Source: a phage
Strand: one strand, 5' to 3'
Assembly: GCA_019326865.1 (NCBI GenBank)
Contig: GCA_019326865.1_4101.1
DNA length: 64,000 nucleotides
The notes beneath the pieces were generated by a model. The model ran no database searches, had not been told where the DNA came from, and was given only the letters and a program-made list of their open reading frames with translations. The position numbers and the translations under genes are program-made. Shown in pieces: positions 1 through 64,000 of this stretch; positions within the stretch are counted from its first letter, which is position 1, and every line of letters begins with the position of its first letter.

Positions 1-34
1 TTAAAGTATTTTTGCAAAAAGTAATAAAAAGTAC

Positions 35-62
35 TTGCACGATTAAGAGATTAGAGTATAAT
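35..62 (+). promoter_or_regulatory. sigma70-like promoter
   Basis: TTGCAC-16nt-TATAAT upstream of ATG 108. Confidence 0.5.
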
Positions 63-107
63 TAATTACATCAAGACAAGACACCTTAACTAACTGAGGA
101 TATAAAG

Positions 108-260
108 ATGAATACTTATGAACTGGATTGTTTTACTTTACAAGTAATGTCAGTATGCAGTAAAAAAGATTGGTCATCAAAGGAATTTAAAGCAGTTATT
201 GCGTGTGCAAAACACGGCAAGACTATCAATGAAACGGCATCAATCATTGATAAACTTTAA
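108..260 (+). CDS. hypothetical small protein (50 aa)
   Basis: hand-translated MNTYELDCF...IIDKL; SD GAGGA 6 nt upstream; below ORF-track size cutoff. Confidence 0.4.
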   Translation: MNTYELDCFTLQVMSVCSKKDWSSKEFKAVIACAKHGKTINETASIIDKL

Positions 261-268
261 AAAATAGT

Positions 269-297
269 TTGACAATAGTTTTAAGTACTGCGATAAT
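269..297 (+). promoter_or_regulatory. sigma70-like promoter
   Basis: TTGACA-17nt-GATAAT; same cassette recurs at 6834. Confidence 0.55.
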
Positions 298-331
298 ACA
301 TACATCAACTACTGAATAGGAATAAAAAACA

Positions 332-559
332 ATGGCTATCGTAATCACTCGCGTAACTGGTACTACTGGCACTGCTTCAAATGTTGCTGTAATTACTAAT
401 AAGAAAGGTGCAGAATTACATTTTGCAATGGATAAATGGGCCGTTAATGAGTTTGGTCAGTGGGCAAGTGTAGCATACATTGAAACCTATCAAGTGCCAT
501 CGATTAGCTTAACTGATTTAGGTGTAGAACGTATCCTTTGCCTGGATGAATTAAATTAA
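332..559 (+). CDS. hypothetical protein (75 aa)
   Basis: ORF track; SD AGGAAT upstream; promoter 269-297. Confidence 0.6.
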   Translation: MAIVITRVTGTTGTASNVAVITNKKGAELHFAMDKWAVNEFGQWASVAYIETYQVPSISLTDLGVERILCLDELN

Positions 560-567
560 AAAAGTAC

Positions 568-595
568 TTGCAAAGTAAATCGAATAAAGTATAAT
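568..595 (+). promoter_or_regulatory. sigma70-like promoter with 5' leader hairpin
   Basis: TTGCAA-16nt-TATAAT, followed by GGGGAGAA..TTCTCCCC stem-loop 608-628 and SD AAGAGGAAA. Confidence 0.55.
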
Positions 596-645
596 ACATT
601 ACATCAAGGGGAGAAAATGGTTCTCCCCACTAAGAGGAAACTAAT

Positions 646-789
646 ATGAAAACTTGTCAATGTGGTAAAAAATCTATTACTGGTTTGAAACGGGGCGTTG
701 CACTTTGCCAGTACCATTATAATTTACAAGTATGGGGTAAAGAATGGGCCGATCAGGTGGAAGCAATAAAGAAAGCAAAAAGTAAGTAA
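646..789 (+). CDS. hypothetical Cys-rich small protein (47 aa)
   Basis: hand-translated MKTCQCGKK...CQYHY...; SD AAGAGGAAA; below ORF-track cutoff. Confidence 0.45.
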   Translation: MKTCQCGKKSITGLKRGVALCQYHYNLQVWGKEWADQVEAIKKAKSK

Positions 790-869
790 AAAATATTATC
801 ACAGTACTATTGACATAGATTGATAGTACTGGCATAATAGATTTTATTAAAACAACTGAGGAAATTAAA
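790..869. repeat. promoter cassette copy 1 (about 80 bp, near-identical copies at 1081 and 3744)
   Basis: AAAATATTATCACAGTACTATTGACATAGATTGATAGTACTGGCATAATAG...GAGGAAATTAAA; contains TTGACA(810)-17-CATAAT. Confidence 0.8.
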
Positions 870-1082
870 ATGGCTATCATTACTAAAATCAAAGTAAACA
901 AAACACTGGTTAAGCTGGAACAAGTGAAAGAAGGTTATAAAGTATCTTGGTGCGGTATGTATCGGACGTTCGCAGATGTAGACGATGCAATCAATTACTA
1001 CACTGACACGGTTAAAAACTTTGTTCGTGCTGATGTGGTTATGGCAGTGGCAACATATAAAGCATCAAAAGAAAGTAAGTAA
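870..1082 (+). CDS. hypothetical protein (70 aa)
   Basis: ORF track; cassette promoter and SD GAGGAAA. Confidence 0.6.
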   Translation: MAIITKIKVNKTLVKLEQVKEGYKVSWCGMYRTFADVDDAINYYTDTVKNFVRADVVMAVATYKASKESK

Positions 1083-1164
1083 AAATATTATCACAGTACT
1101 ATTGACATAGATTGATAGTACTGGCATAATAGATTTTATCAAGACAACTAAGAGGAAATTAAAA
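1081..1164. repeat. promoter cassette copy 2
   Basis: near-identical to 790-869; TTGACA(1101)-17-CATAAT. Confidence 0.8.
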
Positions 1165-1509
1165 ATGGCTAACATCAATACTATAGCAGCACAAAATATC
1201 AACCTGTCTTCTGTTGAAGTTGTACACATTGCCGCCCGGCGTTGGTTCCAGGCGTCTTATGGTAATACGTATTTCTCTTTAACGGTAGATGTTGAAATCA
1301 ATGGCGAATTTATTGAAGTAGTAAACGTGCCGTTCCAATATGGCTACGGGGATCATTTTGACACTGTAGCAATGGAAGAATTTAGCAAGGTTATTAATAT
1401 GGAAGGTAAAGAGTTTTTACGCGGTTCTTATCTTTCCCGTTTTTGCCGTGATAATAATATCACTGTTTATAGTTCTGTTAGTGATGTTAAACGCAAAAAA
1501 GATCTTTAA
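1165..1509 (+). CDS. hypothetical protein (114 aa), paralog of 7526..7849
   Basis: ORF track; shares GNTY, YGYG and C-terminal DVKRKKD with 7526..7849. Confidence 0.65.
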   Translation: MANINTIAAQNINLSSVEVVHIAARRWFQASYGNTYFSLTVDVEINGEFIEVVNVPFQYGYGDHFDTVAMEEFSKVINMEGKEFLRGSYLSRFCRDNNITVYSSVSDVKRKKDL

Positions 1510-1589
1510 TTAGCTTTACTTTATGCAGATACTTTGATATAGTGTCTGCATAGGGGAAAGAAATTAAATCAACTTAAGAGGATAGTAAA

Positions 1590-1859
1590 ATGAAAAATAT
1601 CAGTACTTTAATCGATGCAGGTACACATGTTCGTCGGTCTATGGTTGCAACCAGTTCTACAAAACAAGTAGCGAGCGGTTATCTTGTATTTGTGCACGAT
1701 GGAAAACTCCTGGAACGTTCAATCAATTTTGATGTTAAAAACAATTGCCGTTTTATTATCTTTCGCCGTGAACAATACAAGATCGACATTCCAGCAAAGC
1801 CCATTAGCGGGGCGTACAACGTGCAATCATTGTTTGAGCGTCAACCATACACCTATTAA
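1590..1859 (+). CDS. hypothetical protein (89 aa)
   Basis: ORF track; SD AAGAGGA upstream; overlapping 1684..1911 frame rejected. Confidence 0.6.
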   Translation: MKNISTLIDAGTHVRRSMVATSSTKQVASGYLVFVHDGKLLERSINFDVKNNCRFIIFRREQYKIDIPAKPISGAYNVQSLFERQPYTY

Positions 1860-1910
1860 TCAAAACATCGTTAGCGGTCGATTTAGGCCGCTTATACTGG
1901 GGATTATATA

Positions 1911-2183
1911 ATGAATACTAATCAAGTACTGAATGAGATTGAAAGCATCATTAAACCGATGAAGCGTACTGATGCAATGTTAACACCGGAAGAATGCCGC
2001 CTATATGAGCGTTATAGCGTCGAACAAGTCCAGGAAATGGCTATGGCTATCCCTGCCGTTCAACAGCCTGAGAATGCGTCACAGGACGTTACAGGGGATT
2101 ATAACATCAATCCAGTACTAGGGAAGATTACACCAATTACCGAAGAAGAAAAAGACTACTTAAGCCAGTACTTAAAAGGTTAA
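1911..2183 (+). CDS. hypothetical protein (90 aa)
   Basis: ORF track; tightly packed after previous gene. Confidence 0.55.
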   Translation: MNTNQVLNEIESIIKPMKRTDAMLTPEECRLYERYSVEQVQEMAMAIPAVQQPENASQDVTGDYNINPVLGKITPITEEEKDYLSQYLKG

Positions 2184-2188
2184 TTAAT

Positions 2189-2398
2189 ATGCTTACTGTA
2201 CAGGATAAGATCGACATCTTAAAGGTTAATATGTATGTGATTGATGCAGATCCTGAAAAAGTATTTGCATACGATGATTCTAATCGTAGTCCTTTTTATT
2301 GTAGTCATGTAGTTGGATATGTGCCGTTATCGTATGTTATCGAAAGAGTGGTTGATTCAGCATACAAACATTTTTTAGAAAATAGTACTTGCAATTAG
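2189..2398 (+). CDS. hypothetical protein (69 aa)
   Basis: ORF track. Confidence 0.5.
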   Translation: MLTVQDKIDILKVNMYVIDADPEKVFAYDDSNRSPFYCSHVVGYVPLSYVIERVVDSAYKHFLENSTCN

Positions 2399-2416
2399 TT
2401 TTTAGTACTGTATAAT
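2389..2416 (+). promoter_or_regulatory. sigma70-like promoter with 5' leader hairpin
   Basis: TTGCAA-16nt-TATAAT; GGGGGG..TTCTCCCC hairpin 2429-2448. Confidence 0.5.
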
Positions 2417-2466
2417 GTTTTACATGAAGGGGGGAAATGATTCTCCCCAATAACAGGAGAAACAAA

Positions 2467-2619
2467 ATGAAACAATACAACGCTCGGTTTGATGTTACTA
2501 TCGGCAACGGCAAAGGTCAATTCTCTTTCAGTGCTCGTAAGAGTTATACAGAAAACTTCTTGCGTAATTGTGCACTGACCGCCGCACAAATTAAACATTA
2601 TTTTCAGGCTAAAAAATGA
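2467..2619 (+). CDS. hypothetical small protein (50 aa)
   Basis: start moved from track ATG 2437 (inside hairpin loop) to ATG after SD AGGAGAAAC. Confidence 0.5.
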   Translation: MKQYNARFDVTIGNGKGQFSFSARKSYTENFLRNCALTAAQIKHYFQAKK

Positions 2620-2705
2620 AATCATTAGCTTATTATAGCTCGGCCCTGGTCGGTGCATTGATCGCGGCATTGTTAGTAGCTTATCTATTCTTTATGGTGA
2701 TTTAA
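2616..2705 (+). CDS. hypothetical hydrophobic peptide (29 aa)
   Basis: hand-translated MKSLAYYSSALVGALIAALLVAYLFFMVI; ATGA-coupled to upstream gene; single TM-like helix. Confidence 0.3.
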   Translation: MKSLAYYSSALVGALIAALLVAYLFFMVI

Positions 2706-2843
2706 ATGAATCCTAACGGTATAATTTACAGTACTCCTAAAACTAAAGCAGATAAAGCGGAAGCACGTAAAGCGAAAGTAAAGGAGTACATCAAGCAAGG
2801 TATGACACGAAAGGCGGCGATTCTAAAAGCTAAAAATAAATGA
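2706..2843 (+). CDS. hypothetical basic small protein (45 aa)
   Basis: hand-translated MNPNGIIYSTPKTKADKAEARKAK...; directly follows previous stop. Confidence 0.35.
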   Translation: MNPNGIIYSTPKTKADKAEARKAKVKEYIKQGMTRKAAILKAKNK

Positions 2844-2975
2844 AAAAAAGTGGTTGACTTCGGTCAGCCATTTTGCTATTATATATTCATTGAGAGATAG
2901 CTCACTAGCCCACAGGGTGCGGGAGTGTATCTATTATATAAGTATTGAGTACTGAAAACTATTTTAAAAGTACAT
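2844..2975. repeat. intergenic element R copy 1 (terminator-like hairpin + promoter + conserved core)
   Basis: hairpin TGGTTGAC-TTCG-GTCAGCCA with flanking A/T runs; TTGACT(2854)-17-TATTAT; core CTAGCCCACAGGGTGCGGGAGTGTATC. Confidence 0.75.
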
Positions 2976-2986
2976 GTATAAAGTAC

Positions 2987-3014
2987 TTGCAAACTATCTC
3001 AATTGGCGTATAAT
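2987..3014 (+). promoter_or_regulatory. sigma70-like promoter with 5' leader hairpin
   Basis: TTGCAA-16nt-TATAAT; AGGGGAAA..TTTCCCCT hairpin 3028-3046. Confidence 0.55.
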
Positions 3015-3065
3015 GTTTTACATCGAGAGGGGAAACGGTTTCCCCTAGTAATAAGGAATAAAATC

Positions 3066-3407
3066 ATGACTATTGCAATTGTACAATCTAACTTTGAAAA
3101 TGAAATCATCGCCCAAGCACTGCGTTTAAATGATGGTCGGGCCGAAATTAATTACGGTTTCAATTCAGGCGGTTGTGAAAAATATCAGTACTTTATAACT
3201 GCTGATGGCGGTGTCCTGGGTATTAATACAGTTATTGTAAACATTCAGAAAATTAATTTCAATGATCCAGACGATAGCCAGTTTTACATTGTAGGCGTAG
3301 ACGTGAACTATGAGGATGACTCACTAACTGATGATTACACTGGCGAGAAGTTAGAAAGTGCATACGGTGAAGATGATTATCAGTCAGTACCGGAAGATTT
3401 TGAATAA
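3066..3407 (+). CDS. hypothetical acidic protein (113 aa)
   Basis: start moved from track 3003 to ATG after SD AAGGAAT; acidic C-terminus. Confidence 0.6.
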   Translation: MTIAIVQSNFENEIIAQALRLNDGRAEINYGFNSGGCEKYQYFITADGGVLGINTVIVNIQKINFNDPDDSQFYIVGVDVNYEDDSLTDDYTGEKLESAYGEDDYQSVPEDFE

Positions 3408-3421
3408 TATTAAAAAATAGT

Positions 3422-3449
3422 TTGACAATAGATTATAGTACTGTATAAT
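3422..3449 (+). promoter_or_regulatory. sigma70-like promoter with double leader hairpin
   Basis: TTGACA-16nt-TATAAT; two stem-loops (GGGAAGTTTTAAAAACTTCCC and GGGAGAATAGTTCTCCCC) before SD. Confidence 0.55.
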
Positions 3450-3531
3450 AGTTTACATCAAGGGCGACGGGAAGTTTTAAAAACTTCCCTATAGGGAGAA
3501 TAGTTCTCCCCACTAACAGAGAGAAAACAAA

Positions 3532-3744
3532 ATGGCTAATATCTGCACTGTACTGAAAAATGCAAAACAAGTTTTATTTTCTGATCACGATCATTTAAAC
3601 AAGGATATTACTGGCGTTCGGAATATCAAAGATGTAAAACGTGTTATGGGTATCTATTGCAATATGAAACGTGTCGGCACGTTCGGTAATAAATTTCTAT
3701 ACCAGGCGGGGGATTACAATTTTACACTGACTATCATTAACTAA
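3532..3744 (+). CDS. hypothetical protein (70 aa)
   Basis: ORF track; SD AGAGAGAAA. Confidence 0.6.
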   Translation: MANICTVLKNAKQVLFSDHDHLNKDITGVRNIKDVKRVMGIYCNMKRVGTFGNKFLYQAGDYNFTLTIIN

Positions 3745-3823
3745 AAATATTATCACAGTACTATTGACATAGATTGATAGTACTGGCATAATAGATTTTA
3801 TTAAAACAACTGAGGAAATTAAA
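3744..3823. repeat. promoter cassette copy 3
   Basis: near-identical to 790-869; TTGACA(3764)-17-CATAAT. Confidence 0.8.
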
Positions 3824-4003
3824 ATGGCTATCATCGCAAAAACTGAAATCATCGGCCTGGATTCTATCATCATGACGTTTGAAGATCAAAAAGGTATGTA
3901 TGTAGTTTCCTATGGTGATTATGTTCGGGAGTATGAAACGGTAGACGAAGCCTTTGAAAGTTACATTCGCCAGGTGAATAAAGCATACGACGATTACCGC
4001 TAA
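3824..4003 (+). CDS. hypothetical protein (59 aa)
   Basis: hand-translated MAIIAKTEIIGLD...DDYR; same cassette and N-terminal MAII as 870..1082. Confidence 0.5.
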   Translation: MAIIAKTEIIGLDSIIMTFEDQKGMYVVSYGDYVREYETVDEAFESYIRQVNKAYDDYR

Positions 4004-4030
4004 AATATATTACCAGTACTATCAAAGCTA

Positions 4031-4058
4031 TTGACAACGTTTGATAGTACTGTATAAT
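4031..4058 (+). promoter_or_regulatory. sigma70-like promoter
   Basis: TTGACA-16nt-TATAAT. Confidence 0.55.
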
Positions 4059-4104
4059 AAGTTTTATCAACTGTAGTTAACTTAACAAAAGAGAGAGAAA
4101 CAAA

Positions 4105-4248
4105 ATGATCGCACTGGATTCATTCATCGATGCAGTTCTGGCAAAAACTGGCGAGGATCTGACCGCAGAACAATACGCGATGATCGAGCAATGCCAGCAA
4201 GACGGTAAATCGGTGAAAGATACTGTTAAGATTATCCGCAAGATGTAA
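4105..4248 (+). CDS. hypothetical small protein (47 aa)
   Basis: hand-translated MIALDSFIDAVLAKTGEDL...; SD AGAGAGAGAAA; followed by hairpin AGCCCA..TGGGCT. Confidence 0.45.
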   Translation: MIALDSFIDAVLAKTGEDLTAEQYAMIEQCQQDGKSVKDTVKIIRKM

Positions 4249-4354
4249 GATTATAAGCCCATTAGTTAACGCTGGTGGGCTTTAATCATTTACCCTATAC
4301 AATGCCAGTACTAAACCGTTTATCTCGTTAGAATGCATTACAGGACGTTTAACA

Positions 4355-4552
4355 ATGATTAGCATGAAATCAGTACAAAAACAAATAGAAACATTATCAA
4401 AAATTAAACGTAAACAGTACTCATTAGAATATAATATCAATGGTAACTATCATCTAATGAAAGAGAATAATTTTATCGTCATTGATGAATCATTGCAAAT
4501 TATTAGTATAGTACTGAAAGCATTAATTAATGATAGAAAAAGGTTAAAATAA
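4355..4552 (+). CDS. hypothetical protein (65 aa)
   Basis: ORF track; no strong promoter seen. Confidence 0.4.
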   Translation: MISMKSVQKQIETLSKIKRKQYSLEYNINGNYHLMKENNFIVIDESLQIISIVLKALINDRKRLK

Positions 4553-4809
4553 TGGCAGTAGGATTCGCGAAAGATGGAGCCGAGCAAGATGAGATTAACG
4601 CAGTTATTCAAGCCGCCGTTAACCACGCTAGAAAGCAAATTAACGCACAAATAGAATCACTGATACATTGCCTCGACTGCGGCGATAAAATCCCTGAGAA
4701 TCGCCGACAGGCTGTTAAGGGATGTAAGTACTGCATAACCTGCCAGGAAGATCATGATAGTACTTTTAAACGAGATCCGCGTAATTGTTGGCATAGATCT
4801 ATGAGATAA
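4552..4809 (+). CDS. TraR/DksA-type C4 zinc-finger protein
   Basis: CLDCGDKIPENRRQAVKGCKYCITCQ = C-x2-C-x17-C-x2-C typical of TraR/DksA fingers. Confidence 0.55.
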   Translation: MAVGFAKDGAEQDEINAVIQAAVNHARKQINAQIESLIHCLDCGDKIPENRRQAVKGCKYCITCQEDHDSTFKRDPRNCWHRSMR

Positions 4810-4816
4810 AAAGTAA

Positions 4817-4844
4817 TTGACAGTACTGAAAGATAGTGTATAAT
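4817..4844 (+). promoter_or_regulatory. sigma70-like promoter
   Basis: TTGACA-16nt-TATAAT. Confidence 0.55.
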
Positions 4845-4873
4845 GTTTTATATCTTAACTGAGGATAGAAATC

Positions 4874-5230
4874 ATGGGAATACAACATATCACGCTGACC
4901 ACTGACAATGGCGAGATCACTGGTTATCAAGTACAGGGCAAAGTAGCACAATTGCAGTACTGGTTTGTTAAACGTGGAATCATTGCACCGGATCTTGATT
5001 ATGACCGTGTAGCGTTTATTGATTCTCTTTATGTTGATCCTGAAAGTCGGGGCAATGGTGAAGGTAACGAATTAATGAATGCCTTTATTGATGCCGCCGA
5101 TGATTCAGATTGTATCATTTTAGAATGCGATACGGGAGAAGATAACGCCTTCAATCTTAAAGAATGGTATGAAGGTTTCGGATTCGAAGTACTGATCGAT
5201 AGTGAATATCCTATCATGATTTTATCATAG
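4874..5230 (+). CDS. small GNAT-family acetyltransferase-like protein
   Basis: VDPESRGNGEGNELM resembles GNAT motif A (R-G-x-G-x-G); NAFNLKEWYEGFGF resembles motif B. Confidence 0.5.
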   Translation: MGIQHITLTTDNGEITGYQVQGKVAQLQYWFVKRGIIAPDLDYDRVAFIDSLYVDPESRGNGEGNELMNAFIDAADDSDCIILECDTGEDNAFNLKEWYEGFGFEVLIDSEYPIMILS

Positions 5231-5244
5231 TACTAAAAAAGTAA

Positions 5245-5272
5245 TTGACAGTACTATCAGATAGTATATAAT
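5245..5272 (+). promoter_or_regulatory. sigma70-like promoter with 5' leader hairpin
   Basis: TTGACA-16nt-TATAAT; AGGGGAA..TTCCCCT hairpin 5283-5302. Confidence 0.55.
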
Positions 5273-5319
5273 GTTTTACATAGAGGGGAAACATCTTCCC
5301 CTACTAAGAGGAAAGAAAA

Positions 5320-5508
5320 ATGGAAAACTTATCAAGTATTTTAGTACAAGATGATTTTGGTAATCCTGGAAGTGCTATCATTGTTCGGGGTAATAAAGCA
5401 ACGTTTGTTATTGCTGGTGGACCTGTACAGCGTAGCATTAAAAACAATGCTGTTACTATTAATAATGTACGCTATCGCTTAGATAAAGAATTGATTCATA
5501 AACTGTAA
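5320..5508 (+). CDS. hypothetical protein (62 aa)
   Basis: ORF track; SD AAGAGGAAAG. Confidence 0.55.
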   Translation: MENLSSILVQDDFGNPGSAIIVRGNKATFVIAGGPVQRSIKNNAVTINNVRYRLDKELIHKL

Positions 5509-5535
5509 TATTAATTTAATAGAGGATAACAATAA

Positions 5536-5859
5536 ATGTACATTCATACTACTATCACAAAGGAAGTCCGTTGCCAGTTCGAAAGTATTCCGGGCGTATG
5601 TTTCATCACTGGTACGTTTTCCCCTGGTGATCGTGATAATCCAGTACTGTTACAGTTACGCCATCCATTATGGGATAAAGCATTTGATCTACCGTTGAAT
5701 GAATTCGCAACTACTGCTGAAAAGTACATTAAAAATATTCGCGAGAATGATCGACTATTCATTAATGCTTTTAGTGATTCCGCGTTAAGCGAGATCCACG
5801 GCGTATTGGTTGCAATCATGGAATCAATGGAGAAAACTAAATTCAAACAAGGTGAATAA
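5536..5859 (+). CDS. hypothetical protein (107 aa)
   Basis: ORF track; SD AGAGGATAA. Confidence 0.6.
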   Translation: MYIHTTITKEVRCQFESIPGVCFITGTFSPGDRDNPVLLQLRHPLWDKAFDLPLNEFATTAEKYIKNIRENDRLFINAFSDSALSEIHGVLVAIMESMEKTKFKQGE

Positions 5860-5865
5860 AAACTA

Positions 5866-5893
5866 TTGACAATGTAATCTAGTACTGTATAAT
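5866..5893 (+). promoter_or_regulatory. sigma70-like promoter with 5' leader hairpin
   Basis: TTGACA-16nt-TATAAT; GGGGAGAAATGATTCTCCC hairpin. Confidence 0.55.
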
Positions 5894-5943
5894 AAGTTAC
5901 ATGAAGGGGAGAAATGATTCTCCCTACTAAGAGGAAAGAAAAA

Positions 5944-6156
5944 ATGCAAGGTCAACTAATCGTTCGTAAATGGTCTGATACTAATGAAAAACCGTGGGAT
6001 GTACAATACATCGGACCGGATGGGGTATCACGTTATCAGCCTGGCGTAACGCATAGTACTGAGCAATATGCCGCCGCTCATCGTGAACGCCTGTTAGAAT
6101 CTATGCAACAGGGTTTAGGTGAAAAATTCATTCAAGATCATTGGCTGAAAGATTAA
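5944..6156 (+). CDS. hypothetical protein (70 aa)
   Basis: start moved from track 5914 (ATG in hairpin loop) to ATG after SD AAGAGGAAAG. Confidence 0.55.
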   Translation: MQGQLIVRKWSDTNEKPWDVQYIGPDGVSRYQPGVTHSTEQYAAAHRERLLESMQQGLGEKFIQDHWLKD

Positions 6157-6164
6157 AAAGTACT

Positions 6165-6191
6165 TGTGTAGTATAGAAAATAAAGTATAAT
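6165..6191 (+). promoter_or_regulatory. sigma70-like promoter with 5' leader hairpin
   Basis: TTGTGT-15nt-TATAAT; GGAAGGGGAATAGTTCCCCTCC hairpin. Confidence 0.45.
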
Positions 6192-6242
6192 GTTTAATAC
6201 AGGAAGGGGAATAGTTCCCCTCCTAACAAAAAGGAAAGTAAC

Positions 6243-6416
6243 ATGATTCATGTAGAATTGTCAGTACTGAGAGATTTGTTTTATCGGATGGGTACTACTG
6301 GCGAATATCCGAAGGGTGATACTGCAAAACTTTTTGTATCTCTCGACTTATGGCAACGCGAACAATTAGTAATGTCGTGGCGTAAAGGTAAAGCAGATCG
6401 CGAGGTGAAAGCATGA
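6243..6416 (+). CDS. hypothetical protein (57 aa)
   Basis: hand-translated MIHVELSVLRDLFYRMG...; SD AAAGGAAAG. Confidence 0.4.
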   Translation: MIHVELSVLRDLFYRMGTTGEYPKGDTAKLFVSLDLWQREQLVMSWRKGKADREVKA

Positions 6417-6562
6417 AAGAATTTTTATTCGAAGTAGTTTTTATTGGTGTAAGTAGTCACCAATTGATTCGCTCAAGTGGTTACAATGTTTGCCAGGCAT
6501 GGAATAACATTAAACAAATGTACCCGAACGCTATCACATATCGCAACCCAAAACAAGTTTAA
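6413..6562 (+). CDS. hypothetical protein (49 aa)
   Basis: hand-translated MKEFLFEVVFIGVSSHQ...; ATGA-coupled to upstream ORF. Confidence 0.35.
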   Translation: MKEFLFEVVFIGVSSHQLIRSSGYNVCQAWNNIKQMYPNAITYRNPKQV

Positions 6563-6570
6563 AAATAATT

Positions 6571-6705
6571 AAAAAAAGGATTGACTTCGGTCAGTCCTTT
6601 TTGCTATTATATATTCATTGAGAGATAGCTCACTAGCCCACAGGGTGCGGGAGTGTATCTATTATATGTTGGTGGGTGTATTATCTAGTACTGAAAACTA
6701 TTTGA
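6571..6705. repeat. intergenic element R copy 2
   Basis: hairpin GGATTGAC-TTCG-GTCAGTCC; TTGACT(6581)-18-TATTAT; conserved core as in copy 1. Confidence 0.75.
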
Positions 6706-6715
6706 TAAAAAGTAC

Positions 6716-6743
6716 TTGCATTGTACTTAGAATCAAGTATAAT
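6716..6743 (+). promoter_or_regulatory. sigma70-like promoter driving an ORF-less structured leader
   Basis: TTGCAT-16nt-TATAAT; followed by about 80 nt with nested inverted repeats and no ORF before the next promoter. Confidence 0.45.
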
Positions 6744-6833
6744 GTTTTACATCAGGACAGGGAACGAAATAAGTAACTTCCCGTTAAGTAGCCCAGGAGT
6801 AAGGCATACGAAAAACTCCCCTGATAAAATAGT

Positions 6834-6862
6834 TTGACAATAGTTTTAAGTACTGATAAAAT
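6834..6862 (+). promoter_or_regulatory. sigma70-like promoter
   Basis: TTGACA-17nt-TAAAAT; cassette homologous to 269-330. Confidence 0.5.
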
Positions 6863-6894
6863 AATCACATCAACTACTGATAAGGAAACATAAA

Positions 6895-7170
6895 ATGCGG
6901 GTTCTTCTGACAGCTAACGAAATCGAGCAAGTACTTACTACTAACCTGGAACAATGGAAACGTGAAGCAGATATCCAGGCGGTTCAATTGTTAAATGAGA
7001 AGTTAACGCCGGATGATTTAAGTAAGATTGTAGATCCTCAATTCTACGAAGATATTCACGACACCGCGTTAAGCGTCGAGGATGTACTAGATAAACACTA
7101 CATTGATACTAATTTACAGGGTTACGGTCGTAAAAATTTTATTACTATTCACGACATTTACAATAATTAA
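6895..7170 (+). CDS. hypothetical protein (91 aa)
   Basis: ORF track; SD AAGGAAAC. Confidence 0.6.
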   Translation: MRVLLTANEIEQVLTTNLEQWKREADIQAVQLLNEKLTPDDLSKIVDPQFYEDIHDTALSVEDVLDKHYIDTNLQGYGRKNFITIHDIYNN

Positions 7171-7173
7171 GTA

Positions 7174-7201
7174 TTGACAAAGTATCTTAGTACTGTATAA
7201 T
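7174..7201 (+). promoter_or_regulatory. sigma70-like promoter with 5' leader hairpin
   Basis: TTGACA-16nt-TATAAT; GAGGGGAATGGTTCCCCTC hairpin; cassette repeated at 7443. Confidence 0.6.
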
Positions 7202-7256
7202 AGTTTACATCAAGTGAGGGGAATGGTTCCCCTCCTAACAAAGAGAGAAATAAAAA

Positions 7257-7439
7257 ATGGCTAAGTGCACTATCTGTAAGAAAGAAATAGTATTAGTTCC
7301 AAGTGCCCGTGAGCGTGCAGCTCGGTTCGGTGGCAAAGCGTCAGACTATACAAAAATGTTTACTACTCATGCAAATTGCCAGGTAGCAAAACGTTCACAA
7401 GAAAGCGTAGAATTAATGCGTAAACTTTCCAAAAAATAA
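7257..7439 (+). CDS. hypothetical Cys-containing protein (60 aa)
   Basis: ORF track; CTIC...H..C possible zinc ligands. Confidence 0.55.
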   Translation: MAKCTICKKEIVLVPSARERAARFGGKASDYTKMFTTHANCQVAKRSQESVELMRKLSKK

Positions 7440-7442
7440 GTA

Positions 7443-7470
7443 TTGACAAAGTATCTTAGTACTGTATAAT
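7443..7470 (+). promoter_or_regulatory. sigma70-like promoter with 5' leader hairpin
   Basis: TTGACA-16nt-TATAAT; near-identical to 7174 cassette. Confidence 0.6.
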
Positions 7471-7525
7471 AGATTACATCAAGTGAGGGGAAACGGTTCC
7501 CCTCCTAACAAAGAGAGAAATAAAA

Positions 7526-7849
7526 ATGACTATGATCCTTGCCCAGAAAGTAGAACTGAAAATTGTAACTTCCTTTGACATTAAAGTTAATCGCTGGACT
7601 GATCGGAACGGTAATACTTACCACTCTTGCTACGTGTCTGCATTGATTGGTGATCGTTGGGAAGACTTGGGACACGAAACCTTTACATACGGTTACGGTA
7701 CGCAAGGCGAATACACTGGTTTGGAGATCATTAAAGAAACCGTTATAGGTTTCAACCCGAAAGAAAAAGTTATTCACCGCATCGAAAAAGAGATTAATAA
7801 AGAAATAACAGTTCGCTACTACGATGTAAAACGTAAGAAAGACATGTAA
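7526..7849 (+). CDS. hypothetical protein (107 aa), paralog of 1165..1509
   Basis: ORF track; shared YGYG and C-terminal DVKRKKD. Confidence 0.65.
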   Translation: MTMILAQKVELKIVTSFDIKVNRWTDRNGNTYHSCYVSALIGDRWEDLGHETFTYGYGTQGEYTGLEIIKETVIGFNPKEKVIHRIEKEINKEITVRYYDVKRKKDM

Positions 7850-7871
7850 TAGAATCCATTTAAAGTACTAT

Positions 7872-7900
7872 TTGACATTACACAGATAGTACTTTATAAT
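7872..7900 (+). promoter_or_regulatory. sigma70-like promoter
   Basis: TTGACA-17nt-TATAAT. Confidence 0.55.
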
Positions 7901-7935
7901 AGACTCTAACTTGTAGTATTAACTTAACTAATAGG

Positions 7936-8340
7936 ATGTATACCATGATTACTAAATTCTACGCTACCCGTGAAGCTGCCCGTATTGTTGCACGCGAGGA
8001 AGGAGCGGCATTTAAAGACATGGGCAAAGATGCACCGAAAGGCCAACGCTGGAGCGTACAGTTCAAAGAAATCTCTGATATTGTGAATTCACCTGAACCA
8101 GTACTGACAGCAGCAGAACAGAAGAAAGCTGATGAACTGGCGGCAATTCTTAACGCTCAAGATGAATTCGTCGAGGGTGCTGATATCCAGGTTGTAGTAA
8201 ATTCGAATGCATGGACTCACGCGGATCATCTGGCTAACCTGAAGCGTCCAAGCGTATTGATTCGCAACCATAAAGAGATCCGACACGACCGCAAGGGCAA
8301 CCGTGTTACTGTATACAGTAAACGCCGCCAGGTTATCTAA
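7936..8340 (+). CDS. hypothetical protein (134 aa)
   Basis: ORF track; alternative start ATG 7945; followed by terminator. Confidence 0.6.
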   Translation: MYTMITKFYATREAARIVAREEGAAFKDMGKDAPKGQRWSVQFKEISDIVNSPEPVLTAAEQKKADELAAILNAQDEFVEGADIQVVVNSNAWTHADHLANLKRPSVLIRNHKEIRHDRKGNRVTVYSKRRQVI

Positions 8341-8362
8341 TACCTAGCAGTACTAACAACAC

Positions 8363-8388
8363 GGCGGGATCTGTTCCCGCCTTTTTTA
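8363..8388 (+). terminator. rho-independent terminator
   Basis: GGCGGGA-TCTGT-TCCCGCC followed by TTTTTT. Confidence 0.7.
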
Positions 8389-8402
8389 CAGGATAAACTA
8401 AA

Positions 8403-8657
8403 ATGATTAAGGTAAAACTATCTAAAGATAATATCTTGCGGGTACACTATAAAGCCCCTCAGAGAATCATCACAAAGGCCGTACAGCTTGCGAATGAGTT
8501 TATTAATGGTAATCTATTACCTAGGAAGTTAAGCAACGGAAAACTGCGTGTAATCGATGTAGACACTAACAACAGAATAGTAATAGAGAATACCGGAAAG
8601 ATAAACCTATATGAACACCAACAATATAATAAGAAAATAAAACTAATTAGTCGTTGA
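8403..8657 (+). CDS. hypothetical protein (84 aa)
   Basis: ORF track. Confidence 0.55.
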   Translation: MIKVKLSKDNILRVHYKAPQRIITKAVQLANEFINGNLLPRKLSNGKLRVIDVDTNNRIVIENTGKINLYEHQQYNKKIKLISR

Positions 8658-8711
8658 CAGTACTCAAATGTTTTAGTACTATATATCTATACCAACACGG
8701 AGAGAAACAAA

Positions 8712-8930
8712 ATGAAATTATCTAAAATCGAAAAGAAAACTATTGACGTAGCTATCCAACATGGTTACACCTTTCGTAATGATTTACATTTTACCAATTT
8801 TCAACAAGGGTATCGTACTATTAAAAAACTAATTGACAAAGGTTTATTAGTTAAAGTAGACAACGGCAACGGCGTTGAATATCAACCAACACAGGACGCA
8901 TTTAATTTTAAGAAATATAATATTATCTAA
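8712..8930 (+). CDS. hypothetical protein (72 aa), possible winged-helix DNA binder
   Basis: ORF track; promoter TTGACA 8654; IKKLIDKGLLVKVDNGNG wing-like segment (weak). Confidence 0.5.
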   Translation: MKLSKIEKKTIDVAIQHGYTFRNDLHFTNFQQGYRTIKKLIDKGLLVKVDNGNGVEYQPTQDAFNFKKYNII

Positions 8931-8987
8931 TTGACAGTACTCAAATGTTTTAGTACTATATCTATACCAACACAGGAAAAAAACAAA

Positions 8988-9572
8988 ATGCGTAATTATA
9001 CTAAATTCATCCGTACACTGTCAGAAATGGAAACCAACAAAGAGATCTTGACAGCTTGTCGGTTAGCTGGTCTGGAGATCATCGGTGCGGGGTCTTCCCG
9101 TATTGTATTCGCTTTAAATGATCGGTTAGTGATTAAGGTCGCGAATTGTGATGCGGGTGTAGAACAAAATGAAACAGAATGTAAAGTATGGAATTTTTTA
9201 GATTATGACCGACCTCAGTTGAAACAGTTCTTTGCTAAAGTACATATGCATTTAAGCGATCCTGATAATATGTTTATTGTTATGGATCGGTTGAGTACTG
9301 CAAGTAAAGGCAGTGTAAAGCACGTTAACGCGTGCAACGAATTAAAGTACAATATTAAACGTAATGCAATCGAACGCCAGCACCGCTTTGCTGATGCACT
9401 ACAACACGTCGATGATACATTATCAACACTAACGATCAGAGATATCAGAAAACAGAATATCGGACAGGATCGAAATGGACTGATTAAAGTACTTGATTAT
9501 GGTTTAACCCGCAATATCTGGAATCAGTACTATAAAAAGCGTGATGTAAAAGCCGTAACTATAACACGATAA
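8988..9572 (+). CDS. compact protein-kinase-like protein (194 aa)
   Basis: start moved from track TTG 8931; Gly-loop IGAGSSRIVF, VIKV lysine, catalytic-loop-like RDIRKQN, DFG-like LDYG. Confidence 0.5.
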   Translation: MRNYTKFIRTLSEMETNKEILTACRLAGLEIIGAGSSRIVFALNDRLVIKVANCDAGVEQNETECKVWNFLDYDRPQLKQFFAKVHMHLSDPDNMFIVMDRLSTASKGSVKHVNACNELKYNIKRNAIERQHRFADALQHVDDTLSTLTIRDIRKQNIGQDRNGLIKVLDYGLTRNIWNQYYKKRDVKAVTITR

Positions 9573-9580
9573 AAAAGATT

Positions 9581-9705
9581 AAAAAAGGGATTGACTCCGG
9601 TCAGTCCCTTTGCTATTATATATTCATTGAGAGATAGCTCACTAGCCCACAGGGTGCGGGAGTGTATCTATTATATAAGTATTGAGTACTGAAAACTATT
9701 TTTAA
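9581..9705. repeat. intergenic element R copy 3
   Basis: hairpin GGGATTGAC-TCCG-GTCAGTCCC; TTGACT(9591)-17-TATTAT; conserved core. Confidence 0.75.
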
Positions 9706-9713
9706 AAAGTACT

Positions 9714-9740
9714 TGCATTGTACTTAGATTCAAGTATAAT
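9714..9740 (+). promoter_or_regulatory. sigma70-like promoter with 5' leader hairpin
   Basis: TTGCAT-15nt-TATAAT; imperfect GGGGGAACGTCCC hairpin; SD AAGGAAT. Confidence 0.55.
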
Positions 9741-9787
9741 GTTTTATATCGAGAGGGGGAACGTCCCTGATAATAAGGAATAAAATC

Positions 9788-10009
9788 ATGACTACAATGA
9801 CTTGCATTTACGCTTCCAATCTTCTGAATGATGCTGTTTTTAATGTTGATTCAGAATATCAATGTTATCGGGATGAAAATAAAAAAGTTTTTGTAGTTGA
9901 TAATAATGGTTTCCATATTGAATTACAATCCGGCTTCACTGGTGTTGATGGTAAATCAGTATGGGGCGTACAGGATGATAAAGGCACATATCATTTTAAA
10001 CGTAATTAA
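9788..10009 (+). CDS. hypothetical protein (73 aa)
   Basis: ORF track; SD AAGGAAT. Confidence 0.6.
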   Translation: MTTMTCIYASNLLNDAVFNVDSEYQCYRDENKKVFVVDNNGFHIELQSGFTGVDGKSVWGVQDDKGTYHFKRN

Positions 10010-10012
10010 GTA

Positions 10013-10040
10013 TTGACAAAGTATCTTAGTACTGTATAAT
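10013..10040 (+). promoter_or_regulatory. sigma70-like promoter with double leader hairpin
   Basis: TTGACA-16nt-TATAAT; same double hairpin as at 3460-3510. Confidence 0.6.
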
Positions 10041-10124
10041 AGTTTACATCAAGGGCAACGGGAAGTTTTAAAAACTTCCCTATAGGGAGAACAGTTCTCC
10101 CCGATACTAAAAGGAAACAAAAAT

Positions 10125-10397
10125 ATGTCTAGCTACTCCGCTACTATGATCATTAAAGATATGAACGGTAATCCTACTGCTGCTGGTGGATCATTTGGAA
10201 ACATTAACTTAGATGGTCGGTTAACCATGCAATCAGCCATCAATGCAGCGAAAGAAGTTTTTAAGAATGAATGCACTGTAAGTAAGCTGGATTATATGGG
10301 ATTCGCTATCGAGAAAACTAATCGTTTTGTGAACTACAAAAATCCACTGATGATTGATACTAACCTGAAAGCTAACGAAGTGGAATACTTATTATGA
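10125..10397 (+). CDS. hypothetical protein (90 aa)
   Basis: ORF track; SD AAAGGAAAC. Confidence 0.6.
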   Translation: MSSYSATMIIKDMNGNPTAAGGSFGNINLDGRLTMQSAINAAKEVFKNECTVSKLDYMGFAIEKTNRFVNYKNPLMIDTNLKANEVEYLL

Positions 10398-10585
10398 CAG
10401 TTGAAGAAGTTAAAAAAGTACTGGCAGTTCTACGCTATCATAACCATTGCAAGGTGAAGAATGATTCTGATTATCTTGATTCATCCCTTGAGGAAGACAC
10501 ATTAAACGCAATAAGCTATATGCAAACATTATTAAAACGTATGACCGAAAAGAATAGACCGGACTATATCGGAAATAAAATTTAA
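10394..10585 (+). CDS. hypothetical protein (63 aa)
   Basis: ORF track; ATGA-coupled. Confidence 0.5.
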   Translation: MTVEEVKKVLAVLRYHNHCKVKNDSDYLDSSLEEDTLNAISYMQTLLKRMTEKNRPDYIGNKI

Positions 10586-10593
10586 AAAGTACT

Positions 10594-10620
10594 TGCATTG
10601 TAGTTAGATTAACGTATAAT
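10594..10620 (+). promoter_or_regulatory. sigma70-like promoter with 5' leader hairpin
   Basis: TTGCAT-15nt-TATAAT; GAGGGGAAATGGTTTCCCCTC hairpin. Confidence 0.55.
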
Positions 10621-10671
10621 GTTTTATATCGAGAGGGGAAATGGTTTCCCCTCAAGTCCAGGAGATACACA

Positions 10672-10935
10672 ATGAACACTATCGAAATCACTATCAATGC
10701 TCACGTATACGACAACGTAGTACTGCAAACTACTATGACCGCTAATGATACCAGTACTTTGCGGAATACTGTTATTAGTGCTGTATGTGCCGCTATCGGT
10801 GATGTCGCCCTGGAAAATGCAAAACACGTAAACGATGGTTTCACTATGTGCAAGCGTGATAACGCAAAACATATCATCGTAGAAGGTTACGGCGGTGTAG
10901 AATATAATGTTTATATGAAAAAAGTACTTGCATAA
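10672..10935 (+). CDS. hypothetical protein (87 aa)
   Basis: ORF track; SD CAGGAGA; 3' end overlaps next promoter. Confidence 0.6.
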   Translation: MNTIEITINAHVYDNVVLQTTMTANDTSTLRNTVISAVCAAIGDVALENAKHVNDGFTMCKRDNAKHIIVEGYGGVEYNVYMKKVLA

Positions 10936-10955
10936 TAACTAAAACAAAGTATAAT
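10928..10955 (+). promoter_or_regulatory. sigma70-like promoter with 5' leader hairpin
   Basis: TTGCAT-16nt-TATAAT; GGGGGAGATATCCTCCCCC hairpin. Confidence 0.55.
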
Positions 10956-11002
10956 GTTTTGCATAGGGGGAGATATCCTCCCCCACTAAAAGGAGTAATA
11001 AA

Positions 11003-11227
11003 ATGGCTAACTTTGATGAACTGATGCGGGAAGTAGCTAACCTGGCAGAAGAGAAGAAATCATTCGATTCTATCTATAACACCTCTTACCGTGATTCAGT
11101 ACTGGCATGTAACCAGGATCAAAAAGATGAACTAATCGCCACCTATTATGAAGCATGGAAGTACTACCGACAATGGGAGAAAGAAGAAAGTGAGTCTACC
11201 ATTGACGGCCTCAATAATCTAATCTAA
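11003..11227 (+). CDS. hypothetical protein (74 aa)
   Basis: ORF track; SD AAAGGAG. Confidence 0.6.
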   Translation: MANFDELMREVANLAEEKKSFDSIYNTSYRDSVLACNQDQKDELIATYYEAWKYYRQWEKEESESTIDGLNNLI

Positions 11228-11245
11228 AGTTTTATTTCAGTACTA

Positions 11246-11274
11246 TTGACATAGATTGATAGTACTGATATGAT
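11246..11274 (+). promoter_or_regulatory. sigma70-like promoter
   Basis: TTGACA-17nt-TATGAT; partial copy of the 790 cassette. Confidence 0.45.
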
Positions 11275-11302
11275 AACTTTACTATCTACAAGGGGAAACA
11301 TC

Positions 11303-11560
11303 ATGGAACAATTCACACAATATCGGGTAAATCCTCAAGCTATGGCATACGTAGAAGACCATAAAACGTTACCAGTACAAACACCAATTAAAGGCCATAT
11401 CTATCGTGCAATGTCATGGAATCCGGCCCAGTATGGCTATAACACCGTAGCCGTGGGCATGTACTGCGGCAATGGTGAATGGTTTGATCCTAACAATCCG
11501 ATTGCACTTGATAGTACTGAAAAAATGAAATGGGCCGACTACATCGAAGATATTTCATAA
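11303..11560 (+). CDS. hypothetical protein (85 aa)
   Basis: start moved from track 11270 (ATG inside -10 region) to ATG after SD AAGGGGAAA. Confidence 0.55.
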   Translation: MEQFTQYRVNPQAMAYVEDHKTLPVQTPIKGHIYRAMSWNPAQYGYNTVAVGMYCGNGEWFDPNNPIALDSTEKMKWADYIEDIS

Positions 11561-11567
11561 AAATTAT

Positions 11568-11595
11568 TTGACAGTACTAACCAGTAATGTATAAT
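11568..11595 (+). promoter_or_regulatory. sigma70-like promoter with 5' leader hairpin
   Basis: TTGACA-16nt-TATAAT; GCGGGGGAATAGTTCTCCCGC hairpin. Confidence 0.55.
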
Positions 11596-11650
11596 GTTTT
11601 ACATAGAGCGGGGGAATAGTTCTCCCGCCAATAGTTTGGAGTAAAACATT

Positions 11651-11851
11651 ATGTCTATCGCTATCGCCCTGGTCGAAGTACTGAAAGAAGCTAAAGCCAA
11701 CCTTATCGATGTACAGATTAAGGAATTGCAAAATGGCTTAATCGGCTGTACTTGTACCGCTGGTGGCCCGTCAGACTATCGGGAATTCGAATCACTTGAA
11801 TCGATGGTCCGTTATCTTACAATCATCGTAGAAGATTGGAGAATCATCTAA
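11651..11851 (+). CDS. hypothetical protein (66 aa)
   Basis: ORF track; SD TTTGGAG. Confidence 0.55.
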   Translation: MSIAIALVEVLKEAKANLIDVQIKELQNGLIGCTCTAGGPSDYREFESLESMVRYLTIIVEDWRII

Positions 11852-11865
11852 CAAAAAAAAAGAAT

Positions 11866-12005
11866 AAAAAGGGATTGACTCCGGTCAGTCCCTTTGCTAT
11901 TATATACGCATAGACAAAAACTAGCCCACAGGGTGCATAGGTGTATCTTAAATATATAGTTAATAACGGTGAGTAACTATCTGCTGGTGGGGTGAAAACT
12001 ATTAA
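11866..12005. repeat. intergenic element R copy 4 (diverged)
   Basis: same hairpin and TTGACT(11875)-17-TATTAT; central part diverged, keeps CTAGCCCACAGGGTGC. Confidence 0.7.
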
Positions 12006-12014
12006 TAAAAAGTA

Positions 12015-12043
12015 TTGACAAAGTATATCAGTACTGCAATAAT
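12015..12043 (+). promoter_or_regulatory. sigma70-like promoter
   Basis: TTGACA-17nt-AATAAT. Confidence 0.45.
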
Positions 12044-12097
12044 GTATCTCGTAGGGCGGCAATGGTGCGACGGTCCACAAAGTTAGGAGATTCACAA

Positions 12098-12430
12098 ATG
12101 AGTACTTCAATCGCTATCGTTAAAGCTTTCATCCGTACCAACGTTTCATCTGTATTCATTGACGGACTGGATCGGGAAGTAGAATACTCAATCATTATCG
12201 CACAAACTGCAAACGGTGCTCGGTACATCCTTAATAATAGTGAAGCAAATCACTACTACTTCACTAAAGCCACTGGCTTTAAACGCATCGATGCTGATGT
12301 AGTATACGCTAAGATGAATAAGCTGGTAGACAAGATTAACGCGAAAGGTACTATCGATTTACAGTACTGGACCGAAACCGATCCAGAATATGGATCTCAC
12401 CGCTACCTGAATCCAGGTATTAAAATGTAA
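12098..12430 (+). CDS. hypothetical protein (110 aa)
   Basis: start moved from track 12062 to ATG after SD AGGAGA. Confidence 0.6.
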   Translation: MSTSIAIVKAFIRTNVSSVFIDGLDREVEYSIIIAQTANGARYILNNSEANHYYFTKATGFKRIDADVVYAKMNKLVDKINAKGTIDLQYWTETDPEYGSHRYLNPGIKM

Positions 12431-12437
12431 AAAGTAC

Positions 12438-12465
12438 TTGCATAGTACTTAGATTTAAGTATAAT
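12438..12465 (+). promoter_or_regulatory. sigma70-like promoter with 5' leader hairpin
   Basis: TTGCAT-16nt-TATAAT; GAGGGGGAAATGGTTCTCCCTCC hairpin. Confidence 0.55.
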
Positions 12466-12519
12466 GTTTTTCATAGAGAGGGGGAAATGGTTCTCCCTCC
12501 TAAATTAAGGAGTTTTATC

Positions 12520-12921
12520 ATGACCTTCTCAATCACTTCCTTCGCTGACGTTTTAGTACTGGCTCGGACTTTCGGCAAAGCTGGCCTTGAGCACGCTGTA
12601 AGTAATGGTTATATGCACCCGGAATATTGCCGCATTATCGGTAGCTGTAAACGTTGGGCCGTGTCCCGTAATATTGAGATTGAAAACTTCAATGATGGTA
12701 ACAACGAATATACAGTTGATGCAGTATTCGAATCCGTTGATCTCGGCGGTATCTATAACACTAACCTGAATGATGTGCGTATTGTTCGCACGGGGTTCGG
12801 TGCTTATGATGTATCTATCCGTGAAGCGATGGACAAGGGATACATTAGCAAGGATCAGTTAGCTTACATTATGCAGCAGACTAAAGAGCGTAATGAAGCA
12901 CGCACTATCTTAGGTCTGTAA
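12520..12921 (+). CDS. hypothetical protein (133 aa)
   Basis: start moved from track 12487 (ATG in hairpin loop) to ATG after SD AAGGAG. Confidence 0.6.
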   Translation: MTFSITSFADVLVLARTFGKAGLEHAVSNGYMHPEYCRIIGSCKRWAVSRNIEIENFNDGNNEYTVDAVFESVDLGGIYNTNLNDVRIVRTGFGAYDVSIREAMDKGYISKDQLAYIMQQTKERNEARTILGL

Positions 12922-12989
12922 GCATTACACATCACTAAACATCATAGGCCGCTCTCTAGCGGCCTTAACTATATCAGGAGTACATACAC

Positions 12990-13199
12990 ATGATCTATAC
13001 AGTATACAGTGTTCTAGGCACTATTGCAGGTGTACACGATAATGTCGATGATACTATGATTACAGTACTGCAACAGGTTCCACTAAAGCCTAAGACAGTT
13101 AAGAAGATGACCGCACGACTAACCAGGGCGACGGCTGGCGTGGAAGTATGGCAGGACTACGGGGATACACAGGTAATCGTAAGCGTAACGAGGGATTAA
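12990..13199 (+). CDS. hypothetical protein (69 aa)
   Basis: ORF track; SD CAGGAG; preceded by hairpin AGGCCGCT-CTCT-AGCGGCCT. Confidence 0.55.
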   Translation: MIYTVYSVLGTIAGVHDNVDDTMITVLQQVPLKPKTVKKMTARLTRATAGVEVWQDYGDTQVIVSVTRD

Positions 13200-13418
13200 T
13201 ACGTAAAATGATTTAGTACTGATTCAGAAAAAAGTCAAGGCGTTTTTAAAATTATGCGTTAAAAAAATGCATAGGTAATCCCTTGACTTTTTTGAAATAA
13301 AAGGGATTGGACTATGGCAAAATGCGTAGGGGGGCTAAAGTGCGGGTAACTTAGCGGCTTCGATAAAGGGGTATTACGAATAAAATGTTATTGACTTTTT
13401 ATATAAATCGTATAAAAT

Positions 13419-13646
13419 ATGATTGATAATAATTTTAAGGGAGTCCCTGTGCGTATTTTAACTCAAGCAGAACACCACGAAAGACTTATCAATAACATGG
13501 CTATGATAATGTATAAGTCCCATGACCGTGGTATTGCCTATAAGCGTGAATTAGTACTGGAACTATTCATTGGAACTAACTTTCAGGAAAGGTATGTCAA
13601 CGATTGGATTTGGTATTTAATTGAAGATATAACGAGTAAACTATGA
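13419..13646 (+). CDS. family A paralog (LGTNYQ motif), hypothetical
   Basis: famA motif IGTNFQERYV; start may be GTG 13446 after SD AGGGAG. Confidence 0.6.
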   Translation: MIDNNFKGVPVRILTQAEHHERLINNMAMIMYKSHDRGIAYKRELVLELFIGTNFQERYVNDWIWYLIEDITSKL

Positions 13647-13837
13647 TCATTTTAAATAAAGAAGAATATCAAGAACTGTTACGTAAAAACTTTGTAAAGA
13701 TTTATAATACAGACACACACGTAGAACGAATGGAGTTATACCTTTTGATTACATTGGGAACTAACTATCAGGAAAGATGGGTGATTCAATATATGGATAC
13801 ATTGAAAAATAAAATATTGTCCACGAGGAAACAATGA
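13643..13837 (+). CDS. family A paralog, hypothetical
   Basis: famA LGTNYQERWV; ATGA-coupled. Confidence 0.6.
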   Translation: MIILNKEEYQELLRKNFVKIYNTDTHVERMELYLLITLGTNYQERWVIQYMDTLKNKILSTRKQ

Positions 13838-14043
13838 AAACTATAACACGAACCCAATCATTCGGACTTATCTTGAAATACATGGACTTAATGGTGGATA
13901 TCAGCAAAGACCTGCCTAAAACTGCAATTGAAGTTGCAAGAGCAGAGATCCGCATGTTGGCTGTACTGAACACAAACCATCAGGAAGAGTATGTTGACGA
14001 TTGGATTCGATTTTTAATAGAAGATATTAAGAGTAAACTATGA
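13834..14043 (+). CDS. family A paralog, hypothetical
   Basis: famA LNTNHQEEYV; ATGA-coupled. Confidence 0.6.
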   Translation: MKTITRTQSFGLILKYMDLMVDISKDLPKTAIEVARAEIRMLAVLNTNHQEEYVDDWIRFLIEDIKSKL

Positions 14044-14252
14044 TTATATTAACACCTGAAGAATATAAGAAACGTTTTAATTCTGTCCAGACTGAAATAT
14101 TACTTATATACCTTTCAAATGCAGATCTTAACTTATCAAGGGTAATGGAGAAGGATTTACTTATGGGTGCATTTTTGGATACAGACTTTCAGGAGTATTA
14201 TGTAGGGGAATACTTTATTGCACTTCAGAACCACATTAAGAGTAAACTATGA
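14040..14252 (+). CDS. family A paralog, hypothetical
   Basis: famA LDTDFQEYYV; ATGA-coupled. Confidence 0.6.
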   Translation: MIILTPEEYKKRFNSVQTEILLIYLSNADLNLSRVMEKDLLMGAFLDTDFQEYYVGEYFIALQNHIKSKL

Positions 14253-14464
14253 TTATTCTAGAAAAATCATATCAATATACTGAACGCATCGCTGCCAGAC
14301 AACTTGAAATCCTCATAATATACGAAGAGACTTCTGATTTAAACTTAGCCGAGGTATTGGAAAATGAAATACTTTTGGGTGCATTCTTGGGAACAGACTA
14401 TCAGGAGTATTATGAGGAAAAGTATTTGTCATCTCTTGAGAAATACGTCAGGAGCAAACTATGA
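14249..14464 (+). CDS. family A paralog, hypothetical
   Basis: famA LGTDYQEYYE; ATGA-coupled. Confidence 0.6.
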   Translation: MIILEKSYQYTERIAARQLEILIIYEETSDLNLAEVLENEILLGAFLGTDYQEYYEEKYLSSLEKYVRSKL

Positions 14465-14688
14465 AACATTTAAGTAATATAGAGAAGAATAAAATTATCA
14501 TTGCTGTAATAAACAAATATTTTACACTTCCACAAAAAGAATGTTTATCTATAAGGGAACACAGGATAAACACCACCGAGATTCGCATGTTGGCTGTACT
14601 GGGGACTAACTTCCAAGAAGGCTATGTTCATGAGCACATCGTTGCACTCACTAATTACATAATGGACAAATGCAATGAACATCATTAA
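14461..14688 (+). CDS. family A paralog, hypothetical
   Basis: famA LGTNFQEGYV. Confidence 0.6.
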   Translation: MKHLSNIEKNKIIIAVINKYFTLPQKECLSIREHRINTTEIRMLAVLGTNFQEGYVHEHIVALTNYIMDKCNEHH

Positions 14689-14899
14689 TAACTTTGAATA
14701 CGAGGCCCGTGTTAAGAGTGCCAGAAAAAAAGAGAACACCATTTACTTCACTATGATGTACTTACAATGGACTGAAATTGAAGAAAAGGTTGCTGAAGTA
14801 TGGATGTTGGAATTCATGGGGACGCAGTATCAGAATAGGTTTGCGGGTGAGTATATCAATGTTCTTATGAAACAAATAGAAAGGAAGGAAAAGAACTAA
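14675..14899 (+). CDS. family A paralog, hypothetical
   Basis: famA MGTQYQNRFA. Confidence 0.55.
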   Translation: MNIINNFEYEARVKSARKKENTIYFTMMYLQWTEIEEKVAEVWMLEFMGTQYQNRFAGEYINVLMKQIERKEKN

Positions 14900-14988
14900 T
14901 GGAGGGATGCTGTACTTTATTGGAACTTTTATATATTCATGAACACATAGTTGCCCTCACAAATCTAATAAAGGATAAATGTAAATGA
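14899..14988 (+). pseudogene. truncated family A remnant (29 codons)
   Basis: encodes MEGCCTLLELLYIHEHIVALTNLIKDKCK, matching only the C-terminal end of 14461..14688. Confidence 0.45.
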
Positions 14989-15242
14989 AACACTTGACTG
15001 ATGATGAACATGAAACTATAATTCGTAAACTAACCCCCATCACAAGGATAGTCTACGGTGATCCCAGCCTCACATGGAACCAAATGCGAGCTAAAGTTAA
15101 TGAGCTATGGTTGCTGTACTTTATGGGGACTCAATATCAAGATAAGTTTTGCACAGAATATATCGAACAATTAACGAATGTTATACAGGATAAACTAAAT
15201 GAACGAATTGTGGAAAAATATGAAAACTTTATCAAGCATTGA
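14985..15242 (+). CDS. family A paralog, hypothetical
   Basis: famA MGTQYQDKFC; N-terminus MKHLTDDEH shared with 17780. Confidence 0.6.
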   Translation: MKHLTDDEHETIIRKLTPITRIVYGDPSLTWNQMRAKVNELWLLYFMGTQYQDKFCTEYIEQLTNVIQDKLNERIVEKYENFIKH

Positions 15243-15471
15243 GTATCAGACTGCCCTCTTCTCTCTTCTAAACACCCTCCGCACGAACAATAAACTTTAT
15301 AATTCACGTGAAGCTGATATTGTCAACGCTGATGTATATCTTAATAAATTTATAGGGACTAACTATCAAGAACTGTTTGTTTTACGATATATCTCTGCAC
15401 TAAGAAACGAAATATCAGATAAAACCCGCCAAGCCAGAAGAGAATGGAAGAGACAATGCAACAAAGACTAA
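15199..15471 (+). CDS. family A paralog, hypothetical
   Basis: famA IGTNYQELFV; start may be ATG 15220. Confidence 0.55.
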   Translation: MNELWKNMKTLSSIEYQTALFSLLNTLRTNNKLYNSREADIVNADVYLNKFIGTNYQELFVLRYISALRNEISDKTRQARREWKRQCNKD

Positions 15472-15707
15472 ATCACAAAATGTATTGTAAACTATTACAG
15501 AATCTAGGACAAAAACACTATGATACAGTATCTGAAATATTACCCTATGATATCATGCGTTTAATTCATAGTGAGGCAGAGATGCTTGTACTGATGACCG
15601 GTACTGATAAAACAGCAATCACCAGATCGATAGAGCAATATATTGATGCACACTGTCAATGTATTAGAACTGAGATATGGAGGCGAGTAAATGAAAGTAC
15701 TGAATGA
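15444..15707 (+). CDS. family A-like divergent paralog, hypothetical
   Basis: position in array; degenerate motif MTGTDKTAI. Confidence 0.5.
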   Translation: MEETMQQRLNHKMYCKLLQNLGQKHYDTVSEILPYDIMRLIHSEAEMLVLMTGTDKTAITRSIEQYIDAHCQCIRTEIWRRVNESTE

Positions 15708-15906
15708 GTATCAGTATCATTGGAGGTTACAAACTATAAGAGGGAAAGTTGTTAGTATTTCTTTAGACAAGTCTATTGCACAAGAGGACAAATGTGTTAT
15801 AATAGCTGAAATGAAGTTGGGTGTATTTGTAGGAACAAACTATCAAAACATCTACACTGACGTATTATTAAGTGCCTTACGCAACAAGGTGTTATCCAGA
15901 GAATGA
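15691..15906 (+). CDS. family A paralog, hypothetical
   Basis: famA VGTNYQNIYT. Confidence 0.6.
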   Translation: MKVLNEYQYHWRLQTIRGKVVSISLDKSIAQEDKCVIIAEMKLGVFVGTNYQNIYTDVLLSALRNKVLSRE

Positions 15907-16121
15907 GAAAATTAATAGGTTACGAATATGTTAAGCTTCTGAAAACCTGTAGTATTAGCAGGGTAAAGATTCAATCTGATAAGAGTATTCCTGTTGAACT
16001 AAAGTACGCAATGATGGCTGAACTTTATGTAGGTGCACTATTGGGGACAAACTATCAACAAATGTATGTAGACCTATGGGTTGACGCTCTACTGAAAGAG
16101 GTCCAAAGTAAATGCAAATGA
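15903..16121 (+). CDS. family A paralog, hypothetical
   Basis: famA LGTNYQQMYV; ATGA-coupled. Confidence 0.6.
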   Translation: MRKLIGYEYVKLLKTCSISRVKIQSDKSIPVELKYAMMAELYVGALLGTNYQQMYVDLWVDALLKEVQSKCK

Positions 16122-16333
16122 TTCATTTATCTTACTATGAATATCAAAAACGTTTAAATGCATCAAGGGATATAAGGATTAAAATCTACAATAACAAAAG
16201 ATTGAAATCTGAAGCCAAAAAAATCAAAATGATAGAAGCTGAATTATGCAACTTCCTTGGGACGAACTATCAGGATGATAAGGTAACAAACTATCTTAGA
16301 GAACTAATGATTAGTATCAAGAGTAAATGTTAG
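16112..16333 (+). CDS. family A paralog, hypothetical
   Basis: famA LGTNYQDDKV. Confidence 0.6.
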   Translation: MQMIHLSYYEYQKRLNASRDIRIKIYNNKRLKSEAKKIKMIEAELCNFLGTNYQDDKVTNYLRELMISIKSKC

Positions 16334-16337
16334 GCAG

Positions 16338-16595
16338 ATGTACATGAAAATGATTAAATTATCTCAAGCAAAATATAAAGAACGCCTGGAAAAAATTACA
16401 CCTAGACTTAATGAAATCCATCACGGAGAAGTCATTAAACACGGAAATAAGATGATTATGAAACTTGAGTTAAAGGTGGGTGCATTCATAGGAACAAACT
16501 ATCAGGAGTATTATGTAGATGAATACATAATCGCACTTAAGAGATACATTGGAAGAAAACTATATCTACAAACTAAAGAATTGTATTGCAAATAA
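16338..16595 (+). CDS. family A paralog, hypothetical
   Basis: famA IGTNYQEYYV. Confidence 0.6.
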   Translation: MYMKMIKLSQAKYKERLEKITPRLNEIHHGEVIKHGNKMIMKLELKVGAFIGTNYQEYYVDEYIIALKRYIGRKLYLQTKELYCK

Positions 16596-16876
16596 ATGCA
16601 AGGATAATGAATATGAAAATGATCAATTTAAGTAAAGATGAATATACCGAGCGTATGACAAAAATTACGCACAAACGTAATACAATCTATCACAACCCAG
16701 AAATTCAACACAGTAAGAAAATGATTATGATGCGTGAGTTAAAGATGGGTGTATTCTTGGGAACAAACTATCAAGATACAGAAGTAAATCGCTTAATCGC
16801 GGAGTTACTACTGGAAATCAGAGGTAAGCTGTACTTTCATCAAATGACCCAACCACTGAGGTGTACTAAGAAATGA
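16586..16876 (+). CDS. family A paralog, hypothetical
   Basis: famA LGTNYQDTEV. Confidence 0.6.
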   Translation: MQINARIMNMKMINLSKDEYTERMTKITHKRNTIYHNPEIQHSKKMIMMRELKMGVFLGTNYQDTEVNRLIAELLLEIRGKLYFHQMTQPLRCTKK

Positions 16877-17088
16877 TCAACATCACATTGCAAGAAAGAT
16901 TCATCCGAATCAACTATGCAATTACCAAATTAGATGCTACTATAGGATTCCAAAGTCTACCGTTCCAAACAAGAATGATATTAGAGTGCGAAGCTAAATT
17001 GGGTGTACTGTTAGGAACGCAACACCAACAACGATATGTGGAAATCTGGATTGATCTTTTAACCCAAAATGTACATGAGAAAATGTAA
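16873..17088 (+). CDS. family A paralog, hypothetical
   Basis: famA LGTQHQQRYV; ATGA-coupled. Confidence 0.6.
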   Translation: MINITLQERFIRINYAITKLDATIGFQSLPFQTRMILECEAKLGVLLGTQHQQRYVEIWIDLLTQNVHEKM

Positions 17089-17325
17089 ATGAAAAATGAA
17101 ATGATATACTTAACGAATGAAGAGTTTCAAGAGAAGATGTTAAAAATCTATGATAATACTCTTGAGTACGTTCCAAATCAATCAATATATGAAGTGTCTG
17201 CGAATGTATTATTTCAGAAGCTACCATACGTTCTTGGAACGGATAAACAAGAATTTATGGTCAAAAATATGATTGAACATCTTATGATGAGTATTAAGGA
17301 AAAAGTGAATGCAAAAGAAAAATGA
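17089..17325 (+). CDS. family A paralog, hypothetical
   Basis: famA LGTDKQEFMV. Confidence 0.6.
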   Translation: MKNEMIYLTNEEFQEKMLKIYDNTLEYVPNQSIYEVSANVLFQKLPYVLGTDKQEFMVKNMIEHLMMSIKEKVNAKEK

Positions 17326-17572
17326 AATGATATACTTAACACCTGCTGAGTTAACAGAAAGACTAGTTAAATCCAGAAGATATACAAATCAACTTCCTCA
17401 CAACCCAAATCAAACCCCAGCGGAAAGGAGTGCAGAAGTTTTATTCCAATCACTACCATACCTTCTTGGAACTAATAGACAAGAGTATCATATCGAACGT
17501 ATAATTAAATATCTTAAAATTACTATTAAGGAAAAAGTAAATGCTCAAGAATTTAAAAATCCTAACAGTTAA
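17309..17572 (+). CDS. family A paralog, hypothetical
   Basis: famA LGTNRQEYHI; N-terminus near-identical to 17089. Confidence 0.6.
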   Translation: MQKKNEMIYLTPAELTERLVKSRRYTNQLPHNPNQTPAERSAEVLFQSLPYLLGTNRQEYHIERIIKYLKITIKEKVNAQEFKNPNS

Positions 17573-17783
17573 TGAATATCATAAGATTGTAATGAAAACT
17601 AATAGTGCAATTTCTAAAAAATCAAACCCAAAGTACATACTGGAACACACATTTGAAGAACGTCAATTAGCTTTAGTTGAAGCAAAACTTCTTGCACTCT
17701 TAGGAACAAACTATCAGGAAGAATACATCAGAAAACTAATATACCTTTTAACTAAACACATCAGGAAAAGAAAAAAAGCATGA
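17541..17783 (+). CDS. family A paralog, hypothetical
   Basis: famA LGTNYQEEYI. Confidence 0.6.
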   Translation: MLKNLKILTVNEYHKIVMKTNSAISKKSNPKYILEHTFEERQLALVEAKLLALLGTNYQEEYIRKLIYLLTKHIRKRKKA

Positions 17784-18010
17784 AGCACTTGACAGATGAT
17801 GAACATGGGCTTATAGTAATGGATGTAATCAACATCGAATACAAAAAGTTGATACGCTATCGTTGTTATGAAGATAAGCAACTAGTTCTAGCAGAACAGA
17901 AGTTGTTTCGACTCTTAAACACAAACTTCCAAGCACAATACGAAGAATCGTATATGTACCTTTTGGCGAGGAAAGCAAAAAGAGATTATGAAAATTTTAA
18001 GCAAAGGTGA
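17780..18010 (+). CDS. family A paralog, hypothetical
   Basis: famA LNTNFQAQYE; ATGA-coupled. Confidence 0.6.
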   Translation: MKHLTDDEHGLIVMDVINIEYKKLIRYRCYEDKQLVLAEQKLFRLLNTNFQAQYEESYMYLLARKAKRDYENFKQR

Positions 18011-18209
18011 TTCAGTAATATTACTTATAGAGAGTTCAAATAAATTCTTAAACATAACACTGTCTGATATAGATGAAGATGATAAAGAAGTACTGAGAGC
18101 AGATTTAAGAGTACTGTTACATCTCGGAACAAACCTACAAGAAGAATATGTAGAGTACTACATTGATGAACTTAAAGAATCAGTACTGAGAAGATGCAAA
18201 TGCGAATGA
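17988..18209 (+). CDS. family A paralog, hypothetical
   Basis: famA LGTNLQEEYV. Confidence 0.6.
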   Translation: MKILSKGDSVILLIESSNKFLNITLSDIDEDDKEVLRADLRVLLHLGTNLQEEYVEYYIDELKESVLRRCKCE

Positions 18210-18421
18210 TTACCGACGAAGAATACCTAACAATTATAAATGGATTGTTTTTGAAGTTGTTTGTTATTAACACATCAGATATACCAGATATGGATAAAAT
18301 TATTAAGAGAAATGAAATCTATGTTCTAGCTACCCTGGGAACTAACTATCAAGAATGCAATATTAATGATTATATTAATACACTTAAAGGAGCGATTGAA
18401 CTAAAATGCCAAAACCACTAG
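18194..18421 (+). CDS. family A paralog, hypothetical
   Basis: famA LGTNYQECNI. Confidence 0.6.
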   Translation: MQMRMITDEEYLTIINGLFLKLFVINTSDIPDMDKIIKRNEIYVLATLGTNYQECNINDYINTLKGAIELKCQNH

Positions 18422-18621
18422 GAACAGCAGAATACATTGAACTCATGGGATTACACTTCTCATCCTTTCAGAAACTTATGCGAGAATCAAAGAATGATTT
18501 AGAATATACCATCAGAGGTTCAGATTTAAGAATGCTTCTCACCCTAGACACAGATTCCCAAGAGAGATTTGTCAATGAGCATATTAGAGCACTTTTAATG
18601 GAAATTAAAAGTAAACTATGA
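18406..18621 (+). CDS. family A paralog, hypothetical
   Basis: famA LDTDSQERFV. Confidence 0.6.
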   Translation: MPKPLGTAEYIELMGLHFSSFQKLMRESKNDLEYTIRGSDLRMLLTLDTDSQERFVNEHIRALLMEIKSKL

Positions 18622-18833
18622 AGGTAATATCAAACCAAGAGTACTTGGCACTATTCAGGAAGAATAATCACAAATATATGGCACTTGATTCAAGAACTGA
18701 TATAGGGGAACTTGAAAAAAATCTTTTGCGTTCAGAGATGATAGTACTGACACTCTTAGGAACACAACATCAAGAGAGAACTGTTGATTCATATATTGAG
18801 ATTCTTAAGAAGCTTATACAGGAAAAACTATGA
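18618..18833 (+). CDS. family A paralog, hypothetical
   Basis: famA LGTQHQERTV; ATGA-coupled. Confidence 0.6.
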   Translation: MKVISNQEYLALFRKNNHKYMALDSRTDIGELEKNLLRSEMIVLTLLGTQHQERTVDSYIEILKKLIQEKL

Positions 18834-19060
18834 GAATCATAACACAAACAGACATATTTAAGTTAGCAAGGGAACATACATCTGAAATTGATGCTATAGT
18901 ATCAAAAAGTTACAATGACCCTTATACACAAGATGTGCACTACAATGAATTATGGGTGTATATACTTTTAGGTACAAATTATCAAGAGCAAGCAGTACAG
19001 AAGTATTTGGCAGCTTTAAGTACTGCTACTGCTAATAGTATAGGTATTAAAAAATGCTAG
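18830..19060 (+). CDS. family A paralog, hypothetical
   Basis: famA LGTNYQEQAV; ATGA-coupled. Confidence 0.6.
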   Translation: MRIITQTDIFKLAREHTSEIDAIVSKSYNDPYTQDVHYNELWVYILLGTNYQEQAVQKYLAALSTATANSIGIKKC

Positions 19061-19290
19061 TACTGACAGAACTAGAAATGTATCATAGATTTAATAAGTA
19101 CTATCATTTACTTAAGCCTATACAGAGGATTAAATGTCCATTTGAAGAGAAACAGGTATTAATTTATGAGCATAAGTTATTTGTATCATTAGGTACGAAT
19201 GAACAAGAGTATTATTTGAAGTTGTACTTAATTACTTTAATTGAATTGATTAATCACAAAACACAGAAAGCTAAGAAATCTAAAAAATGA
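19054..19290 (+). CDS. family A paralog, hypothetical
   Basis: famA LGTNEQEYYL. Confidence 0.6.
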   Translation: MLVLTELEMYHRFNKYYHLLKPIQRIKCPFEEKQVLIYEHKLFVSLGTNEQEYYLKLYLITLIELINHKTQKAKKSKK

Positions 19291-19625
19291 AAACTAATAT
19301 TCAACTCAAGGTATACATATCTTATGAATCTATATACATCAAATGCAGTCTATGTAAAGATGTAATGGATTATAAAGGTAAGCCATTCACAATTACTTAC
19401 AGTCTAACAGGAGGCTTTTATATATCTTTTGTTGATTACGAAAATAAAATATACAAGCACATTGATATTAAAGATTTAAGTACCTTGTCAGATGAGGAAT
19501 ACTTTCAAGAATCATTAGTATGGGATTTAGAGTTTCCTATGACATTAGTACACAAAATGATAGTACTAATGAAAGAAACTAAACCTGAGCCGAGTGGTTA
19601 TGAAGAATTCATTATTGAGTATTAA
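19287..19625 (+). CDS. family B paralog (acidic-FQxS motif), hypothetical
   Basis: famB SDEEYFQESLVWD; sits inside family A array. Confidence 0.6.
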   Translation: MKTNIQLKVYISYESIYIKCSLCKDVMDYKGKPFTITYSLTGGFYISFVDYENKIYKHIDIKDLSTLSDEEYFQESLVWDLEFPMTLVHKMIVLMKETKPEPSGYEEFIIEY

Positions 19626-19637
19626 GAGTACTGATAT

Positions 19638-19853
19638 ATGAAAAGATTATCATACAAAGATTACAGTAAACTTATCAGTACTTTACAACCAGAAATTAGA
19701 AGAATTAATTATCTTCCTATATCTAACGAAGAACGTGTAGTACTGAAAAATGAGTTAATATTAAAACGCACAGTAGGTACTAACTATCAAGATAATAGTG
19801 TTTGCGATTTAATTAGAGGGTTAATGATCACAATAAAGGCCAAGTGCTATTGA
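19638..19853 (+). CDS. family A paralog, hypothetical
   Basis: famA VGTNYQDNSV. Confidence 0.6.
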   Translation: MKRLSYKDYSKLISTLQPEIRRINYLPISNEERVVLKNELILKRTVGTNYQDNSVCDLIRGLMITIKAKCY

Positions 19854-19859
19854 CAGTAC

Positions 19860-19888
19860 TTGACGGAGCTTTTCATTACTGATATAGT
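19860..19888 (+). promoter_or_regulatory. sigma70-like promoter
   Basis: TTGACG-17nt-TATAGT upstream of 19918. Confidence 0.45.
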
Positions 19889-19917
19889 ATACTAACGTTA
19901 ATCATAGGGTAGAAATT

Positions 19918-20163
19918 ATGTTAAAATTTTTAAATTTCCTTATCGTCTTGTGTATTGTTCTTGGGATTGCACCGTTTGTACTGGTGTATATGGATTCAGA
20001 TGAAATGCAAAAGATGAATTGCACAAAGACGGGACAGAGTAGAGAAGAGACGATTCTTATGCCTGTTACTGTTATTGTTAATAATATGCCCATTACAAAC
20101 ATGGTCCCTACCCTAACGACAACGTACCAGTACTCTTGTACAGACGGGGAGAGGTGGAGATGA
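19918..20163 (+). CDS. hypothetical membrane protein (81 aa)
   Basis: ORF track; N-terminal hydrophobic helix FLNFLIVLCIVLGIAPFVLVY. Confidence 0.55.
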   Translation: MLKFLNFLIVLCIVLGIAPFVLVYMDSDEMQKMNCTKTGQSREETILMPVTVIVNNMPITNMVPTLTTTYQYSCTDGERWR

Positions 20164-20480
20164 AATTTAATATAGCAAAAACATCGAATGTATGTATATT
20201 TGGTTATGCAGAAGAGTTAGGTGATATTGACATTCTTTTGTACAAAAAGGATGGTGTTATGCATTTCAAGTACCAGGATGAAGAGGCAGACAATTATCTT
20301 TTGCCTAATTTAGTACAAATGCAGGAAGAGGAATTATTCCAGTACAGCTTAGTATATGACATTGATATTTGCACGATGCCAGTACTAATTAATATTCAAA
20401 AAGTGATGCTCGATGTGTTTGATAGGCTAATACAAGGCACACAAGGAAGAACCATATATGTCAATGTACAAGACAATTAA
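20136..20480 (+). CDS. family B paralog, hypothetical
   Basis: famB QEEELFQYSLVYD. Confidence 0.6.
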   Translation: MYRRGEVEMKFNIAKTSNVCIFGYAEELGDIDILLYKKDGVMHFKYQDEEADNYLLPNLVQMQEEELFQYSLVYDIDICTMPVLINIQKVMLDVFDRLIQGTQGRTIYVNVQDN

Positions 20481-20673
20481 TCAAGAATGGAAGAATCAAA
20501 AGTACAGAGAATTCAATAGGAATTTTACAAAAGACGAATTGAATATAAAAACAACAGAATTTGATATGTTTATTTTTCTCGGAACACGTTCTCAGGAGCA
20601 ATTTGTTCATTATTATATAAATTCGTTGCGAGCGGAGATAGTATGCAAAACAAAGGGTATTATAAAAAGGTAA
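20458..20673 (+). CDS. family A paralog, hypothetical
   Basis: famA LGTRSQEQFV. Confidence 0.55.
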   Translation: MSMYKTINQEWKNQKYREFNRNFTKDELNIKTTEFDMFIFLGTRSQEQFVHYYINSLRAEIVCKTKGIIKR

Positions 20674-20909
20674 ACCAACATTTGTACGCTACAAAGTACA
20701 GGGATTTTTGTTTAAAGGGTGGTGATGAAGATTTTTCTTTGCGATTATCAGAATTTAATCTGTTATTTTATCTTGGTACATCGGAACAAGAAGAAATGGC
20801 ACAGAAATTTCTCAATCACCTTGTACAAAAAATTAATATGCAAATTTTGATGCTTAAGTTACAGGATGAGATAAATGAATATGAACCCAACAATAGTACA
20901 GGATCTTAA
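20643..20909 (+). CDS. family A paralog, hypothetical
   Basis: famA LGTSEQEEMA. Confidence 0.55.
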   Translation: MQNKGYYKKVNQHLYATKYRDFCLKGGDEDFSLRLSEFNLLFYLGTSEQEEMAQKFLNHLVQKINMQILMLKLQDEINEYEPNNSTGS

Positions 20910-21270
20910 ACAAGTAATATTCCTTTTGAATACAAGAAGTGAATTGTATACAGAGTTTAAAGAGATTAATGCATTTTATCAGAATTTTGTAATTCAAGAG
21001 TTCAGTGATTTAATTACAGATGCATTATTTGAATTATCGGAAAAATACAAAGGAACAGAGTTCAGTGTTAAAAATGTATTACGTTCTTTATCAACGCGTA
21101 TAATAAAATTAGATCATTTCAAATTTGAAAATAAAGATTTATTCAGTCACAATCCAAGTACAGCTTTATATTTTATTCCTGATTCAGACAAAAATCATCC
21201 TATTCATTACGGATGGATTTTGTCGTACATAGTACAAGGAAAGGAGTATCCTATTAAATGGAACGATTAG
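20875..21270 (+). CDS. hypothetical protein (131 aa)
   Basis: ORF track; no family motif. Confidence 0.5.
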   Translation: MNMNPTIVQDLKQVIFLLNTRSELYTEFKEINAFYQNFVIQEFSDLITDALFELSEKYKGTEFSVKNVLRSLSTRIIKLDHFKFENKDLFSHNPSTALYFIPDSDKNHPIHYGWILSYIVQGKEYPIKWND

Positions 21271-21418
21271 GGCGATTAGATTATTACACAATTAATACAA
21301 ATTATTTGTTGCGTAATATAAAATCCGATTACAAAATATGGATAAAGAACAGAGATAGCATGTGTTATGAATTTTATTTAGATTATGCTATCAAACGATT
21401 TTTAAGAGAAGAACATTA

Positions 21419-21622
21419 GTGCAAAATAGTAATACGATAACATTAAATGCATTACAGGATTCATTATTAGATAGTATTAAGATGTATTACAATATACATT
21501 TGAGGGGTGGCATTGATGATTATAATTATTATTTGAGTTTAATTGTAATTGAGCACCTTTCAGTACAGGACAGGATTTTACATCCTACAAATCCTAGGTA
21601 TCCATCGATAGGTAAATTATGA
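21419..21622 (+). CDS. hypothetical protein (67 aa)
   Basis: ORF track; start is GTG per track. Confidence 0.4.
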   Translation: MQNSNTITLNALQDSLLDSIKMYYNIHLRGGIDDYNYYLSLIVIEHLSVQDRILHPTNPRYPSIGKL

Positions 21623-22176
21623 ATGAGATAGAGTTATTAGCACACAAGATAAGTACAATAATGCTTATCCTCAATAACAACCATCCTATATCGCAGATAG
21701 ATGGAATCCTGAGTCAGAGGACAGGTGGTAGTTTATATTTGTCCCTAAACGCAAATATCGCAAGGAAATACATTGACATTGGTGATGTTGATGCTGAAAT
21801 CGAATGTGATACAACTGGAATTGTTGATGTAGGTGCATTAATCAGTTCAAATCCTGTATCAGTATCCCCGTTGACCAAAGGTGTTAGTACAGGATTCGAA
21901 GGATATTTGTGGTATAATGCTAATGATAATTATTTTATATATCAGCATTCTAATACAAATTATGATGAAGATAAATTTGAGTTCATTGACCCTTATGATG
22001 AAGCTGGAGTATTTCAACAATCATTAATCACAAAACCACATCAAATGATGTATCTAATGTTATTCAGTACAATGAATTTGAATCCATTAATTAATGGTTT
22101 AAAGTTTTATATTCAATTGAATTTGGTTCATGTAGTTTATGATTTATTAATGCAAGGATATAGTTATGAAGTATAA
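21619..22176 (+). CDS. family B paralog, hypothetical
   Basis: famB DEAGVFQQSLITKP; ATGA-coupled. Confidence 0.6.
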   Translation: MNEIELLAHKISTIMLILNNNHPISQIDGILSQRTGGSLYLSLNANIARKYIDIGDVDAEIECDTTGIVDVGALISSNPVSVSPLTKGVSTGFEGYLWYNANDNYFIYQHSNTNYDEDKFEFIDPYDEAGVFQQSLITKPHQMMYLMLFSTMNLNPLINGLKFYIQLNLVHVVYDLLMQGYSYEV

Positions 22177-22468
22177 AATGATGTATACTCCAGATATGAT
22201 TTATGTTGAATTAGAAGACGATGACGACGGCTGGAATTTGATTTATTCAATTAGTTCAGGTTGGTACATGGCACATTTAAATGATAACAAAGTTACAGAT
22301 TATTTTGTAGATTTCAACACCTTATCCGATGAAGAATTGTTTCAACAACAATTAGTGATTGATACAGGTGGTTATGATGTGTTATTATTAAAAAAGATAC
22401 AGAAAGCTGTTATTGATTTTAAGCCCAATATGTTGCAAAGGAAATATTATGACATCGAAGTACAATAA
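22166..22468 (+). CDS. family B paralog, hypothetical
   Basis: famB SDEELFQQQLVID. Confidence 0.6.
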   Translation: MKYKMMYTPDMIYVELEDDDDGWNLIYSISSGWYMAHLNDNKVTDYFVDFNTLSDEELFQQQLVIDTGGYDVLLLKKIQKAVIDFKPNMLQRKYYDIEVQ

Positions 22469-22802
22469 TGTATTTGATATTAAGAAATTAAAAGAATGGG
22501 TTTATAGTATTGAAATTGAAGCAATTCCTTATCATAGATACAAACAATATGATTTATGTAATATAGATATTCGTGAGTTGTACGCATATTATCAGAGTGC
22601 ATTAGAGATGCATAAGATATTTTTGAGTTCAAATTACATGACACGTTGTAATGATGCTTTTAAAGAATTTAATAATTATAATTTAGTACAAAAATATGTA
22701 GTATCAAAGTACATGTACAATCAAGGAATTAAAGGTTGTATTGAATTCAATTCGGTCTTTGCTTTAGTTGAGATAATTTTATGCAGTACATGTCTGATTT
22801 AG
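22449..22802 (+). CDS. hypothetical protein (117 aa)
   Basis: track ORF 22413..22802; start moved to ATG 22449 (MTSKYNNV) to reduce overlap. Confidence 0.5.
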   Translation: MTSKYNNVFDIKKLKEWVYSIEIEAIPYHRYKQYDLCNIDIRELYAYYQSALEMHKIFLSSNYMTRCNDAFKEFNNYNLVQKYVVSKYMYNQGIKGCIEFNSVFALVEIILCSTCLI

Positions 22803-23278
22803 AGTTTAGTTTAGATGCTGCTTTTAAATTTGTACACAAGATAGAAACAATATATCGTACATTATGTGCAATACGATTAGTAACATCTGAACTTGATGTT
22901 GGTAAAAGGTATCAGGTATGGAATAACACATTTCTAGACAAAGAGCGTTGTTCAACTGGGTTTAATATTTTATCATTTAATCCAAGTAATTGTTACCCAG
23001 AGAAGCATGAGCGTTATCCGAATGATGACATGTGGTTTGAGTACAAAGAAGATGGTGATATGTCGTTCATTGAAGTTCCTGATGATTTTAATGCACAAGA
23101 TTTAACAGAAGAATGGTGGTTCCAGCAGAATTTAGTCCACGATGATATTGATTTATTTTTTTATGTAGTATTTAAAATGCTTTATCACAACAAGATAGTA
23201 CAAGATAGTGTATTTTTTTCATGTCTATATATTGATGATTTGTACAATGAAATTCAAATCAACATGCCTGTATCGTAA
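22781..23278 (+). CDS. family B paralog, hypothetical
   Basis: famB TEEWWFQQNLVHDD. Confidence 0.6.
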   Translation: MQYMSDLEFSLDAAFKFVHKIETIYRTLCAIRLVTSELDVGKRYQVWNNTFLDKERCSTGFNILSFNPSNCYPEKHERYPNDDMWFEYKEDGDMSFIEVPDDFNAQDLTEEWWFQQNLVHDDIDLFFYVVFKMLYHNKIVQDSVFFSCLYIDDLYNEIQINMPVS

Positions 23279-23303
23279 GATATGGGCTTTTTTTGTTTTG
23301 GTA

Positions 23304-23332
23304 TTGACATAGAAGTACAAAACTGTTATCAT
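23304..23332 (+). promoter_or_regulatory. sigma70-like promoter
   Basis: TTGACA-17nt-TATCAT; SD AAAGGAGG before ATG 23359. Confidence 0.5.
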
Positions 23333-23358
23333 GGGTAATCATTTTAAAGGAGGAATTT

Positions 23359-23880
23359 ATGGCGAGTTTTATGGTTCCAAGTACATACGAAGATGCATCA
23401 AGTGCAGTGCATAAGGTTCATCATATTTTTAATTTAATTATTAATGCATCAAAAAATAAAATGTATGCACCTCTAGTGAAATTTAATAAAAATGAGGAAA
23501 TTTTTGTTAGTACAGAACAAACGATTTTTCCATATTTCAATAAAGATAGATTATGGTTCATGCATTCAGTTGCATTACAAAGATATAATATAACAAGATC
23601 CAACGAAAATCATAATCCAGGATATTTGCATATATCGTTATACCATCCCGATATTGGAGAGGATGTATATTTTCAGTACAGCACAGTACACTGCCATGAA
23701 GATATCTTTGCTGCTATGCTTATTGCTAAACTGAACACCGTTGATTTGGAGTACCACAAATACAATAATAAATCATTTAAGATCATAATCCCTGCATTCA
23801 TAGCTCTTTATGATTATGTGGTGCATAACAAAAAAGATGATACATATGCTTTCAATGAAGAGTATTTGGATTTTTTTTAA
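23359..23880 (+). CDS. family B paralog, hypothetical
   Basis: famB GEDVYFQYSTVHCHED. Confidence 0.6.
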   Translation: MASFMVPSTYEDASSAVHKVHHIFNLIINASKNKMYAPLVKFNKNEEIFVSTEQTIFPYFNKDRLWFMHSVALQRYNITRSNENHNPGYLHISLYHPDIGEDVYFQYSTVHCHEDIFAAMLIAKLNTVDLEYHKYNNKSFKIIIPAFIALYDYVVHNKKDDTYAFNEEYLDFF

Positions 23881-23889
23881 GGAGAACAT

Positions 23890-24435
23890 ATGAGCAGTAC
23901 AACAGTACAGAAAGCAATGACATTCAATGAAATTGGTGCATTTAAAGATAAGATTATTGATAGTATTGAATATTTGATTTGTTGTAACATCAATAAGATA
24001 GATGTATATAACAAGGTAAATGGTTCATGTCACACAATGTACATGACAAACAACAATGGAACTATTCCATTTATTTCGGATAGTACAATATGGTACGCAT
24101 GTGATACAACAAAATACACAGCAGGTTCGTATGTGTTAGGGACACATAAGGAATTAATTATTCCTGAGCATTGTATACAAGAAGAAGAATATTTTCAAAT
24201 GCAGTTAGTACACGCACCATTAGAGATGGTTGCTTTATATATGATACCTTATATCTCTAAATGTGTTCATGAGAATAAAGCTCCATGGAATCATGAATTT
24301 GGTTCGTTGAAGTTATTGTATAATGTTTTAGCACAATATTATGATTACAGACACGAGGGTACAATCAGCGATGTATGGGATTTTGAATCACTAAGGGTGA
24401 AAACATACACAGGTGAATTATATGTCCAGAATTAA
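23890..24435 (+). CDS. family B paralog, hypothetical
   Basis: famB QEEEYFQMQLVHAP; SD AAGGAGAA. Confidence 0.6.
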   Translation: MSSTTVQKAMTFNEIGAFKDKIIDSIEYLICCNINKIDVYNKVNGSCHTMYMTNNNGTIPFISDSTIWYACDTTKYTAGSYVLGTHKELIIPEHCIQEEEYFQMQLVHAPLEMVALYMIPYISKCVHENKAPWNHEFGSLKLLYNVLAQYYDYRHEGTISDVWDFESLRVKTYTGELYVQN

Positions 24436-25036
24436 AATGTGTGATTTGATGCAGTACAGTAAAATTGCAATTCCAGTACTTAATAAAGTTCTTGATGCAT
24501 TCATTGCAAAATACCCTGAGAATTCAGAATTACGTATTCCGTTTCGTGTACCAGACATAGATGATACATTCTATGTAAATGTCAGTACACGTGGTATTAC
24601 ATTGCAGCAGAAATACAGGGATACAGAATACTATGGAATAAAGTTGGATTCGGGGCAGGGTTCTAAATCATCCTATGATTTTTTTGTTCCTAATAATATA
24701 GAGTCATGGGAAACAAACATTTCAAAGAAAGATGAAAATGATGTTCCTATTAGTGGTGAATTAAGCAATAAAGTTTTTTATTATTACGAAACTGATAAAT
24801 TCCCTGAAGAGTTATATTACAATTCAGAAATGAGTGAAGATGTAGATGCATTCATGTTTCAATTATCTTTAGTACAGGATATAATTAATGTTCAAGAGTT
24901 AAGAGCAGAAATCAATTTAGCTAAAGAGTTGTCGGACATGTTGCCACCGTTTAGTATGATTTTTTGTGAAGGAGGTTATTTTACAAAAGAAGTGTTTGAA
25001 CATTTCGTAGATGTTGTAAAAGGGTTGGATATATAG
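24413..25036 (+). CDS. family B paralog, hypothetical
   Basis: famB DVDAFMFQLSLVQD. Confidence 0.6.
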   Translation: MNYMSRIKMCDLMQYSKIAIPVLNKVLDAFIAKYPENSELRIPFRVPDIDDTFYVNVSTRGITLQQKYRDTEYYGIKLDSGQGSKSSYDFFVPNNIESWETNISKKDENDVPISGELSNKVFYYYETDKFPEELYYNSEMSEDVDAFMFQLSLVQDIINVQELRAEINLAKELSDMLPPFSMIFCEGGYFTKEVFEHFVDVVKGLDI

Positions 25037-25037
25037 T

Positions 25038-25268
25038 ATGCTTACTGATGATATTAAACAAAAATACCGTAAGTTTGATTGGTTCACCGACAGTTTCCAG
25101 CTTGAATTACTGCATTTGAATATAAGTGAGACATTATGTGCAGAAACACAAGATGAATTTGATGACAGAGTTCTTAACATAGTAATGCTTTCTTGCTTTA
25201 AACACTTTGGTTATTTTTCGAACAGGATTAAGGTACAAAATGCATCAACACAAGCATCATTCATATGA
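25038..25268 (+). CDS. hypothetical protein (76 aa)
   Basis: ORF track; no family motif. Confidence 0.45.
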   Translation: MLTDDIKQKYRKFDWFTDSFQLELLHLNISETLCAETQDEFDDRVLNIVMLSCFKHFGYFSNRIKVQNASTQASFI

Positions 25269-25755
25269 TTTTGCAATTAACATTATGAAGTTCATTCGAG
25301 CGTTGGAGGATGGGAAGCTTAGTCATAAGTACAGGAAAGAGGGTAACAATTGGTTCAGAAATGATTCCGAGTTCAGGAGTCATAACATCGTGTATAGCAA
25401 TCAGTACAGTGCTAATTACCTACAAGATGTAGTGATGTGTTTTGAATATGTATTGCAGTTCAGGGGTACAATCCAGAATGAATTAATGGATCACATGTAC
25501 ATCCGATACCTTCCAATGCATAAAGATGAAAATGCATTATTAGGTTCAATATACCAACGAGTAAGGGAAATTGAGTGCAGGGATATATTAGATACAGAAG
25601 AATCGTATTTCCAGCAATCTCTTATTACTGCACCTGATTCATTACAGGCACATAATTTGTTTAATACATTACGTCAGAACATCAGTACAGACATATTTTT
25701 GTCATTATTGGATTATGATACATTTGTCAAAGATTTAGAGGAAATAGGTTTATGA
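25240..25755 (+). CDS. family B paralog, hypothetical
   Basis: famB TEESYFQQSLITAPD; start moved from track 25207 to ATG 25240. Confidence 0.55.
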   Translation: MHQHKHHSYDFAINIMKFIRALEDGKLSHKYRKEGNNWFRNDSEFRSHNIVYSNQYSANYLQDVVMCFEYVLQFRGTIQNELMDHMYIRYLPMHKDENALLGSIYQRVREIECRDILDTEESYFQQSLITAPDSLQAHNLFNTLRQNISTDIFLSLLDYDTFVKDLEEIGL

Positions 25756-26108
25756 GTATATTTTCGGTTTATATAGTAAACGTCCACAACGATGGTAGTT
25801 TAATTGAATTTGATCTAGTTGATAACGATGATAATGCATATGGTATTAAAGTGCAGGGAGATGAAGTGCAGTTCACTACAAGAACAAATTTTGAAAATCC
25901 AGTCCAAGTTCCTAATTTCATAGAAGATGAAGCTGCACGATTCCAATACGAAACGATATACGAGAATGTACATATGCATACTGTTATGCAACAAAGTTTA
26001 GTTCAATTAGTTCCTTTGTTTAAACAAAATATATATGTACATGAATTGTCGATTAATGACGTTCGCAGTTCCGTTTTGTTCGGTTCCAGTGATACCGATG
26101 ATATGTAA
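25752..26108 (+). CDS. family B paralog, hypothetical
   Basis: famB DEAARFQYETIYEN; ATGA-coupled. Confidence 0.55.
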   Translation: MSIFSVYIVNVHNDGSLIEFDLVDNDDNAYGIKVQGDEVQFTTRTNFENPVQVPNFIEDEAARFQYETIYENVHMHTVMQQSLVQLVPLFKQNIYVHELSINDVRSSVLFGSSDTDDM

Positions 26109-26117
26109 GGAAGTGTT

Positions 26118-26666
26118 ATGAGTTTATTAGATACATTAGAAAAAGACCGAAGTGCAATTAAACGATTAAAAAAGCAAATTCAAAAGATTGTATACAACGT
26201 TGATAAGTTTGAGGTTCCTGGGAGAGTAGGTGATATTTCCCATACTGAGATCAAATCCCTTAAGTCAGATTTGTTGTTAAAAAATAAAAATGAGTTGATT
26301 TTAGTTTTGAGTTCAGATATGATGGGGGTAAGATATGGTTTTAATTCAGTATCAGTGCATCCTAAGAGTGAAGGGATATATCTATCACAGGGTTTCAATA
26401 GCAACGAGCAGAAGTGTTTTTACGATGCTGTACATGAACCTTTGAAGTTTACGAGAAGTGAAGCTCAAGCGTTATTAGAGCTATCAGACGAGAGTTTGTT
26501 TCAGTACAGTACAATGTACGACAATGACAAGCTTCGTTGTATGTACGCAGTGAAGCATTATGCACATGAGTTCTCTGGATTTGAATACCTTTTAGTTAGA
26601 ACCAATACAATGTATCTTGATATGTTAGAAGAATACATCGATAAAGTTGTTAATGAGTATCACTAA
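26118..26666 (+). CDS. family B paralog, hypothetical
   Basis: famB SDESLFQYSTMYDND. Confidence 0.6.
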   Translation: MSLLDTLEKDRSAIKRLKKQIQKIVYNVDKFEVPGRVGDISHTEIKSLKSDLLLKNKNELILVLSSDMMGVRYGFNSVSVHPKSEGIYLSQGFNSNEQKCFYDAVHEPLKFTRSEAQALLELSDESLFQYSTMYDNDKLRCMYAVKHYAHEFSGFEYLLVRTNTMYLDMLEEYIDKVVNEYH

Positions 26667-26819
26667 TGAAAGAGTTATTTGAAGATCAGTTCAATACCTA
26701 TGTGGATAATATTCTTTATTCCAATCGTGCCAGTCAACGAGGAAATCGTGCTTACAATATTGATTACCTATTAGTGGTACTGAGTTCACAGTACACACAC
26801 GCTGTACAGAGGATGTATT

Positions 26820-27023
26820 ATGAATAGTTATCACGATATTGCAAAGGAGAAGTTGGAGTGTAGTTTAGATTACGGTTTAAATAATTTTCTTACATGCACA
26901 ATGTACAGGGATGAAGATTATGAACAATCCGTAATTTCGTTGCATAGATATTTCGAAATAATTTACGCAAGATATCTTAGAAGGTTAGACGGGATAGGGG
27001 ATTGGAATTATGATTACGTTTGA
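26820..27023 (+). CDS. hypothetical protein (67 aa)
   Basis: ORF track. Confidence 0.45.
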   Translation: MNSYHDIAKEKLECSLDYGLNNFLTCTMYRDEDYEQSVISLHRYFEIIYARYLRRLDGIGDWNYDYV

Positions 27024-27264
27024 AGAACCTGAAACAATGAGTCCATATACGATGAAAGGTTTTGAATTCATGATGGATTCGATTTTGAAGAGTTCGTGTT
27101 TAGTACACAATCCTGGATGTGCTACAGTGAGGGAATATCAGGACAATGCATTGCATCGTGTAATGAATATGTACAGGAATACGAGCCGTAAGCTTTGTGC
27201 GATTAAAAGGATTAAAGAAATCAAGGCTTCTAAGATGAATAAAATCAATCCGTGTGATTTTTGA
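27010..27264 (+). CDS. hypothetical protein (84 aa)
   Basis: ORF track. Confidence 0.45.
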   Translation: MITFEEPETMSPYTMKGFEFMMDSILKSSCLVHNPGCATVREYQDNALHRVMNMYRNTSRKLCAIKRIKEIKASKMNKINPCDF

Positions 27265-27300
27265 AATCTTCGTATTCATATATCATAAGGTTTAATAAAA

Positions 27301-28029
27301 ATGAAATATAAAGAATTTTGTATAAAAACATGGATGTACACTGGTGAATTGCTTACGTGCTGTAATTTGTACAAGCGTGATGTAAACTTCACAAAGGACA
27401 AAGTTATCAAGTATGAAAATTCTCAATTTTATTTGATGGATTTTAGTACTGGGTTTCATGGTAAATCAACCGAGATGCTGGATTATACATTAATGGATGA
27501 GGCGGCACTATTTCAAGAATCATTAGTATTTGATAAGAAGTACATCTGTACATTAGAAGAGATGATTGAAATTCAGAATAAAATTAAATGTGTTCACAGG
27601 GAATGTATTGATAAATGGTGTAAAACTGGTGAAACTGATTTTAGTAATCATTTTAATTTAGGAGAAAGAGTGATGGAATTTGATTTTTTAATATCAGTGC
27701 ATACATTCAAGAATACACATCAGTACTTTTGTAATTTAAACAAAGGTGATTTAATGCACAGTGCGAATGAGTATATTCATTTTATGGATGGTAAATTCAC
27801 ATTCATTGATTACAGTTCATTACAATATCCACATCAAGATATGCCGGACTATACAATAATGAATGAGGCTGAACTATTTCAAGCTTCATTAGTATTTGAC
27901 AAGAAGTACATCTGTACATTTGAAGAAGTAATTACTATACAAAATGAAATGAAGGAGTATGCATCTTTGAATAAACCCAATGAAGGTATTAATCAAGAAT
28001 ACAAATTCAATATAGAGATTCCAAAATGA
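27301..28029 (+). CDS. family B paralog with internal tandem duplication
   Basis: two motif copies: DEAALFQESLVFDKKYICTLEEM and NEAELFQASLVFDKKYICTFEEV. Confidence 0.6.
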   Translation: MKYKEFCIKTWMYTGELLTCCNLYKRDVNFTKDKVIKYENSQFYLMDFSTGFHGKSTEMLDYTLMDEAALFQESLVFDKKYICTLEEMIEIQNKIKCVHRECIDKWCKTGETDFSNHFNLGERVMEFDFLISVHTFKNTHQYFCNLNKGDLMHSANEYIHFMDGKFTFIDYSSLQYPHQDMPDYTIMNEAELFQASLVFDKKYICTFEEVITIQNEMKEYASLNKPNEGINQEYKFNIEIPK

Positions 28030-28385
28030 CATATGATTATTCTATGTACTATTATAAGTTACCTAAAGGATGGGACTTGTGCTGTAATCTTATTAAGGGA
28101 GACTCGGAACATGAGTTGAATTTATATATGCACTACAAAGATTCTTGTTTTAAATTTATTCATGTATCACATGATGACTATGACTATGAATCTGAGAGTC
28201 TTATAGATTATACAGTACTGGACGATGGCGAACTATTTCAGGAAGCATTAGTGTTTGATAAGAATAAGTACTCCTGTACATTTGAAGAAATGGTTTCTTT
28301 GCAAACTGAAATGAAGAGATTTGAAAAAGAAAACGTATTTAATCCATCCCCATCAAGAACGAATAATTATTATTTCAATATATGA
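28026..28385 (+). CDS. family B paralog, hypothetical
   Basis: famB DDGELFQEALVFDKNKYSCTFEEM; ATGA-coupled; third copy of the unit in 27301..28029. Confidence 0.6.
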   Translation: MTYDYSMYYYKLPKGWDLCCNLIKGDSEHELNLYMHYKDSCFKFIHVSHDDYDYESESLIDYTVLDDGELFQEALVFDKNKYSCTFEEMVSLQTEMKRFEKENVFNPSPSRTNNYYFNI

Positions 28386-28394
28386 GATTATAAA

Positions 28395-28877
28395 ATGACA
28401 TTACAGAGTTCATTGGAAAAAGCAAAGAAGATTCATGAGTACATGAATATGGCAAAAGAAGGTTCAGTTTACGGTGTTTTCAAAGACACAAGTACTCAAT
28501 ATTATGTGCCGGATAACCTCCTTTATAATGACTACTCAGATACAGAAACGTGCGTACTGGATACCGACCCTAAAGATTATGAATGTTTCATTGATATGCA
28601 TTATGAGTACATGGTCTATATTAATGATGCAGATATTACCATATACAGTACTGACTGCGATTCTGATGACATTATAATTCCTAGTGAAGTTCTGAATGGC
28701 CCGTGGGATAGTGAAGAGTATTACTTCCAACAAAGTACTGTATACAATGAAGAAGTACTTGATGTTATTATAATTATGTGGTACTTTAAAAATATTGGTT
28801 CTGATAACTTCTATTTCGATTACAGATACGTAAAGAAAGCTATAGATAACGATATTAATAAACCACACGGGGGTTGA
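28395..28877 (+). CDS. family B paralog (WYFK subgroup)
   Basis: famB DSEEYYFQQSTVYNEE...WYFKN; N-terminus MTLQSSLEKAKK. Confidence 0.65.
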   Translation: MTLQSSLEKAKKIHEYMNMAKEGSVYGVFKDTSTQYYVPDNLLYNDYSDTETCVLDTDPKDYECFIDMHYEYMVYINDADITIYSTDCDSDDIIIPSEVLNGPWDSEEYYFQQSTVYNEEVLDVIIIMWYFKNIGSDNFYFDYRYVKKAIDNDINKPHGG

Positions 28878-28878
28878 A

Positions 28879-29349
28879 ATGAGTTTAGAAAGAGCATTAG
28901 AGATTGCGAAGTTAATTGATTTATGCAGCAAAGAAATTGTATCAAATTGTCTCAATGGATATCTATTCAAGGAAGGTAAATCATATTGTCGAATGAGATA
29001 CGATGACAGTAGTGAGTATATTCACATGTATGAAGAAGACCTTGATGATTCCGAAATAACACTGAATGGGTGTGATGTTAATCTGGAAGATAATTACATT
29101 TACTTCAGTCGTGGTGCTGATATTTTAATACAAGAAACATCAATTCAACATGTGAATCCAGATGTATATCTTCCATATTCAGTACTGGATAATGACTGGG
29201 GAAGTGAAGAGGTTTACTTTCAGCATAATACTATCTACGATGAAGATGTGCTTGACAAGCTTGTCATTCTGTGGTACTTTAAGAACACTGATACTCCCAA
29301 CTTCTATATGGATTTGGATCTACTACGAGTTATAAAAGAGGATATATGA
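28879..29349 (+). CDS. family B paralog (WYFK subgroup)
   Basis: famB GSEEVYFQHNTIYDED...WYFKN. Confidence 0.65.
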   Translation: MSLERALEIAKLIDLCSKEIVSNCLNGYLFKEGKSYCRMRYDDSSEYIHMYEEDLDDSEITLNGCDVNLEDNYIYFSRGADILIQETSIQHVNPDVYLPYSVLDNDWGSEEVYFQHNTIYDEDVLDKLVILWYFKNTDTPNFYMDLDLLRVIKEDI

Positions 29350-29789
29350 GTTTAGCAAGTGCACTTAAACTGGCACACAAAATACATCACTTCCACGATA
29401 ACATAAAAAGTGGGTTCAATGGTGATAAAGTAAGTGCATTGGGTAATGAGTATTATCTATCAGGTATAAAGACATACTCTGATGATATTTTACTTATGGG
29501 ACATGATAAAGACAATACTATACAGTACTCTTCATGTAGTCAATATACTAGTTTTATGGTATATATTCCAGGTACTAAGATTACGTTTGACACATCAAAT
29601 TCACCTGTTGACTTCGGGGTACTTGATGGCCCGTGGGGTACTGAAGAGTATTACTTCCAACAGAGTCTTATTTTCAACCAAGAAATTCTTGATTCCTTGG
29701 TTGTTTTGTGGTACTTTAAGGAATTGAATTTTGAACCATTCTTTCTTGACTGGGGAGCATGTGAGTATTTAAGTACAGGGGATTTGTAA
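29346..29789 (+). CDS. family B paralog (WYFK subgroup)
   Basis: famB GTEEYYFQQSLIFNQE...WYFKE; ATGA-coupled. Confidence 0.65.
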   Translation: MSLASALKLAHKIHHFHDNIKSGFNGDKVSALGNEYYLSGIKTYSDDILLMGHDKDNTIQYSSCSQYTSFMVYIPGTKITFDTSNSPVDFGVLDGPWGTEEYYFQQSLIFNQEILDSLVVLWYFKELNFEPFFLDWGACEYLSTGDL

Positions 29790-30277
29790 TGTCGTTACAA
29801 AGTGCATTAAAAGAAGCAAAGAAAATCCATGAGTACATGATTATGGTACAAGAAGGTTCAGTCCCAGGTGTGTATAAAACATCTGATACTGAATTTTTTG
29901 TAAAAGACCGTGACGATTATGATGAGTCAGAGATATGTGCAGAAACGTTAGTACTGCACACTGATACTGGTGATAGTGATAACTGTGAATATCATATGTA
30001 CAATCAATACATTAGTTATTGCCGTAATGAAGATATTACCATCTACAACACAGATATTGATGCTGATGACACTATCATTCCGTATTCAGTACTGGAAGGT
30101 CCGTGGGATAGTGAAGAGTATTACTTTCAGAATAGTACTATCTACAATGAAGAAGAACTGGATGTTATTGTGATTATGTGGTACTTTAAAAGTATTGACT
30201 CCAGTAGTTTCTATTTTGATTATGAATATGTAGAGAATACAGTAGGAGAAGGTAATGTCATTACAAAGTGCTCTTGA
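29789..30277 (+). CDS. family B paralog (WYFK subgroup)
   Basis: famB DSEEYYFQNSTIYNEE...WYFKS. Confidence 0.65.
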   Translation: MSLQSALKEAKKIHEYMIMVQEGSVPGVYKTSDTEFFVKDRDDYDESEICAETLVLHTDTGDSDNCEYHMYNQYISYCRNEDITIYNTDIDADDTIIPYSVLEGPWDSEEYYFQNSTIYNEEELDVIVIMWYFKSIDSSSFYFDYEYVENTVGEGNVITKCS

Positions 30278-30701
30278 AAAAGCAAAAGAACTACATGGAT
30301 ACTTTGAAGATATAAAGGCAGGAAAGTTCAAAGAAGTATACAAAGCCGAGAACGGTAACTACTACAAAGATGAAATATATAATAATTCCGTTGGTGTAAG
30401 GGTTATTCTTGGGTTGAATTCCAATAGTCCTGTGTCGTTTTCTGAATACAATAGAGATGCAGAATTCATTAGTTATGTTGAAAATGGTAGCATTCGTTTT
30501 ATTAATAGACAAAAACCATTAATTTTGAATTATGAAGTTCTGGATGGTCAATGGGATAATGAAGAGTATTACTTCCAAAACAGTACTGTATACGACGATG
30601 AAGTACTTGAAGCATTAGTTATTATGTGGTACTTCAAGAGTATTAACTGTCCTCGATTTTATTTGGATTTCGAAGAACTTGGTAAAGATCCAGAGGTATA
30701 G
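30255..30701 (+). CDS. family B paralog (WYFK subgroup)
   Basis: famB DNEEYYFQNSTVYDDE...WYFKS; SD AGGAGAAGG. Confidence 0.65.
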   Translation: MSLQSALEKAKELHGYFEDIKAGKFKEVYKAENGNYYKDEIYNNSVGVRVILGLNSNSPVSFSEYNRDAEFISYVENGSIRFINRQKPLILNYEVLDGQWDNEEYYFQNSTVYDDEVLEALVIMWYFKSINCPRFYLDFEELGKDPEV

Positions 30702-31017
30702 AATGAAAAACTTATTCAGTGTTCAGTACGTTCCAGGTGAAATTAGTTTATTGTATCTCTTTGACCATGATAATTCATTATTACTAGTAGTAAAGAAATG
30801 TCAAGCTAGTTCGTTTGTTGAATACATTCACGATAATGAATATATACCTGATTTTTTAGAGTGCGATTATTACGATGATCATGAATCATTTATTTTTCAG
30901 GAATCGCTAGTATGGGACAAATCGATTAACTTCTTTACGTTAATTGAATTACAAAAGCAAGTGAAGTATCATTGGGATTATTTAATTACACAGGATTACA
31001 TTGAGATAGAAATATAA
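30679..31017 (+). CDS. family B paralog, hypothetical
   Basis: famB DHESFIFQESLVWDKS. Confidence 0.55.
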   Translation: MVKIQRYRMKNLFSVQYVPGEISLLYLFDHDNSLLLVVKKCQASSFVEYIHDNEYIPDFLECDYYDDHESFIFQESLVWDKSINFFTLIELQKQVKYHWDYLITQDYIEIEI

Positions 31018-31325
31018 TGACTAAAAATGAATTTGATTCACTTTGTACTGTTTATAATTCATTAACAGAAATACCTAACTTTATTAGTTATATTTCAGCT
31101 TTAAATCACATTATGCATAGTTTTGAACAATCGTTTGAGGAGAAATATGCTGGAAGAAAAGTTCTATGTCATATGCCAATGTACTTAGGAGATGGTGAGC
31201 CTTACACTACAAGTACTACATGTGAAATAAAAAAATATAATATATTATTGGGTACTATAGAATTCACAGTATCCAATGGCGGTAGTTATATGTACTTTAG
31301 AGATGGAGTGGTTGAATTATTATGA
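31017..31325 (+). CDS. hypothetical protein (102 aa)
   Basis: ORF track; no family motif. Confidence 0.5.
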   Translation: MTKNEFDSLCTVYNSLTEIPNFISYISALNHIMHSFEQSFEEKYAGRKVLCHMPMYLGDGEPYTTSTTCEIKKYNILLGTIEFTVSNGGSYMYFRDGVVELL

Positions 31326-31771
31326 GTTACGAAAGTGCAATCAAGAAAGCAAATGATATTCTACGCGTCGTTCAATTCTTCAAAGAAAATCCTGAATACG
31401 TAGATGATAAAAACCAAGAGCACGATGAGAGATTGAGACGAAAAATTATCTCTTTATTTGACACTAATAAAGATAATTGGAGTCTAATTGAGTTAGCATA
31501 CGATTATATTTCATTGAACCGAAATGATGATGTAGTTAAGATAGAAAGGCATGAATCAGAAGAATCTTTTAAAATTTCAGATATTTTATCCCTGAGTACT
31601 GAAGAAGGGTACTTCCAGGGTAGCACTCTTTATAATGAAGAAACACTTGACAATCTATGCACATTCAGTGTAATATATCAGAAATCTGTACTAGATATAT
31701 TTTATCTTGACACTGCTGAACTGCATACCCTAACCAATTTTGTTACTACCGAAGAGGCTACATTCGAGTGA
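31322..31771 (+). CDS. family B paralog, hypothetical
   Basis: famB STEEGYFQGSTLYNEE; ATGA-coupled. Confidence 0.6.
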   Translation: MSYESAIKKANDILRVVQFFKENPEYVDDKNQEHDERLRRKIISLFDTNKDNWSLIELAYDYISLNRNDDVVKIERHESEESFKISDILSLSTEEGYFQGSTLYNEETLDNLCTFSVIYQKSVLDIFYLDTAELHTLTNFVTTEEATFE

Positions 31772-32304
31772 TGAAAGTTAACATTAATGACTTTGATGCA
31801 TTACAAGATTTATCAAAAAAGATTCGCACCATCGTACCAGTACTTAAAAAATGCAGTACTGGTTTAATCGATCCTAGTTCTGTTGTCAATGAGAAGTACA
31901 ATTTTCATCGTGTATTACAGGGGACAGGTGCATTTCAGAAGTGTGAGGTACGTGAGAAACATGTAATTGATACATCGTTGTTTTCTATTGGTGCACCTGT
32001 GTCAAACAATACTATTTTCCTGGATGCATCTGGAAATATTCAACAATTAACATTTAAGAAAAGGAAAAAGAATAATAACATTGGTGTGTACGCGATGAAG
32101 TGGGGACAGCCAGCGTTGATGCGTGACATTCACATTCCTAAGTACAATTTCAATGCATTTGAAGAACAGTGTTTTCAACTTTCTTGTACTGACCCTGACT
32201 ATGCTATCATTCAATTCTATATGGAATTGCAGATTGCATTTAATAGTAATTTGTATATTAACTTATTGGCAATGAACATAGATGAAGTATTCAAAAACAT
32301 TTAA
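31768..32304 (+). CDS. family B paralog, hypothetical
   Basis: famB AFEEQCFQLSCTDPD; ATGA-coupled. Confidence 0.55.
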   Translation: MMKVNINDFDALQDLSKKIRTIVPVLKKCSTGLIDPSSVVNEKYNFHRVLQGTGAFQKCEVREKHVIDTSLFSIGAPVSNNTIFLDASGNIQQLTFKKRKKNNNIGVYAMKWGQPALMRDIHIPKYNFNAFEEQCFQLSCTDPDYAIIQFYMELQIAFNSNLYINLLAMNIDEVFKNI

Positions 32305-32500
32305 TCGAATTGAATACATGAGAACTGTGAGAGCGGTGTGGAATATATGGTACACTACTAAACCAAAAATGGATTACCATGATTTTAAGCTCTTGTTCTT
32401 TGTTGGCTCTAACAAACAGGATGTTGCAATGAAGGGTTATATTCAGCACTTACAGGAACTAATCCAGAAGAGAATATATGAAAATAATAGACCAAAATGA
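32282..32500 (+). CDS. family A paralog, hypothetical
   Basis: famA-like VGSNKQDVAM; stray copy inside family B array. Confidence 0.5.
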   Translation: MKYSKTFNRIEYMRTVRAVWNIWYTTKPKMDYHDFKLLFFVGSNKQDVAMKGYIQHLQELIQKRIYENNRPK

Positions 32501-32669
32501 CATTGCTAAACTATTCAATATATATTCTACTAGAATGATGCAAACAGATTCATATAGTACTAAATTCAAAGAGTTGAAAGTACTGATGTACTTGGGAACA
32601 CAATATCAGGAACAAGTTATTTTAGAATATATTAATTCATTAAAGAAGGATATCCGTGATGTACGATGA
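32478..32669 (+). CDS. family A paralog, hypothetical
   Basis: famA LGTQYQEQVI. Confidence 0.55.
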   Translation: MKIIDQNDIAKLFNIYSTRMMQTDSYSTKFKELKVLMYLGTQYQEQVILEYINSLKKDIRDVR

Positions 32670-33219
32670 TTTAGATCTTGCGTTTGAACGCATGAAAATT
32701 TTAATGCAATGCAATGAAATGCATGAGACAATCCGTCGCACCAAAGGGATTGAATATACAAGTAAACTATTCTCATACGAAAGTCGTCGAGGGATGGATC
32801 ATTTTTACTGCACTGATTGTTCAAAGTTTTCAGTACTGAAATATTATCATCCTACTGTTTCCAATAATAGTTTAATATCCACATATGACGGTGATCTGTT
32901 TAGTGTAATGTATGACACATTACATCCATCAATTTCAATATATAAAGATTGCGATAGTAGTCTATCGTATATAATTGAAGATTACTTATCTCCTAATACT
33001 GAAGAGAATATATTTCAAAACAGTGTATTGCATGATGAATTAAGTATAAAATGCATCTATATGTTCAATAAGTTAAAAGAATACGTTGATAATAATTACT
33101 TAATTGATGAGTTAGCTGTGTTTTCGGTTTCAGTTTTCAATACAAATGATGTTGATATGAAATACTATAATGAAATTTGTAAAGTACATAACATGTATAA
33201 GGAACTCTTATGCTACTAA
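32656..33219 (+). CDS. family B paralog, hypothetical
   Basis: famB TEENIFQNSVLHDE. Confidence 0.55.
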   Translation: MMYDDLDLAFERMKILMQCNEMHETIRRTKGIEYTSKLFSYESRRGMDHFYCTDCSKFSVLKYYHPTVSNNSLISTYDGDLFSVMYDTLHPSISIYKDCDSSLSYIIEDYLSPNTEENIFQNSVLHDELSIKCIYMFNKLKEYVDNNYLIDELAVFSVSVFNTNDVDMKYYNEICKVHNMYKELLCY

Positions 33220-33812
33220 ATGCCAATAAATGTTGTAGTGCAGATGTGCATTTGTTTTTTAAGAAATTGGCAAATGATATTATATATATGCAGGAAATGA
33301 TTTACCACAAACGAACAGATTTAGAAAAAGCATTAGTACAGTTCTCCTTTATGCTTGATGGTGATATATTTCTACATGGTGATACATTGCGAACAGTACT
33401 GGACGGAAATTCAAATAGAAGTTTCATTTGTACAAATAATAAATTTTCTTCCACGATGTGCCGTACTTTTTATAATCCTGATTCGGACTTATATCAAGTG
33501 TCGTATTCTAAAGGTGCAGTTGAATCATCATATTGTGATAGTTCAGCTTTAGGTAAAAGTCGTCCATATATGCAATCATTTGAAATTGAACTCATCAGTA
33601 CTGATGAAGATGCAATGTTCACAAATGATATAACGATGGATCGTGAATCTGCAATGATATATATTACAAATTCTATGCATACATTCTTTCAACGATTAGA
33701 ATTTGATAATGTATATATATCAAATGTAAATATTTTCAATGATCTGTGTCAGTACTTGAAAAGTGTTTGTGATTTTGATGAAAGCTATTGTAAGCTTTAT
33801 ACTGAGGTATAA
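33210..33812 (+). CDS. hypothetical protein (200 aa), possible degenerate family B
   Basis: ORF track; weak motif TDEDAMFTNDITMD. Confidence 0.5.
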   Translation: MLLNANKCCSADVHLFFKKLANDIIYMQEMIYHKRTDLEKALVQFSFMLDGDIFLHGDTLRTVLDGNSNRSFICTNNKFSSTMCRTFYNPDSDLYQVSYSKGAVESSYCDSSALGKSRPYMQSFEIELISTDEDAMFTNDITMDRESAMIYITNSMHTFFQRLEFDNVYISNVNIFNDLCQYLKSVCDFDESYCKLYTEV

Positions 33813-33817
33813 AACAA

Positions 33818-34180
33818 ATGAACACATTAAGTATTACATACTATACAACTAAAAAATTAGTTACTTGTTTAATATCATTGAAGTCAAAAAATGATGATAT
33901 GTTTGATATGGCTGCATATGAATTAGAATTATCAGAAGATGGTTTCAAGATCTATGAAGTATATAGCTATGTTCGTGAAGATGTAATTGACACTACACTA
34001 ATGCAAGAGGATGAGTTATTCCAAGAAAGTTTAGTATGGGATAATAAGTACGATTGTAACTTTGATTTCTTATGTTTAATCCAAAAAGAAATGAAAAGAA
34101 TCTTTGATAATTATCCAATCAAACGTTTCAGTACTGCACCTGAGCAATATAAAAGGATTATATTCACCTATGAAGATTGA
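33818..34180 (+). CDS. family B paralog, hypothetical
   Basis: famB QEDELFQESLVWDNKYDCNFD. Confidence 0.6.
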   Translation: MNTLSITYYTTKKLVTCLISLKSKNDDMFDMAAYELELSEDGFKIYEVYSYVREDVIDTTLMQEDELFQESLVWDNKYDCNFDFLCLIQKEMKRIFDNYPIKRFSTAPEQYKRIIFTYED

Positions 34181-34547
34181 ATTTGAAGTTATTACATATA
34201 GTATAGGTGATGGTATCCGTTGCTACGTACAAGCAAGGCATATTGTTCCTGATGATAAACTGTCACCCAAAAGTTTCCTTATTACACAAGAACTCTTAGA
34301 TATTAACAGAGAGAACAAGTATACATATTATCTCACTAAGGGTTATTGTGGTTCGCGTGGTTTTAATATTGTAGCTGTTTCTAGAGATGAAATTGATGAT
34401 TTAACTGAGTACGGTGAAGAAGAGATGTTCCAGTACAGTACTGTTTTTAATGATCTGGATGTGTTTCTGTTACGAAAAATACAACACATTATGCAAGAAT
34501 GTTTGCATCATAAGAGAGGTATTGTATGCGACGTGAAATTGAATTAG
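34170..34547 (+). CDS. family B paralog, hypothetical
   Basis: famB GEEEMFQYSTVFND; start moved from track 34104 to ATG 34170. Confidence 0.55.
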   Translation: MKIEFEVITYSIGDGIRCYVQARHIVPDDKLSPKSFLITQELLDINRENKYTYYLTKGYCGSRGFNIVAVSRDEIDDLTEYGEEEMFQYSTVFNDLDVFLLRKIQHIMQECLHHKRGIVCDVKLN

Positions 34548-34867
34548 TTAAAGTAATGTACGCTACTCATATTAAACTACTACTTGTGAAATTTGATTAT
34601 AATAAAAAACATAATGATTTCTATACGTTGATTCGTGATGAAAATTCATTCTCCTTGCGATGCAACAATATACAGTGGACGATAAATGATTTTTCTTCAC
34701 TTGACGAAGGTGAATTATTTCAAGAATCATTAGTTCTTAATAGTAATATAAAAATTGATATAGAAGCTATTAAAAAATACCAGATTTTATTAAACAAAAT
34801 TATGAATTGTTATCCATGTGAAATAGGCGGTAATATGCAGTTCAAATCAAAAATGTATGAATTATGA
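34526..34867 (+). CDS. family B paralog, hypothetical
   Basis: famB LDEGELFQESLVLNS. Confidence 0.55.
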   Translation: MRREIELVKVMYATHIKLLLVKFDYNKKHNDFYTLIRDENSFSLRCNNIQWTINDFSSLDEGELFQESLVLNSNIKIDIEAIKKYQILLNKIMNCYPCEIGGNMQFKSKMYEL

Positions 34868-35411
34868 GGTTTATATGTTAGATGAAAAAATGAACGCTGG
34901 AACTCAATATAATCATCTTAAGTTGGATACATTTGAATCAGCTATCAGTACTGCACAAGATATTATCGATATTATTAAGTACATTAAAGAAAATAAGTTA
35001 AAATGTGTGAAAACACCCGAACGTACAATGTATAAAGATGACTGTATTCACGTATCTGTTGTTAATCCAAAAGATAAGGATGGTAATAGAGATTTCTATA
35101 ATAACAGTGAGCAGTTCGAATGTGAATATGATCCAGAATTCAGAGGCGGTTTCATGTGTTACAGTATGAAGGATACCTCACACATTGAGATACGTTCATC
35201 TAAAGGTGGCATACGTACATTAGAGTTCATTGATATAGTTTTAAATCAGGAATACTACTTTCAACTATCATTATTGTTTCCTGCATACGATTTAGGAGTT
35301 CTATTCATGTATAAGTACTTTTATGAGCACTTGAATGAAGACTTCTATCTGGACTTAGAAGATTACCAATTAGTTTGGGAAGAAATGGTAGAACTTCGCA
35401 ACCACCCTTGA
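34857..35411 (+). CDS. family B paralog, hypothetical
   Basis: famB NQEYYFQLSLLFPA. Confidence 0.55.
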   Translation: MNYEVYMLDEKMNAGTQYNHLKLDTFESAISTAQDIIDIIKYIKENKLKCVKTPERTMYKDDCIHVSVVNPKDKDGNRDFYNNSEQFECEYDPEFRGGFMCYSMKDTSHIEIRSSKGGIRTLEFIDIVLNQEYYFQLSLLFPAYDLGVLFMYKYFYEHLNEDFYLDLEDYQLVWEEMVELRNHP

Positions 35412-35470
35412 CACCCACCGATTCTTTGTGATATAATCCCTTTATATTAATTTTAAAGGGTTATAACACA

Positions 35471-35947
35471 ATGTCAAACGAACTCACATTCACCAATGCA
35501 CAAAAGATAGCAAAAGACATTATCAGGGTTTATAAATTCCTTGCGAATGTTACTGAAGATTTTTTAATTGATAAAAATAAAGTTATTAAGCGAAATGGAT
35601 ACCTTTCCTTTATGGATGGGTTGCTCTATAGTTCAGATGAGTCAGCTTGTAGTATTAGAGTACTTGATACTGTACCAAGTGGTGATTTTATTTCATACCA
35701 TTTTCCAAGTTCAGATAAGTTCAAATACTACAATAGTATTCTCATAGCAGAAGACTTTGATACGATTGTAATTAACACTGAAGAAGAGTTCTTCCAGTAC
35801 AGTACTGTGTACCCAGAGAGGATTGTTTTCAGTTCAGTGATTTACACTACCCTTAAAAATGAACTAAATTCCGATAGTGATCATTTCTACTTGGACCTGA
35901 ATAATATCGATTGTATTATTGAGTACATGGAGAAAAATGGTTTATGA
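35471..35947 (+). CDS. family B paralog, hypothetical
   Basis: famB TEEEFFQYSTVYPE. Confidence 0.6.
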   Translation: MSNELTFTNAQKIAKDIIRVYKFLANVTEDFLIDKNKVIKRNGYLSFMDGLLYSSDESACSIRVLDTVPSGDFISYHFPSSDKFKYYNSILIAEDFDTIVINTEEEFFQYSTVYPERIVFSSVIYTTLKNELNSDSDHFYLDLNNIDCIIEYMEKNGL

Positions 35948-36447
35948 TTACTACAGAATATGATTACAATAGTGTCCTTGAATTTGCAGAAAATATATAT
36001 CGTATTGCAAAGGAGTTCAGAAGTCCTGAGCCGTTTGGTGGTATGTTCGAATACGATGAGTTTAGTTCATCAAAAGGAAGACTTGCATTTACTAATGGTA
36101 GAGGTAATCAAATCTACACAGAGTACTTTGATGACAATGACTTTCATCACAAAGCCGAATACATTTCATATTGCCCTGGGTCTGATTTGAAGATTCATAT
36201 TGAAAGAGATATAGAAAATGTATTTGTTCCATATACTGATTTAGTCTTCATGTCAGAGGAAATGTACTTTCAGGAATCATTGATTCATGATACAAAAGTA
36301 CTTAATACTATATTATTATATGGTACACTACTTAATCATTACAAATACAATCAAAGATTCTTTTTAGATTTAGTAGTATACCATCAATGTGTGGATTATT
36401 TGAATGCAAAATCAGACAACAATTCAGTACATGACCGATGGTTCTGA
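35944..36447 (+). CDS. family B paralog, hypothetical
   Basis: famB SEEMYFQESLIHDT; ATGA-coupled. Confidence 0.6.
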   Translation: MITTEYDYNSVLEFAENIYRIAKEFRSPEPFGGMFEYDEFSSSKGRLAFTNGRGNQIYTEYFDDNDFHHKAEYISYCPGSDLKIHIERDIENVFVPYTDLVFMSEEMYFQESLIHDTKVLNTILLYGTLLNHYKYNQRFFLDLVVYHQCVDYLNAKSDNNSVHDRWF

Positions 36448-36766
36448 ATACTTTGTTTCAAGATATGTAATAAATCACAACCATTATGTAACCTATATTC
36501 CAGAGTACAATCAATTTTATATCCAGATTTATCAACATAATGGAAAGAGAAATGATATATATTCAGAAATAAAAATCCCTGATTATAGTTCTTTATCAGA
36601 AGAGGAATTGTTTCAGGAGAGCACTATCAGTACTGAAGATGTGTACGAAATAATGGAGTACCAGAAGGTACTTAAACATTTTCATGAAACAAATGATATA
36701 CAAATAGATATTGTTAAACCGTGGTGTTACAATACATATGAGGTAAATTATGTTAGAAATGATTAA
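36431..36766 (+). CDS. family B paralog, hypothetical
   Basis: famB SEEELFQESTISTED; start moved from track 36404 to ATG 36431. Confidence 0.55.
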   Translation: MTDGSEYFVSRYVINHNHYVTYIPEYNQFYIQIYQHNGKRNDIYSEIKIPDYSSLSEEELFQESTISTEDVYEIMEYQKVLKHFHETNDIQIDIVKPWCYNTYEVNYVRND

Positions 36767-37163
36767 AATTATGCAACGCTGTCTTATTGACAAATACGGG
36801 ATATATGGATATCGTTTAAGTGCTCCTATTGACAAAAATAAAACAACCTATGTAAGTTATAATGCTGTACAAGGGTTTGATATATTCATTAGTACTAATT
36901 ATCAAATCAAACAAGCTAAAGATGTGTCTATAATGACCCCTGATGAGTTATTTCAGTACAGCTTAGTTCTTCCTACATGTATCGATTTACAACGTCTAGG
37001 AGCGATACAGAAGGTTTTACGCGAACATAAAGTACAACCCAATAAAGTCACGCACATTCCAGAAACAATCTTCAAAACTATAGAAGTAGAAACCCCTGAT
37101 TATATGTTAAGTGATGATGAATTCTACGAGAAGCACTTCCCTGGTAAAGTTTGGAGAGACTAA
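36750..37163 (+). CDS. family B paralog, hypothetical
   Basis: famB TPDELFQYSLVLPT. Confidence 0.55.
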   Translation: MLEMIKIMQRCLIDKYGIYGYRLSAPIDKNKTTYVSYNAVQGFDIFISTNYQIKQAKDVSIMTPDELFQYSLVLPTCIDLQRLGAIQKVLREHKVQPNKVTHIPETIFKTIEVETPDYMLSDDEFYEKHFPGKVWRD

Positions 37164-37645
37164 TGAACCGAAAGTACAGAGAAACTATGAAGTTCGCTAA
37201 GGAGTGTTTAGAGACATTTGATTTCATTTTCGATAACAAAGACTCACTTGGTCATTACTTCGTAATTACAAAAAAAGAAGATGAGAGATACAAGTGTCAA
37301 AGATTAGGATACAGTATTGAGTTATCCTTAATGAGTGATGGTATGATAAACTCCATATATGAATCTGGTAAGACAGATTACATTTCATTTAGATCATGGA
37401 GTGATAATATAATGTTCTTGAGTCCTAATGGAAGTAAATATCCATTCATTAATGATTTATCAGAAGAAAGTTACTTTCAAAACAGTTTAATTTATACAGA
37501 AAAAGAACTCAAAATGTTATTCATAATGTCGTACTTTAAAAAGTACTGTAAATTTAAATCATTATCTTTTGAGATTTCTGCGATGAAAGTATTCATTAAA
37601 AATGTAAAAGAATTAAAGAGGGCTTTTAATGTACATAGAAAATGA
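37151..37645 (+). CDS. family B paralog, hypothetical
   Basis: famB SEESYFQNSLIYTEKE...SYFKK. Confidence 0.6.
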   Translation: MERLMNRKYRETMKFAKECLETFDFIFDNKDSLGHYFVITKKEDERYKCQRLGYSIELSLMSDGMINSIYESGKTDYISFRSWSDNIMFLSPNGSKYPFINDLSEESYFQNSLIYTEKELKMLFIMSYFKKYCKFKSLSFEISAMKVFIKNVKELKRAFNVHRK

Positions 37646-38171
37646 GAATGTAAAATGCATCACTGACATTTGTATAAAATTAATGAAAATTTTCATTAAC
37701 CCAAAATACAAGACTCGTTCTTTACGTCATAATATTGATGAGCATTGTACCATTAATATCCTAGGTAGTATTCTTGATGTAAAATATGATGGTAAACTGT
37801 TATTCGGTATAAGAGAAGAGAAAATGGATGATGCATTCTTTTCTTGTAAAGATAAATTTGAACCTTCTGATTATAAAGTAATTATTCGTGATGATAGCAT
37901 CTATATTAGTAGTGATTATTCAAATTACTTCGATAAAATATACACTGAAAACGTTGATTACCATTATGAAATGCTAGATTTACCAGTAACAGACATTGAT
38001 ATGGAGAGAATCAAATTTTCATTATCAGATAATGAGTACTTAGGTATACAAACATATTATTCACTACAAGGAAAGATTCCACCTGCTATGTATATAAGGA
38101 TTGAGATTGGTAATGTATTCAATGATAAGGTTATATCAATTGCTGATAAAATATTGAGGGTTGAATTATGA
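37629..38171 (+). CDS. hypothetical protein (180 aa)
   Basis: ORF track; no clear family motif. Confidence 0.5.
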   Translation: MYIENENVKCITDICIKLMKIFINPKYKTRSLRHNIDEHCTINILGSILDVKYDGKLLFGIREEKMDDAFFSCKDKFEPSDYKVIIRDDSIYISSDYSNYFDKIYTENVDYHYEMLDLPVTDIDMERIKFSLSDNEYLGIQTYYSLQGKIPPAMYIRIEIGNVFNDKVISIADKILRVEL

Positions 38172-38731
38172 ATGGCCATGATTACCAATTCCATAGACTA
38201 GAATTTAGACACTGTGTTGCATATGCAAAAACATTAATGTGCATCATTGACACTCTTTCATCCGAACAATTTCGTAAGGATAATGATTTATTGCTGAAAA
38301 AAGGTCGTATAACATCATCCGATATCGGTATTGAACTATTTGTTGAAATCAGTGTTGATACCGGAGACAGTACAAGGGCTGGTTGTATAGGTCATATTGG
38401 CACACATTGTTTCACATGGAATCCAAATACAAGTCAAGTTAGAATTGATTATAGAAATTCACGTTGGGTTGATCTTAGTACTGAATCAGATTTAGAATCA
38501 GTTATGTTCCAGCTAAGTTTAATTCACGATCCTAATGAACTTCTTTATATTATTACTTTCAGTTATCTGTTACAAAACTACGATAGTCCATCAGGGTTTT
38601 TCATAGAATCAGATATAGATGAAATTATGGAAGAGATTCCTAGTTTAAAGAATATTCTGGAAGAAAAAGATTTCTATAAGGACTTCAGAGATTTATACGA
38701 CATGCACTTGGAGTTATTTAAGAATGGATAA
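38168..38731 (+). CDS. family B paralog, hypothetical
   Basis: famB LESVMFQLSLIHDPNE; ATGA-coupled. Confidence 0.55.
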   Translation: MNGHDYQFHRLEFRHCVAYAKTLMCIIDTLSSEQFRKDNDLLLKKGRITSSDIGIELFVEISVDTGDSTRAGCIGHIGTHCFTWNPNTSQVRIDYRNSRWVDLSTESDLESVMFQLSLIHDPNELLYIITFSYLLQNYDSPSGFFIESDIDEIMEEIPSLKNILEEKDFYKDFRDLYDMHLELFKNG

Positions 38732-39242
38732 AGATGATATTCTAATTAGACTAGTTCAGAGTTTGATAAAGTTCGCAAATAATGATATCAATACATACAA
38801 AGTAGGTGATATTGAATTCAAATCATTTGGTATGTACGGTGATGACGAAACATATTATGCTTCAATGAAATTTCAAGAATTTCACGAGATGTTAATATCG
38901 TTATCATACGAAGATGTTGACCCAAGATGGAGTTCCAGTATTTCACTATCGAGAATGGTAATTCGTAGTAAGCATCGTTACATTTCGTCAAAGAATACTC
39001 CTAACTTGATTAATATTGTGTTGAATGAAAATACAAACCCCCTATCTAAATATGATATCGTACCTTTAACCGATGAAGCAATTTTTCAATTGAGTACCAT
39101 TTGTGATGAAGATGTGATATCATGTATGAAAATTTATGAGAAAGTTGGGGGTGATATTCCCATGAACTATTACCTAACTATAGATGAAACGTATCTCCAA
39201 GATGATGTTCTGGCGTACATTGACAGTGTTTTACCAAAATAA
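38724..39242 (+). CDS. family B paralog, hypothetical
   Basis: famB TDEAIFQLSTICDED; followed by terminator. Confidence 0.55.
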   Translation: MDKDDILIRLVQSLIKFANNDINTYKVGDIEFKSFGMYGDDETYYASMKFQEFHEMLISLSYEDVDPRWSSSISLSRMVIRSKHRYISSKNTPNLINIVLNENTNPLSKYDIVPLTDEAIFQLSTICDEDVISCMKIYEKVGGDIPMNYYLTIDETYLQDDVLAYIDSVLPK

Positions 39243-39266
39243 AGACCCGTTATGGGTCTTTTTGTG
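39243..39266 (+). terminator. rho-independent terminator
   Basis: GACCC-GTTAT-GGGTC followed by TTTTTG. Confidence 0.6.
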
Positions 39267-39274
39267 TTTATGGC

Positions 39275-39303
39275 TTTACAAGAGCATTCAGGTGTGTTAT
39301 ACT
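39275..39303 (+). promoter_or_regulatory. sigma70-like promoter
   Basis: TTTACA-17nt-TATACT; SD GGAGGAAT before ATG 39319. Confidence 0.5.
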
Positions 39304-39318
39304 TGATTTCAAATAGAG

Positions 39319-39894
39319 TTGGAGGAATCTATGAGTACTGAATTAATTAAAGAAGTTACCTTACTTCTGAAGCATTGTTTTAAGTTCATTCCTGATACTG
39401 GTTCACGCCAGTACATTAAAGTTAATGAGAAATATAACATCAATATCCTTGTATCTGAAACTGCGAGCAGCTATGCTAACATTGAGTTGGATTCTGAAGA
39501 AAAATATACAGTATTACAAATCATAGCAGATGTACAACGTAAACAAGATTATCGTTCTTCATTTGACAACGATTATCTGTGTGTTTGCTCAAACTTCAGT
39601 GAGAATAAAATTGTGTATAAGAATTTATACACACATGAAGTGATTGATACATATAATTATAAAATTTCATCTGATGAATACAATGTGCTAATGTTCAACG
39701 CAAACCTTTTGTATGATGCCAGTACTGTACGCTGTTTAGAGTTAGCATATAAAATTCCAAAGATCATGGAAAGAAAAGATTTGATTCACTTTAAAACTAT
39801 TTTAAAATACAGTACAAAAGAATTAGAAGATTTAGTACAGGCTCTTAAGAATTTCATTAATGAACATGTACCTGTTAAATTAGAGGACTTATAA
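39319..39894 (+). CDS. hypothetical protein (191 aa), possible degenerate family B
   Basis: ORF track; degenerate SDEYNVLMFNANLLYD. Confidence 0.5.
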   Translation: MEESMSTELIKEVTLLLKHCFKFIPDTGSRQYIKVNEKYNINILVSETASSYANIELDSEEKYTVLQIIADVQRKQDYRSSFDNDYLCVCSNFSENKIVYKNLYTHEVIDTYNYKISSDEYNVLMFNANLLYDASTVRCLELAYKIPKIMERKDLIHFKTILKYSTKELEDLVQALKNFINEHVPVKLEDL

Positions 39895-40478
39895 TGCAAG
39901 TTGAACACATTCAAATTATGAAATTGATGCATGACATTGCGGAACTATCTGATAAGTACGATATTACTGTTCATGAGCCTATTGGAAATTATCGACTTAA
40001 AATTGAAAACAAATCACCACATCGTTTTGGTTCTGTAACTCTTGAATATTATAAAGTTTACGGTTATGAAACGGCAAAAAAAGGTTTCTGGGATACTATG
40101 GCAATGTATATCCGTACATCAAGACGTAGAGAACAAATCGGTTCAATCACGCCACATATGATATTTGTCAATGCTGTACACAGTGATATTAATCGAATTG
40201 TTGAATCTAATTTTGGTGACGTTGAGAACGATACATATTTAGAAATTCCACCAGAACTAGATCAATGTGAAGACATTCGTGAAGCATACATTTTCCAGAG
40301 ATCATTACTTGACAACTTCAATGAGTTTGAGTACTTGATGCTTTGCTATGAAACTGCAAAAGCTATTAAGACTGGTGAATTGGTAATGTATAATAATTTC
40401 ATTAACTGCAAATCCGATACACTTAAAGAGTTACACACTGCCATAAAAAACATCAAGGATACATATGAACGCTTATAG
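39894..40478 (+). CDS. family B paralog, hypothetical
   Basis: famB IREAYIFQRSLLDN. Confidence 0.55.
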   Translation: MQVEHIQIMKLMHDIAELSDKYDITVHEPIGNYRLKIENKSPHRFGSVTLEYYKVYGYETAKKGFWDTMAMYIRTSRRREQIGSITPHMIFVNAVHSDINRIVESNFGDVENDTYLEIPPELDQCEDIREAYIFQRSLLDNFNEFEYLMLCYETAKAIKTGELVMYNNFINCKSDTLKELHTAIKNIKDTYERL

Positions 40479-41043
40479 TTACATGACAGAACGTCATCAG
40501 ATATTATATGATATCAGTACTAAAATGTTATCAATTGTTAGTAGTGCGAAAGAAATTGAAAAACAATACCTCATCCGTGATGTAGCAATTTCATCTAAAT
40601 GTTGGTCCAATGAATATTACGATCATGGTATTCTTACTATTTCTGGGGCTAGAAATATTTGTATTGTAAAAAATAAGAAAAAATGCAATGAAGAGTGTGA
40701 GATTAGAACCGATATACAAATTAAGGATGATGGAAGTTTTTCACACCACCCATTCCATATTAGTACTGTTGGTGTTTTATATAATATTAAAGTACTATTC
40801 GGTGATGAAGAGTATGTGTTAAAAGCTATCAATCCAGAATCAAGTACAGTTGAAGAAGAACTGTTCCAGATGAGCACGGTTATACCTGAAGAGGTTCTTA
40901 GTACTGTTATTTTTTGTAGTTTAATTTATCATGAATACAAAAAGAACCAGTTCGATTTCCACATGTTAGGAACGTACATCTTCAATAATTTGAGCGTAGA
41001 TCGTTTAAAAGCATTAAATTCAGCGATGGATAAGGTTCTATAA
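40465..41043 (+). CDS. family B paralog, hypothetical
   Basis: famB VEEELFQMSTVIPEE. Confidence 0.6.
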   Translation: MNAYSYMTERHQILYDISTKMLSIVSSAKEIEKQYLIRDVAISSKCWSNEYYDHGILTISGARNICIVKNKKKCNEECEIRTDIQIKDDGSFSHHPFHISTVGVLYNIKVLFGDEEYVLKAINPESSTVEEELFQMSTVIPEEVLSTVIFCSLIYHEYKKNQFDFHMLGTYIFNNLSVDRLKALNSAMDKVL

Positions 41044-41471
41044 TGACAAGAGATGATTGTTTGTACATATGGGATGTAGTTGAAAATACACTTTCAAATC
41101 CAGAAAATTATAAAACACAAAAAAGACAGCGACACAAAACATGGATAGATTTGTTCGTTGAGGACATACATGCAGTGACTATTTGGGATTCACCGAGGGC
41201 ATCAGCATCTACTCTATTGGACAATGAATGCATTGATTGCATTAATTCCACTTTTCATCTACACGGTTCTACAATTTTTGGTACATTTCTGGATATTGAA
41301 AATAAAGATGATATTGATTCACTTGCGTTACAATATCAAGTACTGTATAATACTAAATTAATTTACGATTTAGTACTAGCTTCTTATGTGTATAAATTAA
41401 TGATGAAATATAATCACATTTCAGTATCAGTTTATACCAAGGATATTCTTTCATTAAGAGACAAAACATGA
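41043..41471 (+). CDS. hypothetical protein (142 aa)
   Basis: ORF track; motif degenerate. Confidence 0.5.
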   Translation: MTRDDCLYIWDVVENTLSNPENYKTQKRQRHKTWIDLFVEDIHAVTIWDSPRASASTLLDNECIDCINSTFHLHGSTIFGTFLDIENKDDIDSLALQYQVLYNTKLIYDLVLASYVYKLMMKYNHISVSVYTKDILSLRDKT

Positions 41472-41977
41472 GTTTATTAAATGCACGAGAATTAGTTGAG
41501 ATGTATGAGATCTTATCTTCATATAAAAATTCCCCAAAAGATGTAATTCTCAACAAAAAGTTCCATGTCAATGTTGATCATATGAAAAATATAGATATGA
41601 TTTCTTTAGTGGAAAGTAGTAAATCGGGTCTTGAGCGTGATATCATGCGTTTGATTTATATTACCAAACCATCATATACTAATGATAGTTCAATTAGTAA
41701 TGAGACATTTTTGTACACTCCTTATACTGATTGTACTTTAGTTTCAGTGTCTAATCAGAAACAAGATACTATCCAATTCATCAATACCAGTACTGATAAC
41801 ATTGAAGAAAATGAATTCCAAAACAATACATTAAGTTCATGTAGTAGTGTTATAACCTTTATGTCATATCTGTGGTCAATAAAATCAAATGCAATTGTAT
41901 ATAGTTCTAATTACACACAAGATAGTATTGTTGAATCATATAAAGCTCTGAAGGAATACTATGAAAATAACAAATGA
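41468..41977 (+). CDS. family B paralog, hypothetical
   Basis: famB IEENEFQNNTLSS; ATGA-coupled. Confidence 0.5.
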   Translation: MSLLNARELVEMYEILSSYKNSPKDVILNKKFHVNVDHMKNIDMISLVESSKSGLERDIMRLIYITKPSYTNDSSISNETFLYTPYTDCTLVSVSNQKQDTIQFINTSTDNIEENEFQNNTLSSCSSVITFMSYLWSIKSNAIVYSSNYTQDSIVESYKALKEYYENNK

Positions 41978-42542
41978 TTTTTTTAAATGTTTAGTACACC
42001 CTATGCTGAGTGTTATGAAAAAATTACAGAATCTACCGGAAGACAACGATTACAAGTTTAATCGTTTTGATTCAGATGTATTTTGTATTGAAATTGAAAT
42101 GAATAATAATCGTAATTTGCATTTAAAATTCAAAGAATCGTCAAGTCCGTATTACAACTTTGATATGAATTTTAAAATAGATACTGACATTGAAGAAAAC
42201 GTAATATCAAATCATACTAGCAAAAATGGTTTTAAGCATAGAACTACTATGTACAATAATAAAAATAGTATTATATCTAAATGGTTTCACCAATTCACCA
42301 AAATTGGTGAAATTGAATATAGTGATTTTGGTGAAGAGCAATACTTTCAGTTGAGTACAATTCATGAACTTCCACCATATGATTATGTTAAAACATGGTT
42401 TGATATTCATAATATAATTGATGATGCAATCAAACTTCCATTTGGGGTATCAATATCATATACTGCTCCTAAAACATTTGTTTTTACGGAAGATATGATT
42501 ATGAAAAAGATATGGGCAATTATCCCACTTATGATGGATTAA
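41961..42542 (+). CDS. family B paralog, hypothetical
   Basis: famB GEEQYFQLSTIHE. Confidence 0.6.
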   Translation: MKITNDFFKCLVHPMLSVMKKLQNLPEDNDYKFNRFDSDVFCIEIEMNNNRNLHLKFKESSSPYYNFDMNFKIDTDIEENVISNHTSKNGFKHRTTMYNNKNSIISKWFHQFTKIGEIEYSDFGEEQYFQLSTIHELPPYDYVKTWFDIHNIIDDAIKLPFGVSISYTAPKTFVFTEDMIMKKIWAIIPLMMD

Positions 42543-42546
42543 ATTT

Positions 42547-42575
42547 ATACCAGGGGTTGACTCTGGTATTTTTGT
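42547..42575 (+). terminator. rho-independent terminator (weak)
   Basis: ATACCAG-loop-CTGGTAT followed by TTTTT. Confidence 0.45.
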
Positions 42576-42603
42576 ATGATACATTATCCTAAAGGAGAAT
42601 TTT

Positions 42604-43155
42604 ATGAACTACAATCATGATCTTTTTACATTATGTGCATCAAAATGTGTTGATGGTTGGGCAGATAAAATCAATACCATAATTCATCGATATCTCGTCT
42701 TTAGTTCCCGTGCACGAAGTGAGGGGGCTATGGATTTCAAATATACACTATCTATTGATGGTGTAACTATCCATGCAGACGAAGAACGTCTGAGCATTAA
42801 TTTGTATGATTCCTGTGTATTTGCTATTCACCAAAAGATGGGGAAAGGATGGGGTTGTAATAACATTAACTCCAAAGCTATCTTTTGGGTTGGTCACCAT
42901 CAGACAGTACTTGATCCTTCAATTAAATCTAATCTTTTATCCGATAATATGGTTTATGATTTATTGTACTCCGAAGAACAACATTTTCAATTAAGTACAT
43001 TGCATGATCTGGCACAGTACGAGGATTGTTACAAAACATTAGAACTATGCCATTCCCTTGAACTCAAAGATAAATTGATACAAGTTTACCCTTCATTCTT
43101 TCATGAAGAAGTACAATGCACACTAGAACATATTTTATATGGGTACGACAAATGA
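42604..43155 (+). CDS. family B paralog, hypothetical
   Basis: famB SEEQHFQLSTLHD; SD AAGGAGAA. Confidence 0.6.
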   Translation: MNYNHDLFTLCASKCVDGWADKINTIIHRYLVFSSRARSEGAMDFKYTLSIDGVTIHADEERLSINLYDSCVFAIHQKMGKGWGCNNINSKAIFWVGHHQTVLDPSIKSNLLSDNMVYDLLYSEEQHFQLSTLHDLAQYEDCYKTLELCHSLELKDKLIQVYPSFFHEEVQCTLEHILYGYDK

Positions 43156-43754
43156 GAAAAAGTTATCAAAAAACTATTGACCTAATTAGAGAAGTTATTA
43201 AAGTGGCTCCTGGTGCGATAGCATTCAAGAAGTCCCTATATAAAAAGTATGGCTCCATGTCAAATATGTGTTGTCAAAAGAAACGTAGTAAATTCACTAC
43301 GCAGTACTGGCATGATTCTATTATTCTTAGTAATGAACATCATCGTATTTTAACAATCGAATCAGTAGATAATCAATATGGTGAAGGAATGATTTGTGTA
43401 CCTGATTATGATGAAATTAACTTCAACTGCGGTGATTTTGAAACAACATTATTACTTCACGAGGGTTATCCAGAAGGTGATGTATTAGCTGAGTACAATC
43501 CAAAAACTAAAATTCTCAAAAGAGGAATCCAGTTCACTATTAATAACAAAGATGATGTTGAAGCAGCACTAATGCAACTGAGTACAAGTGAACCTATTAC
43601 TATTAGTGTAGAAGAGTTATGGGGAATTATTTCAGTACTTAATGAGTGCTACAAAGTAAAATCATTACGTAATCACACCCTTATATTGCATACTAATATA
43701 GCACATATAAAATGTAAGCACATTCAAGAAATGGCGGTTCCAGATGGACTTTAA
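43152..43754 (+). CDS. family B-like paralog, hypothetical
   Basis: variant motif VEAALMQLSTSEP; start moved from track 43116 to ATGA-coupled ATG 43152. Confidence 0.5.
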   Translation: MRKSYQKTIDLIREVIKVAPGAIAFKKSLYKKYGSMSNMCCQKKRSKFTTQYWHDSIILSNEHHRILTIESVDNQYGEGMICVPDYDEINFNCGDFETTLLLHEGYPEGDVLAEYNPKTKILKRGIQFTINNKDDVEAALMQLSTSEPITISVEELWGIISVLNECYKVKSLRNHTLILHTNIAHIKCKHIQEMAVPDGL

Positions 43755-44337
43755 AGAAATTGAAAGTAAATTAAAGTACTTCAAAGATATCAAACTTCTT
43801 TGGGAAAAGTATAAAATTGATTACAAATTCAGTGATGATGAGACAATAAAATCCATTGATATTAATATCAAAATCAAGTTCAAGAATAATAATTATGGTG
43901 AAGTAAGCTTAAATCATACTGGTGTATCACTCAGGGACTATGATGGTTCAACACTCGCATATTTCGACTTCATTCCAGAACCAGGTGAAACACTACTTAG
44001 TGAGATAAATTCCTATGATATGGAAATATTCGGCGGGAATCCGTTACTGTTCCGACTGTCCGAAGAGTGGAGTGAAGAATACTACACTTACAAAGATGGT
44101 GTAGTACTTGACATTCATGGAGAAGTTGTGAATGACTTGGAAGAACGTTTGTTCCAAGAATTGTGTGTTTCAAATACTTCATATGCATACAATCATATCC
44201 TTGACATGTTTGATTTATATAGTAAAATAGATGCTGAAATGAATGCACATGGTATTCATTACCTTACAATTAACGACTATGCACAACTCGAAACCGCTGT
44301 GACAGCATTGTCTAAAGTACTGAAAATAGGAACGTAA
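43744..44337 (+). CDS. family B paralog, hypothetical
   Basis: famB LEERLFQELCVSN. Confidence 0.55.
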   Translation: MDFKEIESKLKYFKDIKLLWEKYKIDYKFSDDETIKSIDINIKIKFKNNNYGEVSLNHTGVSLRDYDGSTLAYFDFIPEPGETLLSEINSYDMEIFGGNPLLFRLSEEWSEEYYTYKDGVVLDIHGEVVNDLEERLFQELCVSNTSYAYNHILDMFDLYSKIDAEMNAHGIHYLTINDYAQLETAVTALSKVLKIGT

Positions 44338-44338
44338 T

Positions 44339-44752
44339 ATGAAACTGTACCATGCGAGTACTGTAAAAATTGATAACTTTTATATCCCGTATGGTGGTCT
44401 ACATATGGGAGGCAAACACAGTGCTTTGGAAGCTGCATTACGCAAGCTGAGAAGCCCACTGAACGTCGTAGACGCATGTACAGTATACTTGCATACCTTA
44501 GAAGTTGATGTTGATAACGTGCTTCTGTGTGAAGATTTAGGCAGTGATGATGAGTGGCGTTCACTTATTGAGAATTGCACTGTTCAAGGATATGATGCTG
44601 TTCAGTACAAAAATGATTACGAGCCAGACAATGTTCCTAGTTATATGATTTGGGATGCATCTAAAGTTCGTATAGTTGAAGTTGATGCTATGCATATGGA
44701 TGATGCTGAAATGATTATCGAAGATTTTCTTGATGAATATGAAGGTGTATAA
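44339..44752 (+). CDS. hypothetical protein (137 aa), unrelated to families A/B
   Basis: ORF track; no family motif; looks slightly GC-richer than neighbours by eye. Confidence 0.55.
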   Translation: MKLYHASTVKIDNFYIPYGGLHMGGKHSALEAALRKLRSPLNVVDACTVYLHTLEVDVDNVLLCEDLGSDDEWRSLIENCTVQGYDAVQYKNDYEPDNVPSYMIWDASKVRIVEVDAMHMDDAEMIIEDFLDEYEGV

Positions 44753-45288
44753 TGTCTGACCCGATGGTAGCACTGGCACGTACTAAATTACTATTAAAGA
44801 TTGGTGAGATATTCACAGATCTTCTGTGCAATAAAATTGATATTACCGATCTAGATATTAAGCAACCGTGGGAAGTGACTATGTTCTCGGCGTTCCACCG
44901 ATTGTCATATAAAGGTGAAAGTGTTCTTGATTTTAACCCCAAAGCAAAATTCATAGATTATGCCGCGTTGTACCGAGCGTTGCACAAAAATAGTTATTCA
45001 GGTTGTATAACCAATAACTTTGAACGAATTCAAGTTCAAACAGCATCACATGAGTTCAATGATTTACTCTATCCAGAATTTAATCTAACTGAAGAATTAC
45101 TATTTCAGTACTCGTTAATTCTTACAAATCTCGAAACGCTAGAGTACTACAAAGAGTTAGTAGATATTTTTATGAATACACGACTTTCAAAAGATATTGT
45201 GATATTCTGGTATACAGAGCATATTACAGAGGAATTGCTTAATGAATTTCTTCTAAATATGACAGCTATAAAGGAGAAGTTATGTTAG
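44752..45288 (+). CDS. family B paralog, hypothetical
   Basis: famB TEELLFQYSLILTN. Confidence 0.6.
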   Translation: MSDPMVALARTKLLLKIGEIFTDLLCNKIDITDLDIKQPWEVTMFSAFHRLSYKGESVLDFNPKAKFIDYAALYRALHKNSYSGCITNNFERIQVQTASHEFNDLLYPEFNLTEELLFQYSLILTNLETLEYYKELVDIFMNTRLSKDIVIFWYTEHITEELLNEFLLNMTAIKEKLC

Positions 45289-45755
45289 ATATTTTAGGAA
45301 ACATCGATACTGCAAATTATTTTATCCAAGACGCACTATTTAATACACTACAAAAAGGTTTAGAAGTTCGTTACAACGTATATCAAGGTGATGGATATTT
45401 TGTTGATATTCTAGAAACACGTAAAAATACATTTAATGTTAACATTACGACGTTTGGAAGACAGAACATTGCACGAATTTTAGTAAGTAAAGATGAAATA
45501 GTACTGAGATACAGTGCTAAGTTTATGTTGACGTACAAGAAAAAAACAGACATGTTCAGTACTAATTTATTTGATGAACCATTTGACCTTGTAGATATTG
45601 AAGCTACTTTCTTTACTCAAAGTACTATGGTAAAATACACTGATGTTCAATTTTCATCAGACGTTATGTCTGAAACATTACAAATGATCAAGGTATTATT
45701 TTATGCATTTGAGCAATTCAGAGAAGAAAGAAACAAGGTTAACAACCACAGATGA
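45282..45755 (+). CDS. hypothetical protein (157 aa), possible degenerate family B
   Basis: ORF track; degenerate IEATFFTQSTMVKY. Confidence 0.5.
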   Translation: MLDILGNIDTANYFIQDALFNTLQKGLEVRYNVYQGDGYFVDILETRKNTFNVNITTFGRQNIARILVSKDEIVLRYSAKFMLTYKKKTDMFSTNLFDEPFDLVDIEATFFTQSTMVKYTDVQFSSDVMSETLQMIKVLFYAFEQFREERNKVNNHR

Positions 45756-46116
45756 ACTAATAGAGGCGATCACTAAGGAGTCAAAATACCACAAAGGGAT
45801 TCGTCTATATTTTATAGATCTTGGTTCAATGGACGGCATATACATTTATGGTTCACAATCTTTATCTTATGATGTAATGCCAAAAAAATATGTAAAAATC
45901 TTTTTAGGGTCAAATAAGAAAACTTTCTTGACAATTAATGATAAAAACGTTATTATGAATTCTTTGGGTCATGATAAAGTGAAAATTGATCTAAACACGC
46001 TGGATGATATTGATTTTTTTCAATACGAATGTTTAGGTGTTGACTTACATGGAATCAGTAGTGATATGATAAAATCATTAATCAAATATTTCGAAGGCGT
46101 TCATAAATGTATCTAA
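45703..46116 (+). CDS. family B paralog, hypothetical
   Basis: famB DDIDFFQYECLGVD; 53-nt overlap with upstream ORF, start uncertain. Confidence 0.45.
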   Translation: MHLSNSEKKETRLTTTDELIEAITKESKYHKGIRLYFIDLGSMDGIYIYGSQSLSYDVMPKKYVKIFLGSNKKTFLTINDKNVIMNSLGHDKVKIDLNTLDDIDFFQYECLGVDLHGISSDMIKSLIKYFEGVHKCI

Positions 46117-46613
46117 CTAAATCGATGAAAAATTCATTTGATAAAATCAAGAGTTGTCTTGATGGAGAGAATATTACAAGTGTTACACAATCTGCTGACC
46201 AAATTCAATGCAGTTCAAGTGATTGTACTGTTATTTTGGGTTTACATAGTCTGCGTTTGTCAATAGTAAATAATATTGACAACACTGCTATTGTAATCAC
46301 ACCGTGCAATATTCAAAATGAGAATGGTGTATATCTTCATCACATGGGAACCGCATTTTATATTTTCAATACAAACAATACACTCGAAACAATCGTTAAG
46401 GAATATAATACACTTAACATTGATCCTGGTGAGTTATTTCAGATGAGTACGTTGTATTCATGTGATTTTACTGATACCTCACGTATTTTACCATTTTTCT
46501 TGGAAATTTTAAAGAAAATGGATAATTTAAATCGTCAATACAATAAAAAAATGGTTCCAGAAGCTATATTAAATATTACTGATGCTATGGAAAAATATAA
46601 AGCAGTGCCTTAA
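46107..46613 (+). CDS. family B paralog, hypothetical
   Basis: famB PGELFQMSTLYSCD. Confidence 0.55.
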   Translation: MYLTKSMKNSFDKIKSCLDGENITSVTQSADQIQCSSSDCTVILGLHSLRLSIVNNIDNTAIVITPCNIQNENGVYLHHMGTAFYIFNTNNTLETIVKEYNTLNIDPGELFQMSTLYSCDFTDTSRILPFFLEILKKMDNLNRQYNKKMVPEAILNITDAMEKYKAVP

Positions 46614-46656
46614 TAAAAAACGCACATGGAGTGCATATGAAGATCAAGGATAGATC

Positions 46657-47130
46657 ATGGAGATTAAAACTGTTGAAAATGGGAAAATTGATGACATTTT
46701 AGACTTGGACGCATTCAAAGTTCATGATATAATGTTTAATGTGAAGGACATTATTCAATGTCTGTTTTTATGCAGCAAGACTATGCATGATTTTTTTCAC
46801 AACCCGAATACTAATGTTTTTATACTTACAATCAGTACTGAAAACTCGTTTATCATGGGTATGCCCATGAGTACAAATGAACAGTATATTGATTGTGTTA
46901 TTCGCAATAATGATTGTATTACCCCACAATCTGAAGTTCGCAAAAAGAAAAACACTTACACAATCAAAGATGATAAAATCATGATGTGTTGCAGTAAAGG
47001 ATTTATATTGGACAATTTCATCGTCAAAGATAGTTATCATGACTTTAAAATTTCCGAAAATCAATCCAATGTAGTTCTTTATGCTAGTGATATCGAAAGT
47101 TTAACAGTCAAAGATCCTAGTTTGGAGTAA
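46657..47130 (+). CDS. hypothetical protein (157 aa)
   Basis: ORF track; no family motif. Confidence 0.5.
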   Translation: MEIKTVENGKIDDILDLDAFKVHDIMFNVKDIIQCLFLCSKTMHDFFHNPNTNVFILTISTENSFIMGMPMSTNEQYIDCVIRNNDCITPQSEVRKKKNTYTIKDDKIMMCCSKGFILDNFIVKDSYHDFKISENQSNVVLYASDIESLTVKDPSLE

Positions 47131-47132
47131 GT

Positions 47133-47264
47133 ATGGCTAAGAAAGTAAACAATTTCGTACAGAAACACATGAATGAGTTTAACAAGCCTCAGACACATGT
47201 GGATCGTAAAAAAGAAATGAAAAATGGTAAAGTAAAACACAAGTCGAGATTTATTCTCGACTAA
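47133..47264 (+). CDS. hypothetical basic small protein (43 aa)
   Basis: hand-translated MAKKVNNFVQKHMNEF...KHKSRFILD; 3' end lies in terminator stem. Confidence 0.35.
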   Translation: MAKKVNNFVQKHMNEFNKPQTHVDRKKEMKNGKVKHKSRFILD

Positions 47265-47270
47265 TTTTTT
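47243..47270 (+). terminator. rho-independent terminator
   Basis: GTCGAGA-TTTAT-TCTCGAC followed by TAATTTTTT. Confidence 0.6.
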
Positions 47271-47287
47271 GTCTAAATTTTTGAGGA

Positions 47288-48142
47288 TTGTATATGTTGG
47301 ACATTTCAGATTTTCTTAATTTTAAAAAGTATTCAGTACTTGAACATATCAACGAATTTCTGAATTCCCCAACACCATTTGGTATCAGTACATCAGATTC
47401 ATACGATGGATATAGAATCTTCCCATGCAATGACTTTCAAATTTCTGTCAAAAAAGGTTTTACAAAAGAAGTTGCAATTCGTGATGTAGTAATGTATAGC
47501 GATTCTTCTATTTCTTACTGTCATGATGTGAACAATTTTGAATCTCTTTCAACACCTAATTGTTCATACTACAAATCCCATGACACGATGATGTATAAAG
47601 AACAACATATCAATGGTGTTTCGTTCTACAAAACTAGCAGTGATAAATCATATACATCTAGAGATGATTTTGGAAAATACACATGTACTATGCACACGGA
47701 TAATGAAAAAACAAATTACACTCATTCATTCGAGTCCAAATTCCAAGAGAGTGAAGTTTCAAATATCACTATACAAGAACAGGTTTCAGAAGGCATTGTA
47801 TATCGTAGTACTGCATTCTTTCGCATGAAAGATGTTGCCACAGGCAGACCAATGATGTACAATATTGACATATACATGAAAGGTGATATATCAGAAGTAG
47901 TGATTAGTACTGGTTATCGTGAAAAATATACAGTTACAATGGAATCACCAGATGCATCGTTAGTTCACCTCTTTAACAATTTATATACATTCCAATTCGA
48001 ACTTAGTTTAGACTACAATGAATATCAAATATTCGATATATTAAAAAGTAATATTATTAATAAGTTAGAATATTACTACAAGTTAGGTGGTAAGATGTGC
48101 ATAGTTAATACTATGTTACATAACATAAAAGAAACATTATAA
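47288..48142 (+). CDS. hypothetical protein (284 aa), possible family B relative
   Basis: ORF track; C-terminal LYTFQFELSLDYNE. Confidence 0.55.
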   Translation: MYMLDISDFLNFKKYSVLEHINEFLNSPTPFGISTSDSYDGYRIFPCNDFQISVKKGFTKEVAIRDVVMYSDSSISYCHDVNNFESLSTPNCSYYKSHDTMMYKEQHINGVSFYKTSSDKSYTSRDDFGKYTCTMHTDNEKTNYTHSFESKFQESEVSNITIQEQVSEGIVYRSTAFFRMKDVATGRPMMYNIDIYMKGDISEVVISTGYREKYTVTMESPDASLVHLFNNLYTFQFELSLDYNEYQIFDILKSNIINKLEYYYKLGGKMCIVNTMLHNIKETL

Positions 48143-48158
48143 ATCTGGAGGATTTGGT

Positions 48159-48452
48159 ATGGATACTAAATTCAAAATTATTTTTAAAACTAAGCCGTAT
48201 ATTCCACATACAGCAGAACGTTTTATACCACATGATGCAGAGGAAATTATTCATCAAGATGGTACAAAGTTATATCTAGTGCCATGTTCATATGAACGTG
48301 CAGTAGAAATGTTACTCATGAATTCTAAATTATGTACAAACAAGTACATTAGTTACTTATATAATGAACATATTTTAGATTTTAATGATGAAAATATGTT
48401 TATTCTGGCAATTGAAGATTTTAATAATTGGTACAACATTATTAAAATCTGA
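48159..48452 (+). CDS. hypothetical protein (97 aa)
   Basis: ORF track; SD GGAGGA. Confidence 0.55.
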   Translation: MDTKFKIIFKTKPYIPHTAERFIPHDAEEIIHQDGTKLYLVPCSYERAVEMLLMNSKLCTNKYISYLYNEHILDFNDENMFILAIEDFNNWYNIIKI

Positions 48453-48522
48453 TAAAATATTGTGAACATATTAAATCTTTATGATATAATGTTCACATAT
48501 TTTTTTGATAATGGAGATATAG

Positions 48523-48909
48523 ATGAATACAAGTTCAATCCTAAAAGCAATTGGTGGTGTTTTACTTATTGAAGTGAAAGGTGAACCAAAACTGTGCTGT
48601 TTGGAAGATATGAAGAATACAAAACACTTCAGTACTGGTCAGATTTTTAATGCCATTCGTGTTCTAAATGATAAATCAATCGCTGATTATGGTAAAGTTT
48701 GGCCTGTATATCAAAACGCAGATGGTGATATCAGTTCTGACTGGAAAACCATTGAAGCAGTCCGACAAAGTTGTGATAGCGACTGGGACTTCATTGTAGA
48801 AGTATGTGACCAACTTCAAGAAGATGTACCAGAAATTGTGGAACGAAAGGAAGTTCTGGCAAATCTAGAAAAGTTCCGTCATGGAACACTACCATATGAT
48901 ACAATCTAA
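48523..48909 (+). CDS. hypothetical protein (128 aa)
   Basis: ORF track; SD TGGAGA; palindrome TGTGAACAT..ATGTTCACA upstream. Confidence 0.55.
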   Translation: MNTSSILKAIGGVLLIEVKGEPKLCCLEDMKNTKHFSTGQIFNAIRVLNDKSIADYGKVWPVYQNADGDISSDWKTIEAVRQSCDSDWDFIVEVCDQLQEDVPEIVERKEVLANLEKFRHGTLPYDTI

Positions 48910-48959
48910 TCTACTTATTAAAAAATAGCTAGTTAACATTATATAAAAAGGAATTTAAA

Positions 48960-49265
48960 ATGGAAGATAATGGAATGAAATTTGATATGTTTGAGGGTGT
49001 ACCTGAGTTTGATTTTAACAAACTAGAAAATGGTGAAGAGTCAGAACTCGTTAGTGTTACACTTAAAGCAGATTCTAAGAAGAAATATTCATCAGCAGTA
49101 CGTTCACGTTCACAAGAAGAATACGAAACATTTATTGAAAGTATTCATTATGAAACATTCCATCATGCAGATGGAACTCCATATGAAGTACGTGTAACAG
49201 TACTGAAGCCTGAAGTAAATCCAATGGAAAATCTACGTCCTGTTTACTGCTGGGCAAGTCACTAA
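48960..49265 (+). CDS. hypothetical protein (101 aa)
   Basis: ORF track; SD AAAGGAAT; followed by terminator. Confidence 0.55.
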   Translation: MEDNGMKFDMFEGVPEFDFNKLENGEESELVSVTLKADSKKKYSSAVRSRSQEEYETFIESIHYETFHHADGTPYEVRVTVLKPEVNPMENLRPVYCWASH

Positions 49266-49273
49266 TAAACCAA

Positions 49274-49306
49274 AGGACGGGATTTGTTATTTCGTCCTTT
49301 TTTTTG
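49274..49306 (+). terminator. rho-independent terminator
   Basis: AGGACG-14nt loop-CGTCCT followed by TTTTTTTT. Confidence 0.6.
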
Positions 49307-49317
49307 TCTGGAGATGT

Positions 49318-50172
49318 ATGAAACTTTATCTAATCGTTGACTACAATAAGGATTATGCTGGTAACTTCACCGAAGATTCGGATGGATATTGCACATCGAC
49401 TAATGTCAATGTACGTAGCAGTAGTGCTCATGAACATGAATCTTGTAAAAATCTAAAAGATTTTATCACATACCGAGCATTTGAAAAGAACTTCTGCCGC
49501 AGTAGATATTCTAAGTTTGAGTACCCATTAATTGATGTTCCTGATGAATTGATGTTCCAGCTAATGTTAACTGGAGTTCAAGATTATGATTATATTGCTT
49601 ATAATCACATAACAAAGAAGATTTACATTGGAACATCAGTACACGATACTTCCATGTATGCATCATGCCCAGATGATCGAATGAAGCATAGAAATTCATA
49701 CTATAGTGGATCAGTTGGTTCAAATAATTCATCAAATAAAAATTCATTCTTTGAGTACGTGTATGATTACCATCACGAGAAAAAAGAACGTGAAGATTAC
49801 TGTATAGAGATTGATAGTACTAATGGATATGAAGACGTAAAAGAAGCTCTTATGCCATACATTATAGAAAAATACTACAAAGATTTTCAGTACTGTAGTA
49901 ATTTTCTAATCAGAAATTCTATTCAAATCGGTCGTCAATCCACTGCATACGCTATGTACTACAGTGATTCTCCAGTTGTAGCAGGAAATGAAAGGGGTGA
50001 TATCCTACCAATTCCACGTGAAGATATGACATTCATTTTTACATCTTTTATTGAGGATGATGAATTGTACGTTAAAAATAAGCATCGTTTCATGCCAAGT
50101 AAAATTGAGATTATTAGAAGCATCAGTGTTGATATATTAACCAATTTTACTGAAAAAACTGAATATAACTGA
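49318..50172 (+). CDS. hypothetical protein (284 aa), possible family B relative
   Basis: ORF track; N-proximal VPDELMFQLMLTGVQD. Confidence 0.55.
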   Translation: MKLYLIVDYNKDYAGNFTEDSDGYCTSTNVNVRSSSAHEHESCKNLKDFITYRAFEKNFCRSRYSKFEYPLIDVPDELMFQLMLTGVQDYDYIAYNHITKKIYIGTSVHDTSMYASCPDDRMKHRNSYYSGSVGSNNSSNKNSFFEYVYDYHHEKKEREDYCIEIDSTNGYEDVKEALMPYIIEKYYKDFQYCSNFLIRNSIQIGRQSTAYAMYYSDSPVVAGNERGDILPIPREDMTFIFTSFIEDDELYVKNKHRFMPSKIEIIRSISVDILTNFTEKTEYN

Positions 50173-50202
50173 GACAAAATAGAAGTTAATGATATAATGT
50201 GA

Positions 50203-50231
50203 GGTGACAGTATATACTGTCACCTTTTTTT
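50203..50231 (+). terminator. rho-independent terminator
   Basis: GGTGACAGTATATACTGTCACC palindrome followed by TTTTTTT. Confidence 0.75.
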
Positions 50232-50849
50232 AATCCTGAAAGGTTCCTATAAGGAAATGATTAAAAGCCTAATCCACTCGAAAATGTAGAGGGTAGATGA
50301 GTAGTCCTTTCAGTACGAACAGCAGATGAAACCCGTTAGATGATGGCATAGTTTGAACCACTCACGGCAATGCGGCTGTATAAAGAACTCCAATAGGATA
50401 AAGAGAGTTCCTAGATAGACATATAAGGATCGCACCTTACCAATTATCTAAGGGAGATTTCATAAGAAATATGCGGTCGGAATTATACAATATAGTTGCG
50501 TCCAAATTTTGTGAAATCAAATACAAGTACTGGTCATATGGTATTTGTATTATGTGTCGGGATGTTTAAGACCGACGACCGTTGCTACAAGAACCGCGAT
50601 AGAGAGAAACAGAGCAACCCGCTTTCGTCTCGTAAGAGAATTCGTGATATGAACTATGTGAAGGCCACCAGCGTCAAACTTTTTTGTTCTTTCCCCTGCG
50701 GGGGGATGAAATATGCTCAAGCAAACCTCGTCAATATTAATTAAAAGACTTTATAATACTTGTAGAATTGTACATGCACCGCATGGAGAATTCTACTGAT
50801 GTTGATGTAATCAACATCACGTATATTCATTGATGTTTCCATAGGAATA

Positions 50850-51395
50850 ATGATGGCATTTATTAAAAAAGAAAAAACTATTACTTATAAAACTTTGAAT
50901 TTTGATGATTGTATTAATCAATCACAGGACGAAAATATTTTTACTGGATATGTGGTTATTAAAGAAAAAGGATGCATTTCTTATATAAAGGAATTGCAAA
51001 ATGGCATTGAAGTCACTTCAGTTAAATTACTTCCTACACAAAAACCAACAATATCAAAAGCCCAGTACGGTAATTATTTCGAGGAAAGATACAGTAATAA
51101 TTTAATAAGTGTTAAAGCTCATATTGTAAAAGGAGAACTAGAAGGAGAATATAGAAAATTCAACCCACAAGGAAAATGTGTTTGGGTTAAATACTACAAT
51201 TCAGGTGTTGATATAACATCTGAAATTATAGAGTTCTTAGGGTTGTCATGTACACCTGAAACTCTTCATGACTACAAATTTAATACTGAAGAAGAGTTTA
51301 ATCTGATGATGCGTTATGGATCACATTTTAAATTTTTATATGAATATAACGTTGACAGTAGTATTTTTGATAAAATAGTACATAACTGTCTATAA
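50850..51395 (+). CDS. hypothetical protein (181 aa), possible MORN/YwqK-like repeats
   Basis: ORF track; repeat-like GEYRKFNPQGKCVWVKYYNSG (weak). Confidence 0.5.
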   Translation: MMAFIKKEKTITYKTLNFDDCINQSQDENIFTGYVVIKEKGCISYIKELQNGIEVTSVKLLPTQKPTISKAQYGNYFEERYSNNLISVKAHIVKGELEGEYRKFNPQGKCVWVKYYNSGVDITSEIIEFLGLSCTPETLHDYKFNTEEEFNLMMRYGSHFKFLYEYNVDSSIFDKIVHNCL

Positions 51396-51411
51396 CAAAA
51401 GGATTTATATA

Positions 51412-51933
51412 ATGTCGAAGAAGGATACTTCGAATAAGCACTCAGTTCATTTCAGTACTGGAAAAGATAACTGGACAACCCCAAAAGATTTTTTTGAAGA
51501 TTTAGATGAGTTATGGGGATTTACACTTGATGCTGCTTGTGTAGATGAGACTGCATTGTGTGATAATTTTTTCACTCCAGAAGATGATTCACTGTCACAG
51601 GATTGGGGAAATAATATAGTTTGGTTGAATCCACCATATAGTGACTTAAAAACATGGTTATCTAAAGCTGTAGATGCATATAATAACGGAGCAACTGTAG
51701 TTATTCTTGTACCCTCAAGAACCGATACAATTGCTTTTCAGGATTATGCTGCTAAAATATGTGATTGTATTTGTTTTATTAAGGGAAGATTGCGATTTGG
51801 TATACCAGAAGAACCCGATAAGAAAACTGATTCAGCACCATTTCCTTCGTGTCTGATAGTTCTGGATAAGTACTTAACCACTGCTAAAATCAATTGTCTT
51901 AAATCTCTCGGATTGGTGATGAAGAATTTATGA
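51412..51933 (+). CDS. phage Dam-type DNA N6-adenine methyltransferase
   Basis: catalytic NPPY in WLNPPYSD; size and N-terminal DNWTTPKDFFEDL layout as in small phage Dam MTases (recalled, not searched). Confidence 0.65.
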   Translation: MSKKDTSNKHSVHFSTGKDNWTTPKDFFEDLDELWGFTLDAACVDETALCDNFFTPEDDSLSQDWGNNIVWLNPPYSDLKTWLSKAVDAYNNGATVVILVPSRTDTIAFQDYAAKICDCICFIKGRLRFGIPEEPDKKTDSAPFPSCLIVLDKYLTTAKINCLKSLGLVMKNL

Positions 51934-52463
51934 AAGAAACATGTATATTATCATTTATGAGATGTAACCCAGTCCACAATGGACATGGTTTAGTTTTTGA
52001 AAAGGCCAAAACATTACAAGAACAGTACAATGCTGATTTAAAAATTTATCTAAGCACTAGTACTGACAATATAAAAAACCCACTACCACCTGAACTAAAA
52101 ATGTATTATACAGAGGGATTCTATCCTTCAGTGCAAGAGAACATCTACACAGAGGACAATCTATTTGATATAATGAGAGAACTGGATGGAAAGTACTTAG
52201 ATGTTCTCTTCATATGTGGTTCTGACCGTATTGATTCTTTTCAGAAAACCCTTGACACTTACAATGGGAAGTTGTATAATTTTTGTAATATAAAAGTAAT
52301 TCAAGCAGGTATTGACCGCCAATCAAGTCGATATAGCTCAACACAAATGCGTAAGTTTGCCAAAAATGAAGATTTTGATAGTTTTCGTGAGTTTTTGCCT
52401 GGAAATGACGAGAACTTAAAAATTCAATTATTTGAAGATGTTATAAAATACATGAGGAAATAA
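51930..52463 (+). CDS. HxGH nucleotidyltransferase, NMN adenylyltransferase-like
   Basis: N-terminal RCNPVHNGH (H-x-G-H) and SSTQMRKF (S-x-T-x-x-R) as in short NMNAT/cytidylyltransferases; ATGA-coupled to methyltransferase. Confidence 0.55.
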   Translation: MKETCILSFMRCNPVHNGHGLVFEKAKTLQEQYNADLKIYLSTSTDNIKNPLPPELKMYYTEGFYPSVQENIYTEDNLFDIMRELDGKYLDVLFICGSDRIDSFQKTLDTYNGKLYNFCNIKVIQAGIDRQSSRYSSTQMRKFAKNEDFDSFREFLPGNDENLKIQLFEDVIKYMRK

Positions 52464-52465
52464 TT

Positions 52466-52759
52466 ATGTCAGTACTGTTCAAAACTAATCCAGTACTTTG
52501 GGAACAAAATGAACAATCAGGATTTCGTTCCATCCATGTTGAATACAAAGGTAATACAGTAGTTGCAATTATTGCTAACAAAACTCTAGGAAAATGGACC
52601 GCACAGGTTGTTCCTATGGGCTATTCTTATACATCTGATGAGGTTCAATTTTTAGCTGAACTTTATCGTCAAGTTCCTTTTATTATTAATGTGTTAGAAG
52701 GCAATGATACATTATCACATGAAGATGTGATTGATTTTCTTGGAAACTTACATGTGTGA
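52466..52759 (+). CDS. hypothetical protein (97 aa)
   Basis: ORF track. Confidence 0.5.
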   Translation: MSVLFKTNPVLWEQNEQSGFRSIHVEYKGNTVVAIIANKTLGKWTAQVVPMGYSYTSDEVQFLAELYRQVPFIINVLEGNDTLSHEDVIDFLGNLHV

Positions 52760-53039
52760 TGAAATAAATCTTACAGGATATTTTTTACAAGAATCTATGA
52801 TCAAATTTAGTGAACATTTCCCAGTACTGGATGGTATCGAAATGTGGCATGTCAAACCACTGTTTCACACTTTCAGTAAAGAGCACAAAATGTTATTGAC
52901 TGAAGCGAGTAAATCAAATAACATATGTGAAATCAAAATTGGTGTAAATGTCTATAAAGGGATGGTTATCTTTTTTGACAATAACAGCAACTACTTTTAT
53001 ATTGTTAAGGAGCAATACGTTGACAAATACAAATACTAA
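52752..53039 (+). CDS. hypothetical protein (95 aa)
   Basis: track ORF 52731..53039; start moved to ATG 52752 overlapping upstream stop. Confidence 0.45.
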   Translation: MCDEINLTGYFLQESMIKFSEHFPVLDGIEMWHVKPLFHTFSKEHKMLLTEASKSNNICEIKIGVNVYKGMVIFFDNNSNYFYIVKEQYVDKYKY

Positions 53040-53628
53040 TACATACTTCCGTTATCTTCGTTTAGGTCTTTCCCTTCGACCAATCCGTGGAAAGTGTGAT
53101 TCACTCGCAGACCTTGACTATGCATATGCATTACATCATGAGGGTGTACAGTATGTATTGGGTGATTATGGTGAATTTGAAGAAACAAATGACAGTACTG
53201 GAATTAATGCTGGTGTAGAAAATCTCAACAACATTGCAAACAGTTCGCGTCATGATATTGTGTTACAGATTCAAAACTTTATTGAGCAACACACTGGTAA
53301 ACGTGTTTGGTGTTATGTCGGAACTGATGCACAAATGTCTATTTCATTCGGTAATGATGACGGATATGTCGCACAGCTAATTATGGATTTTGAATCTGAA
53401 GAGAAGTTTTTAGAATTTAAAGATAAAATCATCAAATCACTCGTTGATATGGGTATCCCAGAAGATAAAATGCCAGAAGTTCAAAACATTGATGAATTTG
53501 TTTTGATTCCATCTGATGAGAAATACGATGCTATGTTTTCTGCTCTTAATATTCCAGGAGTCATTGTGGAGTACTTTGATGATGGTGATGATAGCATCTA
53601 TATCGATTTAGATGACGATGATGAATAA
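52948..53628 (+). CDS. hypothetical acidic protein, start unresolved
   Basis: track ORF with no in-frame ATG for about 130 codons; C-terminus DDGDDSIYIDLDDDDE; possible frameshift with 52752..53039. Confidence 0.4.
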   Translation: MSIKGWLSFLTITATTFILLRSNTLTNTNTNTYFRYLRLGLSLRPIRGKCDSLADLDYAYALHHEGVQYVLGDYGEFEETNDSTGINAGVENLNNIANSSRHDIVLQIQNFIEQHTGKRVWCYVGTDAQMSISFGNDDGYVAQLIMDFESEEKFLEFKDKIIKSLVDMGIPEDKMPEVQNIDEFVLIPSDEKYDAMFSALNIPGVIVEYFDDGDDSIYIDLDDDDE

Positions 53629-53633
53629 TATAT

Positions 53634-53661
53634 AGCCCGACATAAGTTCGGGCTATTTTTG
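53634..53661 (+). terminator. rho-independent terminator
   Basis: AGCCCGA-CATAAGT-TCGGGCT followed by ATTTTTG. Confidence 0.7.
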
Positions 53662-53672
53662 TAAGGGGAAAT

Positions 53673-53948
53673 ATGAATTATAAATTTCTACAATATACAT
53701 ACACAATATTATTTGATTTACATCACAATGGACGATATATCAACACAATACGAGAAAACACATTTACTCATATGTTATGGATTGATTACTTAGAAACGAT
53801 TCGTGCATATTTTGTTAATACTGAGATAATCATTCGTGGTAAAAAACAGAAGATTCAACATGTTAATAGTTATGGTGGTAAATTAACTCTAACATTTACC
53901 GATAATAATACTAATGAAATGTGTTGTATCGAGTTGGTGAACATATGA
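53673..53948 (+). CDS. family C paralog (about 90 aa), hypothetical
   Basis: N-terminus MNYKFLQYTYTILFDL; first of 5 tandem copies. Confidence 0.6.
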   Translation: MNYKFLQYTYTILFDLHHNGRYINTIRENTFTHMLWIDYLETIRAYFVNTEIIIRGKKQKIQHVNSYGGKLTLTFTDNNTNEMCCIELVNI

Positions 53949-54211
53949 ATTATAAAGATTTCCAATTAACATATAAGATTATTCGCAATCTAGCACACAG
54001 CAATAATAGCCCTAGTCTAGAAGACACATGCACAGAAATGATCCATACGATTCGTGCAAAGATTGAAGAAAATTTCAGTACTGTTATTATTAATGATGAC
54101 CATGCAGAATTTTCTGATATAATCATTAGACGTGATGGTAAAGTTGAGGTTCAGTACTACACTGATTTTGGATTTACAAGTGTACCGTTGGAGATATTCC
54201 CTTGGGATTAA
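53945..54211 (+). CDS. family C paralog, hypothetical
   Basis: MNYKDFQLTYKIIRNL; start moved from track 53921 to ATGA-coupled ATG. Confidence 0.55.
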   Translation: MNYKDFQLTYKIIRNLAHSNNSPSLEDTCTEMIHTIRAKIEENFSTVIINDDHAEFSDIIIRRDGKVEVQYYTDFGFTSVPLEIFPWD

Positions 54212-54513
54212 ATTTAAATGATATACAATTCACTTATAAGGTACTATATGATTTGTATGATGCATACCTTGTTAGTAACAAAATAGGTTCACATAACCCA
54301 ACCAAAGAACAATCATTTATTGATTTATATATTGAGTACTTAGATTCTATTGAAAACTATCTCAAAAAGAATTACAGTACTTTTATCGATGGAAATGATA
54401 CATTCGATTTCTATGGTGTGCAATCATATGATGGTATAATCCATGTTCAATTTCAGGAAAGAACCGATAGGGAATTTATCGAAATTAAAGTTGTGAAGTT
54501 GGTGAATTTATAA
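54202..54513 (+). CDS. family C paralog, hypothetical
   Basis: LNDIQFTYKVLYDL; track start is TTG, no in-frame ATG nearby. Confidence 0.5.
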   Translation: MGLNLNDIQFTYKVLYDLYDAYLVSNKIGSHNPTKEQSFIDLYIEYLDSIENYLKKNYSTFIDGNDTFDFYGVQSYDGIIHVQFQERTDREFIEIKVVKLVNL

Positions 54514-54523
54514 GAGGTTACAT

Positions 54524-54835
54524 ATGTTATTAAATGATATACAATTTACATACAAATTTTTGTATATCCAATTCGCAACGGTTGATGCTGGTGAATATAT
54601 CTACAGTGAAGTTTATCGTTCGATATGGATAAAGTTTTTAGATGAATTACATGAATATTACCATGATTTGCGTATAGTTCGTAATAATAAAATATACAAA
54701 TTCCGCGATATTGTTAGTCATAGCGGTAAGCTACGATTGGAATTAAGTACTGATAGTGATGTTGATTGGATTGGTGTAAATTTACTGGAGTTGGAGAATG
54801 AAAAGCAACTTAAAGGAAATACAAGTATTTTATAA
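54524..54835 (+). CDS. family C paralog, hypothetical
   Basis: MLLNDIQFTYKFLYIQF. Confidence 0.6.
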   Translation: MLLNDIQFTYKFLYIQFATVDAGEYIYSEVYRSIWIKFLDELHEYYHDLRIVRNNKIYKFRDIVSHSGKLRLELSTDSDVDWIGVNLLELENEKQLKGNTSIL

Positions 54836-55082
54836 ATTCTTATACTTGTCATATGTTAAAGATGAGTACTATGAAAGTGTGTATTATTTTTTATGGCAAC
54901 ATTACCGTACTATAGTAAGAGATTTATATCTAGGAAAATCTATCATATACAATGGTGAAAAATGTACATGTACGGATGTAGTTAGTTTTAATGGTTCTTT
55001 AACACTGTGTTTCAGATGCGATAATAATAGTGGGTCATTTTCATTAAACGTATATCAGTTAGAAGGAATAAATTTTGAATAA
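54798..55082 (+). CDS. family C paralog, hypothetical
   Basis: LKEIQVFYKFLYLSY. Confidence 0.55.
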   Translation: MKSNLKEIQVFYKFLYLSYVKDEYYESVYYFLWQHYRTIVRDLYLGKSIIYNGEKCTCTDVVSFNGSLTLCFRCDNNSGSFSLNVYQLEGINFE

Positions 55083-55275
55083 GTGTCCATATTGTAACAG
55101 TACTCAATTAGCTCGTTTCCGTTTAGATTCAGACTGGGCAACTGGTGCTGGGGATTTCTTCCCTATTAATGATGATGCGGAATACACCGAAGAACAACAC
55201 AAAGATTTTGATAAATCATGGCGACCGGACATTGAGTGCATTTATTGCCTTAATTGTGAGCGTGTCCATGACTAA
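55075..55275 (+). CDS. zinc-ribbon protein (66 aa)
   Basis: CPYC near N-terminus and CIYCLNC near C-terminus (paired CxxC). Confidence 0.55.
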   Translation: MNKCPYCNSTQLARFRLDSDWATGAGDFFPINDDAEYTEEQHKDFDKSWRPDIECIYCLNCERVHD

Positions 55276-55531
55276 AGCTGAACTAATAGTTCATACATAT
55301 AAAATGATATCAAGTACTGAGTTATCATATAGTGAAGATAATCCGGTACTGGATTATTTTGTGGAATTATTGAAAGACCATTATATTGGTAAATCACTGA
55401 ATCTTAATAATATTAATTTCACTGTAAAGGATGTAGCACCAGGTAAAAACGTACTAATAGTATGTGTTACTTCATCTGATAACCCAGTATACCCAATATC
55501 AATAACTTTTGAGATATTAGGGGATGTATGA
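55268..55531 (+). CDS. hypothetical protein (87 aa)
   Basis: track ORF 55145..55531; start moved to ATG 55268 (MTKAEL) just before upstream stop. Confidence 0.5.
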   Translation: MTKAELIVHTYKMISSTELSYSEDNPVLDYFVELLKDHYIGKSLNLNNINFTVKDVAPGKNVLIVCVTSSDNPVYPISITFEILGDV

Positions 55532-55818
55532 ATATCATTTTAATACAAAAAACATATACTCTACTAATGAAAGAATATGCTAATACTTATGATGAAAGGT
55601 GTAGTGCAATTCATAATATGTATGAATTTATTACTCAAGAGTACAGGGATTATATATATGCTGCGTTAGTGGGTAGATATTTCAGTACTAGAAAATACCC
55701 AAAACTTCAAATAGTTGATGTTTCTTTTTATTTCAATGGTCATATTACTATTCATAGTTTAGACCAAGATTCAACAACGTACTTAAACTTTTCATTTGAT
55801 GAGGTAACATTTTTATGA
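55528..55818 (+). CDS. hypothetical protein (96 aa), family C-like
   Basis: MNIILIQKTYTLLMKEY resembles family C N-termini; ATGA-coupled. Confidence 0.5.
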   Translation: MNIILIQKTYTLLMKEYANTYDERCSAIHNMYEFITQEYRDYIYAALVGRYFSTRKYPKLQIVDVSFYFNGHITIHSLDQDSTTYLNFSFDEVTFL

Positions 55819-55997
55819 GAACAGTATTTTTTATCTGGAGTCTTTTTTCATTGGCAGTACTGACAGTTTCAGGTGCTTATTCATTTTTAACAATGAACAC
55901 ATGGTATGTTAATTTACTATTCCCAATTGTTGGTGTTGGTTTAGGATTTAGTTTACATAGTGTATGTAAGGATTACAATGACAAATACAACAAATGA
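55815..55997 (+). CDS. small membrane protein (60 aa)
   Basis: two hydrophobic helices FFIWSLFSLAVLTVSGA and LLFPIVGVGLGFSL. Confidence 0.5.
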   Translation: MRTVFFIWSLFSLAVLTVSGAYSFLTMNTWYVNLLFPIVGVGLGFSLHSVCKDYNDKYNK

Positions 55998-56262
55998 AGT
56001 TCTTATTGCTGAAACAATGAAGATGATTTACTTTATTACTACGGCACAGGATTTGTCTTATCCAGTGAAATCGTTACTTAGGTCAATGTATCTTGATATT
56101 GTAAAAGAATATTATAAATCTAAACACAGAAGCATTATTAGTGTTTATCGTGATTATGAAAGGATTCGTATTTTATTCTGGAACAAGAATCGAGTACGTT
56201 CTGAATGTGATCTAGTAGATTTTAAATTAGAGAATCTTTATTCTTACAAAGCGGGACAATAG
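55978..56262 (+). CDS. hypothetical protein (94 aa)
   Basis: track ORF 55960..56262; start moved to ATG 55978. Confidence 0.45.
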   Translation: MTNTTNEVLIAETMKMIYFITTAQDLSYPVKSLLRSMYLDIVKEYYKSKHRSIISVYRDYERIRILFWNKNRVRSECDLVDFKLENLYSYKAGQ

Positions 56263-56320
56263 TTTAAATCATGATATAATAATGGATAAGGAACAATAAC
56301 TAACACAAGGAGTGTGTAAA

Positions 56321-57049
56321 GTGCTTGACCGTATCCGTTTCGCTACAGAGATGGCGAATGAATTAAACATGGCAAATTTCCAAATGTTAACATCAGTAAT
56401 GGCTGAACATGCATGTGCTTATTCTGTAAGCGGGGTGCAGTGTGGTCAGGAAAATATGTTAGCAGATGTTTATAGTGAAGTTCAAAGTAAACAATATAGT
56501 GTAAAGACTTACAAGGACAAGTTTGTCAGTCTTTACATGAATGAAGATATTAAAGAAGATCGTAAATTCACTGATTTTATTATTGAACGTCGAGTATCGG
56601 GTGTATCTAATCCTAATGCATCAAGTGATGAAGTATTTGTGGAAGTACTTCAAGATATATATGAAAATGAATTGAAAAGTAAGAATCATTACAATGTACG
56701 TGAAACTAGCACAGTGCTCTTGGGATATGATGAAGACGAACAATATTATTATTTCCGTATGACTGAAGTTCCATTTGAATATAAATCACCAAACACCACA
56801 TCAGTTAAAGAATTTACTGAAAAAAGTAAAAATTACATGAAACATGAAGGTAATCGCTGTAGTGTGAATGGTTATGATGAAAATGGTGTTCATGTTTACG
56901 AGTGGATTCATCCTAACTGTCAGACATACACCCGTTGCTTGAAAAAACGTTATAATTTAGAAGAGCATGACTCATTCTATTTTAAGGTAAAGAAACAAGA
57001 TTACCGTCGCCCTGATGATTCTGAATTAATGGGGATGGTCTATTTCTAA
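56321..57049 (+). CDS. hypothetical protein (about 242 aa)
   Basis: track ORF starts GTG 56312 only 1 nt after SD AAGGAG; GTG 56321 has better spacing. Confidence 0.5.
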   Translation: MLDRIRFATEMANELNMANFQMLTSVMAEHACAYSVSGVQCGQENMLADVYSEVQSKQYSVKTYKDKFVSLYMNEDIKEDRKFTDFIIERRVSGVSNPNASSDEVFVEVLQDIYENELKSKNHYNVRETSTVLLGYDEDEQYYYFRMTEVPFEYKSPNTTSVKEFTEKSKNYMKHEGNRCSVNGYDENGVHVYEWIHPNCQTYTRCLKKRYNLEEHDSFYFKVKKQDYRRPDDSELMGMVYF

Positions 57050-57059
57050 AGGAATCGTC

Positions 57060-57344
57060 ATGGATTTATACTCACATGCTTGGACATTCGAACAGTATAT
57101 TTCATTATATAATGAAATTTACAATACTGATATGTCATACTGCAATTATTTTCGCAATATGATCGATGAATATTCAAAGGAATTTAATAGTTTATACCTT
57201 TATGTTAATAAAGAAGTTACACATAAGACTATGAATAAAACAGGTACAATTGATGAAATTTCATTTGATTCCTATGGTGTGTATTTCTATATTACATTTT
57301 CTGATGATACTTTAGGTATACACACTTATAGTGAGTTAAAATAA
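57060..57344 (+). CDS. hypothetical protein (94 aa)
   Basis: ORF track; followed by terminator. Confidence 0.55.
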   Translation: MDLYSHAWTFEQYISLYNEIYNTDMSYCNYFRNMIDEYSKEFNSLYLYVNKEVTHKTMNKTGTIDEISFDSYGVYFYITFSDDTLGIHTYSELK

Positions 57345-57351
57345 AAATATA

Positions 57352-57376
57352 GGCCAGCGTTTGCTGGTCTTTTTTC
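57352..57376 (+). terminator. rho-independent terminator
   Basis: GGCCAGC-GTTT-GCTGGTC followed by TTTTTT. Confidence 0.65.
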
Positions 57377-57388
57377 GCAGGTACAAAG

Positions 57389-57691
57389 ATGATCAGTATA
57401 GATTTAATTGATAGTACTATAAAAATGTTGGCTGATTTAGTGAGACAATCCAATGAAACTTTATACCAATCAATGTATAAAATGTTTGACCGATACATCA
57501 AGGATTGTAACATATCATTATATGGACTTGCTGTTGATATAGACGATTACTATGGTATTAATACTTCATATGAAACAGGAATTTTAATTGGTATTAATAT
57601 AAAGATGGGATATTATCCTTATTACTGTATAGGATTACCAGATAATACGTTGGTAGAATATCCAGCCAGTACTATTAAATTAAGAGGATAA
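57389..57691 (+). CDS. hypothetical protein (100 aa)
   Basis: ORF track. Confidence 0.5.
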   Translation: MISIDLIDSTIKMLADLVRQSNETLYQSMYKMFDRYIKDCNISLYGLAVDIDDYYGINTSYETGILIGINIKMGYYPYYCIGLPDNTLVEYPASTIKLRG

Positions 57692-57698
57692 AACTAAA

Positions 57699-58277
57699 AT
57701 GAATGTATTAGAATTAAGTACGAAGCTGATTAGTATGCGTAACGAGTGGTACGATTGGTTTTATAATGGTACTGATATGGATTTTTCAAAATATCCATTT
57801 ATGGAATCAGGATGTGATTCAAGATACCGCTGGTTGAGCAAAAGTGGTTCTGGTTTATTCATTCGTGTTGATGATAGTGGTCGAGGAATTATAAAAGATT
57901 TCATTCAAGTTGAAGAACTCGTCTATGATAATTGGGGTGATAACGATCCATACCTTGGAAATATGATTTATGTAAGTGAAAATGATTGCATATTCGTTAT
58001 CCAGCGTCATGGTGATTCTATGTTTTATGTAGCGGACAACAATACACCTGACGGTGCAGCAGCCGATGGACTTATGCCTAAGATTGATATATTGGAATTT
58101 GGATTACCTGAGCATTTTCAGATTAGTACTTTATACGATATCCCACCACTTGAGTTCTTTGAAGAATTTAAATTATACTACAATGAACTTCAAAAATTGA
58201 GTACTGAACATCGAATTGAAATAACAGTCAAGTACATAGATGGGACAAAATTAACCGATACGGGGATAGAATTTTGA
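57699..58277 (+). CDS. family B paralog (distal stray), hypothetical
   Basis: famB GLPEHFQISTLYDIPP. Confidence 0.55.
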   Translation: MNVLELSTKLISMRNEWYDWFYNGTDMDFSKYPFMESGCDSRYRWLSKSGSGLFIRVDDSGRGIIKDFIQVEELVYDNWGDNDPYLGNMIYVSENDCIFVIQRHGDSMFYVADNNTPDGAAADGLMPKIDILEFGLPEHFQISTLYDIPPLEFFEEFKLYYNELQKLSTEHRIEITVKYIDGTKLTDTGIEF

Positions 58278-58963
58278 TTAAAGATTTAGATAGAATTTTA
58301 TATGTACTAAGGGGTGTAATTACATTACATCCACACATCAATCGAATTGAAAGTACATTTCAGTTGGAGTCAAGAGAAACTCAATATTCACATATATCAA
58401 ATGTAGTTGGCTCACTTAGTACTGAAGACTCGCCTTACGATATTTGTGTATGTGAAGTACAACCAAGTTCGGATCTTGGATTTGCTATTTTTGATAAAAA
58501 TCAAAATCTCATTAGTATGTTTCAGTGCAATAATCCTTTTTGGAAAACATGCCTGTATCCAGAGTGGGCTATGCTTGATCCAACCAAGAGCACCATTAAA
58601 GTTTATGACTCTAAAAATGATGAAGTCGTTATTGATTTGGATGAGTCAATGTCCGAGGAAGAACACTTTCAGCTAATGATGATGCGTGCTATGCCTGAAT
58701 ACAATGCAATGATTAACACTGTGCAATACATTAAGGATACCATGCCATCATTGCGTACACATGAGTTTTGTCATCCGGTATTGTATGAACATTTAGATTT
58801 AGATTTCAGTACTATTAAATTTAAAGATAGTGTCATTGAGTATATCCAAGAGGTTACTAAATTCGATTTCATTAGTACAATGAATAATAACCCTGAAACA
58901 AATTTCAGACGACAATACAATGAATCTTTGTCTAATGGACGTGATACAAGTTGGTGGAAATAA
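58274..58963 (+). CDS. family B paralog (distal stray), hypothetical
   Basis: famB SEEEHFQLMMMRAMPE; ATGA-coupled. Confidence 0.55.
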   Translation: MIKDLDRILYVLRGVITLHPHINRIESTFQLESRETQYSHISNVVGSLSTEDSPYDICVCEVQPSSDLGFAIFDKNQNLISMFQCNNPFWKTCLYPEWAMLDPTKSTIKVYDSKNDEVVIDLDESMSEEEHFQLMMMRAMPEYNAMINTVQYIKDTMPSLRTHEFCHPVLYEHLDLDFSTIKFKDSVIEYIQEVTKFDFISTMNNNPETNFRRQYNESLSNGRDTSWWK

Positions 58964-58964
58964 T

Positions 58965-59228
58965 ATGAATATTCAAGATAGATTACAATTACTATACACT
59001 ATTGAACAGGCTGCTTTTGAACTTGTTAATAAAATCTCCGAAGAACTTCCCAAAGGAACTATAGTTCGTGTACGTGAGAGGGATTATGAATCTGGAGAAA
59101 TTGAAGAACTAGTACTGACCGTGAATAAAGTAACATACTATGAATCTGAGTTGGCTATCCAATGTAGATCGGAAGATGGTAAAATATACTATTATGACAC
59201 TGGTGTAGATATAGAGGTAATAAAATGA
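58965..59228 (+). CDS. hypothetical protein (87 aa)
   Basis: track ORF 58920..59228; start moved to ATG 58965 after upstream stop. Confidence 0.5.
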   Translation: MNIQDRLQLLYTIEQAAFELVNKISEELPKGTIVRVRERDYESGEIEELVLTVNKVTYYESELAIQCRSEDGKIYYYDTGVDIEVIK

Positions 59229-60367
59229 CCCTTTTGCAAATATATGAAGATTTAATGCACTTGTGCAATACAAACGATGCGTTCTTTTATGTGGATCATA
59301 AAAGTCCTGCTGGTGGAACGTATCGTGTATTCAGTTATCGTCTAGCATCATATACTGATTTCATGCAACCCAATGCATTAGAAACCCGTGGATCTATGTG
59401 GGAAATTGATGAAGAAGGTAATATGATTCGTTGTGCTGCTCGTACTATGAAAAAGTTCTTTAATGCTTACGAGAATCCTGCTACAATGTTCCCTGCTAAC
59501 ACCACATGCGATGACATTGCAGTAGTGATGCCTAAATTGGATGGTTCAGTGATCAGTACTTACCGTGACAATGATGGTGAGATTCGTTGTAAATCACATA
59601 CTGCATTGTATTCTGACCATGCGATTAACAGTACTCGACTTATTAACGAGAACCAGAATCTATATCAGTACATCGATGAAGCTGAACGTTTAGGTTACAC
59701 AGTTAATATGGAGTATACAAGCCCAGAGTACCGAATTGTATTACCGTATCAGGTAGAACAATTGTTTGTGCTGAACGTTCGTCATCGTGTAAGTGGTGAG
59801 TTGCTATGTGGTAAAGCATTACGTGATAAGTTTCCATGTCTTTCACAGTACAGCACTAATATGACAGGAAAAGATATTCATCACACTTTTCCTGTGCGAA
59901 ATTCATTCCGTGAAAGCGTTGATGAAGTTCATAAAATGCTTGACATTGAGGGTTTTGTTTGCATTTTAAAAGATGGGACAATGTGTAAAATAAAGACTGA
60001 CTGGTACAGTTCATTACATCTTACAAAAGATAGTATTATTATTGATTCTCATTTATATGAAGCTGTATTAAATGGTTCAAGTGATGATTTAAAACAATTG
60101 TTCAGTTCTGACGAATATGCTATGCAAAAGATATTAAGAATGGAACAGTTGGTTTTTTCGTGCTATAATGCATTACAAGATGAAGTAGAAAGCTTCGTCA
60201 ATGAACACAAGCACTTAGAGCGAAAGGAATTCGCATTGAAGGTTCAGACGTGCTTATCTAGTGAACTGAATCGTCAGGGCTTGGCATTTGCAATGTATAA
60301 TAATAAGAAAGTTGATTACAAAGATACACTTATCAAATACATGAAAATTATACTAAAAGATTTTTAG
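59225..60367 (+). CDS. rnlA: RNA ligase 1 (T4 RnlA-like)
   Basis: FFYVDHKSPAGGTYRVFSYRLASYTDFMQPNALETRGSMWEID aligns with the T4 Rnl1 N-terminus as recalled; nucleotidyl-lysine motif KLDGS; CILKDGTMCKIKTDWY as in T4. Confidence 0.85.
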   Translation: MTLLQIYEDLMHLCNTNDAFFYVDHKSPAGGTYRVFSYRLASYTDFMQPNALETRGSMWEIDEEGNMIRCAARTMKKFFNAYENPATMFPANTTCDDIAVVMPKLDGSVISTYRDNDGEIRCKSHTALYSDHAINSTRLINENQNLYQYIDEAERLGYTVNMEYTSPEYRIVLPYQVEQLFVLNVRHRVSGELLCGKALRDKFPCLSQYSTNMTGKDIHHTFPVRNSFRESVDEVHKMLDIEGFVCILKDGTMCKIKTDWYSSLHLTKDSIIIDSHLYEAVLNGSSDDLKQLFSSDEYAMQKILRMEQLVFSCYNALQDEVESFVNEHKHLERKEFALKVQTCLSSELNRQGLAFAMYNNKKVDYKDTLIKYMKIILKDF

Positions 60368-60397
60368 TACTAACTAGCCTAAGCACAAGGAGAAGTG

Positions 60398-60652
60398 ATG
60401 GCTAAACCTAAGTATAAAAATGACGGTTCCCTTTCTCCAACTGAGTTCAGGAAAATACAACAAGAAATCGATGAATTACAGCACAAACGCTCAATGAAAG
60501 GTGTGAAGATAAGTAAGAAGAGAATCGAGAATACTTTCGGATGTAGTAGTACTGAATATAAGAAGAAAAGGAAACCGAAGGGTGTTAAGCCGAGAATACA
60601 TGATGTAACTCGCTATACATCAAAACGTGAAAATAAATTTGATCCACTATAA
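60398..60652 (+). CDS. hypothetical basic protein (84 aa)
   Basis: track starts GTG 60395; ATG 60398 follows SD AAGGAGAA. Confidence 0.5.
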   Translation: MAKPKYKNDGSLSPTEFRKIQQEIDELQHKRSMKGVKISKKRIENTFGCSSTEYKKKRKPKGVKPRIHDVTRYTSKRENKFDPL

Positions 60653-60661
60653 GGAGTTCAT

Positions 60662-60892
60662 ATGAAAGTTGAAGTTCAGCATAGTATTGTTCAAGATATG
60701 TCTGTAGTTAAATTTCTTTCATTAAAAGATTACTTTAGATGTATCAAGTTCCTAGAAGAATCTCATTTAAAATGGACTCCATTAAAGTACAGTTCATCCA
60801 AAGACACTGCTAGTATTCGTTGTGATGAAGCTGTACTCGTAAAAATCTCTAAAAGATTTGGGATAGGTAAAGTGAATGAGCACAGTAAATGA
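60662..60892 (+). CDS. hypothetical protein (76 aa)
   Basis: ORF track; SD AAGGAG. Confidence 0.55.
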   Translation: MKVEVQHSIVQDMSVVKFLSLKDYFRCIKFLEESHLKWTPLKYSSSKDTASIRCDEAVLVKISKRFGIGKVNEHSK

Positions 60893-61130
60893 ACTAAAAT
60901 ACTACAACAAAATTGCGGATACGTTTATTACTCATTTATATGAAGAATTCAGTAGTATCCGCAAGGAATATACAGGTAAATGTATTTTATATAGTTCTTA
61001 TCTTAGTGGAAGAATTGAACGTGCTTACATTACTAAAGTGAAGTTTTCTGATGATTATCAATTACTATTTGAATTGGATGATTGTTTAGTCATTGAAGCT
61101 GATTTAATAGTAGATGTGCTGAACAATTGA
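60876..61130 (+). CDS. hypothetical protein (84 aa)
   Basis: ORF track. Confidence 0.5.
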   Translation: MSTVNELKYYNKIADTFITHLYEEFSSIRKEYTGKCILYSSYLSGRIERAYITKVKFSDDYQLLFELDDCLVIEADLIVDVLNN

Positions 61131-61136
61131 GGACAT

Positions 61137-61451
61137 ATGAATAAAGAACTTGCATATAAGGGTATCGAAAAGCTAAAGTTCGTTGAAAAGGAACTAATAG
61201 AATCAGTTGAAACAATGGTTGAAGATTACGTTTTTGATTTTAAGAAAACATTAATTGGATGTAAAGTCAAATGCTGGGATCATACCATTAGAGAATGGTT
61301 CAGTGCTATAATTCTTGATGTTAAAGTATCTCGAACTGGTATTGGTAACTTAGTAAATGGTGAATGCTTTGTATACACTGAATACAATAACGGTACAAGA
61401 CACCTTTCAAAAGGATGGCACAATCTCGAAGATGTAGAATTCATTGAGTAA
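61137..61451 (+). CDS. hypothetical protein (104 aa)
   Basis: ORF track; SD TGAGGA. Confidence 0.55.
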   Translation: MNKELAYKGIEKLKFVEKELIESVETMVEDYVFDFKKTLIGCKVKCWDHTIREWFSAIILDVKVSRTGIGNLVNGECFVYTEYNNGTRHLSKGWHNLEDVEFIE

Positions 61452-61463
61452 CAAGGAGTAATA

Positions 61464-62396
61464 ATGCCAACTATCACCTTAACAATTGGGTTGCCTGGGT
61501 GTGGTAAAACTACATGGGCAGTGCAAGAGATTAAAAACGCCAAATCTAAGACTATCAACATCAACCGTGATGATATTCGTGAATCTATGGCGGGGTCACA
61601 TGATGCTTACAAATTCAACGATGCTAATGAGCAGTACGTAACTACTTTACAGTTCAGTGCAGCAAATTTAGCAGCAGAGAATGGTTGGAACATCATCATA
61701 TCCGATACGAACCTTAAACAACATTTCCGTGATCTCTGGAAAGTATGGGCTAAAGATAATGATTATGATTACAAAGAAAAGAACTTCTATGATGATTTTG
61801 TACCTAATGAAGACCGTGGTGCAGATGTTCATGAATTCTTTAAGATTAAAGAGTTCGTAAAACTTTGTAAGAAATATAACCGCCAGCGTGAGCGTTCAGT
61901 ACAAGATAATATCATTGACACTATGGCAGATACTTACTATTATAGTAAAGCAATGCACATTGGTTACTATGGTAATTCAAGAGAAGCCGCTGTTATCGTT
62001 GATATTGACGGAACTCTTGCTCATAAATGGGGTCGTAATCCTTACGATGAAAGTACTGTACTACAAGATACACCAGATGAAGAAGTTATTTTGTCTATTA
62101 TCGCTGAAGCAGTTTTCCATAAACGTAAGATTATTGTAATGAGTGGGCGTACTGAAGGGTGTCGTGCAGACACAGAACAGTGGCTTAAGAATTGGGGTGT
62201 TCCTTACGATGCATTGTTTATGCGAGGCATCGATGATAAACGACCCGATGATGTGGTAAAATATGAGTTGTATATGAATAACGTCGTGCATCATTACGAT
62301 GTTAAAAAAGTATACGATGACAGATCACAAGTCGTATTCATGTGGCGTAAACTACTTGGATTAAAAGTGATGCAAGTTGCAGAAGGAAATTTCTGA
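61464..62396 (+). CDS. pnk: polynucleotide 5'-kinase/3'-phosphatase (T4 Pnk-like)
   Basis: P-loop GLPGCGKTT; NINRDDIRES; HAD phosphatase motif IVDIDGTLA; C-terminus WRKLLGLKVMQVAEGNF aligns with T4 Pnk as recalled. Confidence 0.85.
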   Translation: MPTITLTIGLPGCGKTTWAVQEIKNAKSKTININRDDIRESMAGSHDAYKFNDANEQYVTTLQFSAANLAAENGWNIIISDTNLKQHFRDLWKVWAKDNDYDYKEKNFYDDFVPNEDRGADVHEFFKIKEFVKLCKKYNRQRERSVQDNIIDTMADTYYYSKAMHIGYYGNSREAAVIVDIDGTLAHKWGRNPYDESTVLQDTPDEEVILSIIAEAVFHKRKIIVMSGRTEGCRADTEQWLKNWGVPYDALFMRGIDDKRPDDVVKYELYMNNVVHHYDVKKVYDDRSQVVFMWRKLLGLKVMQVAEGNF

Positions 62397-62403
62397 CACA
62401 AAA

Positions 62404-62430
62404 GGGATCAATGTATGATCCCTTTTTCTT
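62404..62430 (+). terminator. rho-independent terminator
   Basis: GGGATCA-ATGTA-TGATCCC followed by TTTTTC. Confidence 0.7.
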
Positions 62431-62621
62431 TTAAGGTATATTATAATGAATGTAAAAACACAGATGTTATTACAAAAAGAATACTTAGAAAATATAGAAA
62501 TGTTCTATAGATTGTCTTTATACGAAAATAAACATAAAAAATATAACTTTTCTAAACAACTAACCACAAGTACTAATGATTATCTATTTTCATCAATGTT
62601 TTATGTGAGAGGTTTATTATA

Positions 62622-62879
62622 ATGGATAAATTTCACACAGATATAACACAGATAGGTAATCTTATCAATAGTCTAATTACTGATTTAGAAGAAAAGTACT
62701 TAGGTCGAAATGTATACGTTGAAATGTATGAAACATATGGTGTTATTGATATGATTTATTACAGTGCATTGAAGTGTGAAATACGTTTAACAGTATGTTT
62801 GTTTGAAAAAGATACATTCAACAGAAGTACTGCAATTCGTCAGGTTGGTGTAGATGACATTGAATTATATGAGGAATAA
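62622..62879 (+). CDS. hypothetical protein (85 aa)
   Basis: ORF track. Confidence 0.5.
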   Translation: MDKFHTDITQIGNLINSLITDLEEKYLGRNVYVEMYETYGVIDMIYYSALKCEIRLTVCLFEKDTFNRSTAIRQVGVDDIELYEE

Positions 62880-63133
62880 TGATGTTTGAACAGGACGTAG
62901 AGCTATTCAAAAGACATATTGAATATTTGACTGTTTTAGAGAATGATTTAACCACAAAATACAAAGGAATTAGAGTCCAGTGTTGGTATGATGACTGGGA
63001 TTATAAAAGGGAACTTACTATTGACCGAATTTATTTCAGTGATGGTGTACTGAATGTACATGGTGTAAATGATTTTGGTCATTCATATACATATTCTAAT
63101 AATGCTAAATTTAAAAGGATCTGCAATGAATGA
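62879..63133 (+). CDS. hypothetical protein (84 aa)
   Basis: ORF track; stop/start overlap with upstream. Confidence 0.5.
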   Translation: MMFEQDVELFKRHIEYLTVLENDLTTKYKGIRVQCWYDDWDYKRELTIDRIYFSDGVLNVHGVNDFGHSYTYSNNAKFKRICNE

Positions 63134-63428
63134 ATATTATCATAATTTATTCGATTACATAAAACTAATAGATGATCTTTCTTTTGAATTTCTCAGTACT
63201 GAAAAAGTTGATGAACCTCTCTATTATGATTGTATTAGTTCACTGTGTTTAGATGAAAAAGAGATATTAGCAAATAACTTACCATCCACGGTCTGTGTAA
63301 TCAATGGTTCCAAGGCTGTGGTGTCTGAGGTTAATTTTCATAAATCACTTAATACAATTGTTTACAAGTTCGATAACACTTGGTTTAATCACGTAACTAG
63401 TAATATTAAATCTGTGAGATTTTTATGA
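63126..63428 (+). CDS. hypothetical protein (100 aa)
   Basis: track ORF 63069..63428; start moved to ATG 63126 (MNEYYHNL) overlapping upstream stop. Confidence 0.5.
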   Translation: MNEYYHNLFDYIKLIDDLSFEFLSTEKVDEPLYYDCISSLCLDEKEILANNLPSTVCVINGSKAVVSEVNFHKSLNTIVYKFDNTWFNHVTSNIKSVRFL

Positions 63429-63721
63429 ATATAAAAAAATTATTTGAACAAGTAAATTTATTGTACTGGTGTTCAGACGGCTCAGATAAGGAATATAGTG
63501 AAGTTTATTTAGAACTATTTAGAACTGAAATACATCTAATTCGAAGATACCTAATTGATAACAAAACTGAAGTAAAAGTTAGATACCATAATGGTACTTT
63601 AAAGAATGGTATAATTATTGGATTGATAGTTACACGAATGTCCAGTAATATTAAAGTTGCAGTAAGATTAATGACTGATGATGGTGTCTACACAATAGAA
63701 GCTAATGAGATTATATATTAA
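63425..63721 (+). CDS. hypothetical protein (98 aa)
   Basis: ORF track; ATGA-coupled. Confidence 0.5.
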   Translation: MNIKKLFEQVNLLYWCSDGSDKEYSEVYLELFRTEIHLIRRYLIDNKTEVKVRYHNGTLKNGIIIGLIVTRMSSNIKVAVRLMTDDGVYTIEANEIIY

Positions 63722-64000
63722 ATGGATATACAAACATTCAATAAACTAAAGTACTATGATAATGGTTTTGTATTAATAATTAACGAACTTGATAGTATAC
63801 CATACGAATATCATAATCAAGTAATGAATATAGTAAAAAATATATGTGAAGAACTAAAAAGTATATTTAAAAATGAATATGTTTATGATTTAGGTAATAA
63901 TAGAACAAAACTATACATAAAGAAATTCTGGGGAACACATTGTGGTTTGATGGTCGATTTGGGTTTAAGTTTAGACAATAATTTCGAATCATGTTCATTA
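63722..64000 (+). CDS. hypothetical protein, 3'-truncated by window edge
   Basis: ATG 63722 right after upstream stop; open frame MDIQTFNKLKYYDNGF... runs to window end. Confidence 0.4.
   Translation, partial: MDIQTFNKLKYYDNGFVLIINELDSIPYEYHNQVMNIVKNICEELKSIFKNEYVYDLGNNRTKLYIKKFWGTHCGLMVDLGLSLDNNFESCSL

Follow-up and report, generated by a model that had tools for sequence, protein, structure and literature searches.

A Dam-family methyltransferase gene and an adenylyltransferase-like gene as probable neighbours by descent in an Asteriusvirus gene block preceded by a structured RNA

We analyzed a 64-kb stretch of phage DNA, hereafter the window, which nucleotide comparison assigns to an Asteriusvirus jumbo coliphage. 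Over window bases 50800-53000, Escherichia phage UE-S1 is 99.5% identical, and PBECO4, 121Q and about 30 other records are 92-94% identical. Two adjacent genes in this region, ORF1 and ORF2, encode a Dam-family methyltransferase and a small nucleotidyltransferase (NTase) and correspond to the UE-S1 coding sequences UES1_370 and UES1_371, the latter being gp147 in PBECO4. Neither gene is new: dozens of Asteriusvirus genomes carry their annotation, and in UE-S1, PBECO4, 121Q and the roughly 30 other records they are named DNA N-6-adenine methyltransferase and "putative cytitidyltransferase". The latter term, in its GenBank spelling, had no occurrence in the literature that we searched, and the Asteriusvirus genome papers do not discuss the NTase gene. 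The features of the locus are summarized in Table 1.

Table 1. Features of the locus, in window coordinates.
Feature	Position	Strand	Family, evidence or remark
Terminator-like hairpin and T-run ending the preceding gene, left boundary	50201..50226	+	
Conserved multi-copy structured RNA, ~500 nt, directly upstream of the unit	50258..50762	+	BLAST, covariation
Promoter-like site TCGTCA-18-TATAAT upstream of the unit	50728..50757	+	
First gene of the unit, 181 aa	50850..51395	+	phrog_16210; syntenic in four distant relatives
Dam-family N6-adenine DNA methyltransferase gene (ORF1), 173 aa, ATG start	51412..51933	+	PF05869, phrog_111, UES1_370
NPPY catalytic motif IV of Dam	51628..51639	+	residues 73-76 of the translation
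ATGA start/stop overlap of the Dam and NTase genes	51930..51933	+	junction sequence
Stand-alone HIGH-signature nucleotidyltransferase gene (ORF2), 177 aa, ATG start	51930..52463	+	phrog_3041, phrog_395, UES1_371
HxGH (HNGH) nucleotide-binding motif of ORF2	51975..51986	+	residues 16-19
Perfect sigma-70 consensus TTGACA-17-TATAAT within the NTase gene	52252..52280	+	
SSTQMR (ISxT/SxTxxR-type) C-terminal phosphate-binding motif of ORF2	52335..52352	+	residues 136-141
Three genes downstream of the NTase gene, same unit	52466-52759, 52752-53039, 53020-53628	+	UE-S1 annotation
Terminator-like hairpin and T-run after the sixth gene, right boundary	53632..53656	+	

The Dam and NTase genes are the second and third of six genes in a transcription unit spanning ~50.73-53.66 kb, with terminator-like hairpins at its bounds. 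A promoter-like site lies upstream, and a conserved CTCGTCA box follows each copy of the structured RNA element that precedes the unit. Residues 73-162 of the first gene product share homology with the C-terminus of a Vibrio phage 2.275.O product whose gene comes after the NTase homologue; when we searched for a conserved protein partner of the NTase, this relation between the ORF upstream of Dam and the Vibrio phage neighbour was the sole link. Among the three genes downstream of the NTase, the first matches phrog_14956, and synteny with relatives holds for the first and third. The NTase gene itself encloses a perfect sigma-70 consensus promoter. From base composition we computed an expectation of ~0.09 such sites per strand in 64 kb, and a near-identical perfect consensus is found in the PBECO4 stretch carrying the orthologous NTase gene. 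If active, this predicted internal promoter would allow independent transcription of the downstream genes.

ORF1 matched Pfam family PF05869 with an E-value of 7e-32 (110.9 bits against a gathering cut-off of 28.1, profile positions 7-149 of 169) and phrog_111, labelled 'DNA methyltransferase', at 3e-57. The preliminary description of this DNA, made from the sequence alone, had recognized a Dam-like NPPY N6-adenine methyltransferase, and both the Pfam match and the NPPY motif bear this out. The score against TIGR01712 was 91.6 bits, slightly below the equivalog cut-off of 97.05; ORF1 remains a member of PF05869 at the family level, and equivalog-level functional equivalence is not certified by this score. 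The authors of the UE-S1 genome paper counted Dam as one of two methyltransferases of that phage (PMC12805682). ORF1 encodes an orphan, SAM-dependent N6-adenine methyltransferase of the Dam family; by analogy with that family, it would methylate phage DNA and thereby blunt host restriction.

The second gene encodes a single-domain Rossmann-type NTase of the HIGH superfamily, belonging to a large phage-specific family. An HxGH motif after strand 1, a C-terminal ISxT/SxTxxR motif and a Rossmann-like fold, which characterize the superfamily, are all present in ORF2, in line with the earlier recognition of an HxGH nucleotidyltransferase from HNGH; SSTQMR supplies the second motif. In an alignment of 32 family members H19 is invariant and G18 nearly so, S136 and R141 are invariant, and the remaining invariant or near-invariant positions are R11, N13, P14, N50, L52, K57, G97, D99, R100, Y111, N112, Y116, G127 and R130. 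ORF2 matched phrog_3041 at 5e-56 and phrog_395 at 4e-24, both labelled "cytidyltransferase". The sole Pfam match was to PF01467 (CTP_transf_like) at 15.6 bits, below the gathering score of 21, a threshold that several ORF2 relatives do pass. ORF2 itself stayed below every curated threshold for NMN adenylyltransferases (NMNAT), phosphopantetheine adenylyltransferases (PPAT) and cytidylyltransferases.

The extent of this family became apparent from an exhaustive HMMER search with a profile built on close ORF2 relatives, which recovered 3,631 clusters at 50% identity (E<=1e-3), 2,414 of them below 1e-10; a word-based homologue search with ORF2 returned close relatives only. Among cultured phages the family is present in 562 records, mostly T4-like cyanophages, in which it is near-universal. 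The remaining hosts of the family are Rak2/GAP32-like, Pseudomonas, Vibrio and Methylophilales phages. In many members the NTase is one domain within a protein of 400-1,200 aa, and the fusion partners include DUF5824, Zeta_toxin/AAA_33, DUF6267, a Pol-beta NTase, and a RimK ATP-grasp together with a Zn-protease. Neither the window nor PBECO4 contains a counterpart of the N- and C-terminal extension domains that the cyanophage and Melnitz-type members carry. In cyanophage S-SZBM1, virion proteomics detected a protein annotated as cytidylyltransferase, whose function the authors deemed unclear (PMC9146016); presumably this protein is the homologue that was matched in our survey of the family in phage records.

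The HxGH and SxTxxR motifs and the fold indicate nucleotidyl transfer, and ORF2 would most probably transfer AMP from ATP to a phosphate-bearing acceptor. The half that would bind the acceptor has features peculiar to the family, namely the motifs KNPL, GSDR and YNGxxYNF and the lack of tryptophan, and so does not assign a substrate. Searches of the PDB with ORF2 as a single sequence or with a shallow alignment gave nothing usable, and an AlphaFold model from the shallow alignment was mediocre, with generic fold matches. The nearest structural neighbours of ORF2 are NMNATs, and the closest solved fold is an NMNAT. Weak NCBIfam matches among the 32 family members were to NadD (23/32), archaeal NMNAT (14/32), NadR-NMNAT (9), FAD synthetase (7) and CoaD (5). 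The NadD model TIGR00482 scored ORF2 at 17.4 bits against a cut-off of 112.45, and the best E-value among the 32 relatives, 9e-8 to PRK01153, is a weak one and falls outside a curated-threshold match. We compared the family with alignments of archaeal NMNAT and enterobacterial PPAT, both built from query sequences that are 98-99% identical to database entries. With hhalign, archaeal NMNAT was matched at 93% probability (E 3e-7) over only 54 N-terminal columns, from the GRxxPxHxGH motif through the NP(F/L) motif, and PPAT at 32% probability over 142 columns. In a profile search against PDB sequences, the top match was Helicobacter pylori PPAT (1.7e-5, full length), followed by NadD (1.4e-3).

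The preliminary description had likened ORF2 to NMNAT. This resemblance stands for the fold and the N-terminal motifs; it does not extend further, since the curated NMNAT thresholds were missed and the match is limited to the ATP-binding N-terminus. In the profile comparison that had been proposed as a check, hhalign favoured the NMNAT N-terminus over PPAT, and no curated threshold was passed. The ATP-binding half of ORF2 thus seems closest to NadM and archaeal-type NMNAT, and the acceptor half looks specific to the family. As a best single guess, NMN may be taken as the leading candidate acceptor, with 4'-phosphopantetheine as runner-up.

Could ORF2 then be a genuine NMN adenylyltransferase that regenerates NAD+ during infection against NAD-depleting defences, with Dam handling restriction from the same operon? 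In such a scheme NMN would come from the host or be released by NAD-consuming enzymes. Besides the structural and profile neighbours, the names assigned by JGI pipelines to two family members (NMN/NaMN adenylyltransferase) point in this direction, and so does the gene content of PBECO4, which encodes a Sir2-family protein (PF02146, 3.6e-20) adjoining a Nudix hydrolase, as well as macro-domain and WGR-domain proteins; these would give an NAD-related enzyme a rationale. On the other hand, all NMNAT models fell far short of their thresholds, PPAT scored almost equally, and ORF2 is devoid of tryptophan. In all three NMNAT classes the pyridine ring is stacked against a tryptophan; the archaeal NMNAT alignment has an invariant W81, and no tryptophan is conserved in the ORF2 family alignment, although this is a sequence-level test in which a tyrosine (Y111 or Y116) could substitute. 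The family is also near-universal in cyanomyoviruses regardless of their NAD genes. In the NARP2 pathway, Nampt supplies NMN and Nmnat co-occurs in 94% of Nampt carriers (bioRxiv 10.1101/2024.02.11.579819), and NARP3 combines PnuC with a NadR-like enzyme (PMC13464706). Among the 551 annotated genes of PBECO4 (RefSeq) we found no Nampt/NadV, PRPP synthetase, PnuC or NadR, and a Pfam scan of eight large unassigned proteins revealed no NAD-salvage domain. The absence of Nampt refers to the annotation plus a Pfam check of ten PBECO4 proteins (the eight large ones, WGR and Sir2), which is a narrower basis than a scan of the full proteome. NAD-related biology thus appears to be present in PBECO4, with no salvage pathway visible in its annotation. 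Taken together, we consider a dedicated NMNAT possible but on the unlikely side.

Two further assignments to known enzymes fared worse. As a CoaD-like PPAT, ORF2 would boost CoA synthesis; the PDB profile search gave a full-length match, but the hhalign probability against the enterobacterial PPAT alignment was low, the CoaD model TIGR01510 was matched only weakly and by only 5 of the 32 relatives, and no further CoA-pathway gene is present in the phage annotation, which makes this assignment improbable. The cytidylyltransferase of the GenBank annotation would be a TagD-like enzyme for the synthesis of cell-wall or LPS precursors. It is favoured by the GenBank and PHROG names and by the sole Pfam match, a family of the PF01467 clan. 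The predicted fold, though, is closer to the adenylyltransferases of NAD and CoA metabolism; the inherited name of the family is probably wrong, and we regard cytidylyl transfer by ORF2 as very improbable.

A different solution is that ORF2 adenylylates another acceptor, perhaps a new one, which could be a small molecule or a macromolecule, in host takeover or counter-defence, possibly after delivery with the virion; its resemblance to NMNAT and PPAT would then reflect the superfamily level only. The family has invariant residues of its own in the acceptor half (N50, R100, N112 and Y116), its domain fusions are very diverse, as in polyvalent phage proteins, and the S-SZBM1 virion protein mentioned above would fit such a role. 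That detection amounts to two peptides in one distant phage, however, no specific alternative acceptor is positively indicated, and the stand-alone protein of 177 aa has no extra domain. We hold this solution tentatively, as possible rather than probable. More broadly, ORF2 may represent, in its smallest version, a phage-specific adenylyltransferase family of very large size (at least 3,600 clusters at 50% identity, core in T4-like cyanophages) that serves either as a one-gene NAD+ top-up acting on NMN formed in the infected cell or, with a new acceptor, in host takeover or counter-defence; as a whole, we offer this proposal as a speculative and rather doubtful one.

We then considered whether the pairing of the two genes is meaningful. 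The junction reads ...AATTTATGAAAG..., with the start codon of ORF2 (ATG, 51930-51932) and the stop codon of ORF1 (TGA, 51931-51933) overlapping, so that the ATGA coupling noted previously holds as an overlap of four shared bases. One could take this overlap as a sign of a functional two-enzyme module, for example a DNA modification pathway, whose stoichiometry is enforced by translational coupling, particularly as the gene order is conserved over five jumbo-phage genera. The block of two upstream genes, Dam, NTase and the first and third downstream genes is indeed collinear in Klebsiella phage RCIP0023, Salmonella phage 7t3, Xanthomonas phage XbC2 and Erwinia phage pEa_SNUABM_49. The Dam-NTase order is kept there even as NTase identity drops to 33-39%, which is compatible with co-regulation and falls short of demonstrating it. 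Yet the flanking genes are equally conserved: because the whole block is collinear, the adjacency of Dam and NTase is conserved no better than its surroundings. The junction also varies among orthologous pairs, from a 4-nt or 8-nt overlap to gaps of 18 nt (XbC2) and 39 nt (pEa_SNUABM_49), such that the start/stop overlap is kept here and in two relatives and lost in two others. Overlaps are common locally as well; within 26 kb of annotated UE-S1 sequence surrounding the pair they occur at 24 of 55 junctions, with the identical 4-nt type at 8 of 55. Outside the clade the pairing disappears. None of 80 IMG/VR loci (0/80) had Dam within 4 kb of the NTase homologue, whose neighbours there were a DnaB-like helicase, a 2OG-Fe(II) oxygenase and DUF7207, typical of cyanomyoviruses, and three phages of other lineages (Pseudomonas phage Deifobo, Vibrio phage 2.275.O and Methylophilales phage Melnitz) likewise had no Dam next to the homologue. 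With no Dam next to the NTase in these 83 loci, we give hardly any credence to a coupled module.

We are instead fairly confident that these are two genuine and functionally independent genes of the six-gene Asteriusvirus unit, syntenic neighbours by descent, with ORF2 being adenylyltransferase-like. The ATGA overlap would represent ordinary tight packing of the gene block, and the pairing would stem from shared descent of a syntenic block rather than from a module for anti-restriction and NAD salvage. The latter combination, put forward in the preliminary description, is not supported in view of the synteny of the whole block, the variable junction and the loci without Dam; its alternative, that the enzymes are unrelated neighbours, is the better reading in light of the same synteny and junction variation and of the frequent local overlaps.

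Just upstream of the unit we found a gene-free stretch of 677 nt, and the same gap is present in all relatives. Within it, window positions ~50260-50745 share 70-75% nucleotide identity by BLAST with phages whose flanking proteins share only 30-45%. PBECO4 contains three further copies of this element elsewhere, all within annotated gene gaps, and across the phage collection it occurs at 275 places in 62 records, with 4-5 copies per genome. The phages that bear it are all jumbo phages of the Rak2/GAP32/121Q/CBB/BF/XbC2 type. Consistent with this, a pattern scan of IMG/VR located it on viral contigs that were 23-371 kb in length, the majority falling at 350-370 kb.

From an alignment of 28 non-redundant copies, RNAalifold predicted 64 base pairs, with compensatory changes in 35. 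Three invariant long-range pairs were set aside, and over the other 61 of the 64 pairs the proportion of paired cells was 95.6%, compared with 36-49% in slid-partner controls and 79.9% after column shuffling (0/500 shuffles reached the observed value). The covariation score was 0.47 versus at most 0.117 in slid controls. The RNA can be placed on the + strand because of invariant G-U pairs. No Rfam family matched it, even at E 10, and no tRNA or tmRNA was found in the element. Most paralogues end in an intrinsic terminator, and the copies at the Dam/NTase locus lack one; at this locus transcription may consequently continue from the RNA into the Dam operon. In PBECO4, the genes that lie behind the four copies have no mutual homology, and no regulated gene is obviously shared among them.

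Three copies were also found in bacterial assemblies, each edging an island of 31-38% GC in a chromosome of ~57% GC. The copy in Serratia fonticola GTA-SR07 is next to tilS and has a large serine recombinase and two ParB/RepB genes as neighbours; that of Serratia sp. 2723 adjoins a serine recombinase; and that of an Enterobacteriaceae MAG adjoins a CI-like repressor and thiM. We see in this element a strong candidate for a large structured phage RNA of a new class. Candidate roles include an independent non-coding RNA, a leader or regulatory element, and an RNA of primer or origin type that satellite-like islands exploit.

As a module of Dam and NMNAT the locus is of little import, and nothing links both genes functionally. 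What is new here is that the name "cytidyltransferase" is probably wrong and that the NTase family is large. Given its abundance, with hundreds of cultured phages and thousands of metagenomic clusters, a substrate assignment would supply an annotation for a gene that is core in cyanophages. The upstream RNA, common to phages and chromosomal islands, is a more promising lead than the Dam/NTase pair.

Compared with known systems, ORF1 resembles the small orphan phage methyltransferases of PF05869 and TIGR01712 in its near full-length match, NPPY motif, size and phage origin, and differs in lying below the equivalog cut-off of the latter; it is a regular member of these adenine methyltransferases. 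ORF2 is less easily placed. Its identity to NadM or archaeal-type NMNAT (PDB 2qjt, 1f9a) is only 13-16%, the acceptor-binding half of those enzymes cannot be aligned to it by sequence, and it has neither their tryptophan, nor a Nudix fusion, nor a Nampt partner. The RGLR and DFEYE motifs of CoaD/PPAT are replaced in ORF2 by GSDR and xxFxxxL, with YNG further on. Similar to ORF2, NARP2 (Nampt plus Nmnat-Nudix of Vibrio phage KVP40) and NARP3 involve phage-encoded adenylyltransferases of the HIGH superfamily, with a role in counter-defence. Unlike ORF2, these are two-gene pathways with an NMN-supplying partner, of which none was found in the related phage PBECO4, and their NTases are of a different family; the NadR-like structure 9x6f matches only at E 1.7e-3, over the N-terminus. 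The closest counterpart is the 'cytidyltransferase' of T4-like cyanophages (PHROG 3041 and 395), the family to which ORF2 belongs. Most of its members are 360-430 aa or larger and carry extra N- and C-terminal domains, whereas the Asteriusvirus ORF2 is the bare catalytic domain.

The gene-free gap directly upstream of the six-gene operon that carries the Dam and nucleotidyltransferase (NTase) genes holds a structured RNA-like element, which we found at 275 places across 62 jumbo-phage records, with 4–5 copies per genome. Its nucleotide identity stays at 70–75% where neighbouring proteins share 30–45% identity. Among 28 aligned copies, 95.6% of cells satisfied the pairing (vs 36–49% in slid controls), with compensatory changes at 35 pairs, and the element was assigned to the + strand because of its G-U pairs. 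A scan against Rfam returned no match at E≤10. An intrinsic terminator closes most of the paralogues and is absent from the copies at the window locus (50258-50762). Downstream of every copy lies an invariant box, AAA(T/C)C(T/C)CGTCA, followed ~17 nt further on by a TATAAT-like hexamer and immediately preceded on its 5' side by a conserved hairpin (UUCAUUCCCC-UGC-GGGGGGAUGAA). This box may be a phage-specific (middle-type) promoter element.

Copies of the element were also found in three bacterial assemblies, namely the chromosome of Serratia fonticola GTA-SR07, Serratia sp. 2723 and an Enterobacteriaceae MAG. All three sit at the edge of a 31–38% GC island in surrounding DNA of ~57% GC, and they adjoin large serine recombinases, ParB/RepB genes or a CI-like repressor. 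It is possible that these low-GC islands represent integrative elements or satellites tied to BF-like jumbo phages.

Coordinates of the features discussed (window positions unless another record is named).
Feature	Location	Strand	Context
Structured RNA-like element, ~500 nt	50258-50762	+	Gene-free gap 5' of operon
Box plus TATAAT-like hexamer	50718-50757; columns 618-640 of the alignment of RNA copies (A5)		3' of RNA element
First gene of the unit, phrog_16210	50850-51395	+	
Perfect TTGACA/TATAAT promoter	52252-52280	+	Within NTase gene, across conserved YNGxxYNF codons
Other 11 perfect promoters (starts)	3422, 4031, 4817, 5245, 5866, 7174, 7443, 7872, 10013, 11568, 35408	+	
T4 RnlA-type RNA ligase; polynucleotide kinase/3'-phosphatase	59216-60358; 61455-62387	+	UE-S1 annotation
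RNA element copies, bacterial loci	L125 3676-4149; L124 5403-5919; L123 6460-7045	-; +; +	Bacterial assemblies
Sir2-family, Nudix, macro-domain and WGR-domain genes	PBECO4 (NC_027364) 65840-67140, 25669-26145, 60563-61534		Outside window

Residues 73–162 of the phrog_16210 product share homology with the C-terminal part of NVP2275O_210 (tblastn E 1e-4; jackhmmer 5e-24). In Vibrio phage 2.275.O, the gene for NVP2275O_210 directly follows that of the NTase homologue. The NTase neighbour that recurs in a second lineage is the phrog_16210/NVP2275O_210 domain, not Dam. In metagenomic phage proteins (P0030-P0170; loci L004-L081), the NTase domain is itself fused to Zeta_toxin/AAA_33 kinases, a Pol-beta nucleotidyltransferase, DUF5824, DUF6267, RimK ATP-grasp plus Zn-protease or an intein, and to two recurrent unnamed extension domains of ~110 aa and ~315 aa. 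Further along the same gene block, 7–10 kb downstream, lies an annotated RNA repair pair, the ligase and kinase/3'-phosphatase, with coordinates transferred from the related coliphage UE-S1.

The related lytic phage PBECO4 encodes a Sir2-family protein (PF02146, 3.6e-20), its gene translationally overlapped with that of a Nudix hydrolase, together with a macro-domain and a WGR-domain protein, all of them NAD- or ADP-ribose-handling functions. No recognisable NAD salvage genes were found in its 551-gene annotation or by Pfam searches of ten proteins.

Perfect TTGACA-N16-18-TATAAT promoters number 12 on the + strand of the window and 0 on the - strand, where base composition predicts ~0.09 per strand. 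One lies within the NTase gene, and the PBECO4 stretch with the orthologue has a near-identical perfect consensus promoter. Ten others (3422–11568) are grouped within the first 12 kb, a cluster that looks like a host-RNAP early region.

Follow-up and report, generated by a model that had tools for sequence, protein, structure and literature searches.

In this study we show that five small tandem genes (C1-C5) and a dispersed open reading frame (ORF) at position 55528, which is probably their sixth member, belong to a single protein family that occurs only in Asteriusvirus-like jumbo coliphages. The genes lie on a phage DNA stretch of 64,000 nucleotides (hereafter the window), which belongs to an Asteriusvirus jumbo coliphage of the 121Q/PBECO4/UE-S1 group and has 92-94% nucleotide identity to SP27, UE-S1, 121Q, PBECO4 and phAPEC6. 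Gene products gp422-426 of 121Q are the counterparts of C1-C5, each annotated as "hypothetical protein", and in the literature searched no paper names or describes the family. Upstream of the array we found a Dam methylase and nucleotidyltransferase pair, and downstream of it a T4-type RNA ligase (RnlA) and a polynucleotide kinase. The slot that holds the array is bounded by two conserved genes, one encoding a 226-aa protein and the other a Zn-ribbon protein; this Zn-ribbon neighbour is TFIIS-like. The six genes are as follows:

C1, 53673-53948, plus strand: 91 aa; ATG start; AAGGGG upstream; orthologue 121Q gp422; phrog_32291
C2, 53945-54211, plus strand: 88 aa from ATG 53945; orthologue 121Q gp423; phrog_35943
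C3, 54202-54513, plus strand: 103 aa; TTG start; GGAG at 54190-54193; orthologue 121Q gp424; phrog_21004
C4, 54524-54835, plus strand: 103 aa; ATG start; AGAGG upstream; orthologue 121Q gp425; phrog_21004
C5, 54798-55082, plus strand: 94 aa; ATG start; GGAG upstream
Probable sixth, dispersed member, 55528-55818, plus strand: 96 aa; phrog_28826

An earlier note on this DNA had described five adjacent ORFs at 53673-55082, and the ORFs and their translations, all on the plus strand, gave exactly these boundaries. Between the array and the 55528 ORF lie the Zn-ribbon gene and an 87-aa gene. A Shine-Dalgarno-like motif precedes each of C1-C5. The C1 stop and the C2 ATG overlap as ATGA, the C3 TTG sits 10 nt inside the end of C2, and C4 and C5 overlap by 38 nt; genes throughout this region, and not those of the array alone, lie as close together as this.

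The same note had taken the five genes to be one tandem family, and pairwise, HMM and profile-profile comparisons as well as the related phages agree with this for the five genes of about 90-100 aa. BLASTP aligned C1/C3, C3/C4, C4/C5 and C1/C4 over 89-102 residues at 24-30% identity and tied C2 to the family via C1 and C3. Leave-one-out HMMs were trained on the other window copies only and searched against the 299 window ORFs of at least 45 aa on both strands. For all five genes the omitted copy ranked first of the 299, with E values of 8e-16 (C1), 1.7e-5 (C2), 1.7e-11 (C3), 1.1e-12 (C4) and 2.3e-10 (C5). A lack of similarity past the N-terminus had been named beforehand as the result that would speak against the family. 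When the first 20 residues were cut from both training and target sequences, C1, C3, C4 and C5 still ranked first (E 2e-10 to 4.5e-5), and C2, the weakest and most divergent copy, fell to an E value of 0.064. The similarity past the N-terminus thus stood for four of the copies in this comparison and not for C2. The 55528 ORF behaved like C2 and was non-significant once its first 20 residues were cut, again with window copies only. After orthologues from other phages had been added, hhalign comparison of each clade with the rest gave probabilities of 99.3% for C1, 95.6% for C2, 98.3% for C3, 99.5% for C4 and 99.4% for C5, in alignments that span 79-92 columns (79 for C2). C1 and C2 also retain remnants of in-register DNA identity at three places (repeats D2, D4 and D8). 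Because of the leave-one-out, N-terminus-cut and clade-versus-rest profile tests, we regard C1-C5 as true full-length paralogues.

The N-terminal helix motif [LIF]-Q-x-T-Y-K-x-[LI] is present in C1-C5 and in the 55528 ORF, and an HMM built on columns 1-20 picked out exactly these six ORFs in the window (E 2e-10 to 6.5e-9; next match E 1.2). One might argue that the whole likeness is due to chance or composition, with AT-rich short ORFs that have similar amphipathic N-termini and of which some are not genes at all. We consider this extremely improbable. The low pairwise identity (24-35%) and the missing annotation of C5 in some public records would be in keeping with it, as would the significance that C2 and 55528 lose without their first 20 residues when window copies only are used; however, it is refuted by the HMM, profile, dN/dS, conservation and fold tests. 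Leave-one-out E values reached down to 8e-16 against the 299 window ORFs, of which those on the minus strand served as internal controls, and the full-length profile-profile comparisons gave 95.6-99.5%. In addition, dN/dS lies below 1 with many synonymous changes, the orthologues, start codons and Shine-Dalgarno sites are kept across lineages, and the copies share a confident predicted fold.

Like N-termini had also been reported for four dispersed ORFs in the window, and this held for 55528 only. The 55528 ORF matched the HMM of the five genes with an E value of 8.4e-5 and the N-terminal-motif HMM with 5.9e-9, and its clade aligned with the rest of the family at 82.4% over 80 columns in hhalign. 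Furthermore, its slurp01 orthologue, as modelled in BFVD, can be superposed on the model of C4 (TM 0.70/0.75). It is therefore probably the sixth family member. The ORFs at 57060, 62622 and 62879 failed every sequence test: they were at noise level against the full family HMM (E 6.4, 1.9 and 0.065), ranked 28, 121 and 52 with the N-terminal HMM (E 8-26), and gave 5.5%, 0.8% and 0.6% against the family in hhalign. A further candidate is the adjacent ORF at 55268-55531. It aligned in register with the family in hhalign (23.9%), and C5 has a weak match to its PHROG (E 0.029). Its AlphaFold2 model has a pLDDT of 48.8 and is unreliable as such; it shows a helix and four strands ordered as in C4. 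The ORF is possibly a remote relative of the family. Larger paralogue families are present in the window, including an array of 29 members at 13.4-20.9 kb, so that the description of the C genes as a smaller-scale expansion beside larger ones is correct. We also considered the C family as a branch of these larger families and rejected this, as they are unrelated in sequence (hhalign <1%).

Across C1-C5, dN/dS ranged from 0.16 to 0.53 with many synonymous changes when compared with UE-S1, 121Q and ph0011 (C1 0.23-0.53; C2 0.22-0.29; C5 0.16-0.29), and C1-C5 are therefore translated. The 226-aa, Zn-ribbon and 245-aa genes on either side gave 0.02-0.07, so that the array exceeds its conserved neighbours 3- to 10-fold. 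Purifying selection thus acts on the array, though less strictly than on its neighbours.

Two of the gene starts deserve attention. Not one Met codon occurs in the C3 ORF, and TTG 54202 is the sole start-type codon from the upstream in-frame stop to the conserved N-terminal motif. This TTG and the GGAG 8 nt upstream of it are unchanged in five other loci (UE-S1, 121Q, ph0011, L011 and L012), in which the second codon varies (GGA, AGA, AAA). The proposal of a TTG start for C3, with no ATG in frame, is borne out by these data. In L011, L012 and ph0011 the C2 stop TGA overlaps the C3 TTG to give TTGA, and judged by its arrangement this C2/C3 junction would be the analogue of an ATGA coupling junction. 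C5 is without annotation in UE-S1 and phAPEC6, and the 121Q record uses a later ATG that yields 78 aa. A start at 54798 restores the N-terminal helix of the family, and C5 is 94% identical in L005. Because of the homology to the paralogues and this L005 orthologue we place the C5 start at ATG 54798. The last ~13 residues of C4 form a tail that results from reading 38 nt into C5; they have low confidence in AlphaFold2 (residues 99-103 pLDDT <50), and in the L005 lineage C4 terminates at the C5 start.

The family members are soluble, 86-103 aa long and have no hydrophobic segments. Five of the six are acidic (pI 4.6-5.8), C1 being the exception (pI 7.8). An AlphaFold2 model of C4, built from a 19-sequence alignment, reached a pLDDT of 83.8 and a pTM of 0.73, with helices at residues 3-19 and 25-46, strands at 50-53, 56-66, 69-75 and 82-86, and one more, short helix at 87-92. 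In this predicted fold the two N-terminal helices form a hairpin that packs against a four-stranded antiparallel beta meander, and BFVD models of family members have the same fold. Few positions are constant across the paralogues: helix 1 has Q7, T9 and Y10, helix 2 has an aromatic residue, and G68 is located at the turn that joins strands two and three. Searches of known families gave little. The best Pfam-A matches stayed at or below 17 bits against curated cut-offs of 21-30, NCBIfam gave no match at E <=0.01, and no PDB sequence matched the family. In the PDB fold search there was no whole-protein analogue; partial, non-significant matches covered 41-83 columns with TM <0.4 on the query, and among the weak ones were SH3/Tudor-like domains. 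Apart from members of the family, the BFVD fold search returned an 89-aa RaK2 protein as a weak match. End-to-end matches were found in PHROGs (E 1e-41 to 1e-57), namely phrog_21004 for C3 and C4, phrog_32291 for C1, phrog_35943 for C2 and phrog_28826 for 55528. PHROGs keeps these as four families, all of "unknown function", whereas our profile-profile comparison merges the four into one; C5 has no PHROG of its own.

The distribution of the family is narrow. Searches among 5.8 billion clustered proteins gave 34 and 23 matches of ~90 aa, all on Asteriusvirus-like contigs; when 1.84 billion representatives were scanned exhaustively by HMM, 20 matched, all of them Asteriusvirus-like. A broader profile of 27 sequences found no further relatives. 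Three long proteins from the exhaustive scan (P0045, P0046 and P0048) were discarded as low-complexity artefacts, having many short-stretch matches and scattered spurious Pfam matches. When the family matches were mapped to their contigs, every one was located in the same genomic slot. Its content differs as follows:

The window, UE-S1, 121Q, phAPEC6 and ph0011: C1-C2-C3-C4-C5
L005-L008: three C1-like copies, then the C4 and C5 types
Phage JNE01: three members
L003/L004: one member before the Zn-ribbon gene and several weaker ones after it
Salmonella phage Munch and Klebsiella phage Muenster: none detectable; flanking synteny shared

Compared with the window, L005 has flanks of 74-100% identity (100% for the Zn ribbon); its array positions 1-4 have only 29-41% identity to any window copy, and positions 1-3 match C1 best. 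Compared with ph0011, dS of C1 and C3 was 1.25-1.31 and that of the flanks 0.38-0.70. The raised dS of C1 and C3 against the flanks suggests allele replacement by recombination, besides faster protein change. From these patterns we infer that tandem duplication gave rise to the array, and that it evolves by birth-and-death and by exchange of alleles between lineages. Deletions at window positions 54072-54457 and 55378-55674 in the Salmonella phages SD-1_S14, SD-6_S16 and SD-15_S21 take C3 and parts of C2 and 55528. We do not rely on these phages as natural knock-outs, because small indels and broken genes abound in their records.

This plasticity bears on the possibility that the paralogues are subunits of a phage-encoded hetero-oligomer with a regulatory or assembly role, for which coupled translation would provide fixed proportions. 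The start/stop overlaps (ATGA, TTG/TTGA), the N-terminal motif common to all copies and the occurrence of a five-plus-one set of copies in each of two lineages might be expected of such a complex, but we hold it to be fairly unlikely: the copy number varies (three in JNE01, one in the slot of L003/L004, none detectable in Munch and Muenster), L005 has C1-like copies in place of C2 and C3, and dN/dS is 3- to 10-fold above that of the conserved neighbours. Close packing, moreover, is common to the genes of this region. A birth-and-death pattern in a plastic slot argues against a complex of fixed composition.

The elements that might govern expression of the array are all on the plus strand:

52252-52280, plus strand: sigma-70 promoter, perfect 12/12 (TTGACA-17-TATAAT), upstream of the array
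52975-53003, plus strand: sigma-70 promoter, 11/12 (TTGACA-17-TATATT), the nearest strong one upstream of the array
53632-53662, plus strand: intrinsic-terminator-like hairpin, 9-bp stem with 5 G-C pairs followed by TTTTTGT, 10 nt before the C1 start
57351-57376, plus strand: terminator-like hairpin, the next one downstream

The transcription unit to which the array belongs probably ends at the hairpin at 57351. No promoter of the array's own follows the 53632 hairpin. In the window as a whole, near-consensus sigma-70 sites number 28 on the plus strand (12 of them perfect 12/12) and 3 on the minus strand; ~3.7 would be expected. The motif ATAAATA, which has been proposed as the late-promoter core of the related phages CBB and GAP32 (PMC5259590), occurs 0 times on either strand of the 64-kb window against ~52 expected, and the window likewise lacks TGAAACG...TATA, which has been reported as a middle-type promoter motif of CBB/GAP32. 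In CBB, a region of short hypothetical genes stands out by its RpoD-like promoters, and the authors of that study take these for early host-takeover genes (PMC5259590). As sigma-70 promoters are enriched and oriented and the late motif ATAAATA is absent, the array is likely to be transcribed early or at middle times by the host polymerase. The terminator-like hairpin directly before C1 is a counterpoint to early expression. In the literature searched we found no transcriptome of an Asteriusvirus. The phAPEC6 paper on virion mass spectrometry (PMC7247149) makes no mention in its main text of the orthologues gp384 and gp386-389.

What might such genes do? The array would be transcribed by the host RNA polymerase within an early polycistronic message, and its genes would be translated in a coupled fashion. 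The proteins might act without catalysis, by stoichiometric binding that modulates or blocks macromolecules of the host or of competing phages during takeover or counter-defence, and each paralogue could present a different specificity on the common scaffold. The notion of non-enzymatic early binders diversified on one scaffold seems to us, as a whole statement, to have about an even chance of being correct, its counter-defence detail less. It draws on the early-region context, the fast turnover, the narrow distribution and the lack of an enzyme or known domain; a binder or counter-defence role is suggested by the evolutionary pattern and the genomic context. A bolder version, which we put forward tentatively and regard as doubtful, is that the family is an unrecognised scaffold of diversifying early inhibitors, each paralogue being directed against a different defence or takeover target, and that the slot is a counter-defence "island" in which lineages gain and lose copies and swap them with one another. 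Throughout the array dN/dS is below 1, a counterpoint to diversified binders. The conservation of Q-x-T-Y-K in all paralogues fits a shared partner or structural role equally well as diversified targets.

It might also be possible that the proteins are small modulators of transcription which bind nucleic acid or RNA polymerase, the hairpin and an SH3/Tudor-like beta unit redirecting the host RNA polymerase together with the Zn-ribbon protein. The comparison would be with RNA-polymerase-interacting domains such as CarD, the Mfd RID and the C-terminal Tudor domain of PcrA, to which the likeness consists of a small antiparallel beta unit of similar size. Apart from these weak fold hints, the TFIIS-like Zn-ribbon gene nearby would favour this role. 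We judge it quite unlikely, however. The structural matches are partial and non-significant, there is neither a helix-turn-helix nor a basic surface in a family with five of six members acidic, and the Zn-ribbon gene is conserved far past the range of the family.

Jumbo phages carry hundreds of small genes without assigned function, of which tandem paralogue arrays are a large part. By the present analysis, four separate PHROGs and one often-unannotated gene (C5) are unified as one family with a confident predicted fold, and two gene starts are fixed (TTG for C3, ATG 54798 for C5). Asteriusvirus phages are therapy candidates against E. coli O157 and avian pathogenic E. coli (APEC). A slot of fast turnover in a probable early region would be a reasonable place to seek their anti-defence or host-takeover factors.

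Comparable slots are known from other viruses. The hyperplastic early regions and the variable internal-protein locus of T4-like phages, and the "gene accordion" of poxviruses, hold non-essential small early genes between conserved genes; in these slots the number and type of genes vary between close relatives, and some of the products counter host defences. The likeness to the array is by analogy only, as neither system is known to have a sequence or fold relation to the C1-C5 family. A nearer comparison is with the RaK2-like jumbo phages, in which paralogue expansions are a known feature (PMC3622015, PMC5259590, PMC7824862). They are alike in forming tandem arrays of small proteins within one phage lineage and among short hypothetical genes; the array described here differs in that its proteins have no sequence relationship with the window's other arrays or with any family in Pfam or NCBIfam. 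In conclusion, the array points to no new mechanism and is an ordinary example of the gene-family expansion that is common in giant phages.

The array region is a mosaic in which conserved and fast-changing small genes are intermixed.

Genes 3' of the array
55075-55275, + strand: Zn-ribbon gene, 66 aa, CxxC...CxxC, immediately 3' of the array
56312-57049, + strand: gene for a 245-aa protein of unknown function
10103-11587 of Escherichia phage ph0011 (OP557969.1, locus L013): inserted gene, 494 aa

The Zn-ribbon protein is 100% identical to its counterpart in the divergent lineage L005 (dN/dS ~0.02). As in the array gene C3, its ORF starts at TTG and holds no Met codon at all; the counterpart in the Klebsiella phage Muenster carries an HHpred-based annotation as TFIIS/RPB9-like. 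The 245-aa protein is present in 71 phage records spanning the RaK2-like group (58-92% identity), with hosts in Escherichia, Klebsiella, Salmonella, Erwinia, Yersinia, Cronobacter, Pectobacterium and Xanthomonas, and its gene serves well as a synteny anchor. In ph0011 the 494-aa gene separates two genes whose orthologues in the window are 55984-56262 and 56312-57049; the window, 121Q and UE-S1 lack this insertion. Further hypervariable single small genes were observed at 52752-53039, 57060-57344, 57389-57691, 60876-61130 and 61137-61451; these five share 32-53% identity with L005, compared with 83-98% for their neighbours, and ORF 57060 had no match in UE-S1, 121Q or ph0011 (blastn, 1e-10).

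Public annotation of the array gene C5 varies: it is missing in UE-S1 and phAPEC6, and the 121Q version is N-terminally truncated (78 aa). The PBECO4 orthologue of C3 (P0023) is annotated from an internal TTG, giving 86 aa.

C5 region in the window and in loci of relatives
Window: 54798-55082
L001: 8799-9083
L014: 2807-3091
L002: 8855-9091

Array-internal deletions and fusions were also seen in Salmonella phages SD-1_S14 (L017), SD-15_S21 (L018) and SD-6_S16. SD-1_S14 lacks the stretches matching window 54072-54457 and 55378-55674, and protein P0029 of SD-6_S16 fuses C2 with C3. Small indels and broken-up genes are frequent in these records, so the changes may be artefacts of assembly or sequencing.

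Three other tandem paralogue families of the window showed no relation to family C by hhalign (<1%).

Other families
13419-20909 plus 32478-32669: 29-member tandem array, ORFs of ~70-75 aa
28395-37645: 7-member family, ORFs of ~150-165 aa
19287-34180: 6-member family

The window looks like the early region of the phage. Near-consensus sigma-70 promoters number 28 on the + strand and 3 on the - strand of window 1-64000 (~3.7 expected), 12 of the 28 being perfect TTGACA-16/17/18-TATAAT, and their density is highest in the first 12 kb.

Examples of sigma-70 promoters, + strand
3422-3449
4031-4058
7872-7900
35408-35437
52252-52280

ATAAATA occurs on neither strand of window 1-64000, against ~52 expected, and therefore TATAAATA, the T4-type late-promoter core, is likewise absent from both strands (~15 expected). 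The hexamers furthest below expectation in the window are TAAATA and TATTTA. Taken together, this depletion suggests that stray late promoters are strongly selected against over the whole window block.

Follow-up and report, generated by a model that had tools for sequence, protein, structure and literature searches.

A T4-type RNA ligase 1 and polynucleotide kinase-phosphatase pair in an Asteriusvirus jumbo coliphage, with two conserved small genes between the enzymes

In phage T4, a tRNA heal-and-seal system that counters PrrC is encoded by rnlA (gene 63), for RNA ligase 1, and pseT, for polynucleotide kinase-phosphatase, which enclose alc, pseT.3, pseT.2 and pseT.1 in this order. To our knowledge, none of these four interior genes acts in RNA repair. 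The KVP40-like Vibrio phage V09 has a bracket of the same kind and orientation as the locus described here, with RNA ligase 1, five small ORFs and pseT. Orthologs of both enzymes are encoded by the Rak2-like jumbo phages 121Q (gp438/gp443), PBECO4 (gp129/gp125), RaK2 (gp464/gp470) and UE-S1 (UES1_389/394). The RNA ligase 1 (Rnl1) and kinase-phosphatase (Pnk) pair itself is already known in this group, since it is annotated in UE-S1, 121Q and PBECO4, the RaK2 enzymes were termed RNA repair proteins in a 2013 paper (PMC3622015), and RNA-repair proteins have been described across jumbo phages by Iyer 2021 (PMC7824862).

Here, we analysed a 64-kb stretch of phage DNA (hereafter the window), which belongs to an Asteriusvirus jumbo coliphage of the 121Q/PBECO4 group and is 97.7% identical to UE-S1. 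The genome of this phage type measures ~350 kb, as against 169 kb for T4. The Rak2-like orthologs are 42–98% identical to those of the window in the same operon layout; there is no substantial difference between these phages and the window, which represents a further isolate of the same genus. About 159 small plus-strand ORFs fill the window at a coding density of 90%, Rnl1 and Pnk being the two longest. A sequence-only reading of this DNA had described the two enzymes as flanking four small unknown genes (here genes A–D), a description that is weakened because the whole window consists of small plus-strand ORFs. All six ORFs were found on the plus strand at the same coordinates as in that reading.

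The ligase and the kinase-phosphatase

The ORF at 59225–60367 (plus strand, 380 aa) is, judging by its family matches and residues, an RNA ligase 1 of the T4 RnlA/gp63 family with an essentially intact active site. It is ~36% identical to the T4 enzyme and matches T4 Rnl1 in the PDB (2c5u, E=5.7e-58), RNA_lig_T4_1 (PF09511, 55.3 bits, cutoff 28.3) and, over residues 268–379, T4_Rnl1_C (PF20819, 62.5 bits, cutoff 27) in Pfam, the NCBIfam equivalog TIGR02308 (297.7 bits, cutoff 242.25) and PHROG 562 (E=7e-108). The predicted adenylylation lysine, K104, lies in a KLDGS motif, with K104-L-D106-G107-S108 aligned to T4 K99-E-D-G-S (motif I, KxDG), and motifs III, IV and V are all kept (E163, E242, G243, K255 and K257 for T4 E159, E227-G228, K240 and K242). 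The motif Ia lysine, T4 K119, is replaced by His125, as also in KP13-7, while K123 (T4 K117) is kept two residues before it; K119 is reportedly important in T4 Rnl1 according to mutagenesis by the Shuman lab. With the motif set otherwise complete, this substitution does not remove the predicted enzyme from the T4 RnlA family. The N-terminal ATP-contacting residues R55, K77 and F79 correspond to T4 R54, K75 and F77, of which R54 and K75 have described roles (PMC6379707). An all-helical C-terminal domain that is specific for Rnl1 gives specificity for tRNA anticodon loops (PMC6379707).

The ORF at 61464–62396 (plus strand, 310 aa) is predicted to be a T4-type polynucleotide 5′-kinase/3′-phosphatase (PseT/Pnkp family) in which nearly all catalytic residues are intact. 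It has two domains, an N-terminal P-loop kinase (residues 5–157, AAA_33, 50.4 bits) and a C-terminal DxDxT (HAD) phosphatase (residues 175–310, HAD_PNKP, 150.8 bits), both above the Pfam cutoff. At 34% identity to T4 PseT, it aligns over its full length to T4 Pnk (PDB 1ltq, E=7.8e-38), aligns also to Pnkp1 (4xrp) and matches PHROG 505 (E=2e-94). The kinase site comprises the P-loop GLPGCGKT with K15 and T16, followed by D36, R39 and D81, for which the T4 counterparts are K15, the general base D35, R38 and D85. The phosphatase site comprises D180-I-D182-G-T, R191, S227, R229, D262, K266, D285 and D286, the counterparts of T4 D165, D167, R176, S211, R213, D254, K258 and D277/D278; the roles of the T4 kinase and phosphatase residues have been described (PMC3592404). 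The column of the kinase transition-state arginine, T4 R126, holds Q141 in both the HMMER and the MAFFT alignment, which is uncertain here beside an insertion of ~20 aa; arginines stand on either side (R140 and R142), and the one a position downstream of Q141 is shared with KP13-7.

These matches to Pfam, PHROG, PDB and NCBIfam families, together with the active-site residues, fully support the earlier identification of a T4-type Rnl1 and Pnk pair, and the similarity to T4 Rnl1 and Pnk in database searches is strong. The activity and tRNA specificity that we infer for the two proteins are drawn from their 34–36% identity to the T4 enzymes.

The transcription unit and its small genes

Rnl1 and Pnk lie on the same strand, 1.1 kb apart, and the densely packed genes of this run overlap or are separated by gaps of at most 27 nt, with no convincing terminator between them; one weak terminator-like hairpin lies within rnl1 (59559–59581). 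The unit ends at a strong intrinsic terminator (62400–62426, plus strand; 11-bp stem and T-run) that starts 4 nt past the pnk stop codon, is also annotated in UE-S1 and is kept in four genera, namely in the window, fHe-Yen9-04 (4645–4672 of locus L005), XaC1 (5713–5733 of locus L006) and KP13-7 (8287–8310 of locus L003). Its 5′ limit is likely another intrinsic terminator (57351–57370, plus strand; 8-bp stem with 5 GC pairs and a T-run), which closes the preceding transcription unit; equivalent terminators sit after a syntenic ORF of ~245 aa in fHe-Yen9-04 (1187–1207 of locus L005) and KP13-7 (3794–3818 of locus L003). Four genus-specific plus-strand ORFs (57389–57691, 57699–58277, 58274–58963 and 58941–59228) are probably co-transcribed with Rnl1, because they are placed between this upstream terminator and the ligase gene. 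They have no Pfam match and match only small PHROGs without an assigned function, and the loci of KP13-7, fHe-Yen9-04 and XaC1 contain no homolog of any of them; 58941–59228 weakly matches K4732 (E=0.004), the sole such match among the four. No promoter was identified for the rnl1-pnk unit, and near-consensus sigma70 promoters, abundant at 1–12.5 kb of the window, are absent from 52.3–64 kb.

Genes A–D are genuine: all are under purifying selection (dN/dS 0.03–0.19 against phage 121Q), three of the four have a PHROG family of their own, AAGGAG Shine-Dalgarno sites precede genes A and B as well as pnk, and the annotations of UE-S1 and 121Q carry the same gene coordinates. None of them has a sequence match in Pfam, NCBIfam or PDB. 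Gene A (60398–60652, plus strand; phrog_15306) encodes a very basic orphan protein of 84 aa (pI 10.2, K+R 29%, net charge +14) that is probably nucleic-acid-binding. It occurs in 62 phage records from several genera with P14, E16, R18, I20, D25, S32, G35 and V36 invariant, and its dN/dS of 0.027 (against 121Q) is the lowest in the block.

Gene B (60662–60892, plus strand), conserved across the clade, encodes an orphan alpha/beta protein of 76 aa with a beta-beta-alpha-beta-beta-alpha fold, a dN/dS of 0.050 (against 121Q) and an invariant polar patch formed by H7, S8, Q11, D12, K17, Y43-S44-S45, S51, R53 and E56. In two genera, gene B overlaps the pnk start codon, which suggests translational coupling of the two. 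A search with its profile against 1.84 billion representatives returned matches only inside the jumbo-phage clade; homologs outside this clade were detectable for neither gene A nor gene B, and the published descriptions that we found of the RNA repair genes of Rak2-like phages mention neither. The closest folds to gene B are ACT and ferredoxin-like small alpha/beta domains (identity at most 18%), which differ from it in strand order. BMC shell proteins and DCoH reach equally good scores, so the likeness is that of a generic fold and not of a family. An assignment as ACT domain was rejected, as there was neither a sequence-profile match to ACT families nor a strong specific structural match.

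Genes C and D are of a different, fast-turnover kind and may take part in host-specific conflicts. Gene C (60876–61130, plus strand; an acidic protein of 84 aa, dN/dS 0.19 against 121Q) has no PHROG, Pfam or NCBIfam match and occurs in 13 phage records only, all 121Q-like Escherichia phages; it is missing from PBECO4-type genomes, PBECO4 having three genes between the enzymes, and is a variable, dispensable filler gene. Gene D (61137–61451, plus strand; phrog_31355, an acidic, genus-specific protein of 104 aa, dN/dS 0.18 against 121Q) occurs in 32 records, all Escherichia phages, and forms a single cluster in a database of 5.8 billion proteins. Its records fall into two allele classes, 13 at ≥80% and 19 at <60% identity (mostly ~37%), the alleles being ~37% identical to each other; a single-sequence AF2 model was unusable (pLDDT 39.7). 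Neither C nor D can belong to the core of the repair module.

Across the jumbo-phage clade, the order Rnl1, gene A, gene B, Pnk and terminator is preserved while the neighbouring genes are replaced, and the phages that keep A and B with the enzymes span at least nine host genera. In the loci of KP13-7, fHe-Yen9-04 and XaC1, hardly any flanking ORF has a homolog in the window, but Rnl1, A, B and Pnk are all present in unchanged order; identities to Xanthomonas phage XaC1 are 57% for A and 63% for B, compared with 49% for Rnl1 and 42.5% for Pnk. Small ORFs are conserved more often inside the bracket (5/11) than outside it (1/36; Fisher p=0.0016, the three genomes not being independent). The dN/dS of the enzymes against 121Q is 0.062 for Rnl1 and 0.085 for Pnk, so that the constraint on genes A and B (0.03–0.05) equals or exceeds that on the enzymes. 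In fHe-Yen9-04 and XaC1 it is A and B that enclose the variable slot; in the window and KP13-7 the slot falls between B and pnk. The earlier suggestion that all small ORFs between the enzymes are candidate accessory or anti-defence factors therefore stands for genes A and B, which sit between the enzymes in an unchanged order in all genera examined and are under stronger purifying selection than any other gene of the block, and falls for gene C, given its 13 records and its absence from PBECO4-type genomes, and for gene D, given its two alleles and its restriction to Escherichia phages. Every clade member carries Rnl1, A, B and Pnk together, so co-occurrence adds no information on a link of A and B to repair; it is conserved position and constraint that make them candidates.

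Proposed mechanism and alternatives

The locus is probably the Asteriusvirus jumbo-phage version of T4 heal-and-seal RNA repair, encoded in the 3′-terminal part of a single transcription unit, with genes A and B as stable parts and genes C and D outside the core. The P-loop kinase of Pnk would phosphorylate the 5′-OH using Lys15, with Asp36 as general base, and Rnl1 would adenylylate itself at Lys104, pass the AMP to the 5′-phosphate and seal the nick, steered to tRNA anticodon loops by its specific C-terminal domain. Basic gene A and small alpha/beta gene B, the latter ancestrally overlapping the pnk start, would be stable components of the unit, and genes C and D would be insertions that particular lineages acquired in a plastic slot, comparable to T4 alc and pseT.1-3. 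The sequence-only reading had further taken the pair to imply a host with a tRNA-cleaving defence. This does not follow: the pair is vertically inherited in a clade whose hosts belong to at least nine genera, and is found throughout T4-like phages as well (1643 phage records); it is therefore the mark of an old and general pressure and is uninformative about this particular host. The literature describes defences that target tRNAs as widespread in E. coli.

For genes A and B, we regard it as an evenly balanced question whether the gene order is merely historical, with a bracket from an ancestor shared with T4-like phages, an interior that collects unrelated small early genes, and A and B kept for an early function of their own (e.g., host takeover, nucleoid or ribosome binding) and not for RNA repair. 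This would agree with the interiors of T4 (alc, pseT.3, pseT.2 and pseT.1 at the same spot) and V09 (five other ORFs), none of which resembles A–D, with an interior that varies even within the clade as the variable slot moves, with the small unrelated ORFs that make up the whole window, and with A and B lacking an RNA-repair-related domain. However, A and B have held their position and order between the enzymes as far as the Xanthomonas phage, where the flanks are fully replaced, they are no less constrained than the enzymes, no terminator was found between them and pnk, and the overlap of B with the pnk start codon suggests that the two are translated together.

Within the block, only genes A and B qualify as credible candidate accessory factors, and they may be unrecognised partners of the enzyme pair, although caution is called for because the four interior genes of T4 are not known to act in RNA repair. 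It is possible, if rather unlikely, that Rak2-like phages have a four-component tRNA repair in which A would attach to the cleaved tRNA or keep the two halves in contact and B, ancestrally coupled to pnk translation, would associate with Pnk or Rnl1 as a subunit and link the healing step to the sealing step, or else inhibit the host nuclease. If so, A and B would be without precedent as accessory proteins of a phage Rnl1/Pnkp system.

That the pair acts on phage or host RNA outside counter-defence, in maturing the phage-encoded tRNAs or controlling their quality or in repair of collateral damage from phage nucleases, or that Pnk heals DNA ends, appears distinctly improbable. Relatives do encode tRNAs (eight in UE-S1), RaK2 has tRNAs and a CCA-adding enzyme (PMC3622015), and T4 Pnkp also works on DNA ends in vitro (PMC3592404), but repair of anticodon-nuclease damage is the only in vivo role demonstrated for the T4 orthologs (PMC3592404, PMC6379707). 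The 64-kb window contains neither a tRNA gene nor a known RNA family. T4 gp63 has two activities, RNA ligation and tail-fibre attachment, and it is highly improbable that the second is the main reason why the Rnl1 homolog has been retained: PHROG 562 and several GenBank records are named "RNA ligase and tail fiber protein attachment catalyst", but Rnl1 keeps all nucleotidyl-transferase motif residues needed for ligation except K119 (His) and has the tRNA-specificity C-terminal domain, the linkage of its gene to pnk is maintained throughout the clade, and Rak2-like phages have branched tail-fibre systems very unlike that of T4.

Comparison with known systems

The enzyme pair adds nothing new, being a textbook counter-defence system that is annotated in the genus and has been discussed for jumbo phages. 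The value of the locus is comparative: two tiny orphan proteins are held between ligase and kinase-phosphatase amid the turnover of their neighbours, with a degree of conservation that equals or exceeds that of the enzymes, which leaves two candidates, not four, for asking whether phage RNA repair needs helpers.

The window shares with T4 the same two enzyme families, their domain architectures and active-site residues, and a layout on one strand with the ligase first, the kinase-phosphatase last and four small genes between. It differs from T4 in that the enzymes are only 34–36% identical, the kinase domain of Pnk has its ~20-aa insertion, Rnl1 has His in place of K119, and denA/nrdB do not lie upstream. 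BLASTP of genes A–D against T4 Alc, PseT.3, PseT.2 and PseT.1 gave no match at E<0.1, and the interior ORFs of V09 show a weak likeness to T4 PseT.3 and PseT.2 (E=0.002 and 0.003) but not to genes A–D. An rnlA gene, three to five small genes and pseT on one strand thus occur in T4 and a KVP40-like phage as well, with interior genes that are unrelated between lineages, and a bracket from rnlA to pseT with a plastic interior is common to T4-like, KVP40-like and Rak2-like phages.

Identity and probable activity of the repair enzymes

Six tightly packed open reading frames (ORFs) occupy positions 59225–62396 on the plus strand of the window, spaced by at most 27 nt. They comprise an rnlA-type RNA ligase 1 (Rnl1; 59225–60367, 380 aa), four small interior genes referred to here as A (60398–60652, 84 aa), B (60662–60892, 76 aa), C (60876–61130, 84 aa), and D (61137–61451, 104 aa), and a pseT-type kinase/phosphatase (Pnk; 61464–62396, 310 aa). 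The end of B overlaps the start of C by 17 nt, and a Shine-Dalgarno sequence (AAGGAG) lies ahead of A, B, and the Pnk ORF. The ORFs fit exactly the coordinates of the sequence-only reading, which had named the outer two a T4-type repair pair; structure and Pfam matches bear this out for both proteins, each of which is significantly similar to its T4 counterpart, and for Rnl1 an NCBIfam equivalog does so as well.

Rnl1 matched the T4 Rnl1 crystal structures with E=5.7e-58, contains both Pfam domains of the T4 Rnl1 family (RNA_lig_T4_1 and the Rnl1-specific C-domain T4_Rnl1_C), and passed the NCBIfam equivalog “T4 RnlA family RNA ligase” with 297.7 bits against a curated cutoff of 242.25. In the alignment with T4, the adenylylation lysine and motif I are intact (K104-L-D-G-S), and motif III (E163), motif IV (E242-G243), motif V (K255/K257), and the N-terminal ATP contacts (R55, K77, and F79) all match. 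The sole departure among the aligned T4 residues is K119, replaced by His125, a histidine also found in the Klebsiella jumbo phage KP13-7. The significance of T4 K119 is reportedly treated in the 2006 Rnl1 mutagenesis by Wang, Schwer, and Shuman.

Pnk matched T4 Pnk (1ltq) over its full length with E=7.8e-38 and combines an AAA_33 kinase with a HAD_PNKP phosphatase domain (Pfam). Kept are the kinase residues of the P-loop (K15/T16), the general base D36, R39, and D81, as well as all essential residues of the phosphatase (D180, D182, S227, K266, D285/D286, R191, R229, and D262); the roles of the T4 Pnk active-site residues are given in PMC3592404. The column of T4 R126 holds Q141 between two arginines, where the alignment is uncertain next to an insertion of ~20 aa. 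This kinase-domain insertion relative to T4 Pnk (window 61772–61840, residues ~104–126), located just before the T4 R126 segment, is common to the jumbo-phage Pnk here and that of KP13-7.

Since nearly all of the T4 active-site residues are kept, both enzymes are very probably active. By analogy with T4, Pnk would take off a 2′,3′-cyclic or 3′ phosphate via an aspartyl-phosphate intermediate and phosphorylate the 5′ end, after which AMP-dependent sealing would follow, with the C-domain of Rnl1 steering the ligase to tRNA anticodon loops.

Across the region, identity is 97.7% with Escherichia phage UE-S1 and ~92% with 121Q, G17, slurp01, and PBECO4, all of them Asteriusvirus jumbo coliphages of ~350 kb, whose records already carry the labels “RnlA family RNA ligase” and “3′-phosphatase, 5′-polynucleotide kinase”. 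Orthologs in phage RaK2 (gp464 and gp470) were described as “two RNA repair proteins” in 2013 (PMC3622015), rnlA is mentioned in the CBB paper, and Rnl1 and PNK-HAD enzymes that counter host attacks on tRNA have been catalogued across jumbo phages (Iyer et al. 2021; PMC7824862). Given these annotations and this literature, the enzyme pair is already known, and we are highly confident that the locus belongs to the T4-type RNA heal-and-seal system, as an ordinary case that had been annotated before. It does not follow, as had been proposed, that the host uses a tRNA-cleaving defence, because the pair is inherited vertically in a clade whose hosts span many genera, and defences that target tRNA are widespread in general.

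Probable transcription unit and genomic surroundings

A strong intrinsic terminator (62400–62426) begins 4 nt past the pnk stop, and equivalent terminators lie 5–9 nt past pnk in fHe-Yen9-04 (a phage of the same clade), the Xanthomonas phage XaC1, and KP13-7. The preceding plus-strand terminator of the window is at 57351–57370, and between the two only one weak hairpin was detected, at 59559–59581 inside rnl1, which we regard as a chance occurrence. In fHe-Yen9-04 and KP13-7, a terminator directly follows an ORF of ~245 aa, whereas in the window it comes one small ORF later. From this placement of terminators, the run of Rnl1, A, B, (C, D), and Pnk is the conserved 3′ part of what is probably a single operon.

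The 245-aa ORF itself (56312–57049, phrog_16105), for which no Pfam or PDB match was found, has syntenic counterparts of 63–66% identity in KP13-7 and fHe-Yen9-04, ~2 kb upstream of Rnl1, and is among the very few other clade-conserved genes in the neighbourhood. The ten neighbouring ORFs gave neither a Pfam match nor a PHROG of known function, and no RlaP, 2H phosphoesterase, CCA-adding enzyme, or RtcB was found among them; the 64-kb window contains no tRNA genes or Rfam families.

No promoter was found for the Rnl1–Pnk unit. Its part of the window lacks the near-consensus sigma70 promoters that abound at 1–12.5 kb; the consensus cassettes are confined to 1–12.5 kb and two isolated sites. Within 1–12500, a conserved cassette recurs more than 20 times between genes on the plus strand (e.g., 546–626, 2965–3045, 7157–7232, 10571–10651, and 12416–12496) and consists of a near-consensus sigma70 promoter, AAAAAGTAyTTG(A/C)CA - N17 - GTATAAT, followed by TTACATC, a GGGGAA...TTCCCC hairpin, and a ribosome-binding site. 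Exact promoter matches number 21 in the window against 0.37 expected, 19 of them in the first 12.5 kb. This stretch resembles an immediate-early region, nearly every small gene there having its own host-type promoter and a conserved 5′-UTR hairpin. A longer repeat of ~126 nt without an Rfam match is present in three to four copies (2834–2969, 6562–6697, 9571–9706, and 11855–11956) and includes both a hairpin, GGGATTGACTCCGGTCAGTCCC, and a conserved element, ACTAGCCCACAGGGTGCGGGAGTGTATC (families D7, D9, and D12).

Paralogous genes are also found elsewhere in the window. A tandem array of ~30 small ORFs of 63–90 aa (BLASTP E<1e-3) spans 13419–20909, with a further part at 32282–32669, and a second family of 19 ORFs of 100–242 aa is scattered over ~22 kb (19287–41043). 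Smaller families lie at 53673/54524/54798, 1165/7526, 26118/38724, and 41961/42604.

Two classes of interior genes

All four small genes are genuine and under purifying selection: compared with 121Q, dN/dS is 0.027 for A, 0.050 for B, 0.19 for C, and 0.18 for D, alongside 0.062 for Rnl1 and 0.085 for Pnk. By distribution they split into two classes, A and B being clade-wide and C and D narrow.

C was found in 13 records only, all 121Q-like, and PBECO4-type genomes lack it and have three interior genes. D is restricted to Escherichia phages; its single-sequence AF2 model (pLDDT 39.7) was unusable, as just one homolog cluster exists. In Asteriusvirus genomes that otherwise share ~90% identity, D has two alleles with ~37% identity between them (13 records with at least 80% identity and 19 below 60%, mostly ~37%), as is typical where cassettes are exchanged or selection is diversifying. 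By eye, C, D, and flanking ORFs of ~85–100 aa had seemed to share an N-terminal helix, a “G-K-x-V” motif, and a beta-rich tail ending V-x-F-I. A single divergent superfamily was rejected: neither all-vs-all BLASTP nor iterative HMM searches linked them, and an HMM from the between-gene ORFs alone did not place the flanking ORFs above shuffled decoys.

A and B were detected in 62 and 71 phage records, respectively, with hosts from Escherichia, Klebsiella, Salmonella, Erwinia, Yersinia, Xanthomonas, Cronobacter, Serratia, and Pectobacterium. When every annotated ORF within ±3.5–5 kb in three distant relatives (KP13-7, fHe-Yen9-04, and XaC1) was compared with all window ORFs, almost only Rnl1, A, B, and Pnk were conserved, in constant order. 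They are the only conserved genes in XaC1, where A (57%) and B (63%) exceed Rnl1 (49%) and Pnk (42.5%) in identity. Pooled over the three, five of the 11 small ORFs inside the bracket (the span from rnlA to pseT) have a window homolog, against one of 36 outside (Fisher p=0.0016, a value that overstates independence as the genomes are related). The 13–19 nt by which B overlaps the pnk start codon in fHe-Yen9-04 and XaC1 suggest that the two were ancestrally coupled in translation; here, C and D are insertions between B and pnk.

A is strongly basic (pI 10.2, 29% Lys+Arg, net charge +14) and has a conserved N-terminal segment, P-x-E-x-R-x-I-x4-D-x6-S-x2-G-V, a make-up compatible with nucleic-acid binding. 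It forms five clusters in a large protein database and has no family match in Pfam or NCBIfam and none in the PDB; a weak hit to Pfam p25-alpha (E=0.009), below the cutoff, was taken as compositional. B is a clade-restricted orphan: it forms 32 clusters, each at least 61% identical, among 5.8 billion proteins, and an exhaustive search of 1.84 billion representatives with its profile yielded only three true clusters. Invariant residues occupy 22 of its positions and are often polar, and a confident AF2 model (pLDDT 84.6) shows a beta-beta-alpha-beta-beta-alpha sandwich. The sole return from BFVD was the RaK2 ortholog, and the fold assigns B no function; searches for remote homologs or similar folds gave no lead for either A or B.

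That A and B are early genes with an importance of their own, placed in a bracket conserved for historical reasons, strikes us as an evenly balanced proposition. The window holds ~159 small plus-strand ORFs covering 90% of the sequence, with Rnl1 and Pnk the two longest; a small gene without known function beside the enzymes is the default state here and so by itself no evidence of shared function. The proposal that the interior ORFs are accessory or anti-defence factors is reasonable only for A and B, which keep their place and order, are probably transcribed together with the enzymes, and are strongly constrained, and we entertain an accessory role of these two in repair as a tentative and rather doubtful option. 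C and D behave like fast-turnover fillers.

The bracket in T4 and other phages

The rnlA–pseT arrangement was absent from Caulobacter phage RB23, and pseT was not found in the 4.5 kb downstream of rnlA in Aeromonas phage Aeh1. T4 PseT.3 and PseT.2 weakly resemble interior ORFs of the KVP40-like Vibrio phage V09 (E=0.002 and 0.003, 26–27% identity), which lie between the ligase and kinase genes at 5956–6658 of the V09 locus (L008), compared with 6687–7336 of the T4 locus (L002; local coordinates). Retention of interior genes particular to a lineage may therefore extend to the bracket of T4-like phages.

T4 itself, with rnlA, alc, pseT.3, pseT.2, pseT.1, and pseT, resembles the window in order, strand, and the number of four small interior genes, and V09 has the same bracket with a ligase, five small ORFs, and pseT. 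The interior genes differ: homology of A–D to alc or pseT.1–3 was rejected, as no similarity was detected. Because the bracket is shared but its interior genes are not homologous, it is old and holds a separate gene set in each lineage.
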